A stretch of 64,000 nt of DNA from Phoronis australis (Eukaryota; Animalia; Phoronida), in NCBI GenBank assembly GCA_002633005.1, contig NMRA01000512.1, positions 128,540-192,539 on the forward strand. Direction: 5' to 3'. The position numbers were made by a program, and so were the translations under genes. Numbering within the stretch: the stretch's first letter is position 1; the number at the start of each line of letters is the position of its first letter. This document shows positions 1 through 64,000 of this stretch, in pieces. The notes beneath the pieces were generated by a model that made no database searches, was not told the DNA's origin, and saw only the letters and a list, made by a program, of their open reading frames with translations.

Positions 1-3
1 AGT

Positions 4-106
4 GTTAGCTATGATGAAATTCTTGCCATAACTCATTCGCAGTTTCCAACTCGAGAGGTCCCTGCCTTGATGAGGGCATAATCCTTCCTTGGATGTCTGA
101 GCTAAC
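4..106 (+). ncRNA. SNORD14: box C/D snoRNA U14 (copy 1)
   Basis: Box C ATGATGA 11-17, box D CTGA 97-100, stem GTTAGC/GCTAAC. Domain A CATTCGCAGTTTC and domain B CCTTCCTTGGATGT are complementary to 18S GAAACTGCGAATG and ACATCCAAGGAAGG. Confidence 0.95.
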
Positions 107-900
107 TTATATTTTTATGCGCCCACATATTTATATGTGGACGCGTTATAAAATTTTGAAGTCTCCTCTGAATACATTTTACAGCTTTTAATGCCCTGGG
201 CACAATTAGGTAACTGGAAAATTGTGGTGAGGGGTAATCCTGAACAAGCAATTCAGCCTAGCGTGTCGGGATTAACATCCAATAAAATGGGACAGTGCAG
301 TTATTTTCCCCACCTGAATAAGCCAAAGTGGTCTTGAAAGTGGTTGCTCTTTATTCACAAAGGGAAGGGAACACCTGTGATGCGAGTGCTTCATGTCGTA
401 CGAGACTGGCATTCCCCCGCTAAGACATAAGCACTCTCTTGAAAGTGTTTCGTGTCGATATGGGATTGGGTGTGGGTGTTAAGGGGCTCGCAGGTGGACA
501 TGGGCATTAACCTGGACCGATGTAGTACCTGTGCCAGTAACGATTGCATTTTATTTGTTCAATTTTAATTATATCTGACTGCAGCACTTTGACAAACTAA
601 CATGTCAGGAACTCCTTCATATATCTACATCGTCCATGTTAACACTGGAATGTACATTCTTTCTTTTTTAGTCTTGTATCAGAATTTGGTGTTAATACTG
701 GAGATGAAGACGCAAAAGGTATGATTGTGAGCTCGCATAGGCGAGTAACAATGTCTTACTGATTTATATTGAAGTGAGTAATTTAAGTAGTTAAGTGTTG
801 GAGAATTGTGTGTTGGTATAAGGTTCTTGTATGGGTTGCTTAATCATCGCTGATGTTAGCTCAAAATGAGGCTGCGTACCCTAAGTAGGTCCAACCACTT

Positions 901-972
901 AGCCAATGATGAACGTTATCCCTGTCTGACGATATATTCTGGAGTCAAAGTGAATTCCTCGTTTCTGAGGTT
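901..972 (+). ncRNA. SNORD1: box C/D snoRNA, snR38/SNORD1-type D' guide plus snR57-like D guide
   Basis: C ATGATGA 906-912; D' guide GTTATCCCTGT-CTGA (28S ACAGGGATAAC); D guide GAATTCCTCGTTT-CTGA 965-968 (18S AACGAGGAATTC); stem AGCC/GGTT. Confidence 0.88.
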
Positions 973-1820
973 TGTGGTGGATGCAGGTGGGCGACGGGTT
1001 TCGCTTTGCTAAGTAATGAAAGCTCTGACGGAACCCAAGATTGTGTCGATTGACATTTAGCGTTGTGGAATGTGTTTACACTCGAGTGTCCTTGAGTATT
1101 ACAGAGGTATACAGCTATGACTTAGTTTTACTTTCCTTTTCTTTTAGACTCTGCTTGTGCAAATCATGCCAGCGATCTGCAGACTGAATTGGTATGTATT
1201 GTGTTGTTGGTGCATGCATTTTTGTTCTTCATCTTAAGAGCAACTTACAAACGAGAGGTTCTTGCATAATTTGGATCCAACTGAATGGATAAATTTTATC
1301 CTAGTGCAAGTCTGATCTGAAGGGTCAGCTTCTGGAGTTGAAATAGGTTCTGCGGAAGTTGTAAAGAAATAAGAGTGGTGTTATGCAAGTTTTAGTCTAG
1401 TCTTATTTCCTTACGGCCAACAGGGTAGTTTTTAGAGGTACTTTTAGTCATTAATGTTAGTGGTTTGCTTTCTTAGTTCATAATATCTGAACAATGTGGC
1501 TTTTGCACTTACGGTCTCTGTACTCGGTGCATTTTGAGTTAGAGAATATCGCCCAATCTGGTAATCACAGCCACATGGTTTAAATCAGACAAATGTAGCG
1601 GAAACTGTGAACTATGGAATGCACTTGCTCACATATCTAAACAACAATCCAGGGCTCTTACAATTTCTGAATGAAAATCACAAGTGTCCTGGTGTGAGTG
1701 CAGTCTCATAGTTGCAGCTTATCATAGTCAAATGAGTACGCATTATAATAGGATAATTGGCATGTCAGCTGACCTCGCCTAGTGCAGGACAAGGGTTAAG
1801 TAGCCTGTGTTTGTCCTTGG

Positions 1821-1907
1821 ATGCTTGTTATGATGATATTTTCCCCAACTGATCGATATATGCAGATCTTGTGCTATTACCAAGCCAGAACAAATCTGAA
1901 CAAGCAT
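1821..1907 (+). ncRNA. SNORD12: box C/D snoRNA SNORD12/snR190-like
   Basis: C ATGATGA 1830-1836, TTTTCCCCAA-CTGA-TCGA, ATG..GATCT, AAGCCAG...TCTGA 1896-1899, stem ATGCTTGT/ACAAGCAT; layout matches recalled human SNORD12B. Confidence 0.8.
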
Positions 1908-2195
1908 ATCATTTCCATATGAACCATGGTATGTTTCATAGGGCCTCTATTGTCTCTCTGACTTAACAAACTCTTGTGTTACAGGTCTTGTGATCTGCTG
2001 AAGTCACCAATCAGCTGTGGTAAGTGTTGTCAACTGTGGATCTGTGTTCACTCTCGTTATGTTGAGAGTTCATTCATGAGAAACCTGAGGTACCAACAAC
2101 TTGCTGCAATTTTTTTTTTATAATATTGTCTTTGGTACTTCCAGTTCTGTTCAACACGGGTAGTTCATAGTATCGTTGTTTCTTTGCTTTTATGT

Positions 2196-2268
2196 TGTGG
2201 CGATGAGGACACCAAACAAACATGACTGCAACCCATGATGTTTTAATTATACGCTATACTGAGCCACA
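2196..2268 (+). ncRNA. SNORD54: box C/D snoRNA U54 (18S Gm644-equivalent guide)
   Basis: TGGCGATGAGGA...TTATACGCTATACTGAGCCA, near-identical ends to recalled human U54; guide complementary to 18S ATAGCGTATA. Confidence 0.88.
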
Positions 2269-2672
2269 CATGCTAGCATAATGACCTCTACTTGTAATAT
2301 CTCAATCTTAGTTGTTATGTGATAGCTCTGTCATACATTGTGATTAAATTTTGCTATTGCTTGTTTTTTAGATCGTCTGTCCCAGAAGCGCAGTCATTCT
2401 TTACATTACTACACGATGATGCAACATTTGGTTCCAAGGTGTGTAGTTCATTCTCAGTTTGTCCATAGCCACATCTAGCAGAACTAGCAGTGAATTTAGA
2501 GATCTCGTGTCGTAACTTTTCATTTCCATGAGCCGATGCAGATTAGAGCTCTTTGATTTCTTTTGCAACTCTGTTCTCCACCATCACAAATTTTATGATG
2601 TGTAGTTAAAGGTAACCATAGTGTCCGCTGTGACTGGCTGAGCTTCGCCAGTTGATGTCTGGATAACGTGTG

Positions 2673-2751
2673 GGTTGAGATGATGACCAAGTACCGTGCA
2701 CCAATCTGATGTATTGTGTTGATAACGGTTTACCACCTGTCTGACTCAACC
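2673..2751 (+). ncRNA. box C/D snoRNA with U32/snR40-like 18S guide and a second 28S guide
   Basis: Stem GGTTGAG/CTCAACC, C ATGATGA 2680-2686; D' guide CCGTGCACCAAT-CTGA (18S TGGTGCATGG, one G-U); D guide GTTTACCACCTGT-CTGA 2741-2744 (28S GCGGGTGGTAAAC). Confidence 0.82.
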
Positions 2752-3321
2752 TCTTGTTTAGGAAAGTTGAAGTAGAAATCTTGTTGTACATTGAAGCAGA
2801 CCAGAATCAGTAACAGTTGATGTCTCTGTGTTTCAGATGGAGTTGTTTATTCTTTAGCCAAGTGTGTTGTAATCACAGTCACTGTTGTTGTAAGTATTTT
2901 TTGTGTCTAGATTGTTTCGTTAGCTTGCACTTCACCAACTGCTATGCCAGAATAAGTCTTTTACCACTGTTGAGCATGCCCGCAGAACTTCTGAGAATAG
3001 CTGATAGGACCTATGATTTGGAACTTGGCAATGGTAACTTTGATTTAGTGTTCCAATATGACGTGTCTTAGTCAGCTCCAGCAGGTTTGATAGGCTTCAC
3101 ATGACAGATCAAATCTGAGTTGCCATTATGGCAAAGTGGTCAAACAAGAGGCAACTGTATTGTAGAACTTGTCAGCAAAAATGCTGCTAGGAAAGCACAC
3201 TACATTGCGTTTACTTCTATGAAAAACTAAGGTAACTTGCGTGCCTGTCGGCTCGTCGTGTGATTTCAGTGTACAGTTGATGTTCTTTTCAATATGGGGG
3301 ACTGAAGTGGCGGTGTAGAGT

Positions 3322-3393
3322 GTATTATGATGAGAAAAATTTATCATTCGCAGTTTCATACTGAACACTATGATGAATTAAAGCTCTGAAGTT
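3322..3393 (+). ncRNA. box C/D snoRNA with D' guide against the 5' 18S segment bound by U14 domain A
   Basis: C ATGATGA 3327-3333, guide TCATTCGCAGTTTCATA, D' CTGA 3361-3364, C' ATGATGA 3370-3376, D CTGA 3386-3389; 71 nt upstream of acceptor 3460. Confidence 0.75.
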
Positions 3394-3641
3394 GTGTTGT
3401 GACCGTATTGACTATAATTGATGCCGTGTTCACTGTTCTTATATTTGGACTTCTTTGCAGGAGCAAGCAATCACATTTTTGCCAGAAGTAAATGTTAAGG
3501 TAGGTTGGTGTATTCTTATTTTGTGCAAAGTGTGGGTTGATTTTAAGTTAGTTGGGAATTATTAAAGTATTTGCTATAACCTTCAAAGCAACTTTCTCTA
3601 GTGTCATTAACGCTCTGTGTTTGGTAGCCTGATTGAAGGCA

Positions 3642-3748
3642 GTGTTGGCAGTGATGAAATTTTTGCCATAACTCATTCGCAGTTTCCAACTCGAGAGGTC
3701 CCTACCTTGATGAGGGCACAAACCTTCCTTGGATGTCTGAGTCAACAC
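3642..3748 (+). ncRNA. SNORD14: box C/D snoRNA U14 (copy 2)
   Basis: C GTGATGA 3651-3657, domains A and B intact, D CTGA 3737-3740, stem GTGTTGGC/GTCAACAC. Confidence 0.95.
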
Positions 3749-3996
3749 GTGCTTCATACTATAACTGAACAATCAGGTTGGACGTGATAGATTATAAGTG
3801 TAACTGAATTGTTTGACTTTTTCAGACAACATCGAGAGCAAAGTCATTTCTTGTAAGTATTTGTTCGTTTCCCAAGTAGAGCTCATGTCATTGATTGTAT
3901 GGTCGGTGTCTTGAAGGAATATATTAACATCCATGAATGCAGTGTTGCCATTGTATTTTATGGTTAACAAGTAGTACGTTTGCCTAGTCTTCAGTT

Positions 3997-4074
3997 CAGT
4001 GTTGTGATGAGCGCAATATTTGCTATCTGAGTCGTGATGGAAAAAAATCTACCACCTAGATCTCTGATTCACTG
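3997..4074 (+). ncRNA. SNORD24: box C/D snoRNA U24
   Basis: C GTGATGA 4004-4010; AATATTTGCTAT-CTGA and CCACCTAGATCT-CTGA (4064-4067) match the two U24 guides. Confidence 0.9.
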
Positions 4075-4420
4075 GACTTGAAACTTACCTGCAAGAAATC
4101 GGGCATTAGTTTAAACTTGAGTGTTAAAGATGAGCTTTGCTTTCAGCTGAAGTGTTCAAGGGGCTTATTTGACTTCCACGAAGAAAGTTCTGGCCACAAA
4201 GTCCAGGTGAGTAGTGCTTGGAGTAAACCTACTCAAAATTTATTACTTGGATCTATGTTTATTGTGTTCCAGGCTGAGAGGCCTCATGATCATGGATGTC
4301 CCAAATAATAGGTTTCAAAGCATTAATGACCATTGAGTGTTCTTCATAACCCATGAGTACCATTTGGTGAAGGGTGCCCCCATGCCTTCTGATGAAGATT
4401 TTACAGTATAGGGGGCTCTG

Positions 4421-4499
4421 CTTGTGCTGTGATGTCATGAATTTCTTCACCTGAACCACTCTTGTGGTGTGTTAGATAATACCTTATACTGAGCACGGG
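4421..4499 (+). ncRNA. SNORD36: box C/D snoRNA U36 (U36C-type, 28S guide only)
   Basis: C GTGATGT 4429-4435; D' guide GAATTTCTTCAC-CTGA; D CTGA 4489-4492 with diverged guide; stem CTTGTGC/GCACGGG. Confidence 0.85.
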
Positions 4500-5163
4500 G
4501 TTGCGGTTTTATACAGAGCACATCAATTCAACAGGCTGTATATTCAATAGTTCGTACTTTGATTTTGTAGGTGACGAGGTTTTGCCTCCGGATAGCTGTT
4601 AGTGTTCTTGGGAGCAAAGGTATGTTCTATATTGATAGTTAAGTTCGAACCTCTAATTCATGTTTCACAATTAGTGTTAAACATTTGGGGACCCTGGTTT
4701 TCCATTTCCAAAAACAAAAATTCCCAGGCAGAACAAACCGAATTATTTTCCATTTTGTAAATCCACCATTCCATTATAGTATTTCAAAATTATAAAAAAA
4801 GAAGATAATCTAGGAATTACCTTTTTTCTGCTGTTATGATGCAGTGTTTCACGGATAACTTACTGCAGGATTGGTTTGTTTTCTAAATTATAGTAAAAAA
4901 ACAGCATCGCCTTAACGAATGAACAGCAACTTAATGGTTGTCCGGTCTGTTTTTGCTTGTGTATTCAGACTTCTATTTGCTAACTTCCTGTGGTATTTTG
5001 AGTGTGTGCTTAGATGTGTGGCAGCCAAAAAATCTTGAGTTCGCCCAATACTCTCCCGTTCTTTGTATTCTCTCCGTTTTCTGTCGTTACGGAAAACTGA
5101 GATCTCTAGACTACAGTCTGGCGTCTTTGTGAATCAATTTTAACAGTGTTACTGTTAGTATTT

Positions 5164-5240
5164 GGCACAGTGATGATGATTTCATAGTTCAACTGAAAAT
5201 TCATGCTGCATAAATTTTCGCCCCTATCTGATACTGTGCC
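5164..5240 (+). ncRNA. SNORD80: box C/D snoRNA U80/snR60
   Basis: CATAGTTCAA-CTGA and TTTCGCCCCTAT-CTGA (5228-5231) are the two U80/snR60 28S guides; stem GGCACAGT/ACTGTGCC. Confidence 0.9.
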
Positions 5241-5994
5241 GGGTTTTTGGTATTGTTAAAGACCCTATTAAATGTTTTTCTTAGGTATCATTCTTGCATG
5301 CCTTTGTCTATTTCAGGTGGAGCCTAGCAGCAGGTTGATTCTTAGGAACAGCAAGTTAGTAAATTTTGGAACCAAGGTTGCGATTCGTGATTAAACTTGA
5401 TAAAAAAATTATTTGACTGATAAGTTTGCGAAAATACTTGTAGAGCTTACTGCAAATTAATGTTCCCAGTTGTGTTGTTGATGTTGTACTTAGTGGATGT
5501 TTAGATCTGTGTTAGCCATAGCCATTGATTTCTTCAATAGCATGAATGATTTAGGATGTAGTATAACTATTTCTGTGCTCGCTTCTGATTATAACTATGC
5601 TGTTCACATACTGAATGAAATGTGGATAACTCGTTTGTATGAGGCTGCACATTGCATTTGTCCTGTAGTGGGCTGTGTTGTATCTTTATTGCTGATGAAG
5701 TCGTCCTGTGAATATTCACGGTTGTTGGTTACAGGTGGTAATTCTTGGAAACGTCTGATGTCTTAACCTGCGTGTACGTGTTGTGTAGAGGATGGTTTAT
5801 ACACCGTACTGCTCAAAGAGGGCGCTTTGGTAAGCAATGGGAGTTTTACTTTTTACGAATACTCTCCATGGAAGTTACTTAGGATAGCCCCAGTATTCAC
5901 TGATAATTCATTGAGTTTAAATCTAGTCTCAAAANTAGCCTGCATTTGATTAGGTATTGCTGTGTTGTGAGATTATGGAAATTTGCATTTTGTA

Positions 5995-6068
5995 GTGACA
6001 TGTGATGTATACTTGGTGACTGACACTGATGATTATCTTTCACCATTCTAAGGAACCTCTGATGTCAC
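5995..6068 (+). ncRNA. SNORD42: box C/D snoRNA U42-like (18S Um116-equivalent guide)
   Basis: Stem GTGACA/TGTCAC, C GTGATGT, D' CTGA, C' CTGATGA, D guide TCTAAGGAACCT-CTGA complementary to invertebrate-type 18S GGTTCCTTAGA. Confidence 0.8.
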
Positions 6069-6490
6069 GAGGAAATACTACTACCAAGATGCTGTTGACT
6101 TGGACATTGTTAACCCATTATGTCTTTTGCAGGTGAAACAGTGCCCCAATTACGGAGGTAACTTCTAATAGCCCAGTGGCCATGGTTGATAGTCTAGTGG
6201 TGAGTAAATACTTATAGTAGCATGATTAACGGGTTTTATCTTGAAGCTCTTTGGCTAGTGGAAAGGGTGTGCCTTGTTTTCATCTTTCAATCTCCGATCT
6301 CATTATTGAAGTGTACTGTTGTGTCACTAAAACTGGATTGGCTAGCACAGTAGCTACATGCTCACTTGCAGTGAAAACGAGATAATTACATTTCATGTGA
6401 GAGTTATATTAGATTCCTTTAGAGTATGGCTCTATCCTCGTGTGATGCAGTTTCTGTGTTAACTTTGCGTGCTGATATTCCCTTGTTAAC

Positions 6491-6579
6491 AATATCACGT
6501 TGCCCAAGGTCACGTTGCCCAATGTCACGTTGCCCAATGTCACGTTGCCCAATATCACGTTACCCAATATCACATTACC
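6491..6579. repeat. 15-bp minisatellite (AATGTCACGTTGCCC) x~6
   Basis: Directly visible tandem units. Confidence 0.9.
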
Positions 6580-6904
6580 ATTTCATGTTCATGGTTTACC
6601 TTACCATTTGTGGGGCTCTGCTTTCCATCAAAATGTACAACCTCTCCATCAGTCTGAGCTTCGAATGGGGTGATAAAGCCTCGCTCTTCATGCTGTCTCG
6701 ATTTAAAACTAAGGAGGTGTGAACTGAAACCATGTTGAGGTTAAGGAATTAGGGTTTAAAGCCACATGTCATCTCCTTAGTTTTTGTTTGTTTGTTTTGT
6801 TTTGTTTTTTTTTTTTNAAATACTGACCTTAAATTAGTGAGTTGCTGGTCTTGTTTTTTTTTGTTTTTTTTTAATGACCTAACTATCCAAGTTATAAGTT
6901 TGTA

Positions 6905-6984
6905 AGTGATGTCATGATGAACTCTGATAGGGACAAATGATTGTTCACTGATTATATCAAACAACTGCTGTTCTGAGCATCACT
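6905..6984 (+). ncRNA. SNORD74: box C/D snoRNA U74/snR64-like (copy a)
   Basis: C ATGATGA 6914-6920; D' guide GATAGGGACAA-ATGA (28S TGTCCCTATC); D guide CAACTGCTGTT-CTGA 6973-6976 (28S AACAGCAGTTG); stem AGTGATG/CATCACT. Confidence 0.82.
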
Positions 6985-7374
6985 GAGCACAAGGGCTACT
7001 TTTTGTTGAGCAAGGTTCTTGCATGGAAGGTGACGTTATGGTACTCTTTACAAAATGTCACTATTCATGTCCTGTCAAGCACATGGTTGCGTAGTGTCAC
7101 GAGTCTTGTATTAATTGCATACACCCCTGATCCATGCTGAAATGAAAACTGTGTATGATCCAGTCTGTTGGTAGAGCTAGGTTTGCTGTGTTGGTAAATT
7201 TTCCCTGTGATCTTGTTTCAGTGAGCTGTGGGTTTACTTGTGGAAAGCCAACAGAAACTGATAGACGCTTACTGGTAAGTCCATTTTGCTTCTTAATTAT
7301 TAGAAGGTTTGTGTGACCACTGGTTTGTCTGGTTAATGTGATGCCTCTTGTTAGACATTGTATCCGTATGTATC

Positions 7375-7450
7375 CAGTGTCATGATGAACACAGATAGGG
7401 ACAAATGAATGTCCAGTGATTATACTAAACAACTGCTGTTCTGAACATTG
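7375..7450 (+). ncRNA. SNORD74: box C/D snoRNA U74/snR64-like (copy b)
   Basis: Paralog of 6905-6984: same boxes and both guides conserved, spacers diverged; stem CAGTGT/ACATTG. Confidence 0.82.
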
Positions 7451-7886
7451 ATAAAATGTATCAATATTAACTGTTTCTCTGAAGCCCTTAGTGTCGCTTG
7501 GGAAAATAACTTTTTAAATGACCCATTTAAAACCATCATGTTTCGTAGTCATGTTCATTATTTGTTGGAACCAAAACAACTTGAATACTAGCGTGTGGTG
7601 CATAGATGCGAGAAGCCCACAAAAATTGAATCCTGTATTACAAGCAAAGCAGATGCTTGCACACTCTTCGTTCACTAGATTGTTGCGTCTACATGATTTA
7701 ACCTTCTTGTTTTAGCCTGGATTTCGAGCTATTCATAATGTGCAAGGTTGACCGTGCGAGCCTCTTTTTGGGTGAGTTCTCTATTTCTCTAAGTCCTACA
7801 TACTCGAGAGTACAAGCTGTGGTGTTTGTATTCTCTGCTGCCTGTGTTGTAATTGTGTTATGTGGACTTAAGCAGTGACATCTGCA

Positions 7887-7959
7887 GGCAAGTATGATGA
7901 AATTGTGAGCATTGGGCTATGATATAAACTGATTCTAGCTGCCACACTGATAACTTGCC
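7887..7959 (+). ncRNA. SNORD88: box C/D snoRNA SNORD88/snR76-like
   Basis: Stem GGCAAGT/ACTTGCC, C ATGATGA 7894-7900; D' guide GAGCATTGGGCT-ATGA (28S GCCCAGTGCTC); D guide GCTGCCACA-CTGA 7947-7950 (28S TGTGGCAGC). Confidence 0.8.
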
Positions 7960-10287
7960 GCTCTTATGTTAATGTTTTTGTAGTCTCCCATGCTGAGTTA
8001 CGTATGCCTAATGCACATAGTGCATCTTGCAAGACTGCTTCAGCAAGCTACTAGATTTTGTAACAGAAAGTTCAAGATCGGATATAAGTGTTGACATACA
8101 ACCATTTATTAAAAAATACTGAGGTTTCAAGATTTCCGACTGGCTTATCCATGGGAGTTCCCTTTAGTCAAAAGTCACTTGACCGCTGCACAAGGATCTG
8201 GCAATTTACATTACGCATCGCTATTTTTTGTTTCAGGGTGAGGCAAGCCTGGGTATGCAGTATTTGGACAGGAACAATGGATATTCAAGTTATAACCTGC
8301 GGGCACTTCGAGTGAAATTACTTATATTTATGTATCCGTGCAAATGGAATAAAGCATTTCCTTGTGGGTATTTAATTTGTGTTTTGAAATTAGACAGGGC
8401 TTGGAGTTTTCCTCTTTTAATTGCATTTCCCCTATTTCGGTTTTGATCTCTCTTAATATTTTATTTGATTTCTTATTTCCTCTTTTGTTTCTTTGATTAT
8501 TATTTTGACTTAATTTCATGGAAAACTGTTTTATTTCACTGACAATAAGCATTTCTGAAAGCTCCTCTAGAAAACGAAACGTCAGCTAGAAAATTTCTTC
8601 TGTTTTGTCATTGGTAATTCCAAGCCATAAAGAATTCACTTCTGAAACGAATCCTGGCAATTTAAGTTGCATTTCCTTTTATTTCTTCATAGCTTCAGGA
8701 CTTGATTTCAGAAAACTGGTGAAATGACCCATTTTTCAATGTGCAACGTAGGCCACCTATTGTTCTTTTTGAGTGTGCTTTGCATTCCATATCTTCCAAG
8801 TTACTCGATGGAATTAAGGATGTGTACTGTATACAAATAATGTGCATTCAGTAGCGCTAGGAACTAGCCAAAATCTAGCCAGTTGCGTGTTCTTCAAAAT
8901 ACACGACAGTATCTCATAGTCTTGCGTATTAGCAAGGTCCTAGCGTTACTGAGTGAAAGGCTGGTCTAGTGGCAATTTTTGTGATTTTTCTCTGTACCTG
9001 ACTAGCAAAAGCTCGTCTTGATACAGCTATCTGGCTGGATCGTCTTCGCCAAATTTAAATTTCCTTCTCTGAACTAATAATTGTGAGGCATACCAGCCAC
9101 ACAGAAACCTGTCATGTGGCCCTTTTTTGAAGATAAGCTAGCCAGATTTTCTTTTGTTTTTAACATTTTCAATTGTATTTTGGGAATGAATGCACATCAG
9201 CTGGCTAAAACCCATGCACCACCGTAAATAGCTTTCACAACTATAACACAAAATTTTTTTTTTTTAAATTTTATTACGAACTGCAGAAGTTTGCCATTGT
9301 CTACGACAATTCTACAATCTGCCATCTTAATTGGTAGCATCGACCTCTACCAGCTGAACGCTGAGACTGGGAGTTGCATATTCTGCATGAACTAGAAATA
9401 AACTTCTGGCCCATATTAAATATTACAAACTATGGAGTCCATAGAAGACGTTCATTTTTAGGACTTCTTTTTGCTAAATACCTCCCCTAATAGCACAAAG
9501 TTGCAAATGGGAACCTCAAGAATTTCCTTACTAGCATAAAATAATTCACTTTTCAGTTAATTTTAATTTTCATGAGTTCAACTCATCAATAGTGTCCTTG
9601 TTCTCTATTTGCTGAACATCGAGTGTGAAAAACATATAGCGAGTGGTTAGTTACAACACACTACAGTACATGGACCGCCAACTCCGTAAATTTTAAACAT
9701 GTAAGCCGTGACCTCATTCACCAGCGACCCTGGCAAAATTAGCAAGTTTTACTTCCAGCAATTTTGTCGTCTGCTAATCATGGTTGGCTGTTGTGTGGTC
9801 AGGTCTCAGAAGTACTCTAGCTACCAACAGTTCTATTATTGGAAGACTTTGAACAGCATTTCAATGCCAAAATTACTTTATTTCCATTGTACTAAACAGC
9901 AAAAACAGATGCGACAATTCCCTAGTCTCAATACACTAACTGCAAACTGAAATTGGTAATTTAGGAGAGTGGCGCCTCCTTTAGGATAGTACGCAAGAAA
10001 ATTTCCGAGTTGCGAATGTGTGGTCTATAATGCATGACTACAGTACTGCTGCACTCCCTGAAGCATCCTTTTTAAAACTTGTCCCACCATATTTTTGAGT
10101 GAACAGTTTTTTGCAGTCACTTTCAAAATTGGTTGCAACAAGCCCTAAACAGTACAGAAACCTGAAAATGTTCAATTAAGCCAGGACAGTGATAAGAGCA
10201 ATATGCACCCAAATATCTGTGTGGGCGCATAAAAACACCGAGGAAAACCAACATGTCGTGTGTAACAATATTTATTTTTACAAGAGT

Positions 10288-13200
10288 TTAGCCCATTTTA
10301 GTTTGTAATTCCTTTGCCCTTAATTTCTCCACCTTATTAATTTTTGCCTGAGACTTGCTACCAAGGATACCGCCACCCCAGTGCTTCTTGATCTGAAAGA
10401 ACAAAATTCCACATAACAACCAAATCACAGTTACTACGGCAGCTGTCAGAAGCTAACGACATTGAAGCCACAAACATAACTGTACTAAATATACTCACTT
10501 AACTCATTACTGCTATCAGGGTATTGTATGGAACATCAATTCACTAAACTGCGCACAAGACGGACACTGACCCCGTTTCACAGCATCCATTCCACAACCA
10601 TGCAGGGTGTAGACGATAAATCATTTCTAAAATCTTTTGATATGTTTACACGAGCCTCTACGTCAGTTACATTGGCATAATGCTTCACTTGGTCATTTTT
10701 TCAGCCATCTTCAGGTGTTACAAGCATTTTAGACACTATATACTACAACACAACTTGACAAACAGTTTTAGAGAGTCGAGACTTAACCAGCTCAGACATC
10801 CAAGGAAGGATTATGCCCTCATCAAGGCGAACCTCTCAAGTTGGAAACTGCGAATGAGTTATGGCAACAATTTCATCACAGCTGGTCACCCACCAACTGG
10901 AGCACAGCACCCCCTGGTGTATGGTTGCACTTACCTCGGCCTCACGCTCGTTAAAGTTTGTCTTGACGGCCTCAATTATCTTGTTCTGCGCTGACCTGTC
11001 CTCACTGAAAACAAACAACACGTTTACTTCCAGCTCAAACTTACAATTAGCGTACAGTGACCTATTGAGAATGTCAATGGAAAGTCAACAACTTCACAGA
11101 ACAGAAATCAGTGAAATAGCTGCCATTAAGTTTAACATCTACTTACGAGTTCACTTGAGTGAATGCAAGGCAAGTGGCAGTCTTCCTGCGGACAACTCGT
11201 CCCAGACGAGCTTTGCCTTTGACGATCGCGTAAGGCACGCCCATCTTTCTACAGAGGGCAGGCAAGTGGATGACAATCTGTAAACAAAAGCCGAGAAGTA
11301 TGGGAAACTGGTTTCGCCTACTCGCAAACTGTTGTATTACCAGCTAATGTACAGCAGTTTACTACTGCACTTCATGTCCAATATTTCACGCACACAGACA
11401 CACGAGTGACAGTCCTCCTTCAGATAGGTGCTCGCTCAGAATTAAAAAGCTCTTTGAAGTCTACACAGACTGTTCAGGTGAAGAAATTCATTTACCATCA
11501 TTGCAAGCCACCAACTTCACTCGTTGTCCCAACAAGACTTAAGGTGTTAAGAACTAGTGGACACTTTGTTCGGAACAAACTAGCACGCGAATAAATTATA
11601 CCGGTTTTCCATCAAAAGAGATCGCGTGTAGAATTCAGGGACAAGGCAGTGATTACGAAAATACCACAAGTTGCATTAATGGTTATTAGGTAACACTTCA
11701 TTAATTTCTACTTGGCTCAGCCCACGAGCACAAGTCGGATCACAGCTCAAACCGAACAAAGTTCGCCACAATGAAATCTTAGTTTGGCTACATGCTATTG
11801 AGTTTCACAGTGCATCAAATTATCTCATAAGATTGTAATCTTCCAGCCTCCAGATGGTCACACTTCAGTGGATTAAAAAGCTGCAACACTAAAGCCTATG
11901 ACTACACTCACCTCCACAGGGTCGACGTCGTGGGCAATACAGACAAGGGTAGCCTTCTTCTGCTCCACCAGCCGAGTGACCGTGTTGACACCCGAGCGCA
12001 CCATAGGGACCCTCTTGGTAGGCTGGTCATCGCCACCTTTCACCCTCTTTTCAGCACGCTCCTGAAGACGAGCCTTCCTAGCCTGCTTGGTCTCGGGCCT
12101 GTACTTGTCCATGAGTTTGAACAGCTGGGTAGCTAGAATGAACAGTGGATAAGGGGGTACGGTCGCAATTAATGATACATGTAGCTTGCAGGGCTTGGAA
12201 TGAACAATGACAAAAAAGCGGAAATTTTTACGGCCCAAAACATGCGCGCACCCAGCCTTGAAATAGTCCACGTGGACCTTTAGCCGACAAAAAGTGGGAG
12301 GACTAAAAAAAAAAGCGGTACCACCTCCAGAAGCGTGCGTCTGCGTCTTTAGCTCGTCCGCCCTCCCACCTCCACACATTTTTGGCTGCAGAGTCGTAGT
12401 ATTTGTCACCGCGGTTTACAATCACACGACACACCATAGAAGAAATCCACCATGCTATCCCAGATGCCCCGGCAATGCTGACAATTTACGTTCCTCCAAA
12501 ACATCAAGAGCAACTTCCGCTTTTCAAGGTGCTGAAAGTTGTCAGCAACGCGGCGGAAGTTTTATATCAAATCCGATTTTTTAACGGGGAAATATAATAA
12601 AATACGCGGACAAAACATTTGAAAAAGCAATCTGCGTTTCCGCGGAAAATTCCAAGCCTTGAGCTTGAACATCTGGGTGGCTACTTTCAAAAGGAGGTGC
12701 TTTCGCACATCTAATTTGGCGTGCATTAATTTTTAAAGAGATAAGCAATGTTTTACATTCAATGCGGTCATGAGACTTAGCTGGATTATGAAAGAAAATC
12801 ATAACCTCAATAGCAAGAAATCTGAACTGAAATAACGACCATTTAAAAATACACAACAGACAGTTCCCCTCTAATGCTCATTAAGATGTGACCCTTGACC
12901 CCATGCAACTTGGTTCCATTCAACTATGCCAGCCAATGCCAAATCGTGTCCACAACGGTTGCTTGTAAAGGAGTCGGGAAGAAAATGCATTACCAGGTCA
13001 GGATTGTACAGAATCCATGGCAAATATTATAAACAGACCACACCAATCTGACCATGCCAGGGTGAAAAGCGCACGCTATTTTAAATCATTGAGCTTAGCA
13101 ACTATCAAGTCTCACCCGTCTGCCTGTCCAGGGCACTCTTGAACTGGTTGATGGAGGGTGGCACTTTGAGTCGCTGGTAGAGAACAGCCTTCTGCCGCTG

Positions 13201-16200
13201 AAGCCGGATGTACTTGGGCCATCGCACGAAGCGACTCAGATCACGCTTGGGCTGGATGTCTTGGCCTGAATGAACACAAGAATGAACAAAAACATAAACT
13301 AGTATCAAGGTGTTTAGGTAATGTTCCTCATTCAATCACGTACAAAATCACGCAGCCATTCTTGAGAATCACGGAATTATTTGCTGCTTCAAAAATGCTG
13401 GTCAGAGATACTAGGAGCACCTGACCTGGGTGTACGAATATCATTACAATCATTTTCAATCAATAACCAAGGGTAGTCTTTAGCTCAGACATCCAAGGAA
13501 GGATTATGCCCTCATCAAGGCAGGGACCTCTCGAGTTGGAAACTGCGAATGAGTTATGGCAAGAATTTCATCATAGCTAACGACTACGCACTAATCTACG
13601 TTTCTTACACAAAATGACATAATCAGTTTGGTTCACTTCAGTCGAGACTGAAAGACAATGAAATGAGATTGAACTCAAAGAAGTTGGATGTTATGGCGCC
13701 CTGATTTCAAGACTTTATGTGAAGACCAGCACATAGTGTGTAACCTCCATGCTAAAACATGAAGTTTGAAAGTTAAGTTCCAATCAAATGCTGTTGCGAT
13801 ACACTCAGAAGCAACAATACTCAGTTTCAAATCATAACCTACTAAAAAGATAAGTGAAATAAAAACTCAGTGGATCATGCTAATGGATAGCGGTTGGCAT
13901 AGTTGGTTTCTCCCCAATGGATCATGCCGAACCGCTGCCCAAAACATCCCACTATCTTGCACCAATTCCTGCTCCACATTGACGTTGAAAGATGATGCCA
14001 CTATGACAAAATGCGTATTCCTTTTCTTGTTTTGCGAAGTCAAATCAACAAGTTTTCATCAGTCAACAATTCACAAACCAACTTCGAGCGACCAATCACA
14101 GAAAGGGCAAACAACAGAGAACATCCTGGTCAGGACACGTGCCCTTGGTTGAACTTTTACCACTTCTGTTACCTTACTTTTATTTCAATTTTCAACGATC
14201 TGGCGCTTCAAAACGCCGAAAATTAGTTTTTAACAAGTAACCGATTTTTAACAGTTCAGAACCCCATACGAATTGATTTTCAGGCCTTAAAATAATAGAC
14301 TGTGTAAAACTGTCGGAGTTGACGTCGTTGCAAAACCTCACAATACGAACTTACACTTTTGTGAAGAGTTTTAAATCCTATACAAGGAGACTGAACTTTT
14401 TGGAGACTAAAGATTTCTTAGGAAAATTAGGTCAATTTTTATTCATTGCACATGTTCAGTGCATTTTTCCAATAAAGGGAAATCTAACTTTCCATGGTGT
14501 AGACATTCCAAAATGTCCATGAATTTTGTTCTTCCCATCCAGTATAAATTTTCTGTTGTGGAAACACATACCAACCGCTCACAAAAAGCAAGTGTGCATG
14601 ACATTAAAATTCTATCACAGAACAAAAGAATCTGTCGCTTAGACAGAAACGCATAAATTACCACTTCACCACGACTGACAAGTTTGTGAGCGTACCTATG
14701 CCGAAGTTCTTGGGCCTCTTCTCAAACAATGGGTTGACCACTTTCTTGGTTTCGGTCTTCCTGGTGGCCAGGGGGGCAGCTGCCACCTTCTTCTTACCCT
14801 TCTTTGGCTTGGGCTGCAACACAAATGTATATACATTAGATTATGGCTTGGGCTGCAACACAAATGTGTATACATTAGATTATGGCTTGGGCTGCAACAC
14901 AAATGTGTACATTAGATTATGGCTTCGGCTGAAACACAAATGTATACATTAGACTATGTCTATGGCTGGGGCTGCAACATAAAGATATACATTAGATAAT
15001 AAGCTTGACAGGAACCTGACAGTGCCTATGAACTAGGGGAGCCATCCTTAGTCTGACTGTGGACACGTTACTGAAAACCTGACGCTGCTTTTTTGAAAAC
15101 GAAACGTTGAAAGCTTTGTTGTCGATGACAAGACTTTTGTTACTAATGGAAAATCAAAGTGACACAGAAACAGTTCATAGAATTGTTTCACTTAAAAAGC
15201 AAGGGGAGTTACCGAAGAGCCCTGGATTTTTCATGAACCCTCGCCAATCTAAGCCCAACATAGGCAATGACCATCGCCTCTGTTGGCCCGAACCAGAGGC
15301 GATGCAGAGGCTATAGGCGCTCTGTACGCCGGAAGCTTTTCGGCGAATTATGCCTCGCACCGACTAAACCATCAAAGTCACGTTGTTATAAATACCTTTT
15401 GCGCATAGAAGAACACCTGAGGAGGTTTTCGATGTGTTTCATTCCTTCCAACTCAAACAAATACTTTCATTATCAAACTTTTTCTTCGAGCAGTCCCTAT
15501 TTCAGTTCCCAATATCGTGAAATCAAAATTTTCATTATTTTTAACCAGGCCGAAGGTCAGAAGTTGCGGTCCTACCGACGAACTTTGAAAGCTGAAGTTC
15601 CCGCCCTTTGCGTACGTGCTGCCGGGAACCAGCCGTGCATTTGCCGTGTTGTTAAACATCAAAATGTCAAATATGTGCACAAAAAAGCCTATTAAATGTA
15701 GTATCAACAGCATTTATTTTTATCAAATACAAACAATAATTCATTGAAATACAATCAGTTTCAAGTAACGCCAATTAAAGACAGTGGCATTTTGGAAACG
15801 AACACTTGACTGACAAGATCGCAATGGCTCACCTTTGGCCTATTTAAAGATTGAGTTCATGAAGTCACATCACCTAGCGAGCGCGGTACTAAAAATTGGA
15901 GCGTGCGCAGAAAAAAATGTTGAGTTCACGATTTTGGGAACTGAAATAGGGACTGCTCGAAGAAAAAGTTTCATAACCGGAGTATTTGTTCGAGTTGGAA
16001 GGAATTAAACACATCGACAACCTCCTAAGGTGTTCCTCTATGCGCAAAAGGTATTTATAACAACGTGACTTTGATGGTTTAGTCGGTGCGAGGCATAATT
16101 CGCCGAAAAGTTTCCGGCGTACAGAGTGCCTATAGTCTCTGCATCGCCTCTGGTTCGGCCCGACAGAGGCGATGGTCATTGCCTAGGGGCACTGCGTCTT

Positions 16201-16747
16201 CATTTCGTAGCAGGTAGTTAAAATATGCGAATTTGTGGTTAATTGATCCGCTTCGTAGACATTGGGAGGGGTGAAATTGTGCACCACTCGAATTCTAAGA
16301 CAAGTTTCACTTCATTTGTATACTTGATATGGTGTACTAGGGACGACTCGCACAGAAACACGCATTTTCTCAACCCATCAATATAGTTATGGCACATTTT
16401 GGCAACGGGTTTATTATCCACAAAAAGCAAAAAATAGATCAGTATCATGAGTATTTACAATGAAACTGTATAAACATACAAAATAGCTATCGATACCAAC
16501 GGAATAAACCAAGATGTCTTAGATAATTAACGATTGTTGCAAGTCCATTACTCTATGTTTCTCACCATTTTGATGGCAAACCGGAAAAGGAATTGGCAAG
16601 GAACTATGGGTATAACATTCTCGTGAAAAAACGCGATAACCAACATGTCTGCCACCTATTCGTGAACGAATGATCCGCCAATAAACAGGTTTGTTTTGGA
16701 TGGAATACCTCTCTCATGATAGAATTTTAGTAAAGTTAACTTACCAT
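10288..16747 (-). CDS. RPL7A: 60S ribosomal protein L7a (eL8)
   Basis: Coding exons: ATG 16745-16747 (exon end), 14696-14813 ([27 protein letters not shown]), 13116-13265 ([26 protein letters not shown]), 11912-12132 (..[16 protein letters not shown]), 11147-11277, 10935-11004, 10288-10392 ([14 protein letters not shown]). All GT/AG and in phase; AATAAA at 10271-10276. Confidence 0.97.
10786..10886 (-). ncRNA. SNORD14: box C/D snoRNA U14 (copy 3) in last RPL7A intron
   Basis: Minus strand: GTGATGA...CATTCGCAGTTTCC...CCTTCCTTGGATGTCTGA, stem ACCAGC/GCTGGT. Confidence 0.93.
11430..11508 (-). ncRNA. SNORD36: box C/D snoRNA U36/snR47 (dual guide) in RPL7A intron
   Basis: Minus strand: GCTTGCA ATGATGG..GAATTTCTTCAC-CTGA..GAGCTTTTTAATT-CTGA GCGAGC; both the 28S and 18S U36 guides are present. 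Confidence 0.92.
13480..13580 (-). ncRNA. SNORD14: box C/D snoRNA U14 (copy 4) in RPL7A intron
   Basis: Reverse complement is identical to positions 5-105 over ~101 nt. Confidence 0.95.
14806..14998. repeat. 39-bp tandem repeat x~5 containing the RPL7A splice acceptor
   Basis: Unit GGCTTGGGCTGCAACACAAATGTRTATACATTAGATTAT; the first unit overlaps the exon start at 14813. Confidence 0.9.
15261..16185. mobile_element. non-autonomous foldback/MITE-like DNA transposon with ~260-bp inverted arms
   Basis: 15261-~15521 is the reverse complement of ~15924-16185 (TAGGCAATGACC...GGTCATTGCCTA); terminal TA could be the target duplication. Older diverged inverted pieces of the same family at ~18317-18400 and ~19890-20040. 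Confidence 0.8.
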
Positions 16748-17059
16748 GTCTTGAATAACGCTCCTTGGTGCAATACTACGCTGTAAATCATGAATGTGAT
16801 TCAAAATTTAGGCACTATTACCTGACTTTTGAAAACCCCTGGCTCTGCCAGAGCCAGAGCCTCTGGCTTTGGCTTTGCCTTTGCCAGGCTTTGCCTTTGG
16901 CTTTGGAGGCTTTGGCCGGTAGGCAACACGTAGTCGTAGCCGTAGGCGTGGGCAATTACATCGCCCTGGAAACAGGGCCGATATTAAATCCCCACAAAAA
17001 GTTACTCAAAATACAGCTTACAAAATCAAATGAACCATACATATAGGAACATGGAGTTA

Positions 17060-17380
17060 TAATTAACACGTGACTCTGGATACAATTTAGTCCGCAAAAC
17101 AAATTGATGAAAATCTGTCGTGGTTTGCTCGAGTTTCTCTTACCGGGTGCTATTTTGAGGAAGTAACGTGAAATCTCGCATGTTGTCGAATAAAAAGTCC
17201 AAGGGCAAGGGACACTAATACCTTGTCATGCTATTTTGCAAGTGTCACCCGCTAGTGTCACGGGCTCCACTCTCAGTCTCTCGGTAACCTTTGCCTAACT
17301 CACGTGACTCAATTGACCTACTCCGGTTGCCTTGCCTTGGCGCAAAGCTGTATACTAAAGATACAGCTTTGCGGGTAGAA
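17060..17380. promoter_or_regulatory. probable RPL7A (and possibly shared RPL7A/MED22) promoter
   Basis: Minus-strand pyrimidine start CTTCCTC (17157-17163, 5'TOP-like) followed by donor GTAAGA at 17143; CACGTGAC E-boxes near 17067 and 17301; 13-bp perfect hairpin 17341-17373. Confidence 0.55.
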
Positions 17381-18644
17381 AACTGACCAAATAAATTCTG
17401 ACAAAAAATTAGTGTCACTGAAAACTACACTCTCGCGGAGTAAATTCAATTATTTACTGATTTTGTAAAAATTATCATTCTACCCTTATTCTGCCGCTAA
17501 GTTTGTGGAGTGATATTTTGAGCTGGTATTTGGCACCATGAAATATTATTCACCTATTAATCATTCTCGTTTTTCACGGATTATTCAAGCAACTGTTCTT
17601 CTACGAAGTTGCATACTAGAACATGTCACAACAAATTATCAGAACTGATTTCGTTTCCTTTCAAGTTTTTAATATTTTATTACCAGCAAACCGAATTTTG
17701 AAACAATACCGTACGTGCTGCTGCGAAGCTGTCTTCATCTCACGAGAGATGTCGCAAAACTTTAGGAAATGGCGTGTGCACGTGTCACGAGTGTACTGTT
17801 TTCAAAACGACTACATTCTTTGTTACAAAAGTTGGAGGATTACGTAAGAAAATGATGTTTGTTTGATTGTTTTTTACTTACATGACTGTAACGAGCAAGG
17901 GGAGTGTCATTTGACTCCCAGAATTTGTATGCACCCCTGTCGGTTTTTACCTTAGCTCTACATGTTGATACAAGTTTCATGCCGAGGTGATGAGTAGAAC
18001 TACCCGGGCTGTGTGCTATTTCGAAGCATTTTTGCGCTGAACACACAGTGGTACCTACCTGTTTTTGATGGTAGTCTTCATACAGCTAGCTGGCTGCCCA
18101 GAGCTAGATGCTAAAGTCTGTTTGTCTGGTAGTGGTAGTCCACTGGCTGTCAACGGTGAAGCTCCTATAAGAGCGAATTTTGTGTTGTATTCCTACAGGC
18201 TCTCTAGCTAGAGTTCTAGAAGTGCACACCAGTTAAAACACAACTACCCAAGCTTGAATAAATCCCAGTCTATATGCTCATCCTTGGAACGAATGATGTT
18301 GACGATTATAGAGGGACACCTTAGGATGTATTCAATTCCTTCCAACTCGAACAAATACTCCCATAATCAATTTTTTTCTAATAGTCCTTCGTTCAGTAGC
18401 TCAAATCTGCAACTTCTTATTTTTAACACTGCATGCACCAGAAGATATGGTGTCATATCTCCCTGGAACAAATTTTTCAATGCATTTGCAGTTTTCCTAA
18501 ACATGTCAAGGGAATTTGATTTGGTTAGTACTGACATGTTGAACAAGAATTTTCTTCCCATTCCTTTGGTTTACGTCCATTTCTCCATTCGGTGAAAATC
18601 CCTGTGGTAGCGCTTCATCTCTGTTTCAAAAGGTGAGTATTGCC

Positions 18645-18911
18645 CATAGGCGGATTTGGGGGGGGGGCGAGGGGGCCCGGGCCCCCACCTTAGCTGCCGT
18701 AAGCAAAATGGAACAGCAACAGCGTGGAGCGTGAGGGAATATTTCCTCGGATCGCGTCGTTCCCGTTTTTTTGTTTTTTTTATCCATCGGTAGATTTTCT
18801 GAATAGAAGGTCCACATACTTCACAACTTCGGTCCTGCGCTGCACATACAATCGCGCTTTGCCCAGTACAACATGTTGGGCCCCCCTTATGGTATCCTAG
18901 ATCCGCCACTG
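18645..18911. mobile_element. small MITE with CAGTGGCGGATC-type ends
   Basis: Imperfect TIRs CATAGGCGGATTTGG / CTAGATCCGCCACTG, flanked by TTGCC on both sides; a related end occurs at ~30354. Confidence 0.6.
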
Positions 18912-18983
18912 TTGCCTATGCCTCTCACTCTGGATGCTTTGGGGCAGCATTGGCTCTTTAAGCTCCAAAAATCTGAGACAGTG

Positions 18984-19462
18984 CAGGCCTTTATGCAGAG
19001 TATGTCCTGGGTGTCCAAATGGATGACCTAGCACTAATGTGGACAGCCTGGCAAGGACGTCCAATGTATCACTTGGAGCCAATATCAATAGGAACCTTTC
19101 AAGTTTGAACACACACATTGTAATGATTACTAGGAAGCCTTTGAAGACTCACGGTGGTGGCTTTTTTCAAAGCAAGAAGACATATACAATGTATATACAA
19201 AGTATATATACAATGTTACTATGCTCAGACTTGGTTGATAGCATTGTAAAATTTTTTTAGTAAAAATGCTCACTACAGAAGGCTGTTTTGTAAACGTAGA
19301 TGTAAAAACATTTGTCTATATATGCATTTTTTTGTAAAAAAATCTGTGTGTTTGGGGGGATTGCTGTGGGTGGGGGGATTACGCGTCGGAATCATGGACA
19401 CCCTGGAATATTGGCAACCCCATTTTGGACACCCTATTTTCGAAATCCTGGATGAAGGCCTG
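18984..19462. mobile_element. hAT-type MITE (copy 1)
   Basis: TIRs CAGGCCTTTATGCAG / CTGGATGAAGGCCTG; 8-bp TSD AGACAGTG; homologous to 58270-58750. Confidence 0.9.
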
Positions 19463-20783
19463 AGACAGTGTCGTGCCTCTCGGGTAGTGCACTACCCTTT
19501 GAGACGGTAATGTAGTATGTCTGAAGCTTTTTGTAAATAACAAGTCTTCCTAGCTTAACCACTAAAGTCACATTGCCATGACTACCCTTCGAGCCTCTGG
19601 GCCCTCGGGACACTTTTGGAAGTTCTCAACATCTTAAAAGCCTTCCAGTTGGACAAATCTTCAACAATCAAAAGGTCCTGTCGTTCACCAACAAAATTGT
19701 TGCCCTGCATAGTGGCGATACTGGTGGTCAAGTATCGAACACTAAAAAGACACGATCGCCAAGATTACTAGCGTCGAGTGTTGGCAATCTTGGCAGTCAA
19801 GGCACGCAACCCTGATATGATTGTAATGTGTTCTTGCAATACTATAGACATGCACCCTGCTGCTCATGATTTCACTGAGAAATGAATGGACATTTTGGAA
19901 GAAGTTTTGGTTGCTGGCAGGAGTATTTGTTGAAGTTGGAAGAATTTAATGATGTTGACTGCCTCCAAATGTGTCGCTTTATGCTTGAAAAGTGTTTATA
20001 ACGACACGGCTGGCGATTTAGCCAGTACGAGGCATAATTGGATAAAAATATTTAAGTAAACAACTGATGAGGACTTTGAGCTGCTTGGCATTGTTCAGTA
20101 ACCAGTCAAGTGAGACTTGAACATGACTTTCAAACCATCTTGTGTTACAGCATTAACAGTGATTCTAACTATGACAGTGGTTTATATTTGGGATATTTTA
20201 ATGAATGGGGGATTTTGAGATCAAAATATTTGTTTGTTGTCGAAAAATGTGAGGATTTTGTGGGTGTCCATGGTGATGAAATTAGGGTATTTGAAATTTT
20301 CTTGTTCTGTCAGACATTATGTCTGCATTATAACTCTTTTTAAACTGGACTATCACAGCTGAGTAGCGCATTGTGTCTTTTGAAGCAATTCAACAAGGAG
20401 AACAAAAATACAAGTGGTTTGTAAGCCATTACCTTTTAAGGAGCACTCGGATTTCATTGGTAGTGATTTTGAATTATTTTTTTATGCAGTGTATTTTCTT
20501 AGTCACCAAGGCTTTCAGACAAACGTTGTTGAAAAGTTGACCGAGTAAAGTCACTATACTGGGGCCACTGCACTTGATTCTGTAAGCATTGGAAATACTA
20601 GCCATCAAAGTCCCTGTGTGAAACAATGTCTCAAGTCTTCATTTTTGTCAACAGATGTCACCTTTGTTCAAAGGAAAAATGTTCTTATCATGCTTCCCCT
20701 TTTCTCCTACAACCTCACCATGTCACAAACTCGACCATCCACCAGGGTCCTGTACCCATACCTATATCTCCCACAGGCTCACC

Positions 20784-22711
20784 ATGTCACAGACACAACC
20801 ATCCACCAGGGTTCTCTCCCAGAACCAAGAGGCTCTGCTGAAGACATACCAGAAACAACTGAAGGATGACATAAAGTCCATGGTGGATAATTTTATAGAG
20901 ATAATCAGGATGAATAAGGTACACATATTATCTTTTTGGAATTAGGTCAAAAGGTCAACAATTTAGAGAGTATTGTGGTGGACTGGTGAAATTTCATTTT
21001 CTCATGTTTTTCATACAGTTCCAGGATGACGCTTTGCCATATATAAGTTCTCTACTGTGACAGTGTTAGAAGCCCTTGAGAAATGAAGATAAGGCGATTT
21101 TGGCGATTAATTATGTACGTCATTGGCGGGATTTTACCAAAAAGTTCCTCTTTTACAGTAAAATAGTTTTTGTGATTCTTGTGAAAAAAGTGCAAAGTTG
21201 CATAATACAAAAACAAAATGATCAACTAGAAATTAAACTGTAACAGCGTTTTTGAGATTTGATCTTGAGAATTTATGCATACCTTTGTTTTTTGTGAATA
21301 TACCTTTCTTTTTATTATGTTTACTAAAAAGACATGAACCTTTGACCCAATTAATGGCAGGTTGATGTAATTATAGCTAAACAACAAAATTCCTCGGGTT
21401 TCGTACTTTCACAAGAAAAAATCTGTTGTTCTGGAGATATTTGGCTAAATACGTCCTATGTACGTTGATCCATGTTATGTGGTTGAAATGGCGAGTTTGA
21501 AAGCTGCTGTTACAAGTGTGGCCTACCTGTGTCAAGTTTGAAAATCATCTGCTATGATTTTGAGCTTGAAGCAGATGAGTATTTTTTTCAGCCAAGCAAA
21601 CGTCTTGACACCAGTTCTGTTTACTGGTCGTCTTAAGCATTTTACAAACCCTCCAGACCATGGACGCTTACTTTTGAATCCGAATTTTGAAATTCCTGTC
21701 GAGTTTGAATTGGAGAACTCTGCTCTATGTGTTTGATTGAAGTAAATCTTTAAATTGTTTCATGAATTTATGTCAACCATTTTTATGAATTCATAGTGTA
21801 ATGTGATGAAAATGGTTGTAATTTAGAATTCATATTGTTGGTTTGTCTTAAAGCATGCCAGGTTTATCGTCTATGATATTTTGTGTCATTTCTTATCACT
21901 GAGCCATGATAGATAATGAAGAGTTTAATCATGAATGATTCTGTGAAAGATGATCAAGCTGATTCGATACTGATGATCATTTTTCATTAGTCCGGGGTTT
22001 TGTTAGGGAGCACGCATCAGTCCCTTGATATTATGCAATAACCAAACCGTGGACAACAATAACATATTTTCCTCAGTCAGTAATGTTGATGTTTCCTGTC
22101 TTGTTCGTGTTGTGATTAAGTTAATCCGAACATGCAGGGTATCTCCTGGTCACGCACTGGGCTCTCTGAAAGTGCTGCTTCTGCTGTGTGTTTGTTGTCA
22201 TCAAATATGGTGACGGTAAAATCTCTGCAATTCATCACACAATATGGCGGACAAGTGAAATTTTATTAATATGCTGATTTTTCGTAAAAGTTATGATGGC
22301 CCAAAATTTTTGGTTTACCATATTCATGTTTTATATCACCTGGCAATATTTTTTTAAAACGTGGGTGTTCGCAGCAAGGCTTACTTATACAATGTCAGTT
22401 TTTAGCCGTAAAACATTTAGAAATAAAACATTTTCACGAGAACATTTCATGTATTGATATAGTGATCCAGAGGCACATGTGCAAACATTTCTTTATACAT
22501 AGCCATTGAAGATTTCTTGTAAAAATCATAATAAATAAAACTCGTGACATCTTTGTCAGAATTTTTAATTAAACTAATAAATTTTAATATATTGGGATTT
22601 TTGTTATAGTTTGCCTGTATAAATGTTTAACTTAAGTAATAATATGCTGAGCAGATTAGTACAAAATGATAATCATCTTTGAGAAAGCAATTTTGACAAA
22701 AAGGCACACAA

Positions 22712-22743
<32 letters not shown>

Positions 22744-24172
22744 AGAGGGAGAGGGAGGGAGGGAGGGGGAGGGGGGAGAGGGGGAGAGAGAGAGGGAGGG
22801 AGGGAGGGAGGAGAATATCCCTGTCAGTTCTAACAGCTAACTCATGACTTGTGCTGTGAAATCCCATCAAAGACTATGTCCAGTAGTTCATCTGTCATGA
22901 TGGCCTGTTTGTTGCAGATTGATGACAGTTCACAGATCCTCAAGCACACGCAGAGTCAGGAAGACCAGTATGAGATGAATGTGAGGGCAGCCAATATTGT
23001 GAGTATACGGTGACTGCACTCCTTAGACATAGAGACAGAGAGTGACTGAGTGCACACAGACTGCACTCCATACATATAGAGACAGAGAGTTACTGAGTAC
23101 ACAGAGACTAATCTGCATAGCTATAGAGATTGACCAAATCCACAGACTGCGCTCTATAGATGTAGAGACAAGGAGTGGCTGAGTGCACAGAGACTGCACT
23201 CCATAGATATTGATACAGAGGTTGACTGAGTGCACAGAGACTGCACTCCATAGATATTGATACAGAGGTTGACTGAGTGCACAGAGACTGCACTCCATAG
23301 ATATTGATACAGAGGTTGACTGAGTGCACAGATACTGTTATATGCAGACAGAGATTGACTGTACTCCATAGAATGATATAGATACAGAGATTGGTTATCA
23401 CCTGACTTTGTAAATGTAAATGTATTTTGTTGTGTGGAACTGAGTGTTATGAGCCGTGCAAGCCAGCGAGCTAAAAGGCTGTAACTTTAAATCCAACTTT
23501 TAAATGGTGGGGTCGCTTTAATGAGATAGATACCAAAATGCGTGTATTTCATTCTTGGATGAATCTCAGGGATTAGATTTTTGCGTTTTCCGAATTTGGT
23601 TTACCTCCAAAATTTGCCTATTTACTGTGAATTTGGTGAGCATGATCATTAGAGAATGGTTTGTCAAAATAACGCATAATTTCGTCACATGCAAAAGACA
23701 ATAACATTATTGATACGTACACTTAAATCTTAGCCTGTTGAGCCTATGTTATTTATGCGTGTACATTGTCTGTTATTTGCGATTTCACGTCCAGAATACT
23801 TGAGCTGGTGATGATGTAGTGAAATGGTAAAAGTGCAGATTATCTCTTTGACTGAGAAATTCTCAAAATCTCACTGGAGCTGTGCGGAATAAGAATTGAC
23901 GAAAAAACTAACCAGAAATGTACAGTTGGTCACATGATACATCTCTGCTTCAGGTGAGGGCTGGCGAGTCCCTGATGAAGCTCGTCTCTGACCTCAAACA
24001 GTTTCTCATCCTCAACGACTTCACGACCGTGAATGAGGCCATCACCAACAATCGACAACTGTTCAAGAAGATGCAGGTCGACTACGACCAGAAACTGCAG
24101 GCGTTGCGTGATGACATGGCCTCAACTCTTTATGAATTAGAGGAAGAGTACTATTCGTCTGTGTACAAGTAG
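20784..24172 (+). CDS. MED22: Mediator complex subunit 22 (surfeit locus protein 5)
   Basis: Exons 20784-20918 ([28 protein letters not shown]), 22918-22998 (..[12 protein letters not shown]), 23954-24172 ([34 protein letters not shown]); phase-0 GT/AG junctions; candidate polyA signal 25744-25749. Confidence 0.95.
22712..22812. repeat. (CA)n microsatellite followed by a G/A-rich tract
   Basis: Directly visible. Confidence 0.9.
23012..23390. repeat. 47-bp minisatellite in MED22 intron
   Basis: Unit GACTGAGTGCACAGAGACTGCACTCCATAGATATTGATACAGAGGTT, ~7-8 degenerate copies. Confidence 0.85.
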
Positions 24173-25427
24173 TGGGTGTGGCCAAGACTTGGAATGTGAT
24201 TGGTCGGTGTACTTGTAATGCAGTGTCATGTGGTCAAATGGAAGAATGCTAGTGGTCGGTGGGCCAATAATGCAATTTGCCTGTCATTGTCTGTGTGACT
24301 ATTGTTTTCCACTCCTCTAGTGCTGTTTTCACTTGGTGAAATGTGTAATCCTATTGGTTAGTGCATACACCATGTGACAGTCATGTATTCCTGTTATTGG
24401 TTGGATTGCTGGTGGTGCTGACTCGCATGTAAGGCGAGAGAATGCTATTGGTCAGAGCACAAGCTTGCCAGATGTTGAAATGACATTGTGGGGGACAGCG
24501 ATTCACCTACAAGTGTGTTCTACAAGATAACTGACACTCTGGCTGAATATCGGATAGTGCAGTGGGTTTCAAAAACGCTTAGTTGCAGATATGTCGGCAA
24601 TTGTGAAAAAAGTCTATAAAAAACTAGTTGCTAATCATTGGACAATTAACAGTATTTTCTTGGAATTTTTGTGGATTATGCATGAATATCACCTTTTATT
24701 GACTTTGGCCGTGCAATACATAACTGCCAATTTGGGCCACTTCTGTACAGATTTCTGTGCCAGGGTGCATGATACAGTTCAAATAAGGATTCAACAATGT
24801 TCCTTATTTTTTACCACATTTGTGAACTTTTGACAACACTGATTTTCCTTTCTTATACTTTTGTATTTTCACTGCTAAAGTCTGTTTTTTACTGATACAC
24901 GCCAAGAGTGACCTCTTCATTAAATTCTCAATATTATCAAAAATCACTAGCCAGGGATCTTCTCATGCTACGCTCCTAATTTAAGGGTTAAGTCCCTTTT
25001 TATTTCCATTCATGTAAGGGTTCAGTTTTGAAATAAATTATTTAAAAATAGAACTGAGCCCTGGAGGAGTCCCTAATAAAGATAACATAATAGAGAGACA
25101 TTTGTAGTGAAGAAAGGCACAAACACAAACACCCCGAGTATTTAGGGGGCTTAGTCGAGTCCCTTTCTGGGATGTTTCAAGCAACCAGGCACTCGTCTCT
25201 CTAAAGGCACAATAAATCCACACCTTAAAAAGAAAAATGGCGTTTGATTTAGACAGATTTTATAAGATCGGTCTCACTTTGTTCCTAACCGACAGGTCAT
25301 TACTGTTACTGAATAGTGCTCATTAAGCTGCTGTTCACGGCGAATTAGTTTCAGTCACTGAAGCAGTATGATTGTTAGGAGAGTTACACACATTTCCTTG
25401 TAACCAGTTTAACTCAAAGGGCAAGAA

Positions 25428-25431
<4 letters not shown>

Positions 25432-25470
<39 letters not shown>
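25432..25470. repeat. (CTG)13 microsatellite, probably in the MED22 3' UTR
   Basis: Directly visible. Confidence 0.9.
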
Positions 25471-25471
<1 letters not shown>

Positions 25472-28313
25472 GGAATATTAAATGCAGGTGTGAAGACATT
25501 GTTGTTTTCGACACCTGTACGTAGTTTTTCGCAGCTATAAACTAGGCCACCTGTAGTTGTGAACAACATCAGACAGTTTCTTTTCGTCTTTGCATTATGT
25601 TGTTTTGTCTTATGTCAAGCAGTTGGAATTGCAGTAACGGTAATTAAATTTTATTAAGAAGAGCCACATGTACTGAATTTGGACTTGTGAAATGTGCGAC
25701 GATGTAAGAAAATATTCAGAATTGAATCTCTTAGTTTTGTACCAATAAAGCGTCAAACAATGATTTCATTTACTTTTGTGCTAGTGTGACCAACTTTCTC
25801 AAAGTTAAACAACAATGGGATGAATAAGATATCCTGTTTACCCATCCAAACGGGTTTTCCTACACACTTTTGTCGCCCAGTCAGATGTAGCATTTAGCTG
25901 GAGCTTTATTTTCAGCAAATTGCCATCATGACAAAGCAATTAAATGATTTTTTAAAAACAAATCATACCAAATAAACTTTGTTTTTATGTTAGTTTCACT
26001 TGAGTATGGCCTTCAAGCTATTTTGAATGCTGCTTTGTCGGTCACAAATTAATGGACAACTCCAAAGTAAGAAACACGCAAAACTTTGAGCCAAAGCCCA
26101 GACCAATGAGCTCAATATCAAAAACAGTATAACTCCAGAAAACAATAAGTTTTGATTTTATTGATTTCATGTCACAAAAATCAAATAGCTTGCTACTGTG
26201 TGGAGCAAAATGTGCCAAGGTAATAGTCATCTTACCAAAACTGCTCTATATTGCCTTACCGACTACATTCACTGAGCTCGTCAACAGTGAATAGTTGGCA
26301 AGTTGCACTTAAAACAATGTAATAAAACTCAATGGTATAACCCAAAACAAGGGAATTGACATTTATTGGTCCTGAATAAAACAAGGTGTAAAAAACAAAC
26401 ATTAGATACAAAAGTTTGCTGTTTTACAGACTTCAGTAGACAGTAGAACTTACTTAACATTGGCTACTGAGGTCTAACAAGGGTTGAACAAGTGCAGCAT
26501 ATTAATGACCTCTGTCTACTCCTTTATCATGTTTAATAATTAACATCCACCATGAATCCCCCATGAGAGCTTTCTTGTTTTGGGGTTCTCCTATCTTTTG
26601 CACTTGATATATGACGATCGATAGATTATTTATGAAGCTTGGCCATAAATACAGAATAATGCAGACTCTGTCCGAGGCCAATCACATGCACGGTCTTGTA
26701 TTACGCCATAAGTAAAATGGTTCAAGTTTGAAGTTGCCCCATTAATGAATCAAAACAATTGAGGGCATTAGTGACGAACCTGCATAGAGTACAAGCCAGA
26801 AGTATTTGGATGAAATGACCAGGAATTTTCCGTAATGACGGCTGGGCAGCAACTGAATTCATCGTCAGAGAGGGCTTCTCTCAACTGAAAATGAAGGGGA
26901 ATTTACAGTTTTGACGTCCTAATACTTATTGCCTGTAATTTTTGTTGTAGAATTGACCATCATGACGCGAAAACGGCATTTTGTCCAATTGATTTTGTCT
27001 TGCACTGTATATCGGTCTTGTACTGTACATCTGTCTTGTCTAAGTTTTACATATAGTGCACAACGGGGTCCAGTATTTTATTTTTAATTAGTATAAGATA
27101 AGTGTGACAAGGAGTGTGATTGGAGATCCAACTCCCTCTGTGGGCCCAAGGTGAAACATTCACCTAGAATACGCACCAATGATCTAGAGCTTTTGGCTAA
27201 CTTATATGATATTGAATTCGGCAAGAACTCGTATAGCCTCGTTCCAGCCTCCAGCGAATAGTCAACTAAGTGTGAGGCAGAAATACACTCGTCTTGACTG
27301 CATTTACGTCCTTCATATTTGGAAAGTCACTTAATACATTTCAAAAGAAGCTGTAGGGAATATAATAAACGCGATTTGTTTGTTTGTTATTTTGTTTGTT
27401 ATTTTGTTCTTATTCTGTAGCCAATGAATTATTCTGAGTATTCTATAAGCAATAAAATACGATAATGCAAATAAAGTGTATAGTCTGAAGGATAAGATTT
27501 GTTTGCGTCATTTTTGTGCACCAAGACCAGTGTAGTGCCTGACATCAACCTGGACCTAAAAGTAAAATAACAAGAATTTCTATGACGAGGGGACCAATCT
27601 GCACTGATCATATTGCTTAGTAACAAACTGGGTTTTTTCAAACCCAGTAACCACAAGGGTTAACTCCACACCACTCCAAAACGATCCCTTACCACTGCAA
27701 GAGCAAGGAGAACTGCTTAACACCTCAGACCATGTAGTTATATCTCCATCTAGTGTCAGGGCTAAGAACCAACTTATTCTTTACATTATCTAGTACCTTC
27801 ATGCTATACTCCGTTCGATATACAATTATCATAACCTACTATCTCCATCAGCGCTGAGAACCACACAGACAATCTACTGCTTTCAAACAACACTGTATTC
27901 AGTGCTCATTTATTATCAATCCAGAAGTGACCTCCAATACCATCTAAATGGAAAAACAGGAAAATCAATGTTCAATTCTAACGCTGATGTTTTGCAAAAC
28001 AACATCGCTTTAAAGCAAACAATTACAATACATTTGCCTACTGCAATGTATTTCGAAAGGTGGACAACAAATTAACTAATTTTTCTGATCAACACATGGT
28101 TTTCACATCATCATAAATACCAATGGGATACACCAAGACAACATCAACAATAAAAACGCACAGTATGAGTCTATACCCACACACAAACACACACACAATT
28201 AACAACCATGCCTTCGACACCTTTGCTGACACCCTGAGATTTCAACACTGTGACATCCGTCTTCAGTCAGACAGCTGCCAGCAATACTGACTCCGCCCAA
28301 CAACACCTATTGG

Positions 28314-31300
28314 TCAATTTTCGCCAATGACTGGCAGGTCCAGCTCAGCTGAACACTGGTCCATGAGCTGTTTAAGATCTTTGTACAGGCTGTGTGTGAT
28401 CCCATGTGTGACACGAAGTACAGCTTCACTCTGCAATTCAAAGTATGGGGTAAACTATAGCTATGATTCTTCACCATAAAACAAAACATAGCAGACATTT
28501 AGTGGAATTTCATTCCAATAAATTTCAAAACAAAATGTCACTTTTTACTTCATGGTTTGTAAAATAGCATGTCAGTGGAACAAGCCTTCCTCCTCATCTG
28601 CCAATCATTTTCCTGCCACGCTCCTTTCCCCACCCATACCCAATACCCATTCAACACCAACAATGGTCAACCTATCCAAAAGTCCCGCTACTTAGACTGA
28701 GATTATTGACATGGATTTCAATGCCAAAGAAAGTGTGGCAATTACTATAAAAGATGAACTTGAATTTTAAAGCCATGGCTTAGCACAACAAAAGCATCAA
28801 CACGAGCAAAGCACAGCGTAGAAATGCACCCACAACTCCATCGCATGTGGTATGATTCTAGTGTTTATCAGTAAGATAAAAATTCCACTAGATGGCATAC
28901 AATATGTCGAACCCATATGAATAGTGAATGGGACGGCATCTCAGTCTCCCAAATAGAAATCGGATAAATTTCACGAATTTACTTCAGCAAACTCCAAAAA
29001 TACACAGGCAAACATAAAAATTCAAATTGCCACTAGGAGGTGCATAGGTATGAATCCATCCAACTGTTTTCAAGCTAATAGGAACAGACATGCCAAGGTC
29101 CCCAAAGATCCTGCAAGGTGCTCAGGAGTTATACAGCATGCTGAATATGCAAAAATGCCACTAGGGGGCACACAGTAGTTGAACCCCTTCCAAGAATATA
29201 CATCAGTCATGTAAATAGGAACACATGAACTCAGAATCCTCTTAGTGGTAGAGGCGAACAGCAAGCATCAGCTCAAAAATAATTAAAATGGCCGATAGTT
29301 GGCACAGAATTAGTTGAATCCGTCCCAAAATGCAATGGCGCTGCCATCTCCAAATTTTATACAAATTCGTCAAGGAACTCTGCAGATACCAACAGACAAA
29401 CGTAAAAAATAAAATTTCCAATAGGGGGCACACCGGAAGTCGGATCGGTACAAAAAAGGCACAAGAAATGCGGATAAACCCCATTGTTAACAGGTACAAG
29501 CTCCAAACTGAATGACTGATTGCAGAAAATCTCATCATCCACATCTGAAGGAAGCAGAAACAACGTTAAGTGTACTTTGCTGAGATTCTAATTATCTCCA
29601 CGTTTCAGTGAGCTGATGAACTGACCTCTTTAAAAGACTGAGCAGCACTCTTTAGTTTCTGGAGGTAGAGTTGAAGTTTACCAATCTTCATCAGTTGTAT
29701 CCCAATGTGTGGATGACAGTCAGATGGGTAGAGTCGCCTGAAGACAAAAGAGACACCCATAACAACCCATAGAATACACTGAACCTAACTAAAATACTGT
29801 ATCTATGACAAATTTTCATTTTTTCACTAACTGCCAACATTATTTTATTGCATTTTCAAAGCTTGTTACAAATACTCCATTTCACCAACAATTTTTCAAG
29901 TTTGAGACGGATCTAGTGTGAGTAAAGCCAAAGATATCAGCAGAATTTTTGTTGAAACATTTGGCAAAAAATAGCTCAGTTTCTCTTCACATCGGATGCT
30001 TAACAGGTGAAGAAATATTGTGGGTCACTCATACAAAGTCAATCGTAAAAAGCTTCATGTGCACAAGATTCCACAGTCCTGCCACAGGGGGGCGCTTCCA
30101 CGATCATGCTCTAAACAGCATTTACGAAGACATGACAATGATTACTTTTCTAACTCCTATAAACCCACAGCAGATTTTAATAATTTTGTTAACGAATGCA
30201 TCTAGAGCAGATTCACTTAGCTTTAACCGGCCCCCTGTTATTAAGACTACGCACTTTTATGAAAACGATTTATAATTGTTACTTTAATTAGAAGTTATTC
30301 TGAACTTGGAAAGAATTGACAATTCGTTATTGCTTGAAACCAGACTCCATATGCATTGGCGGATCCAGGGGGTCAAGGGGATCAGGATACCCTTTCTCTC
30401 TTGATTTTAGCTATGAAATGCAGATTAAAGCCACCTTAAAACATCCCGACACTCATAACAAATCATCATCATCAGCTATGATAGCTCAATCAACACTTAC
30501 GCAACGTCATGGAAATGTCAAAATATTATTGGTAATTTAAAACAAGAAACTAGAAACTTTCTGATTTAAAATTTCACCTATTTTTGATAAAGATAGATTT
30601 CATCAACTTTCTTCTGAAGATGTCTTTACGTGACAGATCATTGTATGCTGTGAATTTCTAGTTAAAACAAATTGTTGAGGCTAAGACTGAGTAAAAAATA
30701 ATTCAGACTCATGCAACTGACGCAACTGACATTCAATTATTACAATGAAACACGACAGACGAGTGCATTTCTTTTTTAATCAAAATACATTTGATTTCCC
30801 TTGGGTAAAAACCATCACCTCTAAGAAGATAACTTTTCAACACATTTGATCAAAGTGTAAAATAACATAAAAAACTCACTTCTCCAGAAACTGTAAACAA
30901 TATCCATGAGAAAGAGAAATGCTAAATAACATGTAATTTTCACCTGTTGGCATTTCAGGGAAACCATTTTCTGTATTCAGTATCATGCTAAATCAAAACT
31001 GGTAAGAAAATGTTGCCATCAGGAATAACAACAGGACATGTTTTACTGAAAATAGTTTCAATGTCACAACACTAAATTTGGCAATCTAGAGACCTCAGGG
31101 CTTGGAATGGCTAATGACAAAATAGAGGAAAATTTTCCAGGTGATGGATCGCTCCGCAAATGTGTGCTTGAGTGACAGAAATATTTATGTGTGGTAAAAT
31201 TTAACTGAAAAAAATGTTTTTGCATGAACAAAATATTGATGAAAAGAGACGAAAAAAGAGGAAACTAGAAATCAAATAAGTGGAAATCGAAACCAAAAAA

Positions 31301-34300
31301 GAGAAAATCCTCTTAAAGCAGGAAGATTCCATTAGCCCTGAGATCTGTGGTTCCATTCCCAGTAGGGGTTCCTGATTTTTCTGTTTTTATTACTAAATTC
31401 AAGCGTCACTAACTTGTAGGGTTCCACGGTCTTCAGTCCATGTAATAACGCTTCATCCCACATCTGTAGATCTATACAAGCATCAAACACTTTGTCTAAC
31501 GTTCTCACTCTAAGCACGTTCATATCATGTAGAATGTCTTGCTCCGCCAGCAGGTCTTTACTCATGGATAGGATCTCATCTGCACCTGTACACAAACATA
31601 ATAATAAAAATAACGTACAAAGATTGTTAATGCAGAGAATGGATTCGTGTTTGATAGCCACAATTCATCATATCTCAAAATTTTCATAAAGTCACAGCTT
31701 TTGGCCCTTTTTGCATGTACAAGACGTATCAACTTTTGCTTGCTTCACTCATGCATGACAAACAATCTTTGTCAGTGATAACGACAAATTTTACTATTCA
31801 TGAAAAAAGTAATCACCACTTGATGCAACATAAAATAAATGTATATCCAACAAAACTGTCAGAATAAATATTGATTAAGTAATTAGTAAGAATAGATCCA
31901 TTTTAAGTTGCCCAAAATTTGTGCATAAATTATGTACTTCTAAATCATGGGGTCAAACTTGTTGACATGTACTTTAACGTCAAAATCTATTTTCAAATGG
32001 TGTTTACAACTTTGGGTTCTAGGGTCAAAGTACTCTCGAGATTCTAGAAAATTCTGAGAACAAACTGTAACAGCCAATGATAAAAAGATATTCAGATGCG
32101 CAATAGTAGTTAAAGCATAAAGACTTGCTACAGTGTACAGATGAAATTGTACGACAGAGCCATCTCGTGGAAGATTCTAGAAAGGATCTTAGCAAGGGCA
32201 AGGGTAAATGAACAGGAAGTTAACTAAGAGCTTGTCACTTGCATCGTGGGTAGTAAGATACTACCTGAAGTGTTGCGTAACCAGCCATAGACTGTAACCA
32301 GCAAGAATCGTGTGTAGAAGAAATTGCCTGCAAGTGTTGCATCACCAGAGACGGTGACCAGCAAGTACACAGTCGCTATACAGTGCGTGTAGTTCAAAGA
32401 TTCATCAACAGGACAATCATACAACAAGTGGAAAGTCCTAGCTTGGATAGCAGATAAGACATTTGATTATTTTGGTTGATTGATTGAAGTAATCTTTAAA
32501 GAGGGCGCTATCATAGTTACTCTTCTTTGTAGTTGATTACTTAAGTAACAACAGGTTCCACTTGTCTAATTAGGGCTTATCATATAATAAATTAGTTACA
32601 GACAAAAAATCTTCTTTAGCAAGTATGCTATTGGTGGTATTCTTTTTATTAATGACCTACTTGATGAAAATAACAGGTTTTACTCATTTACTGAATTTAA
32701 AAAGATCTCGAATATATCTACACACCTTTTGGAATATTGCTCTCTGATTGAGTGTATTAGGTCATTCCTGAGGAGAACACCATTAAAAACGCAGTTAATT
32801 AAGATACATGGACCAATAATACCTTTTAATATCCGTAATTTTTTAAACTGCGCGTCAATATGTAAAATGGTATATGGAATTGTTTGCCAAAACAAAATTT
32901 TGCCAATTGCCCAAAAAAGATTTCAAGAAAAATGTTACAACTTTCGAAGTGATGACTGGAAAAAATTTGTCTTTTAAAACTATACTTATGATTTCAAGTT
33001 ATGTACACTACAGTTTAAACTATTACATAGAATAATTACAACGAACTCTTTTCTTAAAAAAGTTAACTTGGTGGACTCTGACGTATGTACTTTCTGCCAT
33101 TCACAAAGTGAAACAGCAGATCACATACTTTTCGAATGCAATAATATAAAAATATTGATAGAAGAATTAAGCAGTTGGATGTTGTTGGTAAAATGTATAA
33201 ATATGGTGATTGACAAAAAACTATGATTTTTGGCATGCTCATAAGTAATGAAAATAAAGTTTTAAATTGGATACTTTTGCAATCAAAACATTTTATTTAC
33301 GTAATTATCTAGGTGTAAAAAAATAATCCCCAGTTTTTGTCATTTCGTTAAGATATTAGAAAGAGAATTTTATATTCAAAGAAGAATTTCATTAATGGTA
33401 ATTTAGATGAATACCATACAACCTGGAGAAACCTGTTAGCCATAACTTTTGCATGACATCCTACTAAAAGTGGGTGGGTATGTTGAGGGGGGCGGGTGCG
33501 TGTGAGTGTGTGTGCGTGTGTGCATGTTAAGAGTGAGAATGGGTTGGGTTTTTTTCTCTTACATGTCTTTGTAATGCCGTTTTGTGTAATAATAAAAAAG
33601 TTGACGATGACTGTACTAGACTCTACTGGCGTAAGAGTACTGGGCATCAACTGGGACACCCAAGCAGACAGCATTAATCTAGTGAACCATGACCTTGATT
33701 TCTGACCACTGTAACACATGCAGTATTGCCAGAACAGCAGCTAAGGGCTTCTTAAGAGCTTCTTCTTGGACTGTGTTAGCCCAGTGACCTTTGTGCCAAA
33801 TTATTCATTGAAAAACTATGGGCTGGAAAGTGTGAGTGGGCTGAACCCCTATGAGGTACATTACATAATACCCCTGTCCAGTACCTTAGATAACAACCTT
33901 GCCCAGGACATTGCATAACCAGTGAGATTGCAGCAGATCTTCCCAGGCAATATTTTCCTGGTAACCCTTGTGTGAACAATGTCAACCAACATGTATTCTG
34001 TGACGCTGGTGCCAAGGCATTCAGCACTGTGGCCTATCTACCAGTCGCTCTAGGATTTCATCAAGCAAGAATAGTTGTGTCTAAGTGCAGAGCATCACAC
34101 CGCGAGTGTAACCATACATTACCACATTACAACAGCTATTGGAAGCTTTAATTGGTTCACGCCTACTTCAATATACTGATCCTCATTAGCAAATGTAATC
34201 TGTGAGTGGACAGTGTCTTTCTGTGGACAGCCAGTGTCTTTCTGTGGACAGCCAGTGTCTTTCTGTGGACAGCCAGTGTCTTTCTGTGGACAGCCAGTGT

Positions 34301-37300
34301 CTTTCTGTGGACAGCCAGTGTCTTTCTGTGGACAGCCAGACTATATAACTGGCAACTGTAGTCTAAGAAAAACTGCCTGTATTTGTTCGCAGCCATGTAA
34401 CTGAAATTCACGCCCTGAAAGCCCGCGCCAAATAAATGTAATGTCCACAAAATAGTAACCTAGCAGATCTTCTAACCAGGGGCGTTGTGTTTAAGACAAT
34501 TGAGCGGCCCCCTAATGGCGTCCCATAGTTCCCATTCAACAATGGCCACCCCAGTCGCTACCCAGATGTATTACCAGCAGTAAATCACAATAGCAACCAA
34601 GACCCCATGCCTGACAACCAGCCCAGTGGCAACAAAATCATGGAGAATGAAGGGTACTCCACCCTCCGTCGATTGTTTCGTGTCATCACATGGATAAACA
34701 GGTTTCCAAGCCGGTGCAAAAACCCAACCTCAGCCGTTTCAGATGCTTTAACTGCACAAGGGCCAAATTCTGTGAAACGTCAGTGGATTTTGACTACACA
34801 ACATTAGATCTAACACAGAACATCAAACACATCATACAGCCCAGAAACAAAATCCTGTGGTGCCACCTATCAGTTATAACGATTTGTTAAATCACTGTAG
34901 TTTAGTCTCATTTTTGTCAATATACCAACATCAAGTGTCTGCTTCAATATAGTATTTTATTCGATTATAATTGTGTGTTTCCGATTCCTACAATCCCACT
35001 TCAGTTGAAGTTATTTCTTCAAGATGGCCAATTACTCAACCTAGGAAGAATTCATAACGCCAATCTACAAACCACAAGAAGTTTCCCATCCTGTCACCAT
35101 GCGCCCACAGGTTCACATAAGTGGTCATCAGAGATGCACACGTCACTTGTGTCAACATGACCATCACATACTTACGTCAGCACTACTGGATTCCGAGAAT
35201 CCGACAAGGCATTAACGCTGTCATTCGATTGCGTGTATCGTGTCGCAGAGTGGCTGGCCAACCGTATTCACAACCAGCCACGCCCCCACTGCCTGCTGAC
35301 CATGTGCCAGATGGACACCTTTTAATGAGATCTCTCAGGTAATGATAACACTGGCCATCTGTTCATCAAGTACCCATCAGACAATAACAACACAGTTTTT
35401 GATGTGTGATTACTCCTGTTGGTGTCTGACTTTACTTTGACATCCTTTATCCGAGCCTTTTGTCAGCCATTTGTCGCTTTGCAAGCCGACACTCCATGAT
35501 ACCAGATGTTATGATTTCTGACAATGCCACCAATTTTGTTGGGGTTCCAGCAGATGTTATTAGTTTTTTAATTCATATTCAACATTTCTTCACAGTTCAA
35601 CAGGTTACGAGGAAATTCATTCTGTGCTGCACACCACGGCTCCGTGTTTTTTTGGAGCGTCTCATCGGAATTACTCACCCTTGCTCAATAAGATTCTCAG
35701 TCGATCGCAGGTGACATTTAACCAAAACCACGTACAAATCTCACAGAATGCGAGTGTATTCAAAATGATCGCACCCTCGCATTTGTGTCTGGCTATGACG
35801 AGGAATTCCCAAACCATTCACTCCATAACCGCGACATAACCATATTTGACCCTCTGCTAAAATTTGGTCTCAATCTGGCAGAACCAACCATCCTGTAATC
35901 TACCCGCTCGAAACAATTGTCGACTGCGTTCAAGATCCTCCACCACCACAACAGGCAGCTCTCCAGGCTTGTGGCAATATACAGCGTTGGACAAATGACT
36001 GATTTGAATACAATATTTAGATTTTCATAATATGCACATTTTTTACATGTTTATAACTTATAACTCTCATGTCCATTATTCTTACGCATAACTCAATTTC
36101 TAATTAGTTCTAGTATTATACTGTTCATTTATTGAGTACTCCTTATTTTTAACAGACATTTCTTGAGCCAGTTTTGTGAACAGCAACTACTTGTTTTTTT
36201 AATTCGCCTACTTTTACGCATAATGTGTTGCTGTATTTAAGTCTCATTTTAATTGTAGTCATCACATTAAATAACTTTCATTTGTTGTCTACTCCTATCT
36301 TATCAAACTGGATTTATTTAGAAATTCTTCCTGTTCCTAGAACTGTTTGTGAACATTGTTATCCCTTACACATATGTCTAATTGGTTGACTTGTAGCCTT
36401 GTTCAGTTCTTTTCCAGGGCACTCTGTTTCATGGCCTGCAGGTTGTTACAAAAGAACCAGAAAACCTCAGCCTCGCTGGTTCTATCCGTTCAAACGAACC
36501 ACCTTTAAGCACGTAGTCGAACGGCATTTGCCCCTCTGCCACAACAGCATTATATGCATACGGTCATACATAGTGGTGGTCAAGTAGTCAAGTCACAGAA
36601 CTACATATATCACATAGTAGTGGTCAAGTCACAGAACTACATATATCACATAGTAGTGGTCAAGTAGTCAAGTCACAGAACTACATATATCCCATAGTAG
36701 TGGTCAAGTCACAGTCATATATAATAGTATAGTGGTGCTACTGTAAAACGCCACCTATTGGACACAAAATGACCTACAAGTGAAATCTGATTTCATCCTT
36801 ATTCCATAAAACATAATTATATAGTACAAATTAAATTGAATGTTATTCCACGTTGATATTTGGTTCCAAAACTACCATCAGTTTTGACAAAATGTAGGCA
36901 TCTACGGCAATGTTAGAGGCCCTTGAAAATGAAAATAAGGCATTTTGGGGGGCTACTTTTAACCTAAATTGATGATATTTCACAGAAGTATAGGGGTGGA
37001 TTATTACATTTCGAGCACCTGTGACTCACATTCAGGCAATACTTAAAGAAGCGATATGACACCGCCAGTGTCAGTAACTTAACTGATGGCTTTCTAAGTC
37101 AACAAAAAGATTTATCACAATGTCAACACGACTTTGTTGGTGCAATCGCAAACCAATAACCGAGCTATACAGAAAAACCGCACTCAACCAACACAGCGCG
37201 TTGCATTTCAACTCACTCGAATCATTTCTTTTCTTTGACGCCTCAATCTTATTCAACGTCTTCATAGAATAGTCAATCACTTTGTTTCTCTTCAGCTTAT

Positions 37301-37354
37301 AGTCTTCCTCGAATTGATCGAATCCACAATCTTCGCAAGGCTGCAAGTCTGCAC
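28314..37354 (-). CDS. SMYD3: SET and MYND domain lysine methyltransferase SMYD3-like, C-terminal exons only
   Basis: Exons 37217-37354, 31414-31585 (..LDKVFDACIDLQMWDEALLHGLKTVEPYK), 29626-29737 (RLYPSDCHPHIGIQLMKIGKLQLYL), 28314-28430 (SEAVLRVTHGITHSLYKDL..TGA). In phase; resembles SMYD3 HPVRGVQVMKVGKLQL / IMRVTHGREHSL. Confidence 0.88.
32600..33600 (+). mobile_element. 5'-truncated decayed non-LTR retrotransposon (L1/Tx1-like 3' end)
   Basis: Remnant zinc-knuckle CTFCHSQSETADHILFEC near 33086-33140, frameshifts, AT-rich, ends in AATAATAAAAAA at ~33590. Confidence 0.65.
33610..35950 (+). mobile_element. decayed BEL/Pao LTR retrotransposon pol (RT/RNase H/integrase remnants)
   Basis: Fragments RVLGINWD, HVFCDAGAKAFSTVAYL, NLADLLTRG, YLRQHYWIPRIRQ, ISDNATNF, FLERLIG with many stops and frameshifts. 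Confidence 0.85.
34206..34339. repeat. 21-bp tandem repeat x6 within BEL remnant
   Basis: Unit CAGTGTCTTTCTGTGGACAGC. Confidence 0.9.
36566..36715. repeat. 36/44-bp alternating tandem repeat
   Basis: Units CATATATCACATAGTAGTGGTCAAG(TAGTCAAG)TCACAGAACTA. Confidence 0.8.
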
Positions 37355-40300
37355 CTGAAACAAGATAATTGAAATCACTAATTGATGTAACTATTTTGTT
37401 GTTGACTTGAGGCTGTAACACATGTGTACAAACACACACATGATAAAGAAGATGTTGCATTTTCCTTACGGCTACTAAAGAAATCAATACACCTTCAAAG
37501 GGAAACCAACACCTGTTTGATAGTTCAAAAAATGACACGGAGGTACAATCGCAAACAATAAGTGATATCAAACCAAACTATACCTTCGAGACTGAATGAC
37601 TATGAAAAGTTTGGGCCGTAACAAGAACTGTGTTTTAAGGTTATGTAAGGCCAAATAAAAATGTCCAAATTTGGCCAACTTCGGGACAAAGTATCTCAGA
37701 AATGGCTGATCGTATTCATATGAAACCTTCGGATAGTGTGCTTAATATGCACTGTTCTCTACACCTGTTAGAAGTTGTTTTTAAAACCTTCCATTTTCAG
37801 CATGAGGGGCCAGAAAAAAAGGACTTATTTAGTTTTCATGACAAAAAAAAATTAAAAGTTGCATAAAACGAAAATGAAATCATTTAGAAATCATTGTCTA
37901 ACAGCAATGTGTAAGATTTCATCTTGAACATTTATAAAAAAATGTTATTCATACTCTGTCTATTGTTTTGCTGTCAACGCACCTTTCATTCTTTTGTTAA
38001 TTTTTTACTAAAAAACCCAATCAATGGCAGACTGGTGAAAAATCAAAATCCCATTACACAGGGTTTGTGCTTTCAGTAAATATTACACATCCTGAGTTAA
38101 GACCTACAGTTTAATGTAGATACTTCACTAAATACAGAGGTCCTTGGCACAACTTTAACTTGCACACTAATTCCTTATCTCTGTGGTTACTTGGACAAAT
38201 TAGTTAAAAACACAGCATATATCCATGATGTGAATATGAAGTATGTTGAAAATTGTCTTTAAGAACGAGTTTTGCATCAAAAATGATCCATCATAAATCA
38301 CTCAACTGTGTCAAGTAAGTATTGGGACGTGGTGTTGAGGAATAACACTGCATGATACGGGTTATATGAGCCCCCAACGTGCACCATTATTGCAAATTAA
38401 AGTAAAGTAACTTAGAGAATTTTTTGTTTTCACATTTACAAGTTTTGAATGAATAGGACTGCACTTTGTTTAGTGTAGATGATGTTAAAATAGCATTGTC
38501 ATTTGGTTCCTGATGTACATTAGCATAGTTAGGAGCATGCAAATACATCTTTGAAATGATACCAAATGCAGTTTAAACTATTAAAAGATACTAAAAACGA
38601 CTTTCGAATTCACTTTTCTGAAATAAAGTATTGTAACCCTCGACAACCCTCAAAGGTTTGGATCAAAATTTGAAAACTTCGCACAAAGTCAGTTAAACGG
38701 ACAAGTGTGACCTACGCTTTAGGTGAGTTAACAACTGTAGGGACAGACCACGCACCGAGAACCATAATAACCAATTTAGATGAGGGAGAAAGTATGAGTT
38801 TTTTTGGTTGAATCCTGCTTTTACCACTCAAGTTTGATGCGTTAGCAGGTGACAGAATGAGGACTGATTGAAATCGCCAGAACAAATCCTTTTAATAATT
38901 TCCTTCTTTTTTCCAATTAGCAACACAACATACTGCATACAGTACAGGTGAAACAATATTGGAGCATCTCATTAACCAAAGTCATGAACTCTCATTATGC
39001 TATGCTCAGCCTATAATGACAGAATAATTGGTTTCTGCTGAGGAAAACATTACTATTAAATAAAGTACATCTTGTTATCCACTGTTGTCAGGATAGCTTG
39101 ATGAAACACTGTAATTCTGAGAAGGGGTTCTCCAGTATGTTTTAGATAGGAAGCTGTAGCTAATAATAAGATACCCCATCACTCAGAGAGTGGGCTCCGA
39201 ACAAGGATATATTTAATGACTTTCAAAGAGCTTCTACGAGAAACTCACCCTTTGCCGTGAGTTGTTGAAGAGATACCAACCTTTTATCTACAGCAGGAGT
39301 TATTATCAATTAGGCATATAGCCCTTTGTCCTGCTGTGAAGATTCTTCGACATTTGACTTTTAAATCAAGACAAAAACAGAATAGGAAGAGCTATCATGA
39401 GAAAATAAGAACGCCATTTACAGTAAAGATAAAATAGAGATAACATTGAAAACCCTTCTGTAGATTTGTGCCGCATTTTGAACTCCAAAGGAAACCCTTC
39501 TGTAGGAAACCGTCAGAAAGGATGCACTTTCATAGGAAAACTTGTCGTGATGATGTCACCCCAATGTTTACAAAAAACATTCTGAAATTCTGCTATTGTA
39601 CAACAAAATTAATTTTTTCTGTATGGATGTCAAGAACTCAACCCAGATGAAAATGTGGTTTTATTCGAAATAGTATCAAAATTTCTTTATAATATTAAAT
39701 CTCTTTGTGTGAGTGGATAGAATTGTATACATGTGTATGAAAATAATTATTTACATTGATTTCGTAATCATATGTCATTGTAATCTTAACATCAGTTTTT
39801 TAATTGATGCATTGGTGTTTAGTAAATGTATATAGATTTCTTTGTATTTATTTAACCCAGATATAATGCCTCTTTCTGGGTTATGTATATTCATTGTATT
39901 GAAGATTTCCTTATAAACATTAAAAAAAAAATATTCTGAGGCTCACGTCCGTTATACCTCTTCTGTGGCAGTGCCCTGCTTGTAATCAAGGGAGAGAAAG
40001 TCAGAGTACATCACTGTGTTATGGGTATGACTTCTCTACTAAAGACTGTAAAACTGTGGAAACAGATGTCAAGGTTTAATGGAGACAGAACCACTAAAAG
40101 TTACACTGTTAAAGGTCAAACAAGATGGAAACTTTTGAAACCTTATACATAAAGAGAACAGTGACAGTGCTTGGTCAGCTGATAGGAAGTTCGTCCATTT
40201 CCAAGTGATGTTTTGATGTACCCCTTCCTGGTAGTTCTGAAGGACAAACGACGGGGAAGCTCCGTGTGCGCACATCGCTACCATTGTACAAGCAATATAA

Positions 40301-41938
40301 TCAGGCCTCATAGCCTAGCAGAGCGGAAATGCAGAACACAGGAATTGGATTCAGTTTCTTAACCAGTATTTCAAAAAGGAGAGAAGTGTTCATCTTAATG
40401 GATGATTGGTGTTTTTGTGTGTGTGTGTGTGTGTGTNGTGTTATGAATGCTTAACAATGGATTACATTGATATCTAGACTTTGAAACTGCTGCCATCTAG
40501 TGTTGAAACTAAACAAAAGATTTTGTAATCAGGTATTCACTTAACGAGCTTTAATGAGCTTTCCAACAATGTCCTTATACTCAGCACTCAACAATGCATG
40601 CCCTTAAGTAGTACATTAGGGTAGGTGAGTCAATGAAAACTTGTGGCTGTTTTCCAAGAAAAACGTACACTGGAATCAAATTTCTAAGAAAACACAGTTG
40701 ACATGAAAAAATAATGCCTCAAGTGGTATTGAAACAAAATGGCTGACATATGAATACTTCCAACTCTCTTGTAAGCATGGAAGCTCAAATGAATGAAAGC
40801 TTAACCGTGGGGTTAACTTACCGTAAACATTCGGGTTAACGCCCATGTTCGCTTAACCGCCCATCCCCTACTTTAGGTAGATTTTCGATTTAACCGCCCA
40901 CTGCTCGGTTAACCACCCATCTGCAATTTTTGAAGATTTCCAGTTAAGCGCCCACCTCTTGGTTAAAGCACCCATCCCCGACTTTTGAAGATAGATGCTT
41001 ACGCGACCAGTACTTAAAGGAAATGCACGATTACCCATTTTTAGATAAAAATTGATGATAACGAAGAGTGCAATGACAGCATCGGAGACTGTGGTTTGGC
41101 AATGTGAATTATAATAAAAGTAACAAATTATTGTCCCAGGTCATGGATTTGCTTCAAAATGTAATACCTTCAAAGTTTTGTCACTTTATTTTCTTCCCAT
41201 GTTCGCAAAAGTAAGAACCCCGCTGGCTTCCAATACCTATGATTTCAGCAAAGCCGTCTGCCGCGCTAAGTTTCCGTCTGCAGTGCTCTAGATAAAACTT
41301 GTATTCGAAAAAATAAAGCCAGAGAAACGTGACAGTGGTCTTGCAAACACTCCTAACTCGCTTTAGGTGGGAATCTCTCGGATTTTGAATAAATACCTTA
41401 AGTCTGTGAATATTGTTTCCACCTACGTTTTTAGCCCTCCCGAGTAATTTTGTTTCTTCATTGGATAGTTTCAGCCGGAACAAAATACTTCCCATTCGAG
41501 TCTGAAATATCTACGACGTAGGAGTTCCCACGCTCTGGAGTGCAAGTTACCTTGGCTGCATTATATGAGTGACACGTGACTCATATGCGAGTTCTCAACC
41601 CCGGAAAGAAGGTCTCGGGAATTAATGATTGCCGCTGTCTTTTGGCATAAAAAAAACGAGATGCATATTGAAACCACAGGCGGCCTCAGCTTCTGATCAT
41701 CCACAAAACACTATATAATACTACAAGGTATGACACTCCCGACTAGAAATTCCACGGGTGCTTCACTTCAGCCGTCCATAGCAAACAAAAAACTTAATAA
41801 ATGTACACAAAACAGAGGTTCAACAAACCATGAGGAATTGTTCTTTCACCCAACACCATTCACGGTGTCCTGCTTCACCCAGTTCACAAGAAATTCGTGG
41901 TCAAAGCACAAAAATCTTCCCAAAAAGCCCGTCCGGAG

Positions 41939-42109
41939 TTTGTAAATCTAAGGTCAAGGACGATTATCACGGAATTACCCGATGAGTTACGGATGAATGG
42001 CAGTTGCCGATTTGTCACAGAAAGTTATGAAATCGTGACAATCGGCAATTGCCGTTCATCCGTAACTCATCGGATAATTCCGTATCGTCCTTTACCTTCG
42101 ATTTACAAA
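41939..42109. mobile_element. ~170-bp palindromic (hairpin) MITE-like element
   Basis: TTTGTAAATC.AAGGT.AAGGACGAT...CCGATGAGTTACGGATGAA..GCA.TTGCCGATT.GTCAC is mirrored as its reverse complement around ~42025. Confidence 0.7.
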
Positions 42110-45100
42110 GGAGTTTCTCAGTGATACTCTGGGTGTTTATCCTAAGTGGAAAACTAATTGTGTACATTTTGACACTCTACTGTCTCAAAATTTAAACCAT
42201 TGTATCATAGACCCTGTGTCAAAATACAGCAGTGATTGGGAGGATTCAGAATTTTAAATAAAGTACGCACAATGTTAATGTTTATACCAATGTACCCCTT
42301 TGAATCTGCGCATCATGCGTGGAATGGCAGATTTTCCATCAATAACATTAAGAATGACAAGGGTAACAAAAACATGTAACCTCAGAAACAACATATTGAG
42401 ATGCCATTCCAAACAACACATTGAGATGCCATTCCAAACAACATCTTGAAATGCCATTCCAAACAGGTTTCAATTTATTTCAAACATCAGCATCATATTG
42501 CGATACTACAAAAACTCACACAAAACAAAAACAAAACTGCCACTAAGAGGCGCCACAGTAGTTGGCGCCGTCCAAAAATCGTTGGTATATGCCCTCTTCC
42601 CGTGAGAAGATATCTGATTTACATAATTATCTTAAAAGTGGCTTCAGGCCGACAAAGAAGATGATGCCAAAACCAACTAAAAGAATAAAAACAGCCACTA
42701 ATAACCAGTAGCCATGCCTGTAAAAACAACGCATTGTTCGCATTGTTTGACGTTCTTTAAAACTTCATGTAGTCAACACAAATATTGCCTGCAACAGGTC
42801 AGACAGTTAATAACAAAGCTTTTATGAAATGCGCTTCAAGACAAAAAATGTCACCCTGCTAAGACTATTTTGGCAGTTTTGCTGTTTTTCCATTAAGCTA
42901 ATCTGACTGCGTGACTGTGTGTAGACCATTGATTAAGATAATATAACACTAACAAGCTACATCCATTTCCTGTTGACTTATCCATGCGAACTAGCCATGG
43001 CTGAAGAACATGGTTTGTTAATGTCCACTTCAGGGTTCAACTGGTTTAAGGTTTTTAATTTGGCAAGTTAGTACTAAAAGCTTGACACAGCTTTCTAGGG
43101 AGCAGATGAAATGTACAAAAAAATTATTGTTTCTGCTATTTAATTCTCCCAGCAATTTTTGTTTTATTTGAATTATATTTTCAGCTCAAAACAGGGCACA
43201 GGGCTTCAAAGGTATAATTATATGCAAATTAATGCAAATAGTTATTTTCATCAACGAGCATCCATTCCTTTTCAAAGATTCTGGCCAGGGATTCTAACAA
43301 ATTCCATACTTGAAACCCCAAAAGGCCAAAAATTACACAATTGGTTATGACCTGTGTATGGGTCATTTTGAAAACCGCCGACTCACTTTATAGACAGAAA
43401 AATTCGACCAAGTTCACCCGGCATCAGGTGACACAGGGCTAAAGAGAGCCTGAACAATTACAGCCGACATCAAGCGATGCTGAGAAAAACGTATACCGAC
43501 CCATTCTGAAATTCAAGCTGGCATAATGTGAATATTTTTATTCCAAAATTTGTTTAACTTAAAACTAGCACATCGCATCAAGTCAAAAAAATCACAATTG
43601 TAACCCAATAAGCCGTTTTTGTAGGATTGTCATAAAATTCACTGGCCTTTGAACAAACTGAGCTTGGTAAGCTTCTACCTTACATTACAGGTATTGCATG
43701 ATGCAGTGTGGAGTTATGCAGTTAAATGCTGCACAATACACAGGCATCACGACCCACTATGGTTCATCTGCAAGATGACGGACTACTCCGCTGAACGTGA
43801 TATCAACTCTAGTTATATTTATCTCATTGTAACAAACCACCGGTGCCGGTTACCCGAATAATGGGGGCTTTGTTTTCGAGTTATTTTTACCGACGCAGGT
43901 ATGTGTACGAACTACTTCTTTATCAGTCTCATCTCATTGGTATACTTATTTTGACTTCACACAAAACTAGAATGAAAAATGTCAGATTACTAATTTCAGG
44001 TTTGGTTTCTTGTCCACTGATTAGACCCGGGGGCCCTGCTTGTGGGTGAAGTTGCACGCAGGAAGAAAACGCAAAACACGAGAATTTTAGTATTTTTACT
44101 GCGATGCGAATTAAGTTTTATGTCATCATTCATTTCTTAAAGTTATTAGTGCCTTTACACCAGCATGTATGGTCTTATGTTGAGTTCCCATCAACTATTA
44201 AACTCGGTTATAACCGTTCTGCACCCCCAGCTTTTGTTCAGAGTTGCTTCCGCACATTCACACCAAGAATTAAAACCCAAGTTCTTGCAATTAAGTCGCA
44301 AAAGATCCACCCATTTAATTTAAACAAAAGGTAACAACTTTTACAAGTTAGATAAAACGTTGTAACAAGTTAGATAAAACGTTTACAAGTTACACAAAAC
44401 GTTGGACCCAAGTTACAACCGTTACAACAGTAAGCTACACCACACATCACATAACATCATAATTGTAATACAGTTGTAACTTTTTCAACCAGTTTTAAAC
44501 TGTTCATGTAAAGGGTTATAACCTCTACGTCAGGTTATAACTGAATTGCGTGAACAGCACATCAGTCAGGGCATGCAGTCAGTGACATCAGCTGAGTCCC
44601 TGTGTGAACAACAGATGAAGCAGGAAAACCTGAGGTATTCAAAACAGAAGACCAAATCTACACCTGCAGACCCCACCCTTCAAAGAAAAAGTTCAGTTGC
44701 CAGTTTTTAAAATTCATGAATCGTTGAAAATCATTTTCTATAAAAATAAATTCCAGATGACTCCCAAGAATTTGATTTAAAAAGTTGAAATGCCAGAATG
44801 ATTGAAATCGCAAAGTATTTGTCTTGCTAACATAAAATTCACTTTCCCAGATGCACTAAAAACGGGTGAATGGAATGGCTGCTACTACATACAGATTTTA
44901 CAGACACATTTTACAAAATAGAAAATCTGAAAATGTCGCTGCAGCAACAAGTCACCCACTATTGATTGGTTGTACGTGCTACTTTCTGGTTGCCAAGGCA
45001 AAGGCGGCCGAGGAAACTGTATGTGCGCCAGGTTGACCAATCAGTTGCATTGCTGCACAGTATTAATTGATTGAGCGACATATTGCCAGTGTAAAGCTTA

Positions 45101-47341
45101 CGGTGGACCCAACAGGTTGTTTCAGTGACAGAGATCAGTTTCAAACAGCCAGGTAAGATGTAGTTAAAGCCATACGGTAATGTGGAACCGATTTTGAACA
45201 AAAAATCATTTTCTCAAACACTGACTTAACAGTACCACCAGGGATCGAAGTACTATTTTGACAAATCCGCAACAAAATTTATGCTAACGATGATTTAAGC
45301 TTTTCATAAACTTTAGTTTGGTAAGAAATTTGGAAAATATCATCTGCTTAATATTTATGTAGTAACCTGTTTAGTTAAGAAGGTGAGGACTTGTACAAAT
45401 TCAATATAAAATAAACAAGTACAATAATACAAGCATTATTGTTTTGTGCAAATCAAAATTCATTATACACAATTCAAAATGGAGTAACTTTAGTAGTTAC
45501 TCACTTGTTGAAGTAACTCTTTTATAACCTGATTTGAAATTATGCAGTAACAGTAGTCAAGAAATATAAAAAGCTTGATTTAGCCAAGACTAGTTAAAAT
45601 ACTGACAGATTTGCAGTCAATTAACACACAGTTAATTGCATGAGGAAGTTATAGTTAGCGACAGAATTTACTGACTAAAAATAATGTTAATCATTCTGAG
45701 GATGGAAATCGTTTTTTTTTTCTCAAATGCTTTTTTAATTTGCTTTCAACTTTTTTCAAAGGTTTTTTACTTTGAATATTTGCAATTTTTCAAAACATTG
45801 TGTAGAGTTAGCTTGGCACAGAGCTTGAAAGTGCTGCAGTTTACAAAAACTATGAAATAAAATTTCGCTTGTATGCGAGATTTTCCCAGGTTGGAAAGAC
45901 CAATTAGTCAGCAGCTATTTTTGCTCAAAGTCAGTGACATTTTACACTACTGAAGACATACCTTTACACAAAATATTCCAGCCAGCTCATCTGGATTACC
46001 ACATTTTCCAATGGGATGTCAGTCAATGTTTGTGAATATCACCTACTGAGTGAACCCTTTCAATACACACACAATTTACTAATGGGAAGGATCAATTATC
46101 AGCACTGTTAGCATTAGACCACTTAGAGTGTTTAATCTACCCTGCCTACAGGGAGGAGTACTGCATCAGCTAAGGTTTGTTTCGAAAATTAAGTTATTTT
46201 AAAAGCAATAAAATCTTCATTTTCAATGGAAATTTCTGATACTAAGCCTCAGGGTTACACATCCTCTGTTATGGAAATAGTTTGCAGAGAACTGAGTGAA
46301 TACGCTAGTAGTGAGGTTGTCCCCAGGGTCAGTGTTCTGATAAAATGTGGCTACATTCTACTATTGGTTATTATGTTCTGATCATCACGTTACAGGAACT
46401 CTTCATTTACTAAGTTAGCGCACAATATGGCCAACAAGTGAAATTATAGTTTGCCAAATTTATTCACAAAAATAAAAATTAAAAAAATAGTGTGTTATTG
46501 GCGTAATTTGTACTGTGTAGATGTCATAAAACAATGCTTAGTGAAGTGCCCATAACTGACCTATTGCAAGCTCCGCCCCTTTTTGCAAAATGTTGACAAA
46601 CAAATAAGTTTTACCCAGCAATATGTTCTTAGTCAGGTAAAACGGTGGCTTGGAAATGAAGGTGTGTCAAGAATGCTATGTTCTGATTGGTCAGTTAAGC
46701 CCTCACTCAAAATCCTGGCGATAGGTCAATTTGCAGAAAGGTTAACCAGCCTTCAAAAAATGGAAAAATGATAATTTTGTCAAACATTTTTCAGCAAAAT
46801 ACCTAGAGAATTGTCGTATCTTGTATTAACAGGAGAGGCTTGATTTTCTTCAGTTACACTGCTAAGCAACGAGCATTAATTTGTGTATCAAATATGACAG
46901 TCTTATCACTGAGTATGGTTCAAGCTCACTTAGGCGTTGGGGTATCAAAACCCCAAATGTCAGCAAAAGATTTGATGAAGTTTCACCTGTCTGCCATCTT
47001 GTCAGCCGTCTTGTGTCTGAAATTCGTGAGATTTTACTGGAGTCAGTTACAGCTAACCCCTTTAAACAACTAAGTGACCCTTTACCATAGAAACGCCTGT
47101 GCTTCAATCAGTGATAATGTTTTAACAAAACAAATCAAACAAGGACTGAAGAAATGGCCTTAAGGTATTCTAAGCAATTTTTTTTAGAAAAAAATATCCC
47201 TATAGCAGGTGACATCCAATGTTGATGACAAACAGGTAGGGGGTGAAAATAAGCAGTGAAAGTGGAAGGTCTCTTGAAATAAACGCGACTTCCTGTTGTA
47301 GGCAAACCTGCTACAGCCGGACACATTCGCCACACGGCGAC

Positions 47342-50300
47342 ATGGTCTTAACGCTAGTATGGGTCACATGTCTAGCTTCCATTCTACTCACCGCCAATGC
47401 CCAGTCAGCAGTATCCAGTAACATGGGGGTTATCCCCCGCGGTGTCTGCCCCACTCTCAAGGCTCTCTCCTGGGATTACCCTCCCTACACAAGATTATAC
47501 CTGGATGGCAAGTTCAACCTTCAACACAGCATCATGCACATCGTTCTGTCCAAGATCATCAACAAGTGTTGCCTTAGCAACACAACTCTAGAGCAACATT
47601 TCACCTCGTTGCCCGGCAACGAAATGGAAGCTACATTGACAGAGAACATCACATTCGCATTTCCAGTCAGTCGCAACATGGACAGGCTAACAGCTAGTGA
47701 GAAGATTCCTGAGCAATCCTTCATACCTATCATTATCTCCCCTGGTAAGTCGTTATCTCCCCTGGTAAGTCGTTATCTCCCCTGGTAAGTCTAGCACAAT
47801 GCCTACCGCACAATTAGTACATTATTCATGTTCATTATAACAGCTATATAATACAACATAATTTCTCATAAGGAACCTTTGTAATGCAAGTCCATTTGAA
47901 TATCAAGCCATGTCCTATAAAGAATGACCACTTTAACAATGAATTTGGCTTCTACACAGCCGTCATGAAGGGAACTCCACATCGAGTTTGTTAGTATTTT
48001 TGTTCTGTACTACAGACAGTACATTGACAGTCAAGATGCCAGACATTTGGATTATCCTAATAGATTGTTGTTTGGAATACCCAACACTTTCAAAATCACC
48101 GACTTATGTTTCAGAATACAGCAGCTAAAACCGATCTTAAAAACGTTGAATGCCGTGACATTCTGAGCCACTATGGTTAAAGCTTTCATTAAGAAAGTTC
48201 AAGGAAACAATTGCAAAAATACTGTTGTTTTATAATAGAAGACAATGCCTGTCATGCATTACACAAAGCATAATCGGTCATTATGAGAAGGCATTTAGGA
48301 TGTTTGAGTCAGAAAGCCACTAAGCCTCTTAAAGACATAATCCAAAGGTTTAACATTAAAATATTAATATTTGGAAGATGTTGTACAATAGGTGAATGTG
48401 TTTTGATCAGTGTGATAGCTGATGTGTTATGCCTTCTACAGATGTTCTTAACTTTTGTGATGACATCACTCACAGACAGCTAACCCAAGCAAACACTGTG
48501 AGGTGAAGTGTTAGAGTGAGAGCCCTCTGTTGGTGTCTGGGGGGCCAATGGAGAACATGTTACAAGGTGGAAACTCTTCCTCCACTTCAACTTGCAATTG
48601 GTTCTTGCTTCATTAAAAATTATTTCTCACAAGCTGCAGCTCTTTTTTCATGTTCCAGGGCTCGTTCCAAGAACACTAGCTTAGCTAATACAAATCTTAA
48701 ATTTCGTTACAAATTTTTTATTTCATTGAGTATTTAATTTTGTTAATTTTGTTAATTTTTGTACAGCCGTACACTACAAACTTTGGAAACAAGGAAGTTA
48801 AGTTTTCTTCCTGATTACTTTAGTTTAACATTTTGATAAAATAAATTATAACAGTTACAACGCATTGAGTGCTAAATTGACAATTGTATTGTACACCAAG
48901 TTCATGTTTACACATTATCAAACACAGGCAAGTTGTGCCTTCTGTCAGACATGAAAGGAATTGTGGTTTATGAGAAAAGAATTAAGTTCATGGTAACTAA
49001 ATTAGTATTGGTGACAAAAGAACTACATAGCATCAGAAAACAACTACTTTTAGACCAGAAAACAAGACTCGATGACAACTGACCAGTCAGGTCATGCAAG
49101 AGGAACATTGCGTTAGCAAATGCCCCCATCTGTTATATGGGAATATTGTGACTTTTTAATTCTTTGTCTGAAAATGATGTCAGAACCTATAGTCTCATAT
49201 TTGGAAATATATGTCATTATATTGTGTGGATGACTGAACTGAATCAACTTCTGTTACCATTTCAAACATTCTGAGCATTGACACTTATCAGTCAAGAGAC
49301 GCCTTGGAGCAGGCCTGTGCCTTTAATGTGAGCATCTACAATCATCAAGACAGCCTTCTAGTGAATAATTTAAGCATTTTCTCAACTTAATGATGAAAGA
49401 TTAATATCAAACAAATCATGCGTGATTGATCACCTTGGATGCCTTGAGTACTAATCCTAACCACAAGTTAACGTTACTGAGGATCCTAGAAAAATTCTAA
49501 TTTTGAAATATCAGATCTCAGAAATGGCTCGTCAGGTCCACATGAAACTCTCAGATACTGTTTTATGCACTGTTTATGCATGAGGAGCTATCAAAAAATA
49601 GGACTGAAAATTTTTGTGAAATGAAACAAGACTTTACAAAAATAATTATAAGTGTTTTGAGATTTAACCTTGAGCATCTACTGTGTATCAAATGAAATTT
49701 GATCATTTTAGATATTGTTATTTTGCTATAAATGTACCTTTGTTTTTCGCTAATTTTTTACAAAAAACTTATGGTCACATGACCAAGTTAATTAAAGCTA
49801 GGTAGACAGCTAAAAATCAAAATCTTGAGGCTTTCAACTTCAACAAAATACATACTTACAGAGTCGTAGTTATTTTGTTAATTGCACAGATTAGTTGATA
49901 AGGTCGTACAAAACTGTGACATCATGAGGAAGTGGAGACCTTTGCCGGCATCTCTTTAAAATAATTCAAACAATAAATGGAGTTATTTTTTTAACCACTT
50001 CTGTTGTATTATTAGAAAACTGACCTTTTCACAAATATGCACCAACGAAAATGTAAACGTTAAGTTAATTAAATGGTGTGAATTTGAGTGTGAATGAGTG
50101 TATGAAAGTCCTCCCCCTTCCCATTTCAATCCCCCTTTTTTAATAATCTCGGCTAATTATCCGCCCAATCATTAGGAATAATTTTCCAGATATTTATTTG
50201 TTCTTTTAGTATAACGTATTGTCCTCTAGTATGTTGTAAAGATATATAGTTGGTTCCACCCAACCCCAGCCATACCTACTAATCACTAATGATATGCTTT

Positions 50301-53300
50301 CTGGGTAAATTAACATATTGAAAAAGAAAATAAATGAGGAAGTTGCCTTCCCAATTTAAGAAGGGATATTTGCTGGTTGATTTGAGGGAAGATTATTAGA
50401 AAACTAATCAGACGTAATGGCCACCGAGCAATAAGGGGATTATGAAATTTCAGACAGACGATCACATGGCAGACAGACGATCACGTGGCAAACGGACGAT
50501 CACGGCGCAGCTGTTGGGCAAGTGGTCTGAAATTGACTAAAGACACAAACTTATTTCTGAACAATAATTAAACCTCACTTGAGCAAAACGGCAAAGCGTT
50601 TGATAATATATACATAACTGCTAATTACTGGCATACTTTCTTCAAATTATTTCTAAACTGTAATGTGCCCCTAATTACTTAGCAACCATTGTTAAGCAAC
50701 TGTGACGTGGGAGCGTAAGATCAATTTCCTGTTTTCAGTCACTTTCATGAAAGAGACGGTGTCCACTGATGGCTGCCAAATGCTGTATTAGACCATTTGA
50801 ACTGTGCAGAGGTGCTGACGAATACAGTCTAGTCAGTGACAGCTGATTCATATGTATATATACGATTAGCACAGCTTTCACCTAAGTGATGTGAAGGGAT
50901 TTCATGTGCATCTGAGCAAAGCACTCACGCTCTGCTACCCAAAAACTGGACCAGCTCAATCCCAAGTTCATTGGCCTCATGCTAATTGGTCAGAGCCTGA
51001 TCATGTAACATGGATTACTATAGGCCCTCCCCCTGTATCATGTAACATGGATTACTATAGGCCCTCCCCTGTATCATGCAACATGGATTACTATTGGCCC
51101 TCCACCTGTATCATGTAACATGGATTACTATAGGACCCCCCTGTATCATATAACATGGATTACTATAGGCCCTCCCCTGTATCATGTAACATGGATTACT
51201 ATAGGCCCTCCCCCTGTATCATGTAACATGGATTACTATAGGCCCTCCCCCTGTATCACTCTACTTACCTACAATCAAGCTTTTCTTGAAAGGAATTTAA
51301 GATGTGAGGTTATTTGCAATAAACATGATTTGCTGCGAAATGTTCTGCTATAAATGGCACAATAAACAAAGTCTACTTCACTGCTAAAGTCAGATGCCTT
51401 GACGGCAATAATTGGCGACTCGTAATAAAATAGTAAAAACATTCTGTTTGATATTTATGGTCAAAGCTAATAACTTCAGAAAATCTATTCAATCCACAGA
51501 CGTTGTAAAAACAATCATGTTCCCTTGCTAACAACACCGACACGTATTTCAAGCTTGGTCATCAATGGCCATTTGGACTTCATTCAAACTTCAATTTAAA
51601 ATCAATAGTTTCTGCCTTTTCCTCGTCGAAACCATTCTATAAGTTTTGCATTGAATTACATACTTGTTGTTTACTGAACGAATCCTGATAGCAACCTAAG
51701 TGAAAAACTGGAATTCAAAGCAATATCGATAACTGTTGTTTAAACAAAGTTAGTCAGAACAATAGGAAAATAAGTAAGTGGATAAGGATTCCTATGACAA
51801 GCAATAATGAAAGTAAAATGCCTGGAGTCAATTTCGCTTAGAGGCAGGTTTCTCGAACCAAAGTGTTACAATTTTTGAAATTTTTAACTTCTATCAGAAT
51901 GTCAGGTTGTAAACAAGTTAGCATATGGACATTAAACTTGAAAAAGAGACAAATGAATAAAAATATCAATATGCCAAGACTTTAACTGTTGATGGAAACC
52001 ATTATCATTTTAGTTTGGTTCGTGTGACAACCAGGAAACCTGAGATTAGCTATAATCCAGACTTTTAATTAAATATTGTATTCACATGAATCTCTCCTTC
52101 CCAAATAAGTAGTTATGGGGAATACATTTTAATTCGAGTACTGGTAGTACACAAACTTTTGAGAAAGTAAGTATACCTTTTGTTGTAGCCCCAAATTTCC
52201 AAGGAATTAGGCAAATCAACATAATCTATGCATCCATATATTAAGTAGAAAAATCTTGATAATCAGGTGTATTTTACACATATCCTACAACGAAAAACAG
52301 TTTTAAGTCAAGACCACAATGGAACATTGTTTCAGAAAATGGCTTTAGTTTGTAAAGTTTAAAAACTATTCCATTCTATTTTATCAATAAACATGGAAAT
52401 GGTTCAATTACAAAGCTTGCCTCAAAAATTTAGTTGCCATGACCAACACCAATAGTCATTTACCAATGCAACAACTACCGTACATGAAAAAATGCCTGGT
52501 CGCTAAATGGTGGTAAAAGACACAAAATGGCCGACAAGTGATCATTATTTTTTCATTTTTTCATGTAAGATAGGCAACACCACATAATTGTTAAGATCTA
52601 TGCAATAGCTGAGTTCACCAGTACCAAACCCTGTAGTGTTGTAACTAACCGTTACCAGTCAAACCTTCAGTTAAAATCGTTTTAACGCCAACTAGGTTTT
52701 AATCGCTAGTGGTCAGTGATATTGTTTTCTGATTCACCCCAGATAGTGCCATGGCATGCCACTGTCTTCAATGAGATTTGACAGAAGCACCATTTACAGT
52801 TGTAGCTTTGACAACTGCCGTGTTCACAAAAAGTTATAAACCTCTCGCTAAACCACTCTCACAGCAGACTACAGTCACAACTTTTAAAACTGGTTTTAAA
52901 GTGTTTAAATCGAGAGTTAAAATATTTAATTTCAGGTTTTGTAAGTTATAACTGCGGTGTGAACAAGGTACATGTTGAAGAGAAATTGTAAACATTCACA
53001 ACATAATTAGTCCACGAAAATGAAAAATATCAAAATTTGTACTTAACTTATGAGATTTTATCATTATGTGCTCTTGTAGGAGCCATCTATATCAACTACC
53101 AGGCACCAGGGGGTTACATCCTGCAGATCTTCATGCAAATGTGGCCACTGTCCATTCTTCTCATAGTGGCTACAGGCTTCGCTGGGATCATTATCTGGGC
53201 ACTGGTGAGTACAGCCAGTGGGATTCCATATGCACAGCTACGGCATTCCATGTGCACAGCTACAGCATTCCATATGCACAGCTACAGCATTCCATATGCA

Positions 53301-56300
53301 CAGCTATGGCATCCCATGTGCACATCTATGGCATTCCATATGCATAGCTATGACATTCCATGTGTACAGCTACGGCATCCCATGTGCACATCTATGGCAT
53401 TCCATGTGCACATCTATGGCATTCCATGTGCACAGCTATGGCATTCCATGTGCACAGCTATGGCATTCCATGTGCACAGCTATGGCATTCCATGGGCACA
53501 GCTATGGTATTCCATGTGCACAGCTATAGCATTCCATGTGCACAGCTATGGCATTCCATGTGCACAGCTATGGCATTCCATGGGCACAGCTATGGTATTC
53601 CATATGCACAGCGATGGTACTTCATGTGCACAGCTACGGCATTCCATATGCGCATATGTCAACCTTTTTAGTCTTGCCATAGCATTTATTTGAAGAGCAT
53701 AACTAAGAGTAAGTAGCACTGGCCTACTAAAACCAGTCGCAGGTGACACACAAGAGATGCCCGTTGAGGCCACATTTTTAGAAATAGCCTACTTTTAGAG
53801 GCCGATAAATTTGAGAAATTTCAGCCATTTTGTCGAACCTATCACATTACACAGTTACCTATTGCTTATTGGTTTATCTCTAAAATTAGAGGGCAAAAAG
53901 AAACATTGTCCATAGTTCGTAACACAATGAATATAACACGACAAAAACAGTTAGTGGTACATTTTCAGGAATATTGAATAATGGAACCAAACAGCTCCCT
54001 GCCAGCTGAACAAAGCTACCATATGCTGTCACAATAGCAAGACCTTTCAGGGAATAAAACCTGAACATATTTTGAACATTGTAGGATTCGAGGACCAACA
54101 AGGACCAGTTCGAGCCTACATTTCTACGAGGCTTCTCCGATGGAATATGGTGGGCTTTTGTCTCCATGACAACTGTGGGGTAGGTAGTTTGACCAGTCAA
54201 GGGGCACTGTCACTCAAACATTAAGCAGACAGCTTTCAAAACCAATGAACAGCACAAAGCGTGTAAAGGCTGTGTTTATAGTTATACACAGGCATTTTTG
54301 TGTGATTATAATTGACCAAAAAATGTTTCATATAATGAACTCATATCAACCATTTTAGCCTGATAATCTTTCATTATCAGTGAAATATGTATAATACCAA
54401 CCAAAATGGAGGTGTACTACGATAACACGGCATGCTCAGTGCTCACACGAGTGTTTCTATTTTAACAGTTACGGCGATAAGACGCCACGGTCAGTGCTCG
54501 GAAGAGTGTTTGGCATCCTGTGGATACTCATCGGCATCTGCATTATAGCAGTGTTCCAGAGCAGTGTGACGACCGCCCTCAGCTTCATCCAACAGCCATT
54601 ACCTAACATTAATAACCACAGAGTGGCAGTGATTGCGGGCACAGAGGACTACATCCTGGCTCTTCGTGAGGGGGCCATTATCTTAGGTAGGAAACATCAC
54701 CGTGAGGGGGCCATTATCTTAGGTAGGAAACATCACCGTGAGGGGGCCATTATCTTAGGTAGGAAACATCACCGTGAGGGGGCCATTATCTTAGGTAGGA
54801 AACGTCACATTAGGATTAATGCCAACTAATTACACACTCCTAAATTTTACAAGCATGTGCCCTTTTCTGTTTGTTTGATGCGTGAAGTGAGAAAGAGATC
54901 GAAACCGAAAATGTTATTTAAGCCTAACATGAGCTTAGAATACAAATTTCAGTCCTTTAGAAAATGCATCTGCCCCCCCCNNNNNNNNNNNNNNNCCCCC
55001 CCCCCCCCCCAAACTAACAGTGCCACATGTAGTCTACTTAAAAGAAAAAATGCAGCTGCTTCAAAACTGGGTTTACGCATTTTAATAGTACATGCGACAC
55101 GATGCGAATGAAGTAATGAGTAGAAACGTTGATAAACAGAATTTGGGTTGGAATATTTTATGTTCAAATGTATAATACGCAGGAATAATTTTAGAAGAGC
55201 CTTCAGTAAGGCCTCTGCATTAAAGTACAGTTTCGATTAAGAGGAGCTCTTAACTTCGGTTTTGGATCAAAGTTAACACTGCGAGTTTACATCGGAGTAA
55301 GAAGATGGACTTAACAGCAAACTGTCGACATTTCGTTACAATGATACACCAGGGGTCACTGCATTTGTCAACAGCCCGCCATGACTAATTAATAAAATTA
55401 ACATATGACATTAATGTTTCGTTTAACATTTATTGATTTGGCAGTCTAAGCATTCTGTCTCAATTGAATGGAATATTTTTTGGATTCTATACTTTACCAA
55501 AAATCACTGAACATAGAATTTACGCAAAACGAGTACCCGACATACTGTTTTAGTTCTGGTCCAGTGATACTCAGTCTCTTGTTATAAACCCTGGTGAATT
55601 GCTGGTCTGAAAACCCTGAAGGTGACTGGAACGGTAACACAGTAAACCCTTCTTAACAACGAAGCTTTGACATTAGTGTAGTTAACTGCATCAGGGAAGG
55701 GGTGCTTTGAAGCAAAATTAATTTCTTTGATGCATTGTGATTGCTTAGCTCAAGCCAACAGGACCATTTGCAAGCAAAAAAAGACAAAAATTAACGTGGT
55801 CTCCTCCAATTCACCCATAGACTTGAGGCAGTGCAAGACAATTCACCCATGGATTTGAGGCAGTGCAAGTCAATTCACTCATAGACTTGAGACAGTGCAA
55901 GTCAATTCACTCATAGACTTGAGACAGTGCAAGTCAATTCACTCATAGACTTGAGGCAGTGCAAGTCAATTCACCCATTCCCAAGCTTGTTCTAAAATGA
56001 ACTCTGTATATGATACACAGTGATATCCTTGTTTTGGGTCAATGAATGAATGCTATTACACAGCTGGAAATGTTTTAGTGGAATCAATGTTTGAAACGAT
56101 TTTATGCATATCTATATGCATATTCTGACCGAAGTAACATATGTGTTCATCGAAAAAGCAAATTATAAAACCATTATAATCAGTACTTTTATGCCAACTC
56201 TAATTAGAATTACTCACATGCCCTAGTCTGTAGATGTCTAAAAGTGCATTTAAAATTCTGCGCTAATATGCTGACCCTGGAGGAAAAACTTGCTTCTAAA

Positions 56301-58210
56301 TTAAGCACTACACCACTGGATGTAGCCCGAGCCCTGTTCAAATAAGGGGTCTTATTAGTGATGATAGATATTATTGAACAAACATTAAATTAAGGTGTTG
56401 ATAGAGATTAGCACTAAGGCATTTTGCAATGCTTCCAATCCTGCGCTTCGAAACTGTTGTCCAAGTCAATCTCCTACAATTTTTTTGTCTTTTAACAATG
56501 AAATGACCATCACTTTCAATTAAGCTCGATAGCTATGATTAGCCTAGAGGCATGTCCAATCCCGGCTGGAGCAGAAATCAAAATCTGTGTGACTGAAGCC
56601 TCAGACCTCATGGAAATTAACAGGTTGTGGAAAGGGTTGATTGGTGCAATCACCTAAACTAGATAAGATTTCTATTTGGTTCATGGCGTCAACGGTTATT
56701 TGTACTGAAGACTATATCTGCCCTCATTGGTATGACTTCCCATAAAATTCACGGTAGAGAATGGTGTCTATACAAACTTTTAACTTTCAGAATGCGATGG
56801 AACGCCATGTCTCTACCAGAATCTCAATGAAAAGAAGGTATCGGGATTTGTGGTAGACTATTTCGTCGAGAGGCATGCTCGTCAGATGTCGGAGAACCCA
56901 AACACAGAGTTTGTGGCAGCGTATCGCATCCAGACAGCTGTAGCCCATGGTATCCTTGTGCAGGTGATGCTTTGTGACTATACGATGTAGAAATGTACAT
57001 TGACATAACTGATGTTTGCACGCGATGCGGAGATTTATGGCAGCAGGGCCAAGTCAAAAATCAAAACCAAAACTGCCAAATTCAGCTAAGTATTGTCTGT
57101 CCCACCAAATATAAAAAGGGACAAGCTGGTGACAATAGACATATTACTCAATATTATAGGCAAAGACAGGGACTTTTTCTCGTATTTAATGTTTGCCAAA
57201 CATGGCCCATTGAATAACAAGACTTAGTCAGATATGTATACTGTATACAGTTTTAATGTCTTTCTTTGAAAATGAAAAGAGTCTGCTGTCAATAAAAACA
57301 GTCCTTCGACAAAAATCTGTCAAAATTAATAACAAATCACACTTTAACAGTGTTGGAAATGCATGGCTATTTCTTTGTTCTCCAATATATCTATATCACA
57401 ATTTTCTAAATCAGTTTTATTTTTACCATTAATTGGATCATGTCACGTGACCATGCCTTTTTAAAAAAATTAGCAAACAAGAAAGAACATTGATATGAGA
57501 ATTTTATTTCATGTAAAATACAAATGTTAAAGGTGAAATTGTAAAAACACTGCAAGTTAATTTTCTAATTCATTTCACTTCCAAATTATGCAACTTAAAC
57601 AGTTTGTTTGTGAAATCATGAAAACGGAAAATTTTAAAAACAACTCATAGGCATTTTGAAGAACAGAGCATAATGTATAATATCGGAACGTTTCATAAGA
57701 ATCTGATCCACCACTCCTGAGATATGATGTTCTGAAGTTAGCCAAATATGGACAGTTTCCTAAGGTCCATCATAACCTTATCTGAAATGTTTTGTTTGTT
57801 CTCATCAGGGACTTCCTAGTGACCTTGTGTCCTGCCTGACCTACGAGGCCCAGAAGGAACGTGCCCAAGTTTACAAGTGGATGCATGCTCTCTCAACCTT
57901 CAGCACGGCACGCGACAAGTATTCCTCGCCAAAAGATGTAGCACAGGACATCATGTATCTAGATGAGCAATTGGTTATCATTTACTCCGTATGTACCGGC
58001 ATCCTCGGAGGTCTCATCGTCAGTTTGGTAATCTGGGACATGAAGTTCCGTGCCTATAGCAAGCGGCGTCGAGCCTCGCACCAATTGCAGAAGAAAAAGA
58101 GCATCTCAAAAGACGAAGTAGTCGACAAAATGGAAGGGGTGAACCACAAGGCCTACGACAACTTTGAAAGAAATGATTACAGCGGAAATGATGTACCTTC
58201 TAAGTTCTGA
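47342..58210 (+). CDS. GluR0-like putative ligand-gated K+-selective channel (signal peptide, PBP-like S1, M1-P-M3 with TTVGYGD, S2, extra TM), 471 aa
   Basis: Exons 47342-47744, 53080-53204, 54085-54179, 54469-54686, 56791-56963, 57809-58210 (1416 nt, all GT/AG, phases consistent). Motifs: MVLTLVWVTCLASILLTANA signal, WDYPPY, FAFPV, FIPIIISPG, M1 WPLSILLIVATGFAGIIIWAL, GIWWAFVSMTTVGYGDKTP, M3 ..IIAVFQSSVTTAL, VAVIAGTEDY, GFVVDY, last TM LVIIYSVCTGILGGLIVSLVIW. Confidence 0.88.
51000..51258. repeat. ~37-bp minisatellite x7
   Basis: Unit ATCATGTAACATGGATTACTATAGGCCCTCCCCCTGT. Confidence 0.9.
53221..53650. repeat. 22-bp minisatellite x~19 in channel intron 2
   Basis: Unit GGCATTCCATGTGCACAGCTAT; explains the spurious repetitive ORFs. 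Confidence 0.92.
54665..54808. repeat. 36-bp tandem repeat x4 duplicating the exon-4 donor
   Basis: Unit CGTGAGGGGGCCATTATCTTAG|GTAGGAAACATCAC. Confidence 0.92.
55808..55978. repeat. 32-bp minisatellite x~5
   Basis: Unit AATTCACTCATAGACTTGAGACAGTGCAAGTC. Confidence 0.9.
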
Positions 58211-58269
58211 TATGGAGAAGGTGGGAGTGATAATCTTGATGTTAACTGTCATGTTACTGTAGTGTACAC

Positions 58270-58750
58270 CAGGCCTTTATGCAGCGTATGTCCTGGGCAT
58301 CCATAGCACTAATATGGAGGCCCTGGCAAGGACGCCCAATGTATCATTTGGACGCCCACTATCAATAGGAACCTTTCATGTTTGGACTCACATATTGTAA
58401 TGATCACTAGGAAGCCTCTGAAGGCTCACAGTGGTGGCTCTTTTTTCAAAGCAGGAAGAAATATACAATGTATATACAAAGTATATGCATTGTTGCTATT
58501 TTGACACTTGATTGACAGCATTGTAAAAGTCTTGGTCTACACAGTTTTTTTTAGTAAAAATGCTCACCATAGAAGGCTGTTTTATAAACTTAGATATAAA
58601 AACCTTGATCTATGCATTTTTTGTAAAAAAATCTGTGTGTTTGGGGGTACTGCTGGGGGTGGGGGGTTATGCGTGGGAATCATGGACGCCCTGGAACATT
58701 GGGAACCCCATTTTGGACACCCTATTTTCAAAATCCTGGATAAAGGCCTG
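58270..58750. mobile_element. hAT-type MITE (copy 2)
   Basis: TIRs CAGGCCTTTATGCAG / CTGGATAAAGGCCTG; 8-bp TSD GTGTACAC; inserted ~60 nt after the channel stop codon. Confidence 0.9.
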
Positions 58751-61700
58751 GTGTACACAGTAAAAGATTGGGGTTTGAGAAGTGAAGCAGTCCGTTTTAC
58801 GACATTGGTAGACGTGTAAAACAATTGAAAAGCTTTTTCCTTTCTGCAGAGAACAGATTATTTAATTTGAAAAATGTTGACGTAGGTTTCAGTTTTTGAT
58901 AGTTTGGCATTTAATAACAGAACTCGACATCACATTTCACGATGATGTCATACTATGCAATACGAAAACCAAGTGCAAACATTAGGTAAAACAAACAATT
59001 TTAAATTTTAAGAAATGAAGAAACTTCTTGTCTTAAGATTGTTCATATCAATTTAAAAGGCTCAAAAACAAGCAGCGAAGTAACGTTGATCTTGAAATTG
59101 GCATTCTTTTGAAAAGGTCAAATGGTGCATTCTCATGCGTTGCTGCAAAAACAAAGACAGAGACCCCACCTATTTCCGTATCAAATAGAAAACGTGGCGG
59201 ACATGAAAACAGAATTTAAAAGAAAAATTTTCAATGTAACTTTTAAAAGTTGATGTACAAAAGCCAGAAAAACAAAATGTTGAATTACGTAAATGTAAGA
59301 AAATCAAGAAACTGGGAAATAGAACTAAAGGCGTTAAAATATAACACTGATGTCGCAGAATGAAATTCGCGACAAAGCTTAGTTCTGACATGGATAATAC
59401 AGGTTGTGAATGAGGAGGTAGGCTTAGGTGTTTTTGAATAACCATACTATGGAATGTTTTTATTGCTGCGTATCTCCAAATCAATGTAACTGCGCAAGGT
59501 GAGAAGAAATTAATCATAAAAATAAATGTTTTTCAATTCAAGAGCTGCAAAATGCTATATTCCACTCCATTTATTGTAACCAACTTAGTGAGAGTGCATA
59601 AAAACACGAATGTCCGTTTTTTTTCTAGACAACAACAGATGGGGCTGCCTAAATGTGACAAGTTAAAAACTTGTTTCTGACAAAAAATGAACATTGAAAG
59701 GGTCAAACCCGCAACTTGTCAAAAATCAACTTCTTATTTAGGTCACTTACTGTTTGTAAAATTGGTCTCGTCTTGCTGGCCACCTCAGTTGCCAGGGCAA
59801 CCAAGGAAATTCTAGTCCATTTATTGTTACCAATTAAATGAGAGACTGGATCAAAACACAGAAGTCCTGTTGTCTTTAGCGAACAACAGATGGCATGGCC
59901 CTATGCGACCAGATGTAATTCGCCCAGTTTACCTGACAAAAATTTAAAATTTCAGCAACACAAACAAAGACTCGCGTGCAGCGGAGGAGACTTTACTTTA
60001 CATATCTGAATTTGTTTAACAAGACCAAAGAATTGATTTTAGTGTCTTGGAATCAATTTCTGTTCAATGTTTTTCTTTAGTTATGATGCCATTGTCAATT
60101 CGTCAAATGAATTCAATACTAGTAGGAAGTAACAGATGTGTTAGCCCCTGAAAATGAACTCAATAAAATGTTCATTAAATTAATATAATTGGTTAAATAC
60201 AAGGCACTCCTCTTTATTCCATTTCGTTCATATCATCCGAACAAAGTAACTGACCAAGAGACATGATTAAAAGACGCATGATACGAACAACAAGTGTAGT
60301 GTATTTCACCAATTTTGCGTAACGGAAAGCGTGCTACCCAAGAACAATAAGATAATATAGGTATAAGTATTCACATGTGGTATCTCTTATGTGTAAACTT
60401 GTAAACTGAGGACGGCAGTTATTAGAGAAAATTCATTCGGCAATTCTTACGCTAACATGATTTTCACCCAAGTGGACGAGAAAGCGTGTACAGTGCACCC
60501 CAAGGTATCCAGCGAATTCCTCAGCACATCAAAGGTTAGATGGTGCTGTCACATATTGAAGTGAGCTAGTTGCAATCCATGCGCTTGGTCGAATGTGTAT
60601 TGATTGAGATAACTGCGGTGGTAAACAATGTGCTTGTTTAGCGTACGAGTTTCAAAGTAAAAAAATAAACAATAAATAAGGAAAAAGTAAATATCAGCCA
60701 TTTCAAATTTTTAAGAGAATAAGATAAATTAGGGAATTCCATTTCTTTAGGAGCGTGACCATATCTATTAGGATACGTTAGTCACAGTCCACTTTTTCAC
60801 GAGAGACAGTAGTCATCGTGTCAGTGGCCATGATGCGACTTGCTCCACTTGAGTCGCATTTACACGACATTAGATGGCACACTGGATCAGCACGAGTCAC
60901 TGTATTCGCATGCTGGCATAAACAATAGCGAATTTCCAAACCACATGCAATGCCAGCTGATCACCGGAATATACGCCATTGCGCAAGCCCATTGAAAGAT
61001 GACCCATTTCCACCCTGCCCCGGTTGTGAACTTGACACTCGAGCAACTGATCAACTTACTCCACCTATCAAACCGGAGTCAAAAATGTCAGGTGCACTCT
61101 CAACTTGCTCCGCGTCAGTCGTGTTTACACGCACACCTCCAATGGAGCAGCTGTTCCGTGTTAGCTGTGCCAGCCAGGTCAGCTGTCTCTTGTGTAAATG
61201 CGACTATAGGTGTTGGAGTATTAAAACTCCAAATGTTAGTGTAGGAGTTATCTCCTCTATGTCGTAATTAGTTATGAATGTAGTATTAAGCACAACATGT
61301 CAAAGGTCAATTTTCTTAGGCTAAGCATTTTATTACAGAGTAGCTGCCCAGTATTGTATGAATCAATGTACTGAAATAGCACCCACCCCATGTTGTCAAC
61401 GGTGGATGTAAACTGGCTTGATGTTTCTGCGTTTATTATACACCATCCTCAGAAGCAAAAAAGTGGCCACATTGCTAGGCCCAACAACAAGTAATGATAA
61501 ACAGACATTGTCAGTTACAGGGGAGCAACAATAGACAAGACAAACAATGACAACCTGTCATGTGCCAGCTACCCATTGAGACTGGGCTTACACCAGTTTA
61601 TAATGCAGAGCCTCACAAATTTTCAGCTCCTTTGTTGTTTCGGCTTGGCTATTATAGCAGTCATCCAAAGAGCATTGCTCATAACAATTATTGGAGCTCT

Positions 61701-64000
61701 TCAGATGAATATCACTATGTGAACCTCAGTCAGAATTTAGATTTCCCTGGTTCGGGTTTTCAAATGGCGAAAAAAGTAGCCATTGTTTTTCCTTCTGAGG
61801 TGGTGATATAATAAACGCGGAAACATGTCAAACTGATTTATATCCATCGTTTTTATTAACAAATGTTGTCAATGTTTTTATTTATTCGAAAATGTAACCA
61901 CTAATTCCTCAAGCACTTGGAAAACCAGATACTTCCGACAAAAAGAAAATCCGGAAGTGAATGCAGTGAATGGGTAGCTTAACTGGCATGCTGTGACACT
62001 TAATTATGTATGTGTATTCAAATCTTTGGTAAACACAGTGTGATGAATCCTACAGACAACAGGAAATGAGTTCCTGTTAGGAGTGAATATCTTTATGTTC
62101 CATTTAATGTATACACAGTAATCAGAATAATTGTATGCACTATACGGTAACACAATGCTGCATGTCAGAATTGTCTAAAATATTAACATCAGTTAATCAA
62201 AACAAGCCTGAATTTTATCTTAAAAATTACATGCAGGTTTCTTTTGACAAAACTCACAGATAAATATTTTGATTTTGAGGCGTCCAAATAGGCAAAAATG
62301 CCAAAATTCACTGCAGTTCAATTTTAAGAACCAATCAAATATGGCTGTTTAATTATCCTAGTATTAAGCAGAAGTGTAGATTTTTTGTTTCAAAGCCCTG
62401 TGTAACACGGTCCTTGAAAACCACTGTTTTGGGTGAAATCCTTCATTTCAGTTAATGAGCGCTGTGTGGGATTTTAATTACATGTATAAAATATGTTAAC
62501 AGGGTGTTGTCTATCCTCAATTAGAATGATGTAATGGGCAGAGTTGCGTTGCAAACTCATGCAACACATTCAAACTTCACAGCACAAGCCATGGGCGCTT
62601 AGTGCTCTTCATAAATGAAGCCACCAACTGTCAACATTCTGTAGTGTTGCAAATGAGGTTATACACCCTGGATGCTAGAATGTCCTTAACCAGAACACAG
62701 GAGCCATGTTGTGAAAATGATCTCTGTAGATAAGAGAAAGAACTGATTAGACGTCTATATTTTGGATGTTATCATGACTCAGTTTAGCCAGATGTACCTT
62801 CTGATCCAAAAACAACAGCGACAGTTGATTTTAAAAAGTCACTTGCGCTCTGCACTGTTCACAAAATAGTAGAAAATGACCGGCAACATTCCAATCCTAC
62901 ACCGTCTATTCCAGACCATTTCCACAAATGGCTTCAGCTACAATAAATGACATCATCATCCCTCAATACCTGCGGTTGTTATATAAGAAGCAAAAACTTC
63001 CACACTCAAGAGAAAACAGACAAAAGTCTGAAGTACAATTATTACAGTTATACAAAATGTTACAATATTCCAAATTGACCTATGGGAAGCTCCACCCCAG
63101 TCTTGTCAAGAATGATGAGTTCTAAATGGTCAATCTGTCACTCAAAATCCTGGCGATAGATAAATTGTAGAGGAAATGGAGTTCAGAAATATCACTCCTA
63201 TAAGCCTAAGCATAAAATTTGACTATTACTTTCCAAACATGGTGTTTCAGCCATTTTCTTATTGGTTTTTGATAAAATTCGGCAATTGTTTCCAATAAAA
63301 TAATGTATTCTGCATTCTACGAGAGTTTACAAATAAATTTCATGCAAGTTGTTGGCTTTTATATAATATCGTTTATTAAAAAATGTTATGGAGTCTGAAC
63401 ATAGAACTGAAATCAGTAGTACACAAAAGACTTGGTACCTAAAAGCCAGTTCGTGGTCAATTTATTGTCAGTACATTACAGTATAAATTCTGCCTCTAAA
63501 AAGAGTTCATTTGTTCATTTTTTACTTCAACACTGCTCGACACTTAGCTTGACGCCAACTCACATTTGGCGACCTGGGATTTTCCCCAGGTCAGCAAAGG
63601 AAATCTGAGGTCGCTAAAACTGAAATCGAAATCGTCGACTAACAAAAAGGTCGTACCGTTGTCCGACAATCAACTCGTACCTCTTCAATTTGTCCCGGTA
63701 AAATATGTACCATTCAATCTCTAACTCAATTCCTCCTGCCAACAAAGATAGAACGCAGATAATTGCGTACACTGGAGGCACGTGTTTCACTCAACTTTTG
63801 CCAAAAAATTCCGACTTCCATCTCTTAATTTAAACACGTGTTTGATGTGCGCTGACTTCTGTGGTGGCAAATACACCGAGTTCCCAATAGCCATATATAA
63901 AACAAAGCTTATCTGGGTCTCTACGTTTATTAACATGTTTTTTCCACTTCTCCACAATTATTTGGTCAAAATGAAATTCGGAGTTGGCTGTTTCTTACTC

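What the first reader, a model, noticed from the sequence alone, without database searches (positions are those of the whole stretch)
47342..58210. Intron-containing animal gene with prokaryotic GluR0-like architecture and an intact K+ filter
Seen: a 471-aa spliced ORF with a signal peptide, a ~130-aa extracellular segment (YPPY, FAFPV, FIPII-SPG), a TM, a pore with WWAFVSMTTVGYGD, a TM ending FQSSVTTAL (the position of iGluR SYTANLAAF), a second extracellular lobe (VAVIAGT, GFVVD), then a further TM and a short tail. Established: this split ligand-binding domain around an inverted K+ pore is the layout of cyanobacterial GluR0; rotifer AvGluR1 also has TxVGYG but carries an ATD. Inference: an ATD-less, M4-bearing, potentially K+-selective (inhibitory) ligand-gated channel, from a poorly characterised invertebrate family intermediate between K+ channels and iGluRs. 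The ligand is unknown.
Basis: partly seen in the sequence, partly recalled or inferred. Interest (0 to 1): 0.8.

Follow-up and report, generated by a model that had tools for sequence, protein, structure and literature searches.

The report
Overlooked animal GluR0-like potassium channel family
This six-exon animal gene encodes a protein built like the bacterial ancestor of glutamate receptors, with a potassium-channel filter kept intact; it belongs to an unnamed family shared by sea anemones, corals, worms and acorn worms, and would likely be a chemically gated potassium channel, a way of quieting cells that my literature searches did not find described in animals.

Summary
Real, and larger than one gene. 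Six GT-AG exons give a stop-free 471-aa protein. It aligns end to end with a family of uncharacterised ~440-600-aa proteins from cnidarians, hemichordates and an annelid (326 bits). A folded homologue (pLDDT 87.5) has a split clamshell whose best structural matches are GluR0 ligand cores (Z 21.0, 20.3); whole-chain matches are AMPA/NMDA receptors. TTVGYGD is intact in the window and in 29 of 31 relatives. The family forms one side of a 100%-supported split from bacterial GluR0-like channels, which lack the last helix (80 of 80). Caveats: the carboxylate-binding arginine survives in 1 of 31 relatives (and in this gene), so the ligand is open; AvGluR1 has this filter yet passes Na+; this copy has FQS for the conserved M3 FTA; RNA supports expression and one donor, no complete junction. 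'Intermediate' status is untested: no eukaryotic iGluRs were in the tree. Ten paper searches and two iGluR-phylogeny supplements did not show the family. The scan's index held only bacterial relatives.

The parts
47342..47744 (+). Exon 1: signal peptide (47342-47401) and S1 half of the clamshell domain, with Cys36, YPPY, Cys76-Cys77, two N-glycosylation sequons, P108-x-S110...R115 and FIPIISPG hinge
   Evidence: 30.2 bits, above 200 of 200 shuffles; family S1 vs bacterial GluR0-like S1, HHalign 92.4%; own fold, pLDDT 81, PBP-II first-half matches at Z up to 6.4; 9 RNA reads, one ending at the donor
47654..47686 (+). FAFPVSRNMDR: S1 ligand-pocket strand and loop; S110 and R115 lie at the spacing of the bacterial P/A-x-T-x-T-x-x-R amino-acid clamp
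   Evidence: R at this place in 65 of 77 bacterial and 1 of 31 family proteins
53080..53204 (+). Exon 2: end of hinge, pre-M1 and transmembrane helix M1 (WP...GIIIWAL)
   Evidence: 23.4 bits; no same-direction RNA depth in its bin
54085..54179 (+). Exon 3: cytoplasmic loop, pore helix and K+ filter start (WWAFVSMTTVG)
   Evidence: Ion_trans_2, E 0.0094; 51.0 bits; depth 0.14 in run X1
54469..54686 (+). Exon 4: filter end (YGD), M3 gate helix (FQS at 54554-54562 in place of family FTA), start of S2 (VAVIAGT at 54623-54643)
   Evidence: Ion_trans_2 31.7 bits; Lig_chan E 0.0043; 93.7 bits; depth 1.02 in X1
56791..56963 (+). Exon 5: S2 lobe with GFVVD; D303 (56856-56858) is the conserved acidic pocket residue
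   Evidence: 16.8 bits; D/E in 27 of 31 family and 72 of 77 bacterial proteins; family S2 vs bacterial S2, 97.8%; depth 0.37 in X1
57809..58210 (+). Exon 6: end of S2 with Cys347, last transmembrane helix (about 57971-58039), cytoplasmic tail, stop codon
   Evidence: (25.1 bits); helix absent from 80 of 80 bacterial loci

Best explanation
The gene encodes a 471-aa subunit with a signal peptide, a split clamshell domain, an intact TTVGYGD filter and a C-terminal helix, and is likely one subunit of a tetrameric, extracellular-ligand-gated, K+-selective channel of an unnamed animal family related to bacterial GluR0. Shown here: exon structure, family membership, motif conservation, and the predicted fold of a homologue and of exon 1. 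Inferred from GluR0/iGluR knowledge: the signal peptide puts S1 outside and inverts the pore, so the filter faces the cytoplasm; four subunits form the pore; a small solute closes the S1/S2 clamshell, which pulls on the M3-S2 linker and opens the outer bundle crossing; K+ flows out and the cell hyperpolarises. This copy keeps S110, R115, T266 and D303 at the positions of the bacterial amino-acid clamp, so an amino acid is the first ligand class to test. Most relatives lack the arginine and probably bind other solutes, which points to a diversified chemosensory or modulatory receptor family. The family predates the cnidarian-bilaterian split (inferred from its named members) and expanded in anthozoans.
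For: Gene model colinear with the family HMM. Named relatives in Nematostella (at least 8 distinct gene entries), Exaiptasia, Stylophora, Oculina, Saccoglossus, Ptychodera, Glandiceps and Owenia, all 'uncharacterized', 'predicted' or 'potassium channel domain'. Top three Atlas clusters hold 85, 76 and 154 members, 99-100% eukaryote, commonest Cnidaria. Model of homologue P0120 (28% identical over 422 columns): pLDDT 87.5; best VIA matches are GluR0 cores 1iiw (Z 21.0, rmsd 2.8, 213 aligned) and 2pyy (Z 20.3, rmsd 2.7, 204 aligned), AvGluR1 4io2 Z 18.2 (rmsd 3.1, 222 aligned); all 34 listed Foldseek rows are AMPA or NMDA receptor chains, best E 2.9e-13, TM 0.36-0.45. S1 and S2 each match bacterial GluR0-like halves (92.4%, 97.8%; S1-vs-S2 control 0.3%). 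TTVGYGD intact in 29 of 31, and the 60 listed PDB hits of the family profile are 59 K+-channel chains plus one solute-binding protein. Extracellular N-terminus: signal peptide, N-glycosylation sequons at 80 and 102, four cysteines kept in 26, 29, 21 and 23 of 31 relatives, and relatives with EGF or CUB+Ig domains fused in front of S1. GluR0's inverted orientation was tested experimentally (PMC13099474, passages); a signal peptide can invert a K+ pore in a working glutamate-gated chimera (PMC12332018, passages).
Against: No functional data for any member. AvGluR1 carries TXVGYG yet passes Na+ (PMC3483616, passage). The carboxylate arginine is present in 1 of 31 relatives against 65 of 77 bacteria, and the loop after P108 is highly variable, so R115 here may be coincidence. 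This copy has FQS where 24 of 31 relatives have FTA, at the gate helix, which could alter or abolish homomeric gating. The full-length fold is of a homologue, not of the window protein; the exon-1 model gives only Z 4.5-6.4, within the range the tool calls uninformative on its own. RNA: covered in 1 of 3 raw runs, no complete junction, zero depth in the exon-2 bin.
Confidence: 0.55

Rival explanations
1. Same architecture and ligand gating, but the pore is a poorly selective cation channel (excitatory), as in rotifer AvGluR1.
For: AvGluR1 has TXVGYG and passes Na+ (PMC3483616). Like AvGluR1 and unlike GluR0, this family has a C-terminal helix.
Against: The whole pore module, not just the filter, is K+-channel-like: the family profile lists 59 K+-channel chains and no iGluR among its 60 best PDB hits, and WW, TTVGYGD, P, GR and W are near-invariant in both the family and GluR0-like bacteria. 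GluR0 itself is K+-selective (PMC12332018).
Confidence: 0.15
2. An inverted K+ channel whose clamshell no longer binds a small organic ligand: a leak channel, a channel tuned by ions, pH or cell contact, or, for this copy, a silent or modifying subunit of a heteromer.
For: Pocket erosion across the family: arginine 1 of 31, S/T at P+4 in 6 of 31 against 66 of 77 in bacteria. EGF and CUB+Ig fusions suggest adhesion-linked regulation in some members. This copy's M3 has FQS for FTA. Many paralogues per anthozoan genome allow heteromers.
Against: Both lobes and the S2 pocket residues are kept (D/E 27 of 31, S/T 21 of 31), the model matches closed, ligand-type clamshells over 200 or more residues, and a variable pocket on a conserved scaffold is also what a family with diversified ligands looks like (inference).
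Confidence: 0.22
3. The family is real but this locus is a decaying or mis-spliced copy that makes no working protein.
For: Long terminal branch (1.06), substituted gate motif, duplicated donor sites at exons 1 and 4, two of them frame-shifting, low expression, no RNA on exon 2, and unexplained same-direction depth of 0.61 at 48173-48563 in intron 1.
Against: 1416-nt reading frame open across six exons with canonical splice sites, colinear with the family; filter, all four cysteines and pocket residues intact; exon-confined reads and use of the first, in-frame donor of exon 1.
Confidence: 0.08

Closest known systems
GluR0 of Synechocystis (slr1257; PDB 1II5/1IIW; Nostoc 2PYY) and 'Group 1' prokaryotic iGluRs of Ger et al. 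2010 (PMC2950845)
   Same: Signal peptide, S1-M1-P-M3-S2 order, K+ filter, no ATD; best structural match of the clamshell (Z 21.2, rmsd 2.7, 212 aligned); S1 and S2 profile matches.
   Different: Intron-containing animal gene; extra C-terminal helix and cytoplasmic tail (absent in 80 of 80 bacterial loci); four conserved cysteines; carboxylate arginine lost in 30 of 31 relatives; separate side of the tree. Ger et al. state that the binding-site plus K+-filter combination is found only in bacteria.
AvGluR1 of the rotifer Adineta vaga (PDB 4IO2 series)
   Same: Animal, clamshell plus TXVGYG filter, C-terminal helix; LBD match Z 18.2-18.6.
   Different: AvGluR1 has the full eukaryotic iGluR architecture (PMC12332018; its ATD is recalled) and is Na+-permeable. 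This family has no ATD and is spread over at least three phyla. Relationship to AvGluR1 was not tested by tree.
Metazoan iGluRs (AKDF, NMDA, Epsilon, Lambda) and insect-type IRs
   Same: S1-M1-P-M3-S2-M4 order; whole-chain Foldseek matches to GluA and GluN LBD-TMD; Pfam Lig_chan at E <= 0.1 in 27 of 27 members. Most IRs also lack an ATD (recalled).
   Different: Full K+ filter; at most 3 of 9 SYTANLAAF residues in 31 of 31 relatives and 0 of 9 here; no Lig_chan-Glu_bd or SBP_bac_3 hit in 27 members; S2 profile finds bacterial binding proteins and no eukaryotic iGluR among 36 hits; last helix has no sequence match to iGluR M4.
Two-helix K+ pore module (KcsA, NaK2K, Lmo2059; Pfam Ion_trans_2)
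   Same: Pore helix, TTVGYGD and inner helix; source of the 'potassium channel domain' labels in databases.
   Different: Predicted inverted orientation, flanking clamshell halves, no T1, voltage-sensor or RCK domain, a single pore per chain.

Membership tests
iGluR superfamily (broad, including GluR0) | PBP-II clamshell split into S1 and S2 by an M1-P-M3 pore | tested here: met
   homologue model; profiles including the window protein; own exon 1, weak alone
iGluR superfamily (broad, including GluR0) | Extracellular N-terminus and inverted pore | tested here: met
   By prediction only: hydrophobic signal 1-20, sequons and conserved cysteines, EGF/CUB/Ig fusions in relatives
iGluR superfamily (broad, including GluR0) | Tetrameric assembly and ligand-evoked current | not testable with these tools
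   needs electrophysiology and structure
Prokaryotic GluR0 / Ger Group 1 | TxVGYG K+ filter | tested here: met
   TTVGYGD in the window protein and 29 of 31 relatives
Prokaryotic GluR0 / Ger Group 1 | Chain ends after S2 (two membrane helices, no M4) | tested here: not met
   window protein has a helix at about 391-417; 0 of 80 bacterial loci do
Prokaryotic GluR0 / Ger Group 1 | S1 T-x-T-x-x-R clamp for the amino-acid carboxylate | tested here: inconclusive
   window has S110 and R115 at the spacing, but R is in 1 of 31 relatives against 65 of 77 bacteria
Prokaryotic GluR0 / Ger Group 1 | Nests among bacterial GluR0-like sequences | tested here: not met
   32 family rows and 39 of 77 bacterial rows fall on two sides of one branch, SH-aLRT 100, quick LG+G4 tree, unrooted; bacterial sample is the 80 best of about 8900 stretches
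Canonical metazoan iGluRs (AKDF, NMDA, Epsilon, Lambda) | Amino-terminal LIVBP-like domain (ATD) | tested here: not met
   S1 begins about 20 residues after the signal peptide
Canonical metazoan iGluRs (AKDF, NMDA, Epsilon, Lambda) | SYTANLAAF gate motif, at least 4 of 9 residues (criterion of PMC6307864) | tested here: not met
   0 of 9 in the window protein; 3 or fewer in 31 of 31 relatives
Canonical metazoan iGluRs (AKDF, NMDA, Epsilon, Lambda) | M4 helix homologous to iGluR M4 | tested here: inconclusive
   a helix lies at the M4 place but a 7-sequence profile finds no iGluR at E <= 10
Canonical metazoan iGluRs (AKDF, NMDA, Epsilon, Lambda) | Phylogenetic placement within eukaryotic iGluRs | not tested
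Ionotropic receptors (IRs) | Derived from non-NMDA iGluRs, pore without a K+ filter | tested here: not met
   full K+ filter and K+-channel-like pore; the IR definition is recalled; IR cluster ranks 18th in the Atlas list at 0.90
Canonical K+ channels (Kv, Kir, K2P, KCa) | Cytoplasmic termini with voltage-sensor, T1, Kir, RCK or second pore domain | tested here: not met
   one pore, flanks fold as a PBP-II clamshell

The most novel reading that the evidence does not exclude
Animals have kept, since before cnidarians and bilaterians split, a separate family of GluR0-type ligand-gated potassium channels. It is distinct from all named iGluR subfamilies, expanded in sea anemones and corals with diversified binding pockets, and still present in annelids and hemichordates. 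It gives these animals fast, directly ligand-gated K+ inhibition or chemosensing, and it has been hidden under 'potassium channel domain' labels because Pfam does not see its binding domain.
Probability: 0.45. Interest if true: 0.92.

Novelty: new variant of a known kind. Interest (0 to 1): 0.8.

Why it matters
The link between K+ channels and glutamate receptors has rested on bacterial GluR0, one rotifer protein that turned out not to be K+-selective, and engineered chimeras. A native animal family with the GluR0 layout, an intact K+ pore and many paralogues in a laboratory model (Nematostella) makes three questions directly testable: whether animals use directly ligand-gated K+ channels for fast inhibition, what decides K+ selectivity in an inverted pore, and whether the final helix and the animal iGluR layout arose once or twice. 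It also shows a blind spot: the family fails the SYTANLAAF filter used in one major iGluR survey and carries no Pfam label for its binding domain.

Tried and rejected
No genome is held for the window. The genome index answered 'busy' six times, so orthologues in sister species, intron conservation and presence in protists, sponges, ctenophores or vertebrates were not tested. Word-indexed protein searches with exon 1 and exon 4 found nothing among longer proteins (0 of 249 and 0 of 49 candidates), and the alignment search scored only 7994 candidates and gave 14 hits; these are sensitivity limits, since the full HMMER search found 393 hits. The Atlas gave no usable hit for exon 1 alone. Single exons against the PDB: none for exons 1 and 5, chance helix hits for exon 6. 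Run finder: no RNA holder listed; three raw runs and one contig set were added by species label. RNA depth around 57717 and beyond 58304 lies on both strands with many loose ends and was rejected as repeat-derived. A missing coding exon in an intron was rejected. A K2P or Kv exon set was rejected: one pore only, and the flanks match the family in order. Bacterial contamination was rejected: spliceosomal introns, RPL7A and MED22 neighbours, placement with animal proteins. M4 homology to iGluR M4 was sought and not found. Literature: 10 searches, including six accessions (0 papers), found no description; a 2021 Neuropharmacology review on glutamate signalling evolution was not held; subscription journals are largely outside the library. 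No complex-prediction job was sent: a full tetramer exceeds the size limit and a pore-only tetramer would pass by likeness.
Full report
Observation. The region holds six exons on the + strand (47342-47744, 53080-53204, 54085-54179, 54469-54686, 56791-56963, 57809-58210). All five introns are GT-AG, phases agree, and the product is 471 aa with no internal stop. Hydropathy gives a signal peptide (1-20) and helices at about 146-179, 215-249 and 391-417, with WWAFVSMTTVGYGD between the first two. Pfam sees only the pore (exon 4: Ion_trans_2 31.7 bits, Lig_chan E 0.0043). The window is an animal chromosome segment: RPL7A-type and MED22 exons lie upstream.

Family. A full HMMER search with exon 4 gave 393 hits at E <= 0.001, of which 150 were listed. 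Many are 440-600-aa proteins with the same layout, and they align with the spliced model over most of its length at 25-33% identity. I looked up 30 of them. Those with names are uncharacterised proteins of Nematostella (at least 8 gene entries), Exaiptasia, Stylophora, Oculina, Saccoglossus, Ptychodera, Glandiceps and Owenia. An HMM of 27 full-length members (A1), built without the window protein, scores the model at 325.7 bits, colinear over positions 1-446 of 469 and across all five junctions. Each exon beats 200 of 200 shuffles. The six exon-bearing frames are the six best of 2165 segments in the window, and no intronic segment scores above 4.3 bits. The Atlas places the Owenia member with three clusters of 85, 76 and 154 members, almost all eukaryotic, commonest Cnidaria, with automatic names only. 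Six of 80 metagenome loci are further intronless members (217-415 bits against 165 or less for the rest).

Fold. The spliced protein could not be folded directly, so I folded homologue P0120 (unnamed source, 28% identical over 422 columns) with a 51-sequence family alignment that held no bacterial sequences: pLDDT 87.5, pTM 0.73. Against 48,161 PDB representatives the best matches are the GluR0 ligand cores (1iiw Z 21.0, rmsd 2.8, 213 aligned; 2pyy Z 20.3, rmsd 2.7, 204 aligned), then bacterial solute-binding proteins (Z up to 19.4), AvGluR1 (18.2), ctenophore and plant domains (17.3) and NMDA (17.1) (similar order). Foldseek's 34 listed rows are all AMPA or NMDA receptor chains. The window's own exon 1 folds at pLDDT 81. 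By my reading of the entries, 49 of its 50 listed matches are PBP-II-type folds aligned on their first half, but Z is only 4.5-6.4. Profile-profile comparison matches family S1 to bacterial GluR0-like S1 (92.4%) and S2 to S2 (97.8%), with a cross control at 0.3%. An S2 profile from 6 loci finds bacterial binding proteins (best E 1.2e-7) and GluR0 (E 0.14), and no eukaryotic iGluR among 36 hits.

Topology. The signal peptide, sequons at N80 and N102, and cysteines at 36, 76, 77 and 347 (kept in 26, 29, 21 and 23 of 31 relatives; none among the commonest bacterial residues at these columns) point to an extracellular S1/S2. Three relatives carry EGF or CUB+Ig domains in front of S1 (L081, L084, P0032). 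That these cysteines form two disulfides within lobe 1 is inference. GluR0's inverted orientation was shown with PhoA fusions (PMC13099474, passages).

Relation to bacteria. The family profile retrieves bacterial GluR0-like genes readily (534 of 600 scanned stretches; best 80 kept). None of the 80 has a helix after S2. In a quick unrooted LG+G4 tree of 32 family rows and 39 of 77 bacterial rows, the two sets are split with SH-aLRT 100. The window protein falls in a 9-row group with the annelid and hemichordate proteins at 88, below the starred level. No eukaryotic iGluRs were in the tree, so it does not say whether the family is a sister of animal iGluRs or a second acquisition. A profile of the last helix finds no iGluR.

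Functional residues (31 relatives, of which 15 have a named animal source, and 77 bacterial proteins). The filter TTVGYGD is intact in 29 of 31. The S2 acidic residue is kept in 27 of 31 and the S2 Ser/Thr in 21 of 31. The S1 arginine that holds the amino-acid carboxylate in GluR0 and iGluRs (role recalled) is present in 65 of 77 bacteria but 1 of 31 relatives. The window protein has all four (S110, R115, T266, D303), though R115 lies in a variable loop and may be chance. At the gate helix, 24 of 31 relatives have FTA; the window protein has FQS. No relative reaches 4 of 9 SYTANLAAF identities, the cut-off used to admit sequences in PMC6307864 (passage), and none of 27 gets a Pfam binding-domain hit at E <= 0.1. 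Both facts could explain why the family was passed over.

Expression. No indexed RNA run was listed as holding exon 6. Of three raw runs of the same species label, about 18-19% of each was laid. Run X1 has 9 reads on exon 1, all in one direction and 95% or more alike. One ends at 47744, the first and only in-frame donor, and continues unlike the genome. X1 also has depth in the bins of exons 3, 4 and 5, none in exon 2, and 0.61 at 48173-48563 in intron 1. X2 and X3 show nothing on exon 1. No intron joint reached the threshold. The junctions therefore rest on homology, not on reads.

Mechanism. Most likely (0.55) a tetrameric channel opened by an outside solute that closes the clamshell and pulls on M3, passing K+ through an inward-facing filter and hyperpolarising the cell. 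The architecture is shown by sequence and prediction; assembly, gating, selectivity and ligand are inferred. Rivals: a ligand-independent or modifying subunit (0.22), a non-selective cation channel like AvGluR1 (0.15; PMC3483616, passage), a decaying copy (0.08).

Literature. Ger et al. (PMC2950845; parts 1-2 of 4 read) state that the binding-site plus K+-filter combination occurs only in bacteria. A 2025 review (PMC12332018, passages) names only GluR0 and AvGluR1 as links. A 2025 eukaryote-wide iGluR phylogeny (PMC12226733; passages and part 1 of 2 of section 6) lists no such clade. Its text supplements (6 files searched, one picture PDF not read) and those of PMC6307864 (12 files) hold neither the filter motif nor the accessions tried; gaps or line breaks in alignments could hide a motif. 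Term searches in PMC13648236 and PMC9989356 (passages only) showed nothing on the family. Ten library searches found no description (listings only). The original GluR0 and AvGluR1 papers were not read. Most subscription journals are outside the library, so I leave about a one-in-four chance that the family is already in print. The scan's own index returned two notes on bacterial relatives and nothing on this family.

Verdict. Observation confirmed; interpretation partly supported. The gene is not a member of GluR0, AvGluR1 or any named animal iGluR subfamily by the features tested, but it likely works like GluR0. New variant of a known kind; interest 0.8.

Noticed in passing
window 11876-14950 (-) and about 20780-24169 (+): RPL7A-type exons (Pfam Ribosomal_L7Ae) lie head to head with MED22/SURF5 (Pfam Med22), the pairing known from the vertebrate Surfeit locus (recalled).
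   Followed up: partly
window about 29300-37580 (-): Scattered exon-like frames that look by eye like a SET/MYND (SMYD-type) gene; three frames tested had no Pfam hit at E 0.01.
   Followed up: partly
window 54665-54808: A 36-bp unit repeated 4 times copies the end and donor of exon 4, giving three more donors in frame; each would add 12 residues to S2. The family alignment fits the first donor.
   Followed up: partly
window 47733-47791: A 20-bp unit repeated 3 times copies the exon 1 donor; the two extra donors would shift the frame. The one informative read uses the first.
   Followed up: partly
window 48173-48563: Same-direction RNA depth of 0.61 in run X1 only, inside intron 1. A weak acceptor at 48442 gives only frame-shifting candidate exons; possibly a non-productive exon or unspliced RNA.
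   Followed up: partly
L081:1138-1440, L084:250-936, protein P0032: Family members with EGF repeats or CUB plus Ig domains fused in front of S1, in the place where iGluRs have their ATD.
   Followed up: partly
window 50996-51258, 53211-53651, 55807-55978: Intronic minisatellites (37 bp x 7, 22 bp x 20, 32 bp x 5); the 22-bp array extends the exon 2 frame into a spurious 228-aa ORF.
   Followed up: no
L001-L080: Bacterial GluR0-like genes with an intact K+ filter are very widespread (about 8900 stored stretches match the patterns by the tool's estimate), far beyond the 12 listed in 2010; two loci (L019, L066) have a longer N-terminal part with an extra helix.
   Followed up: no
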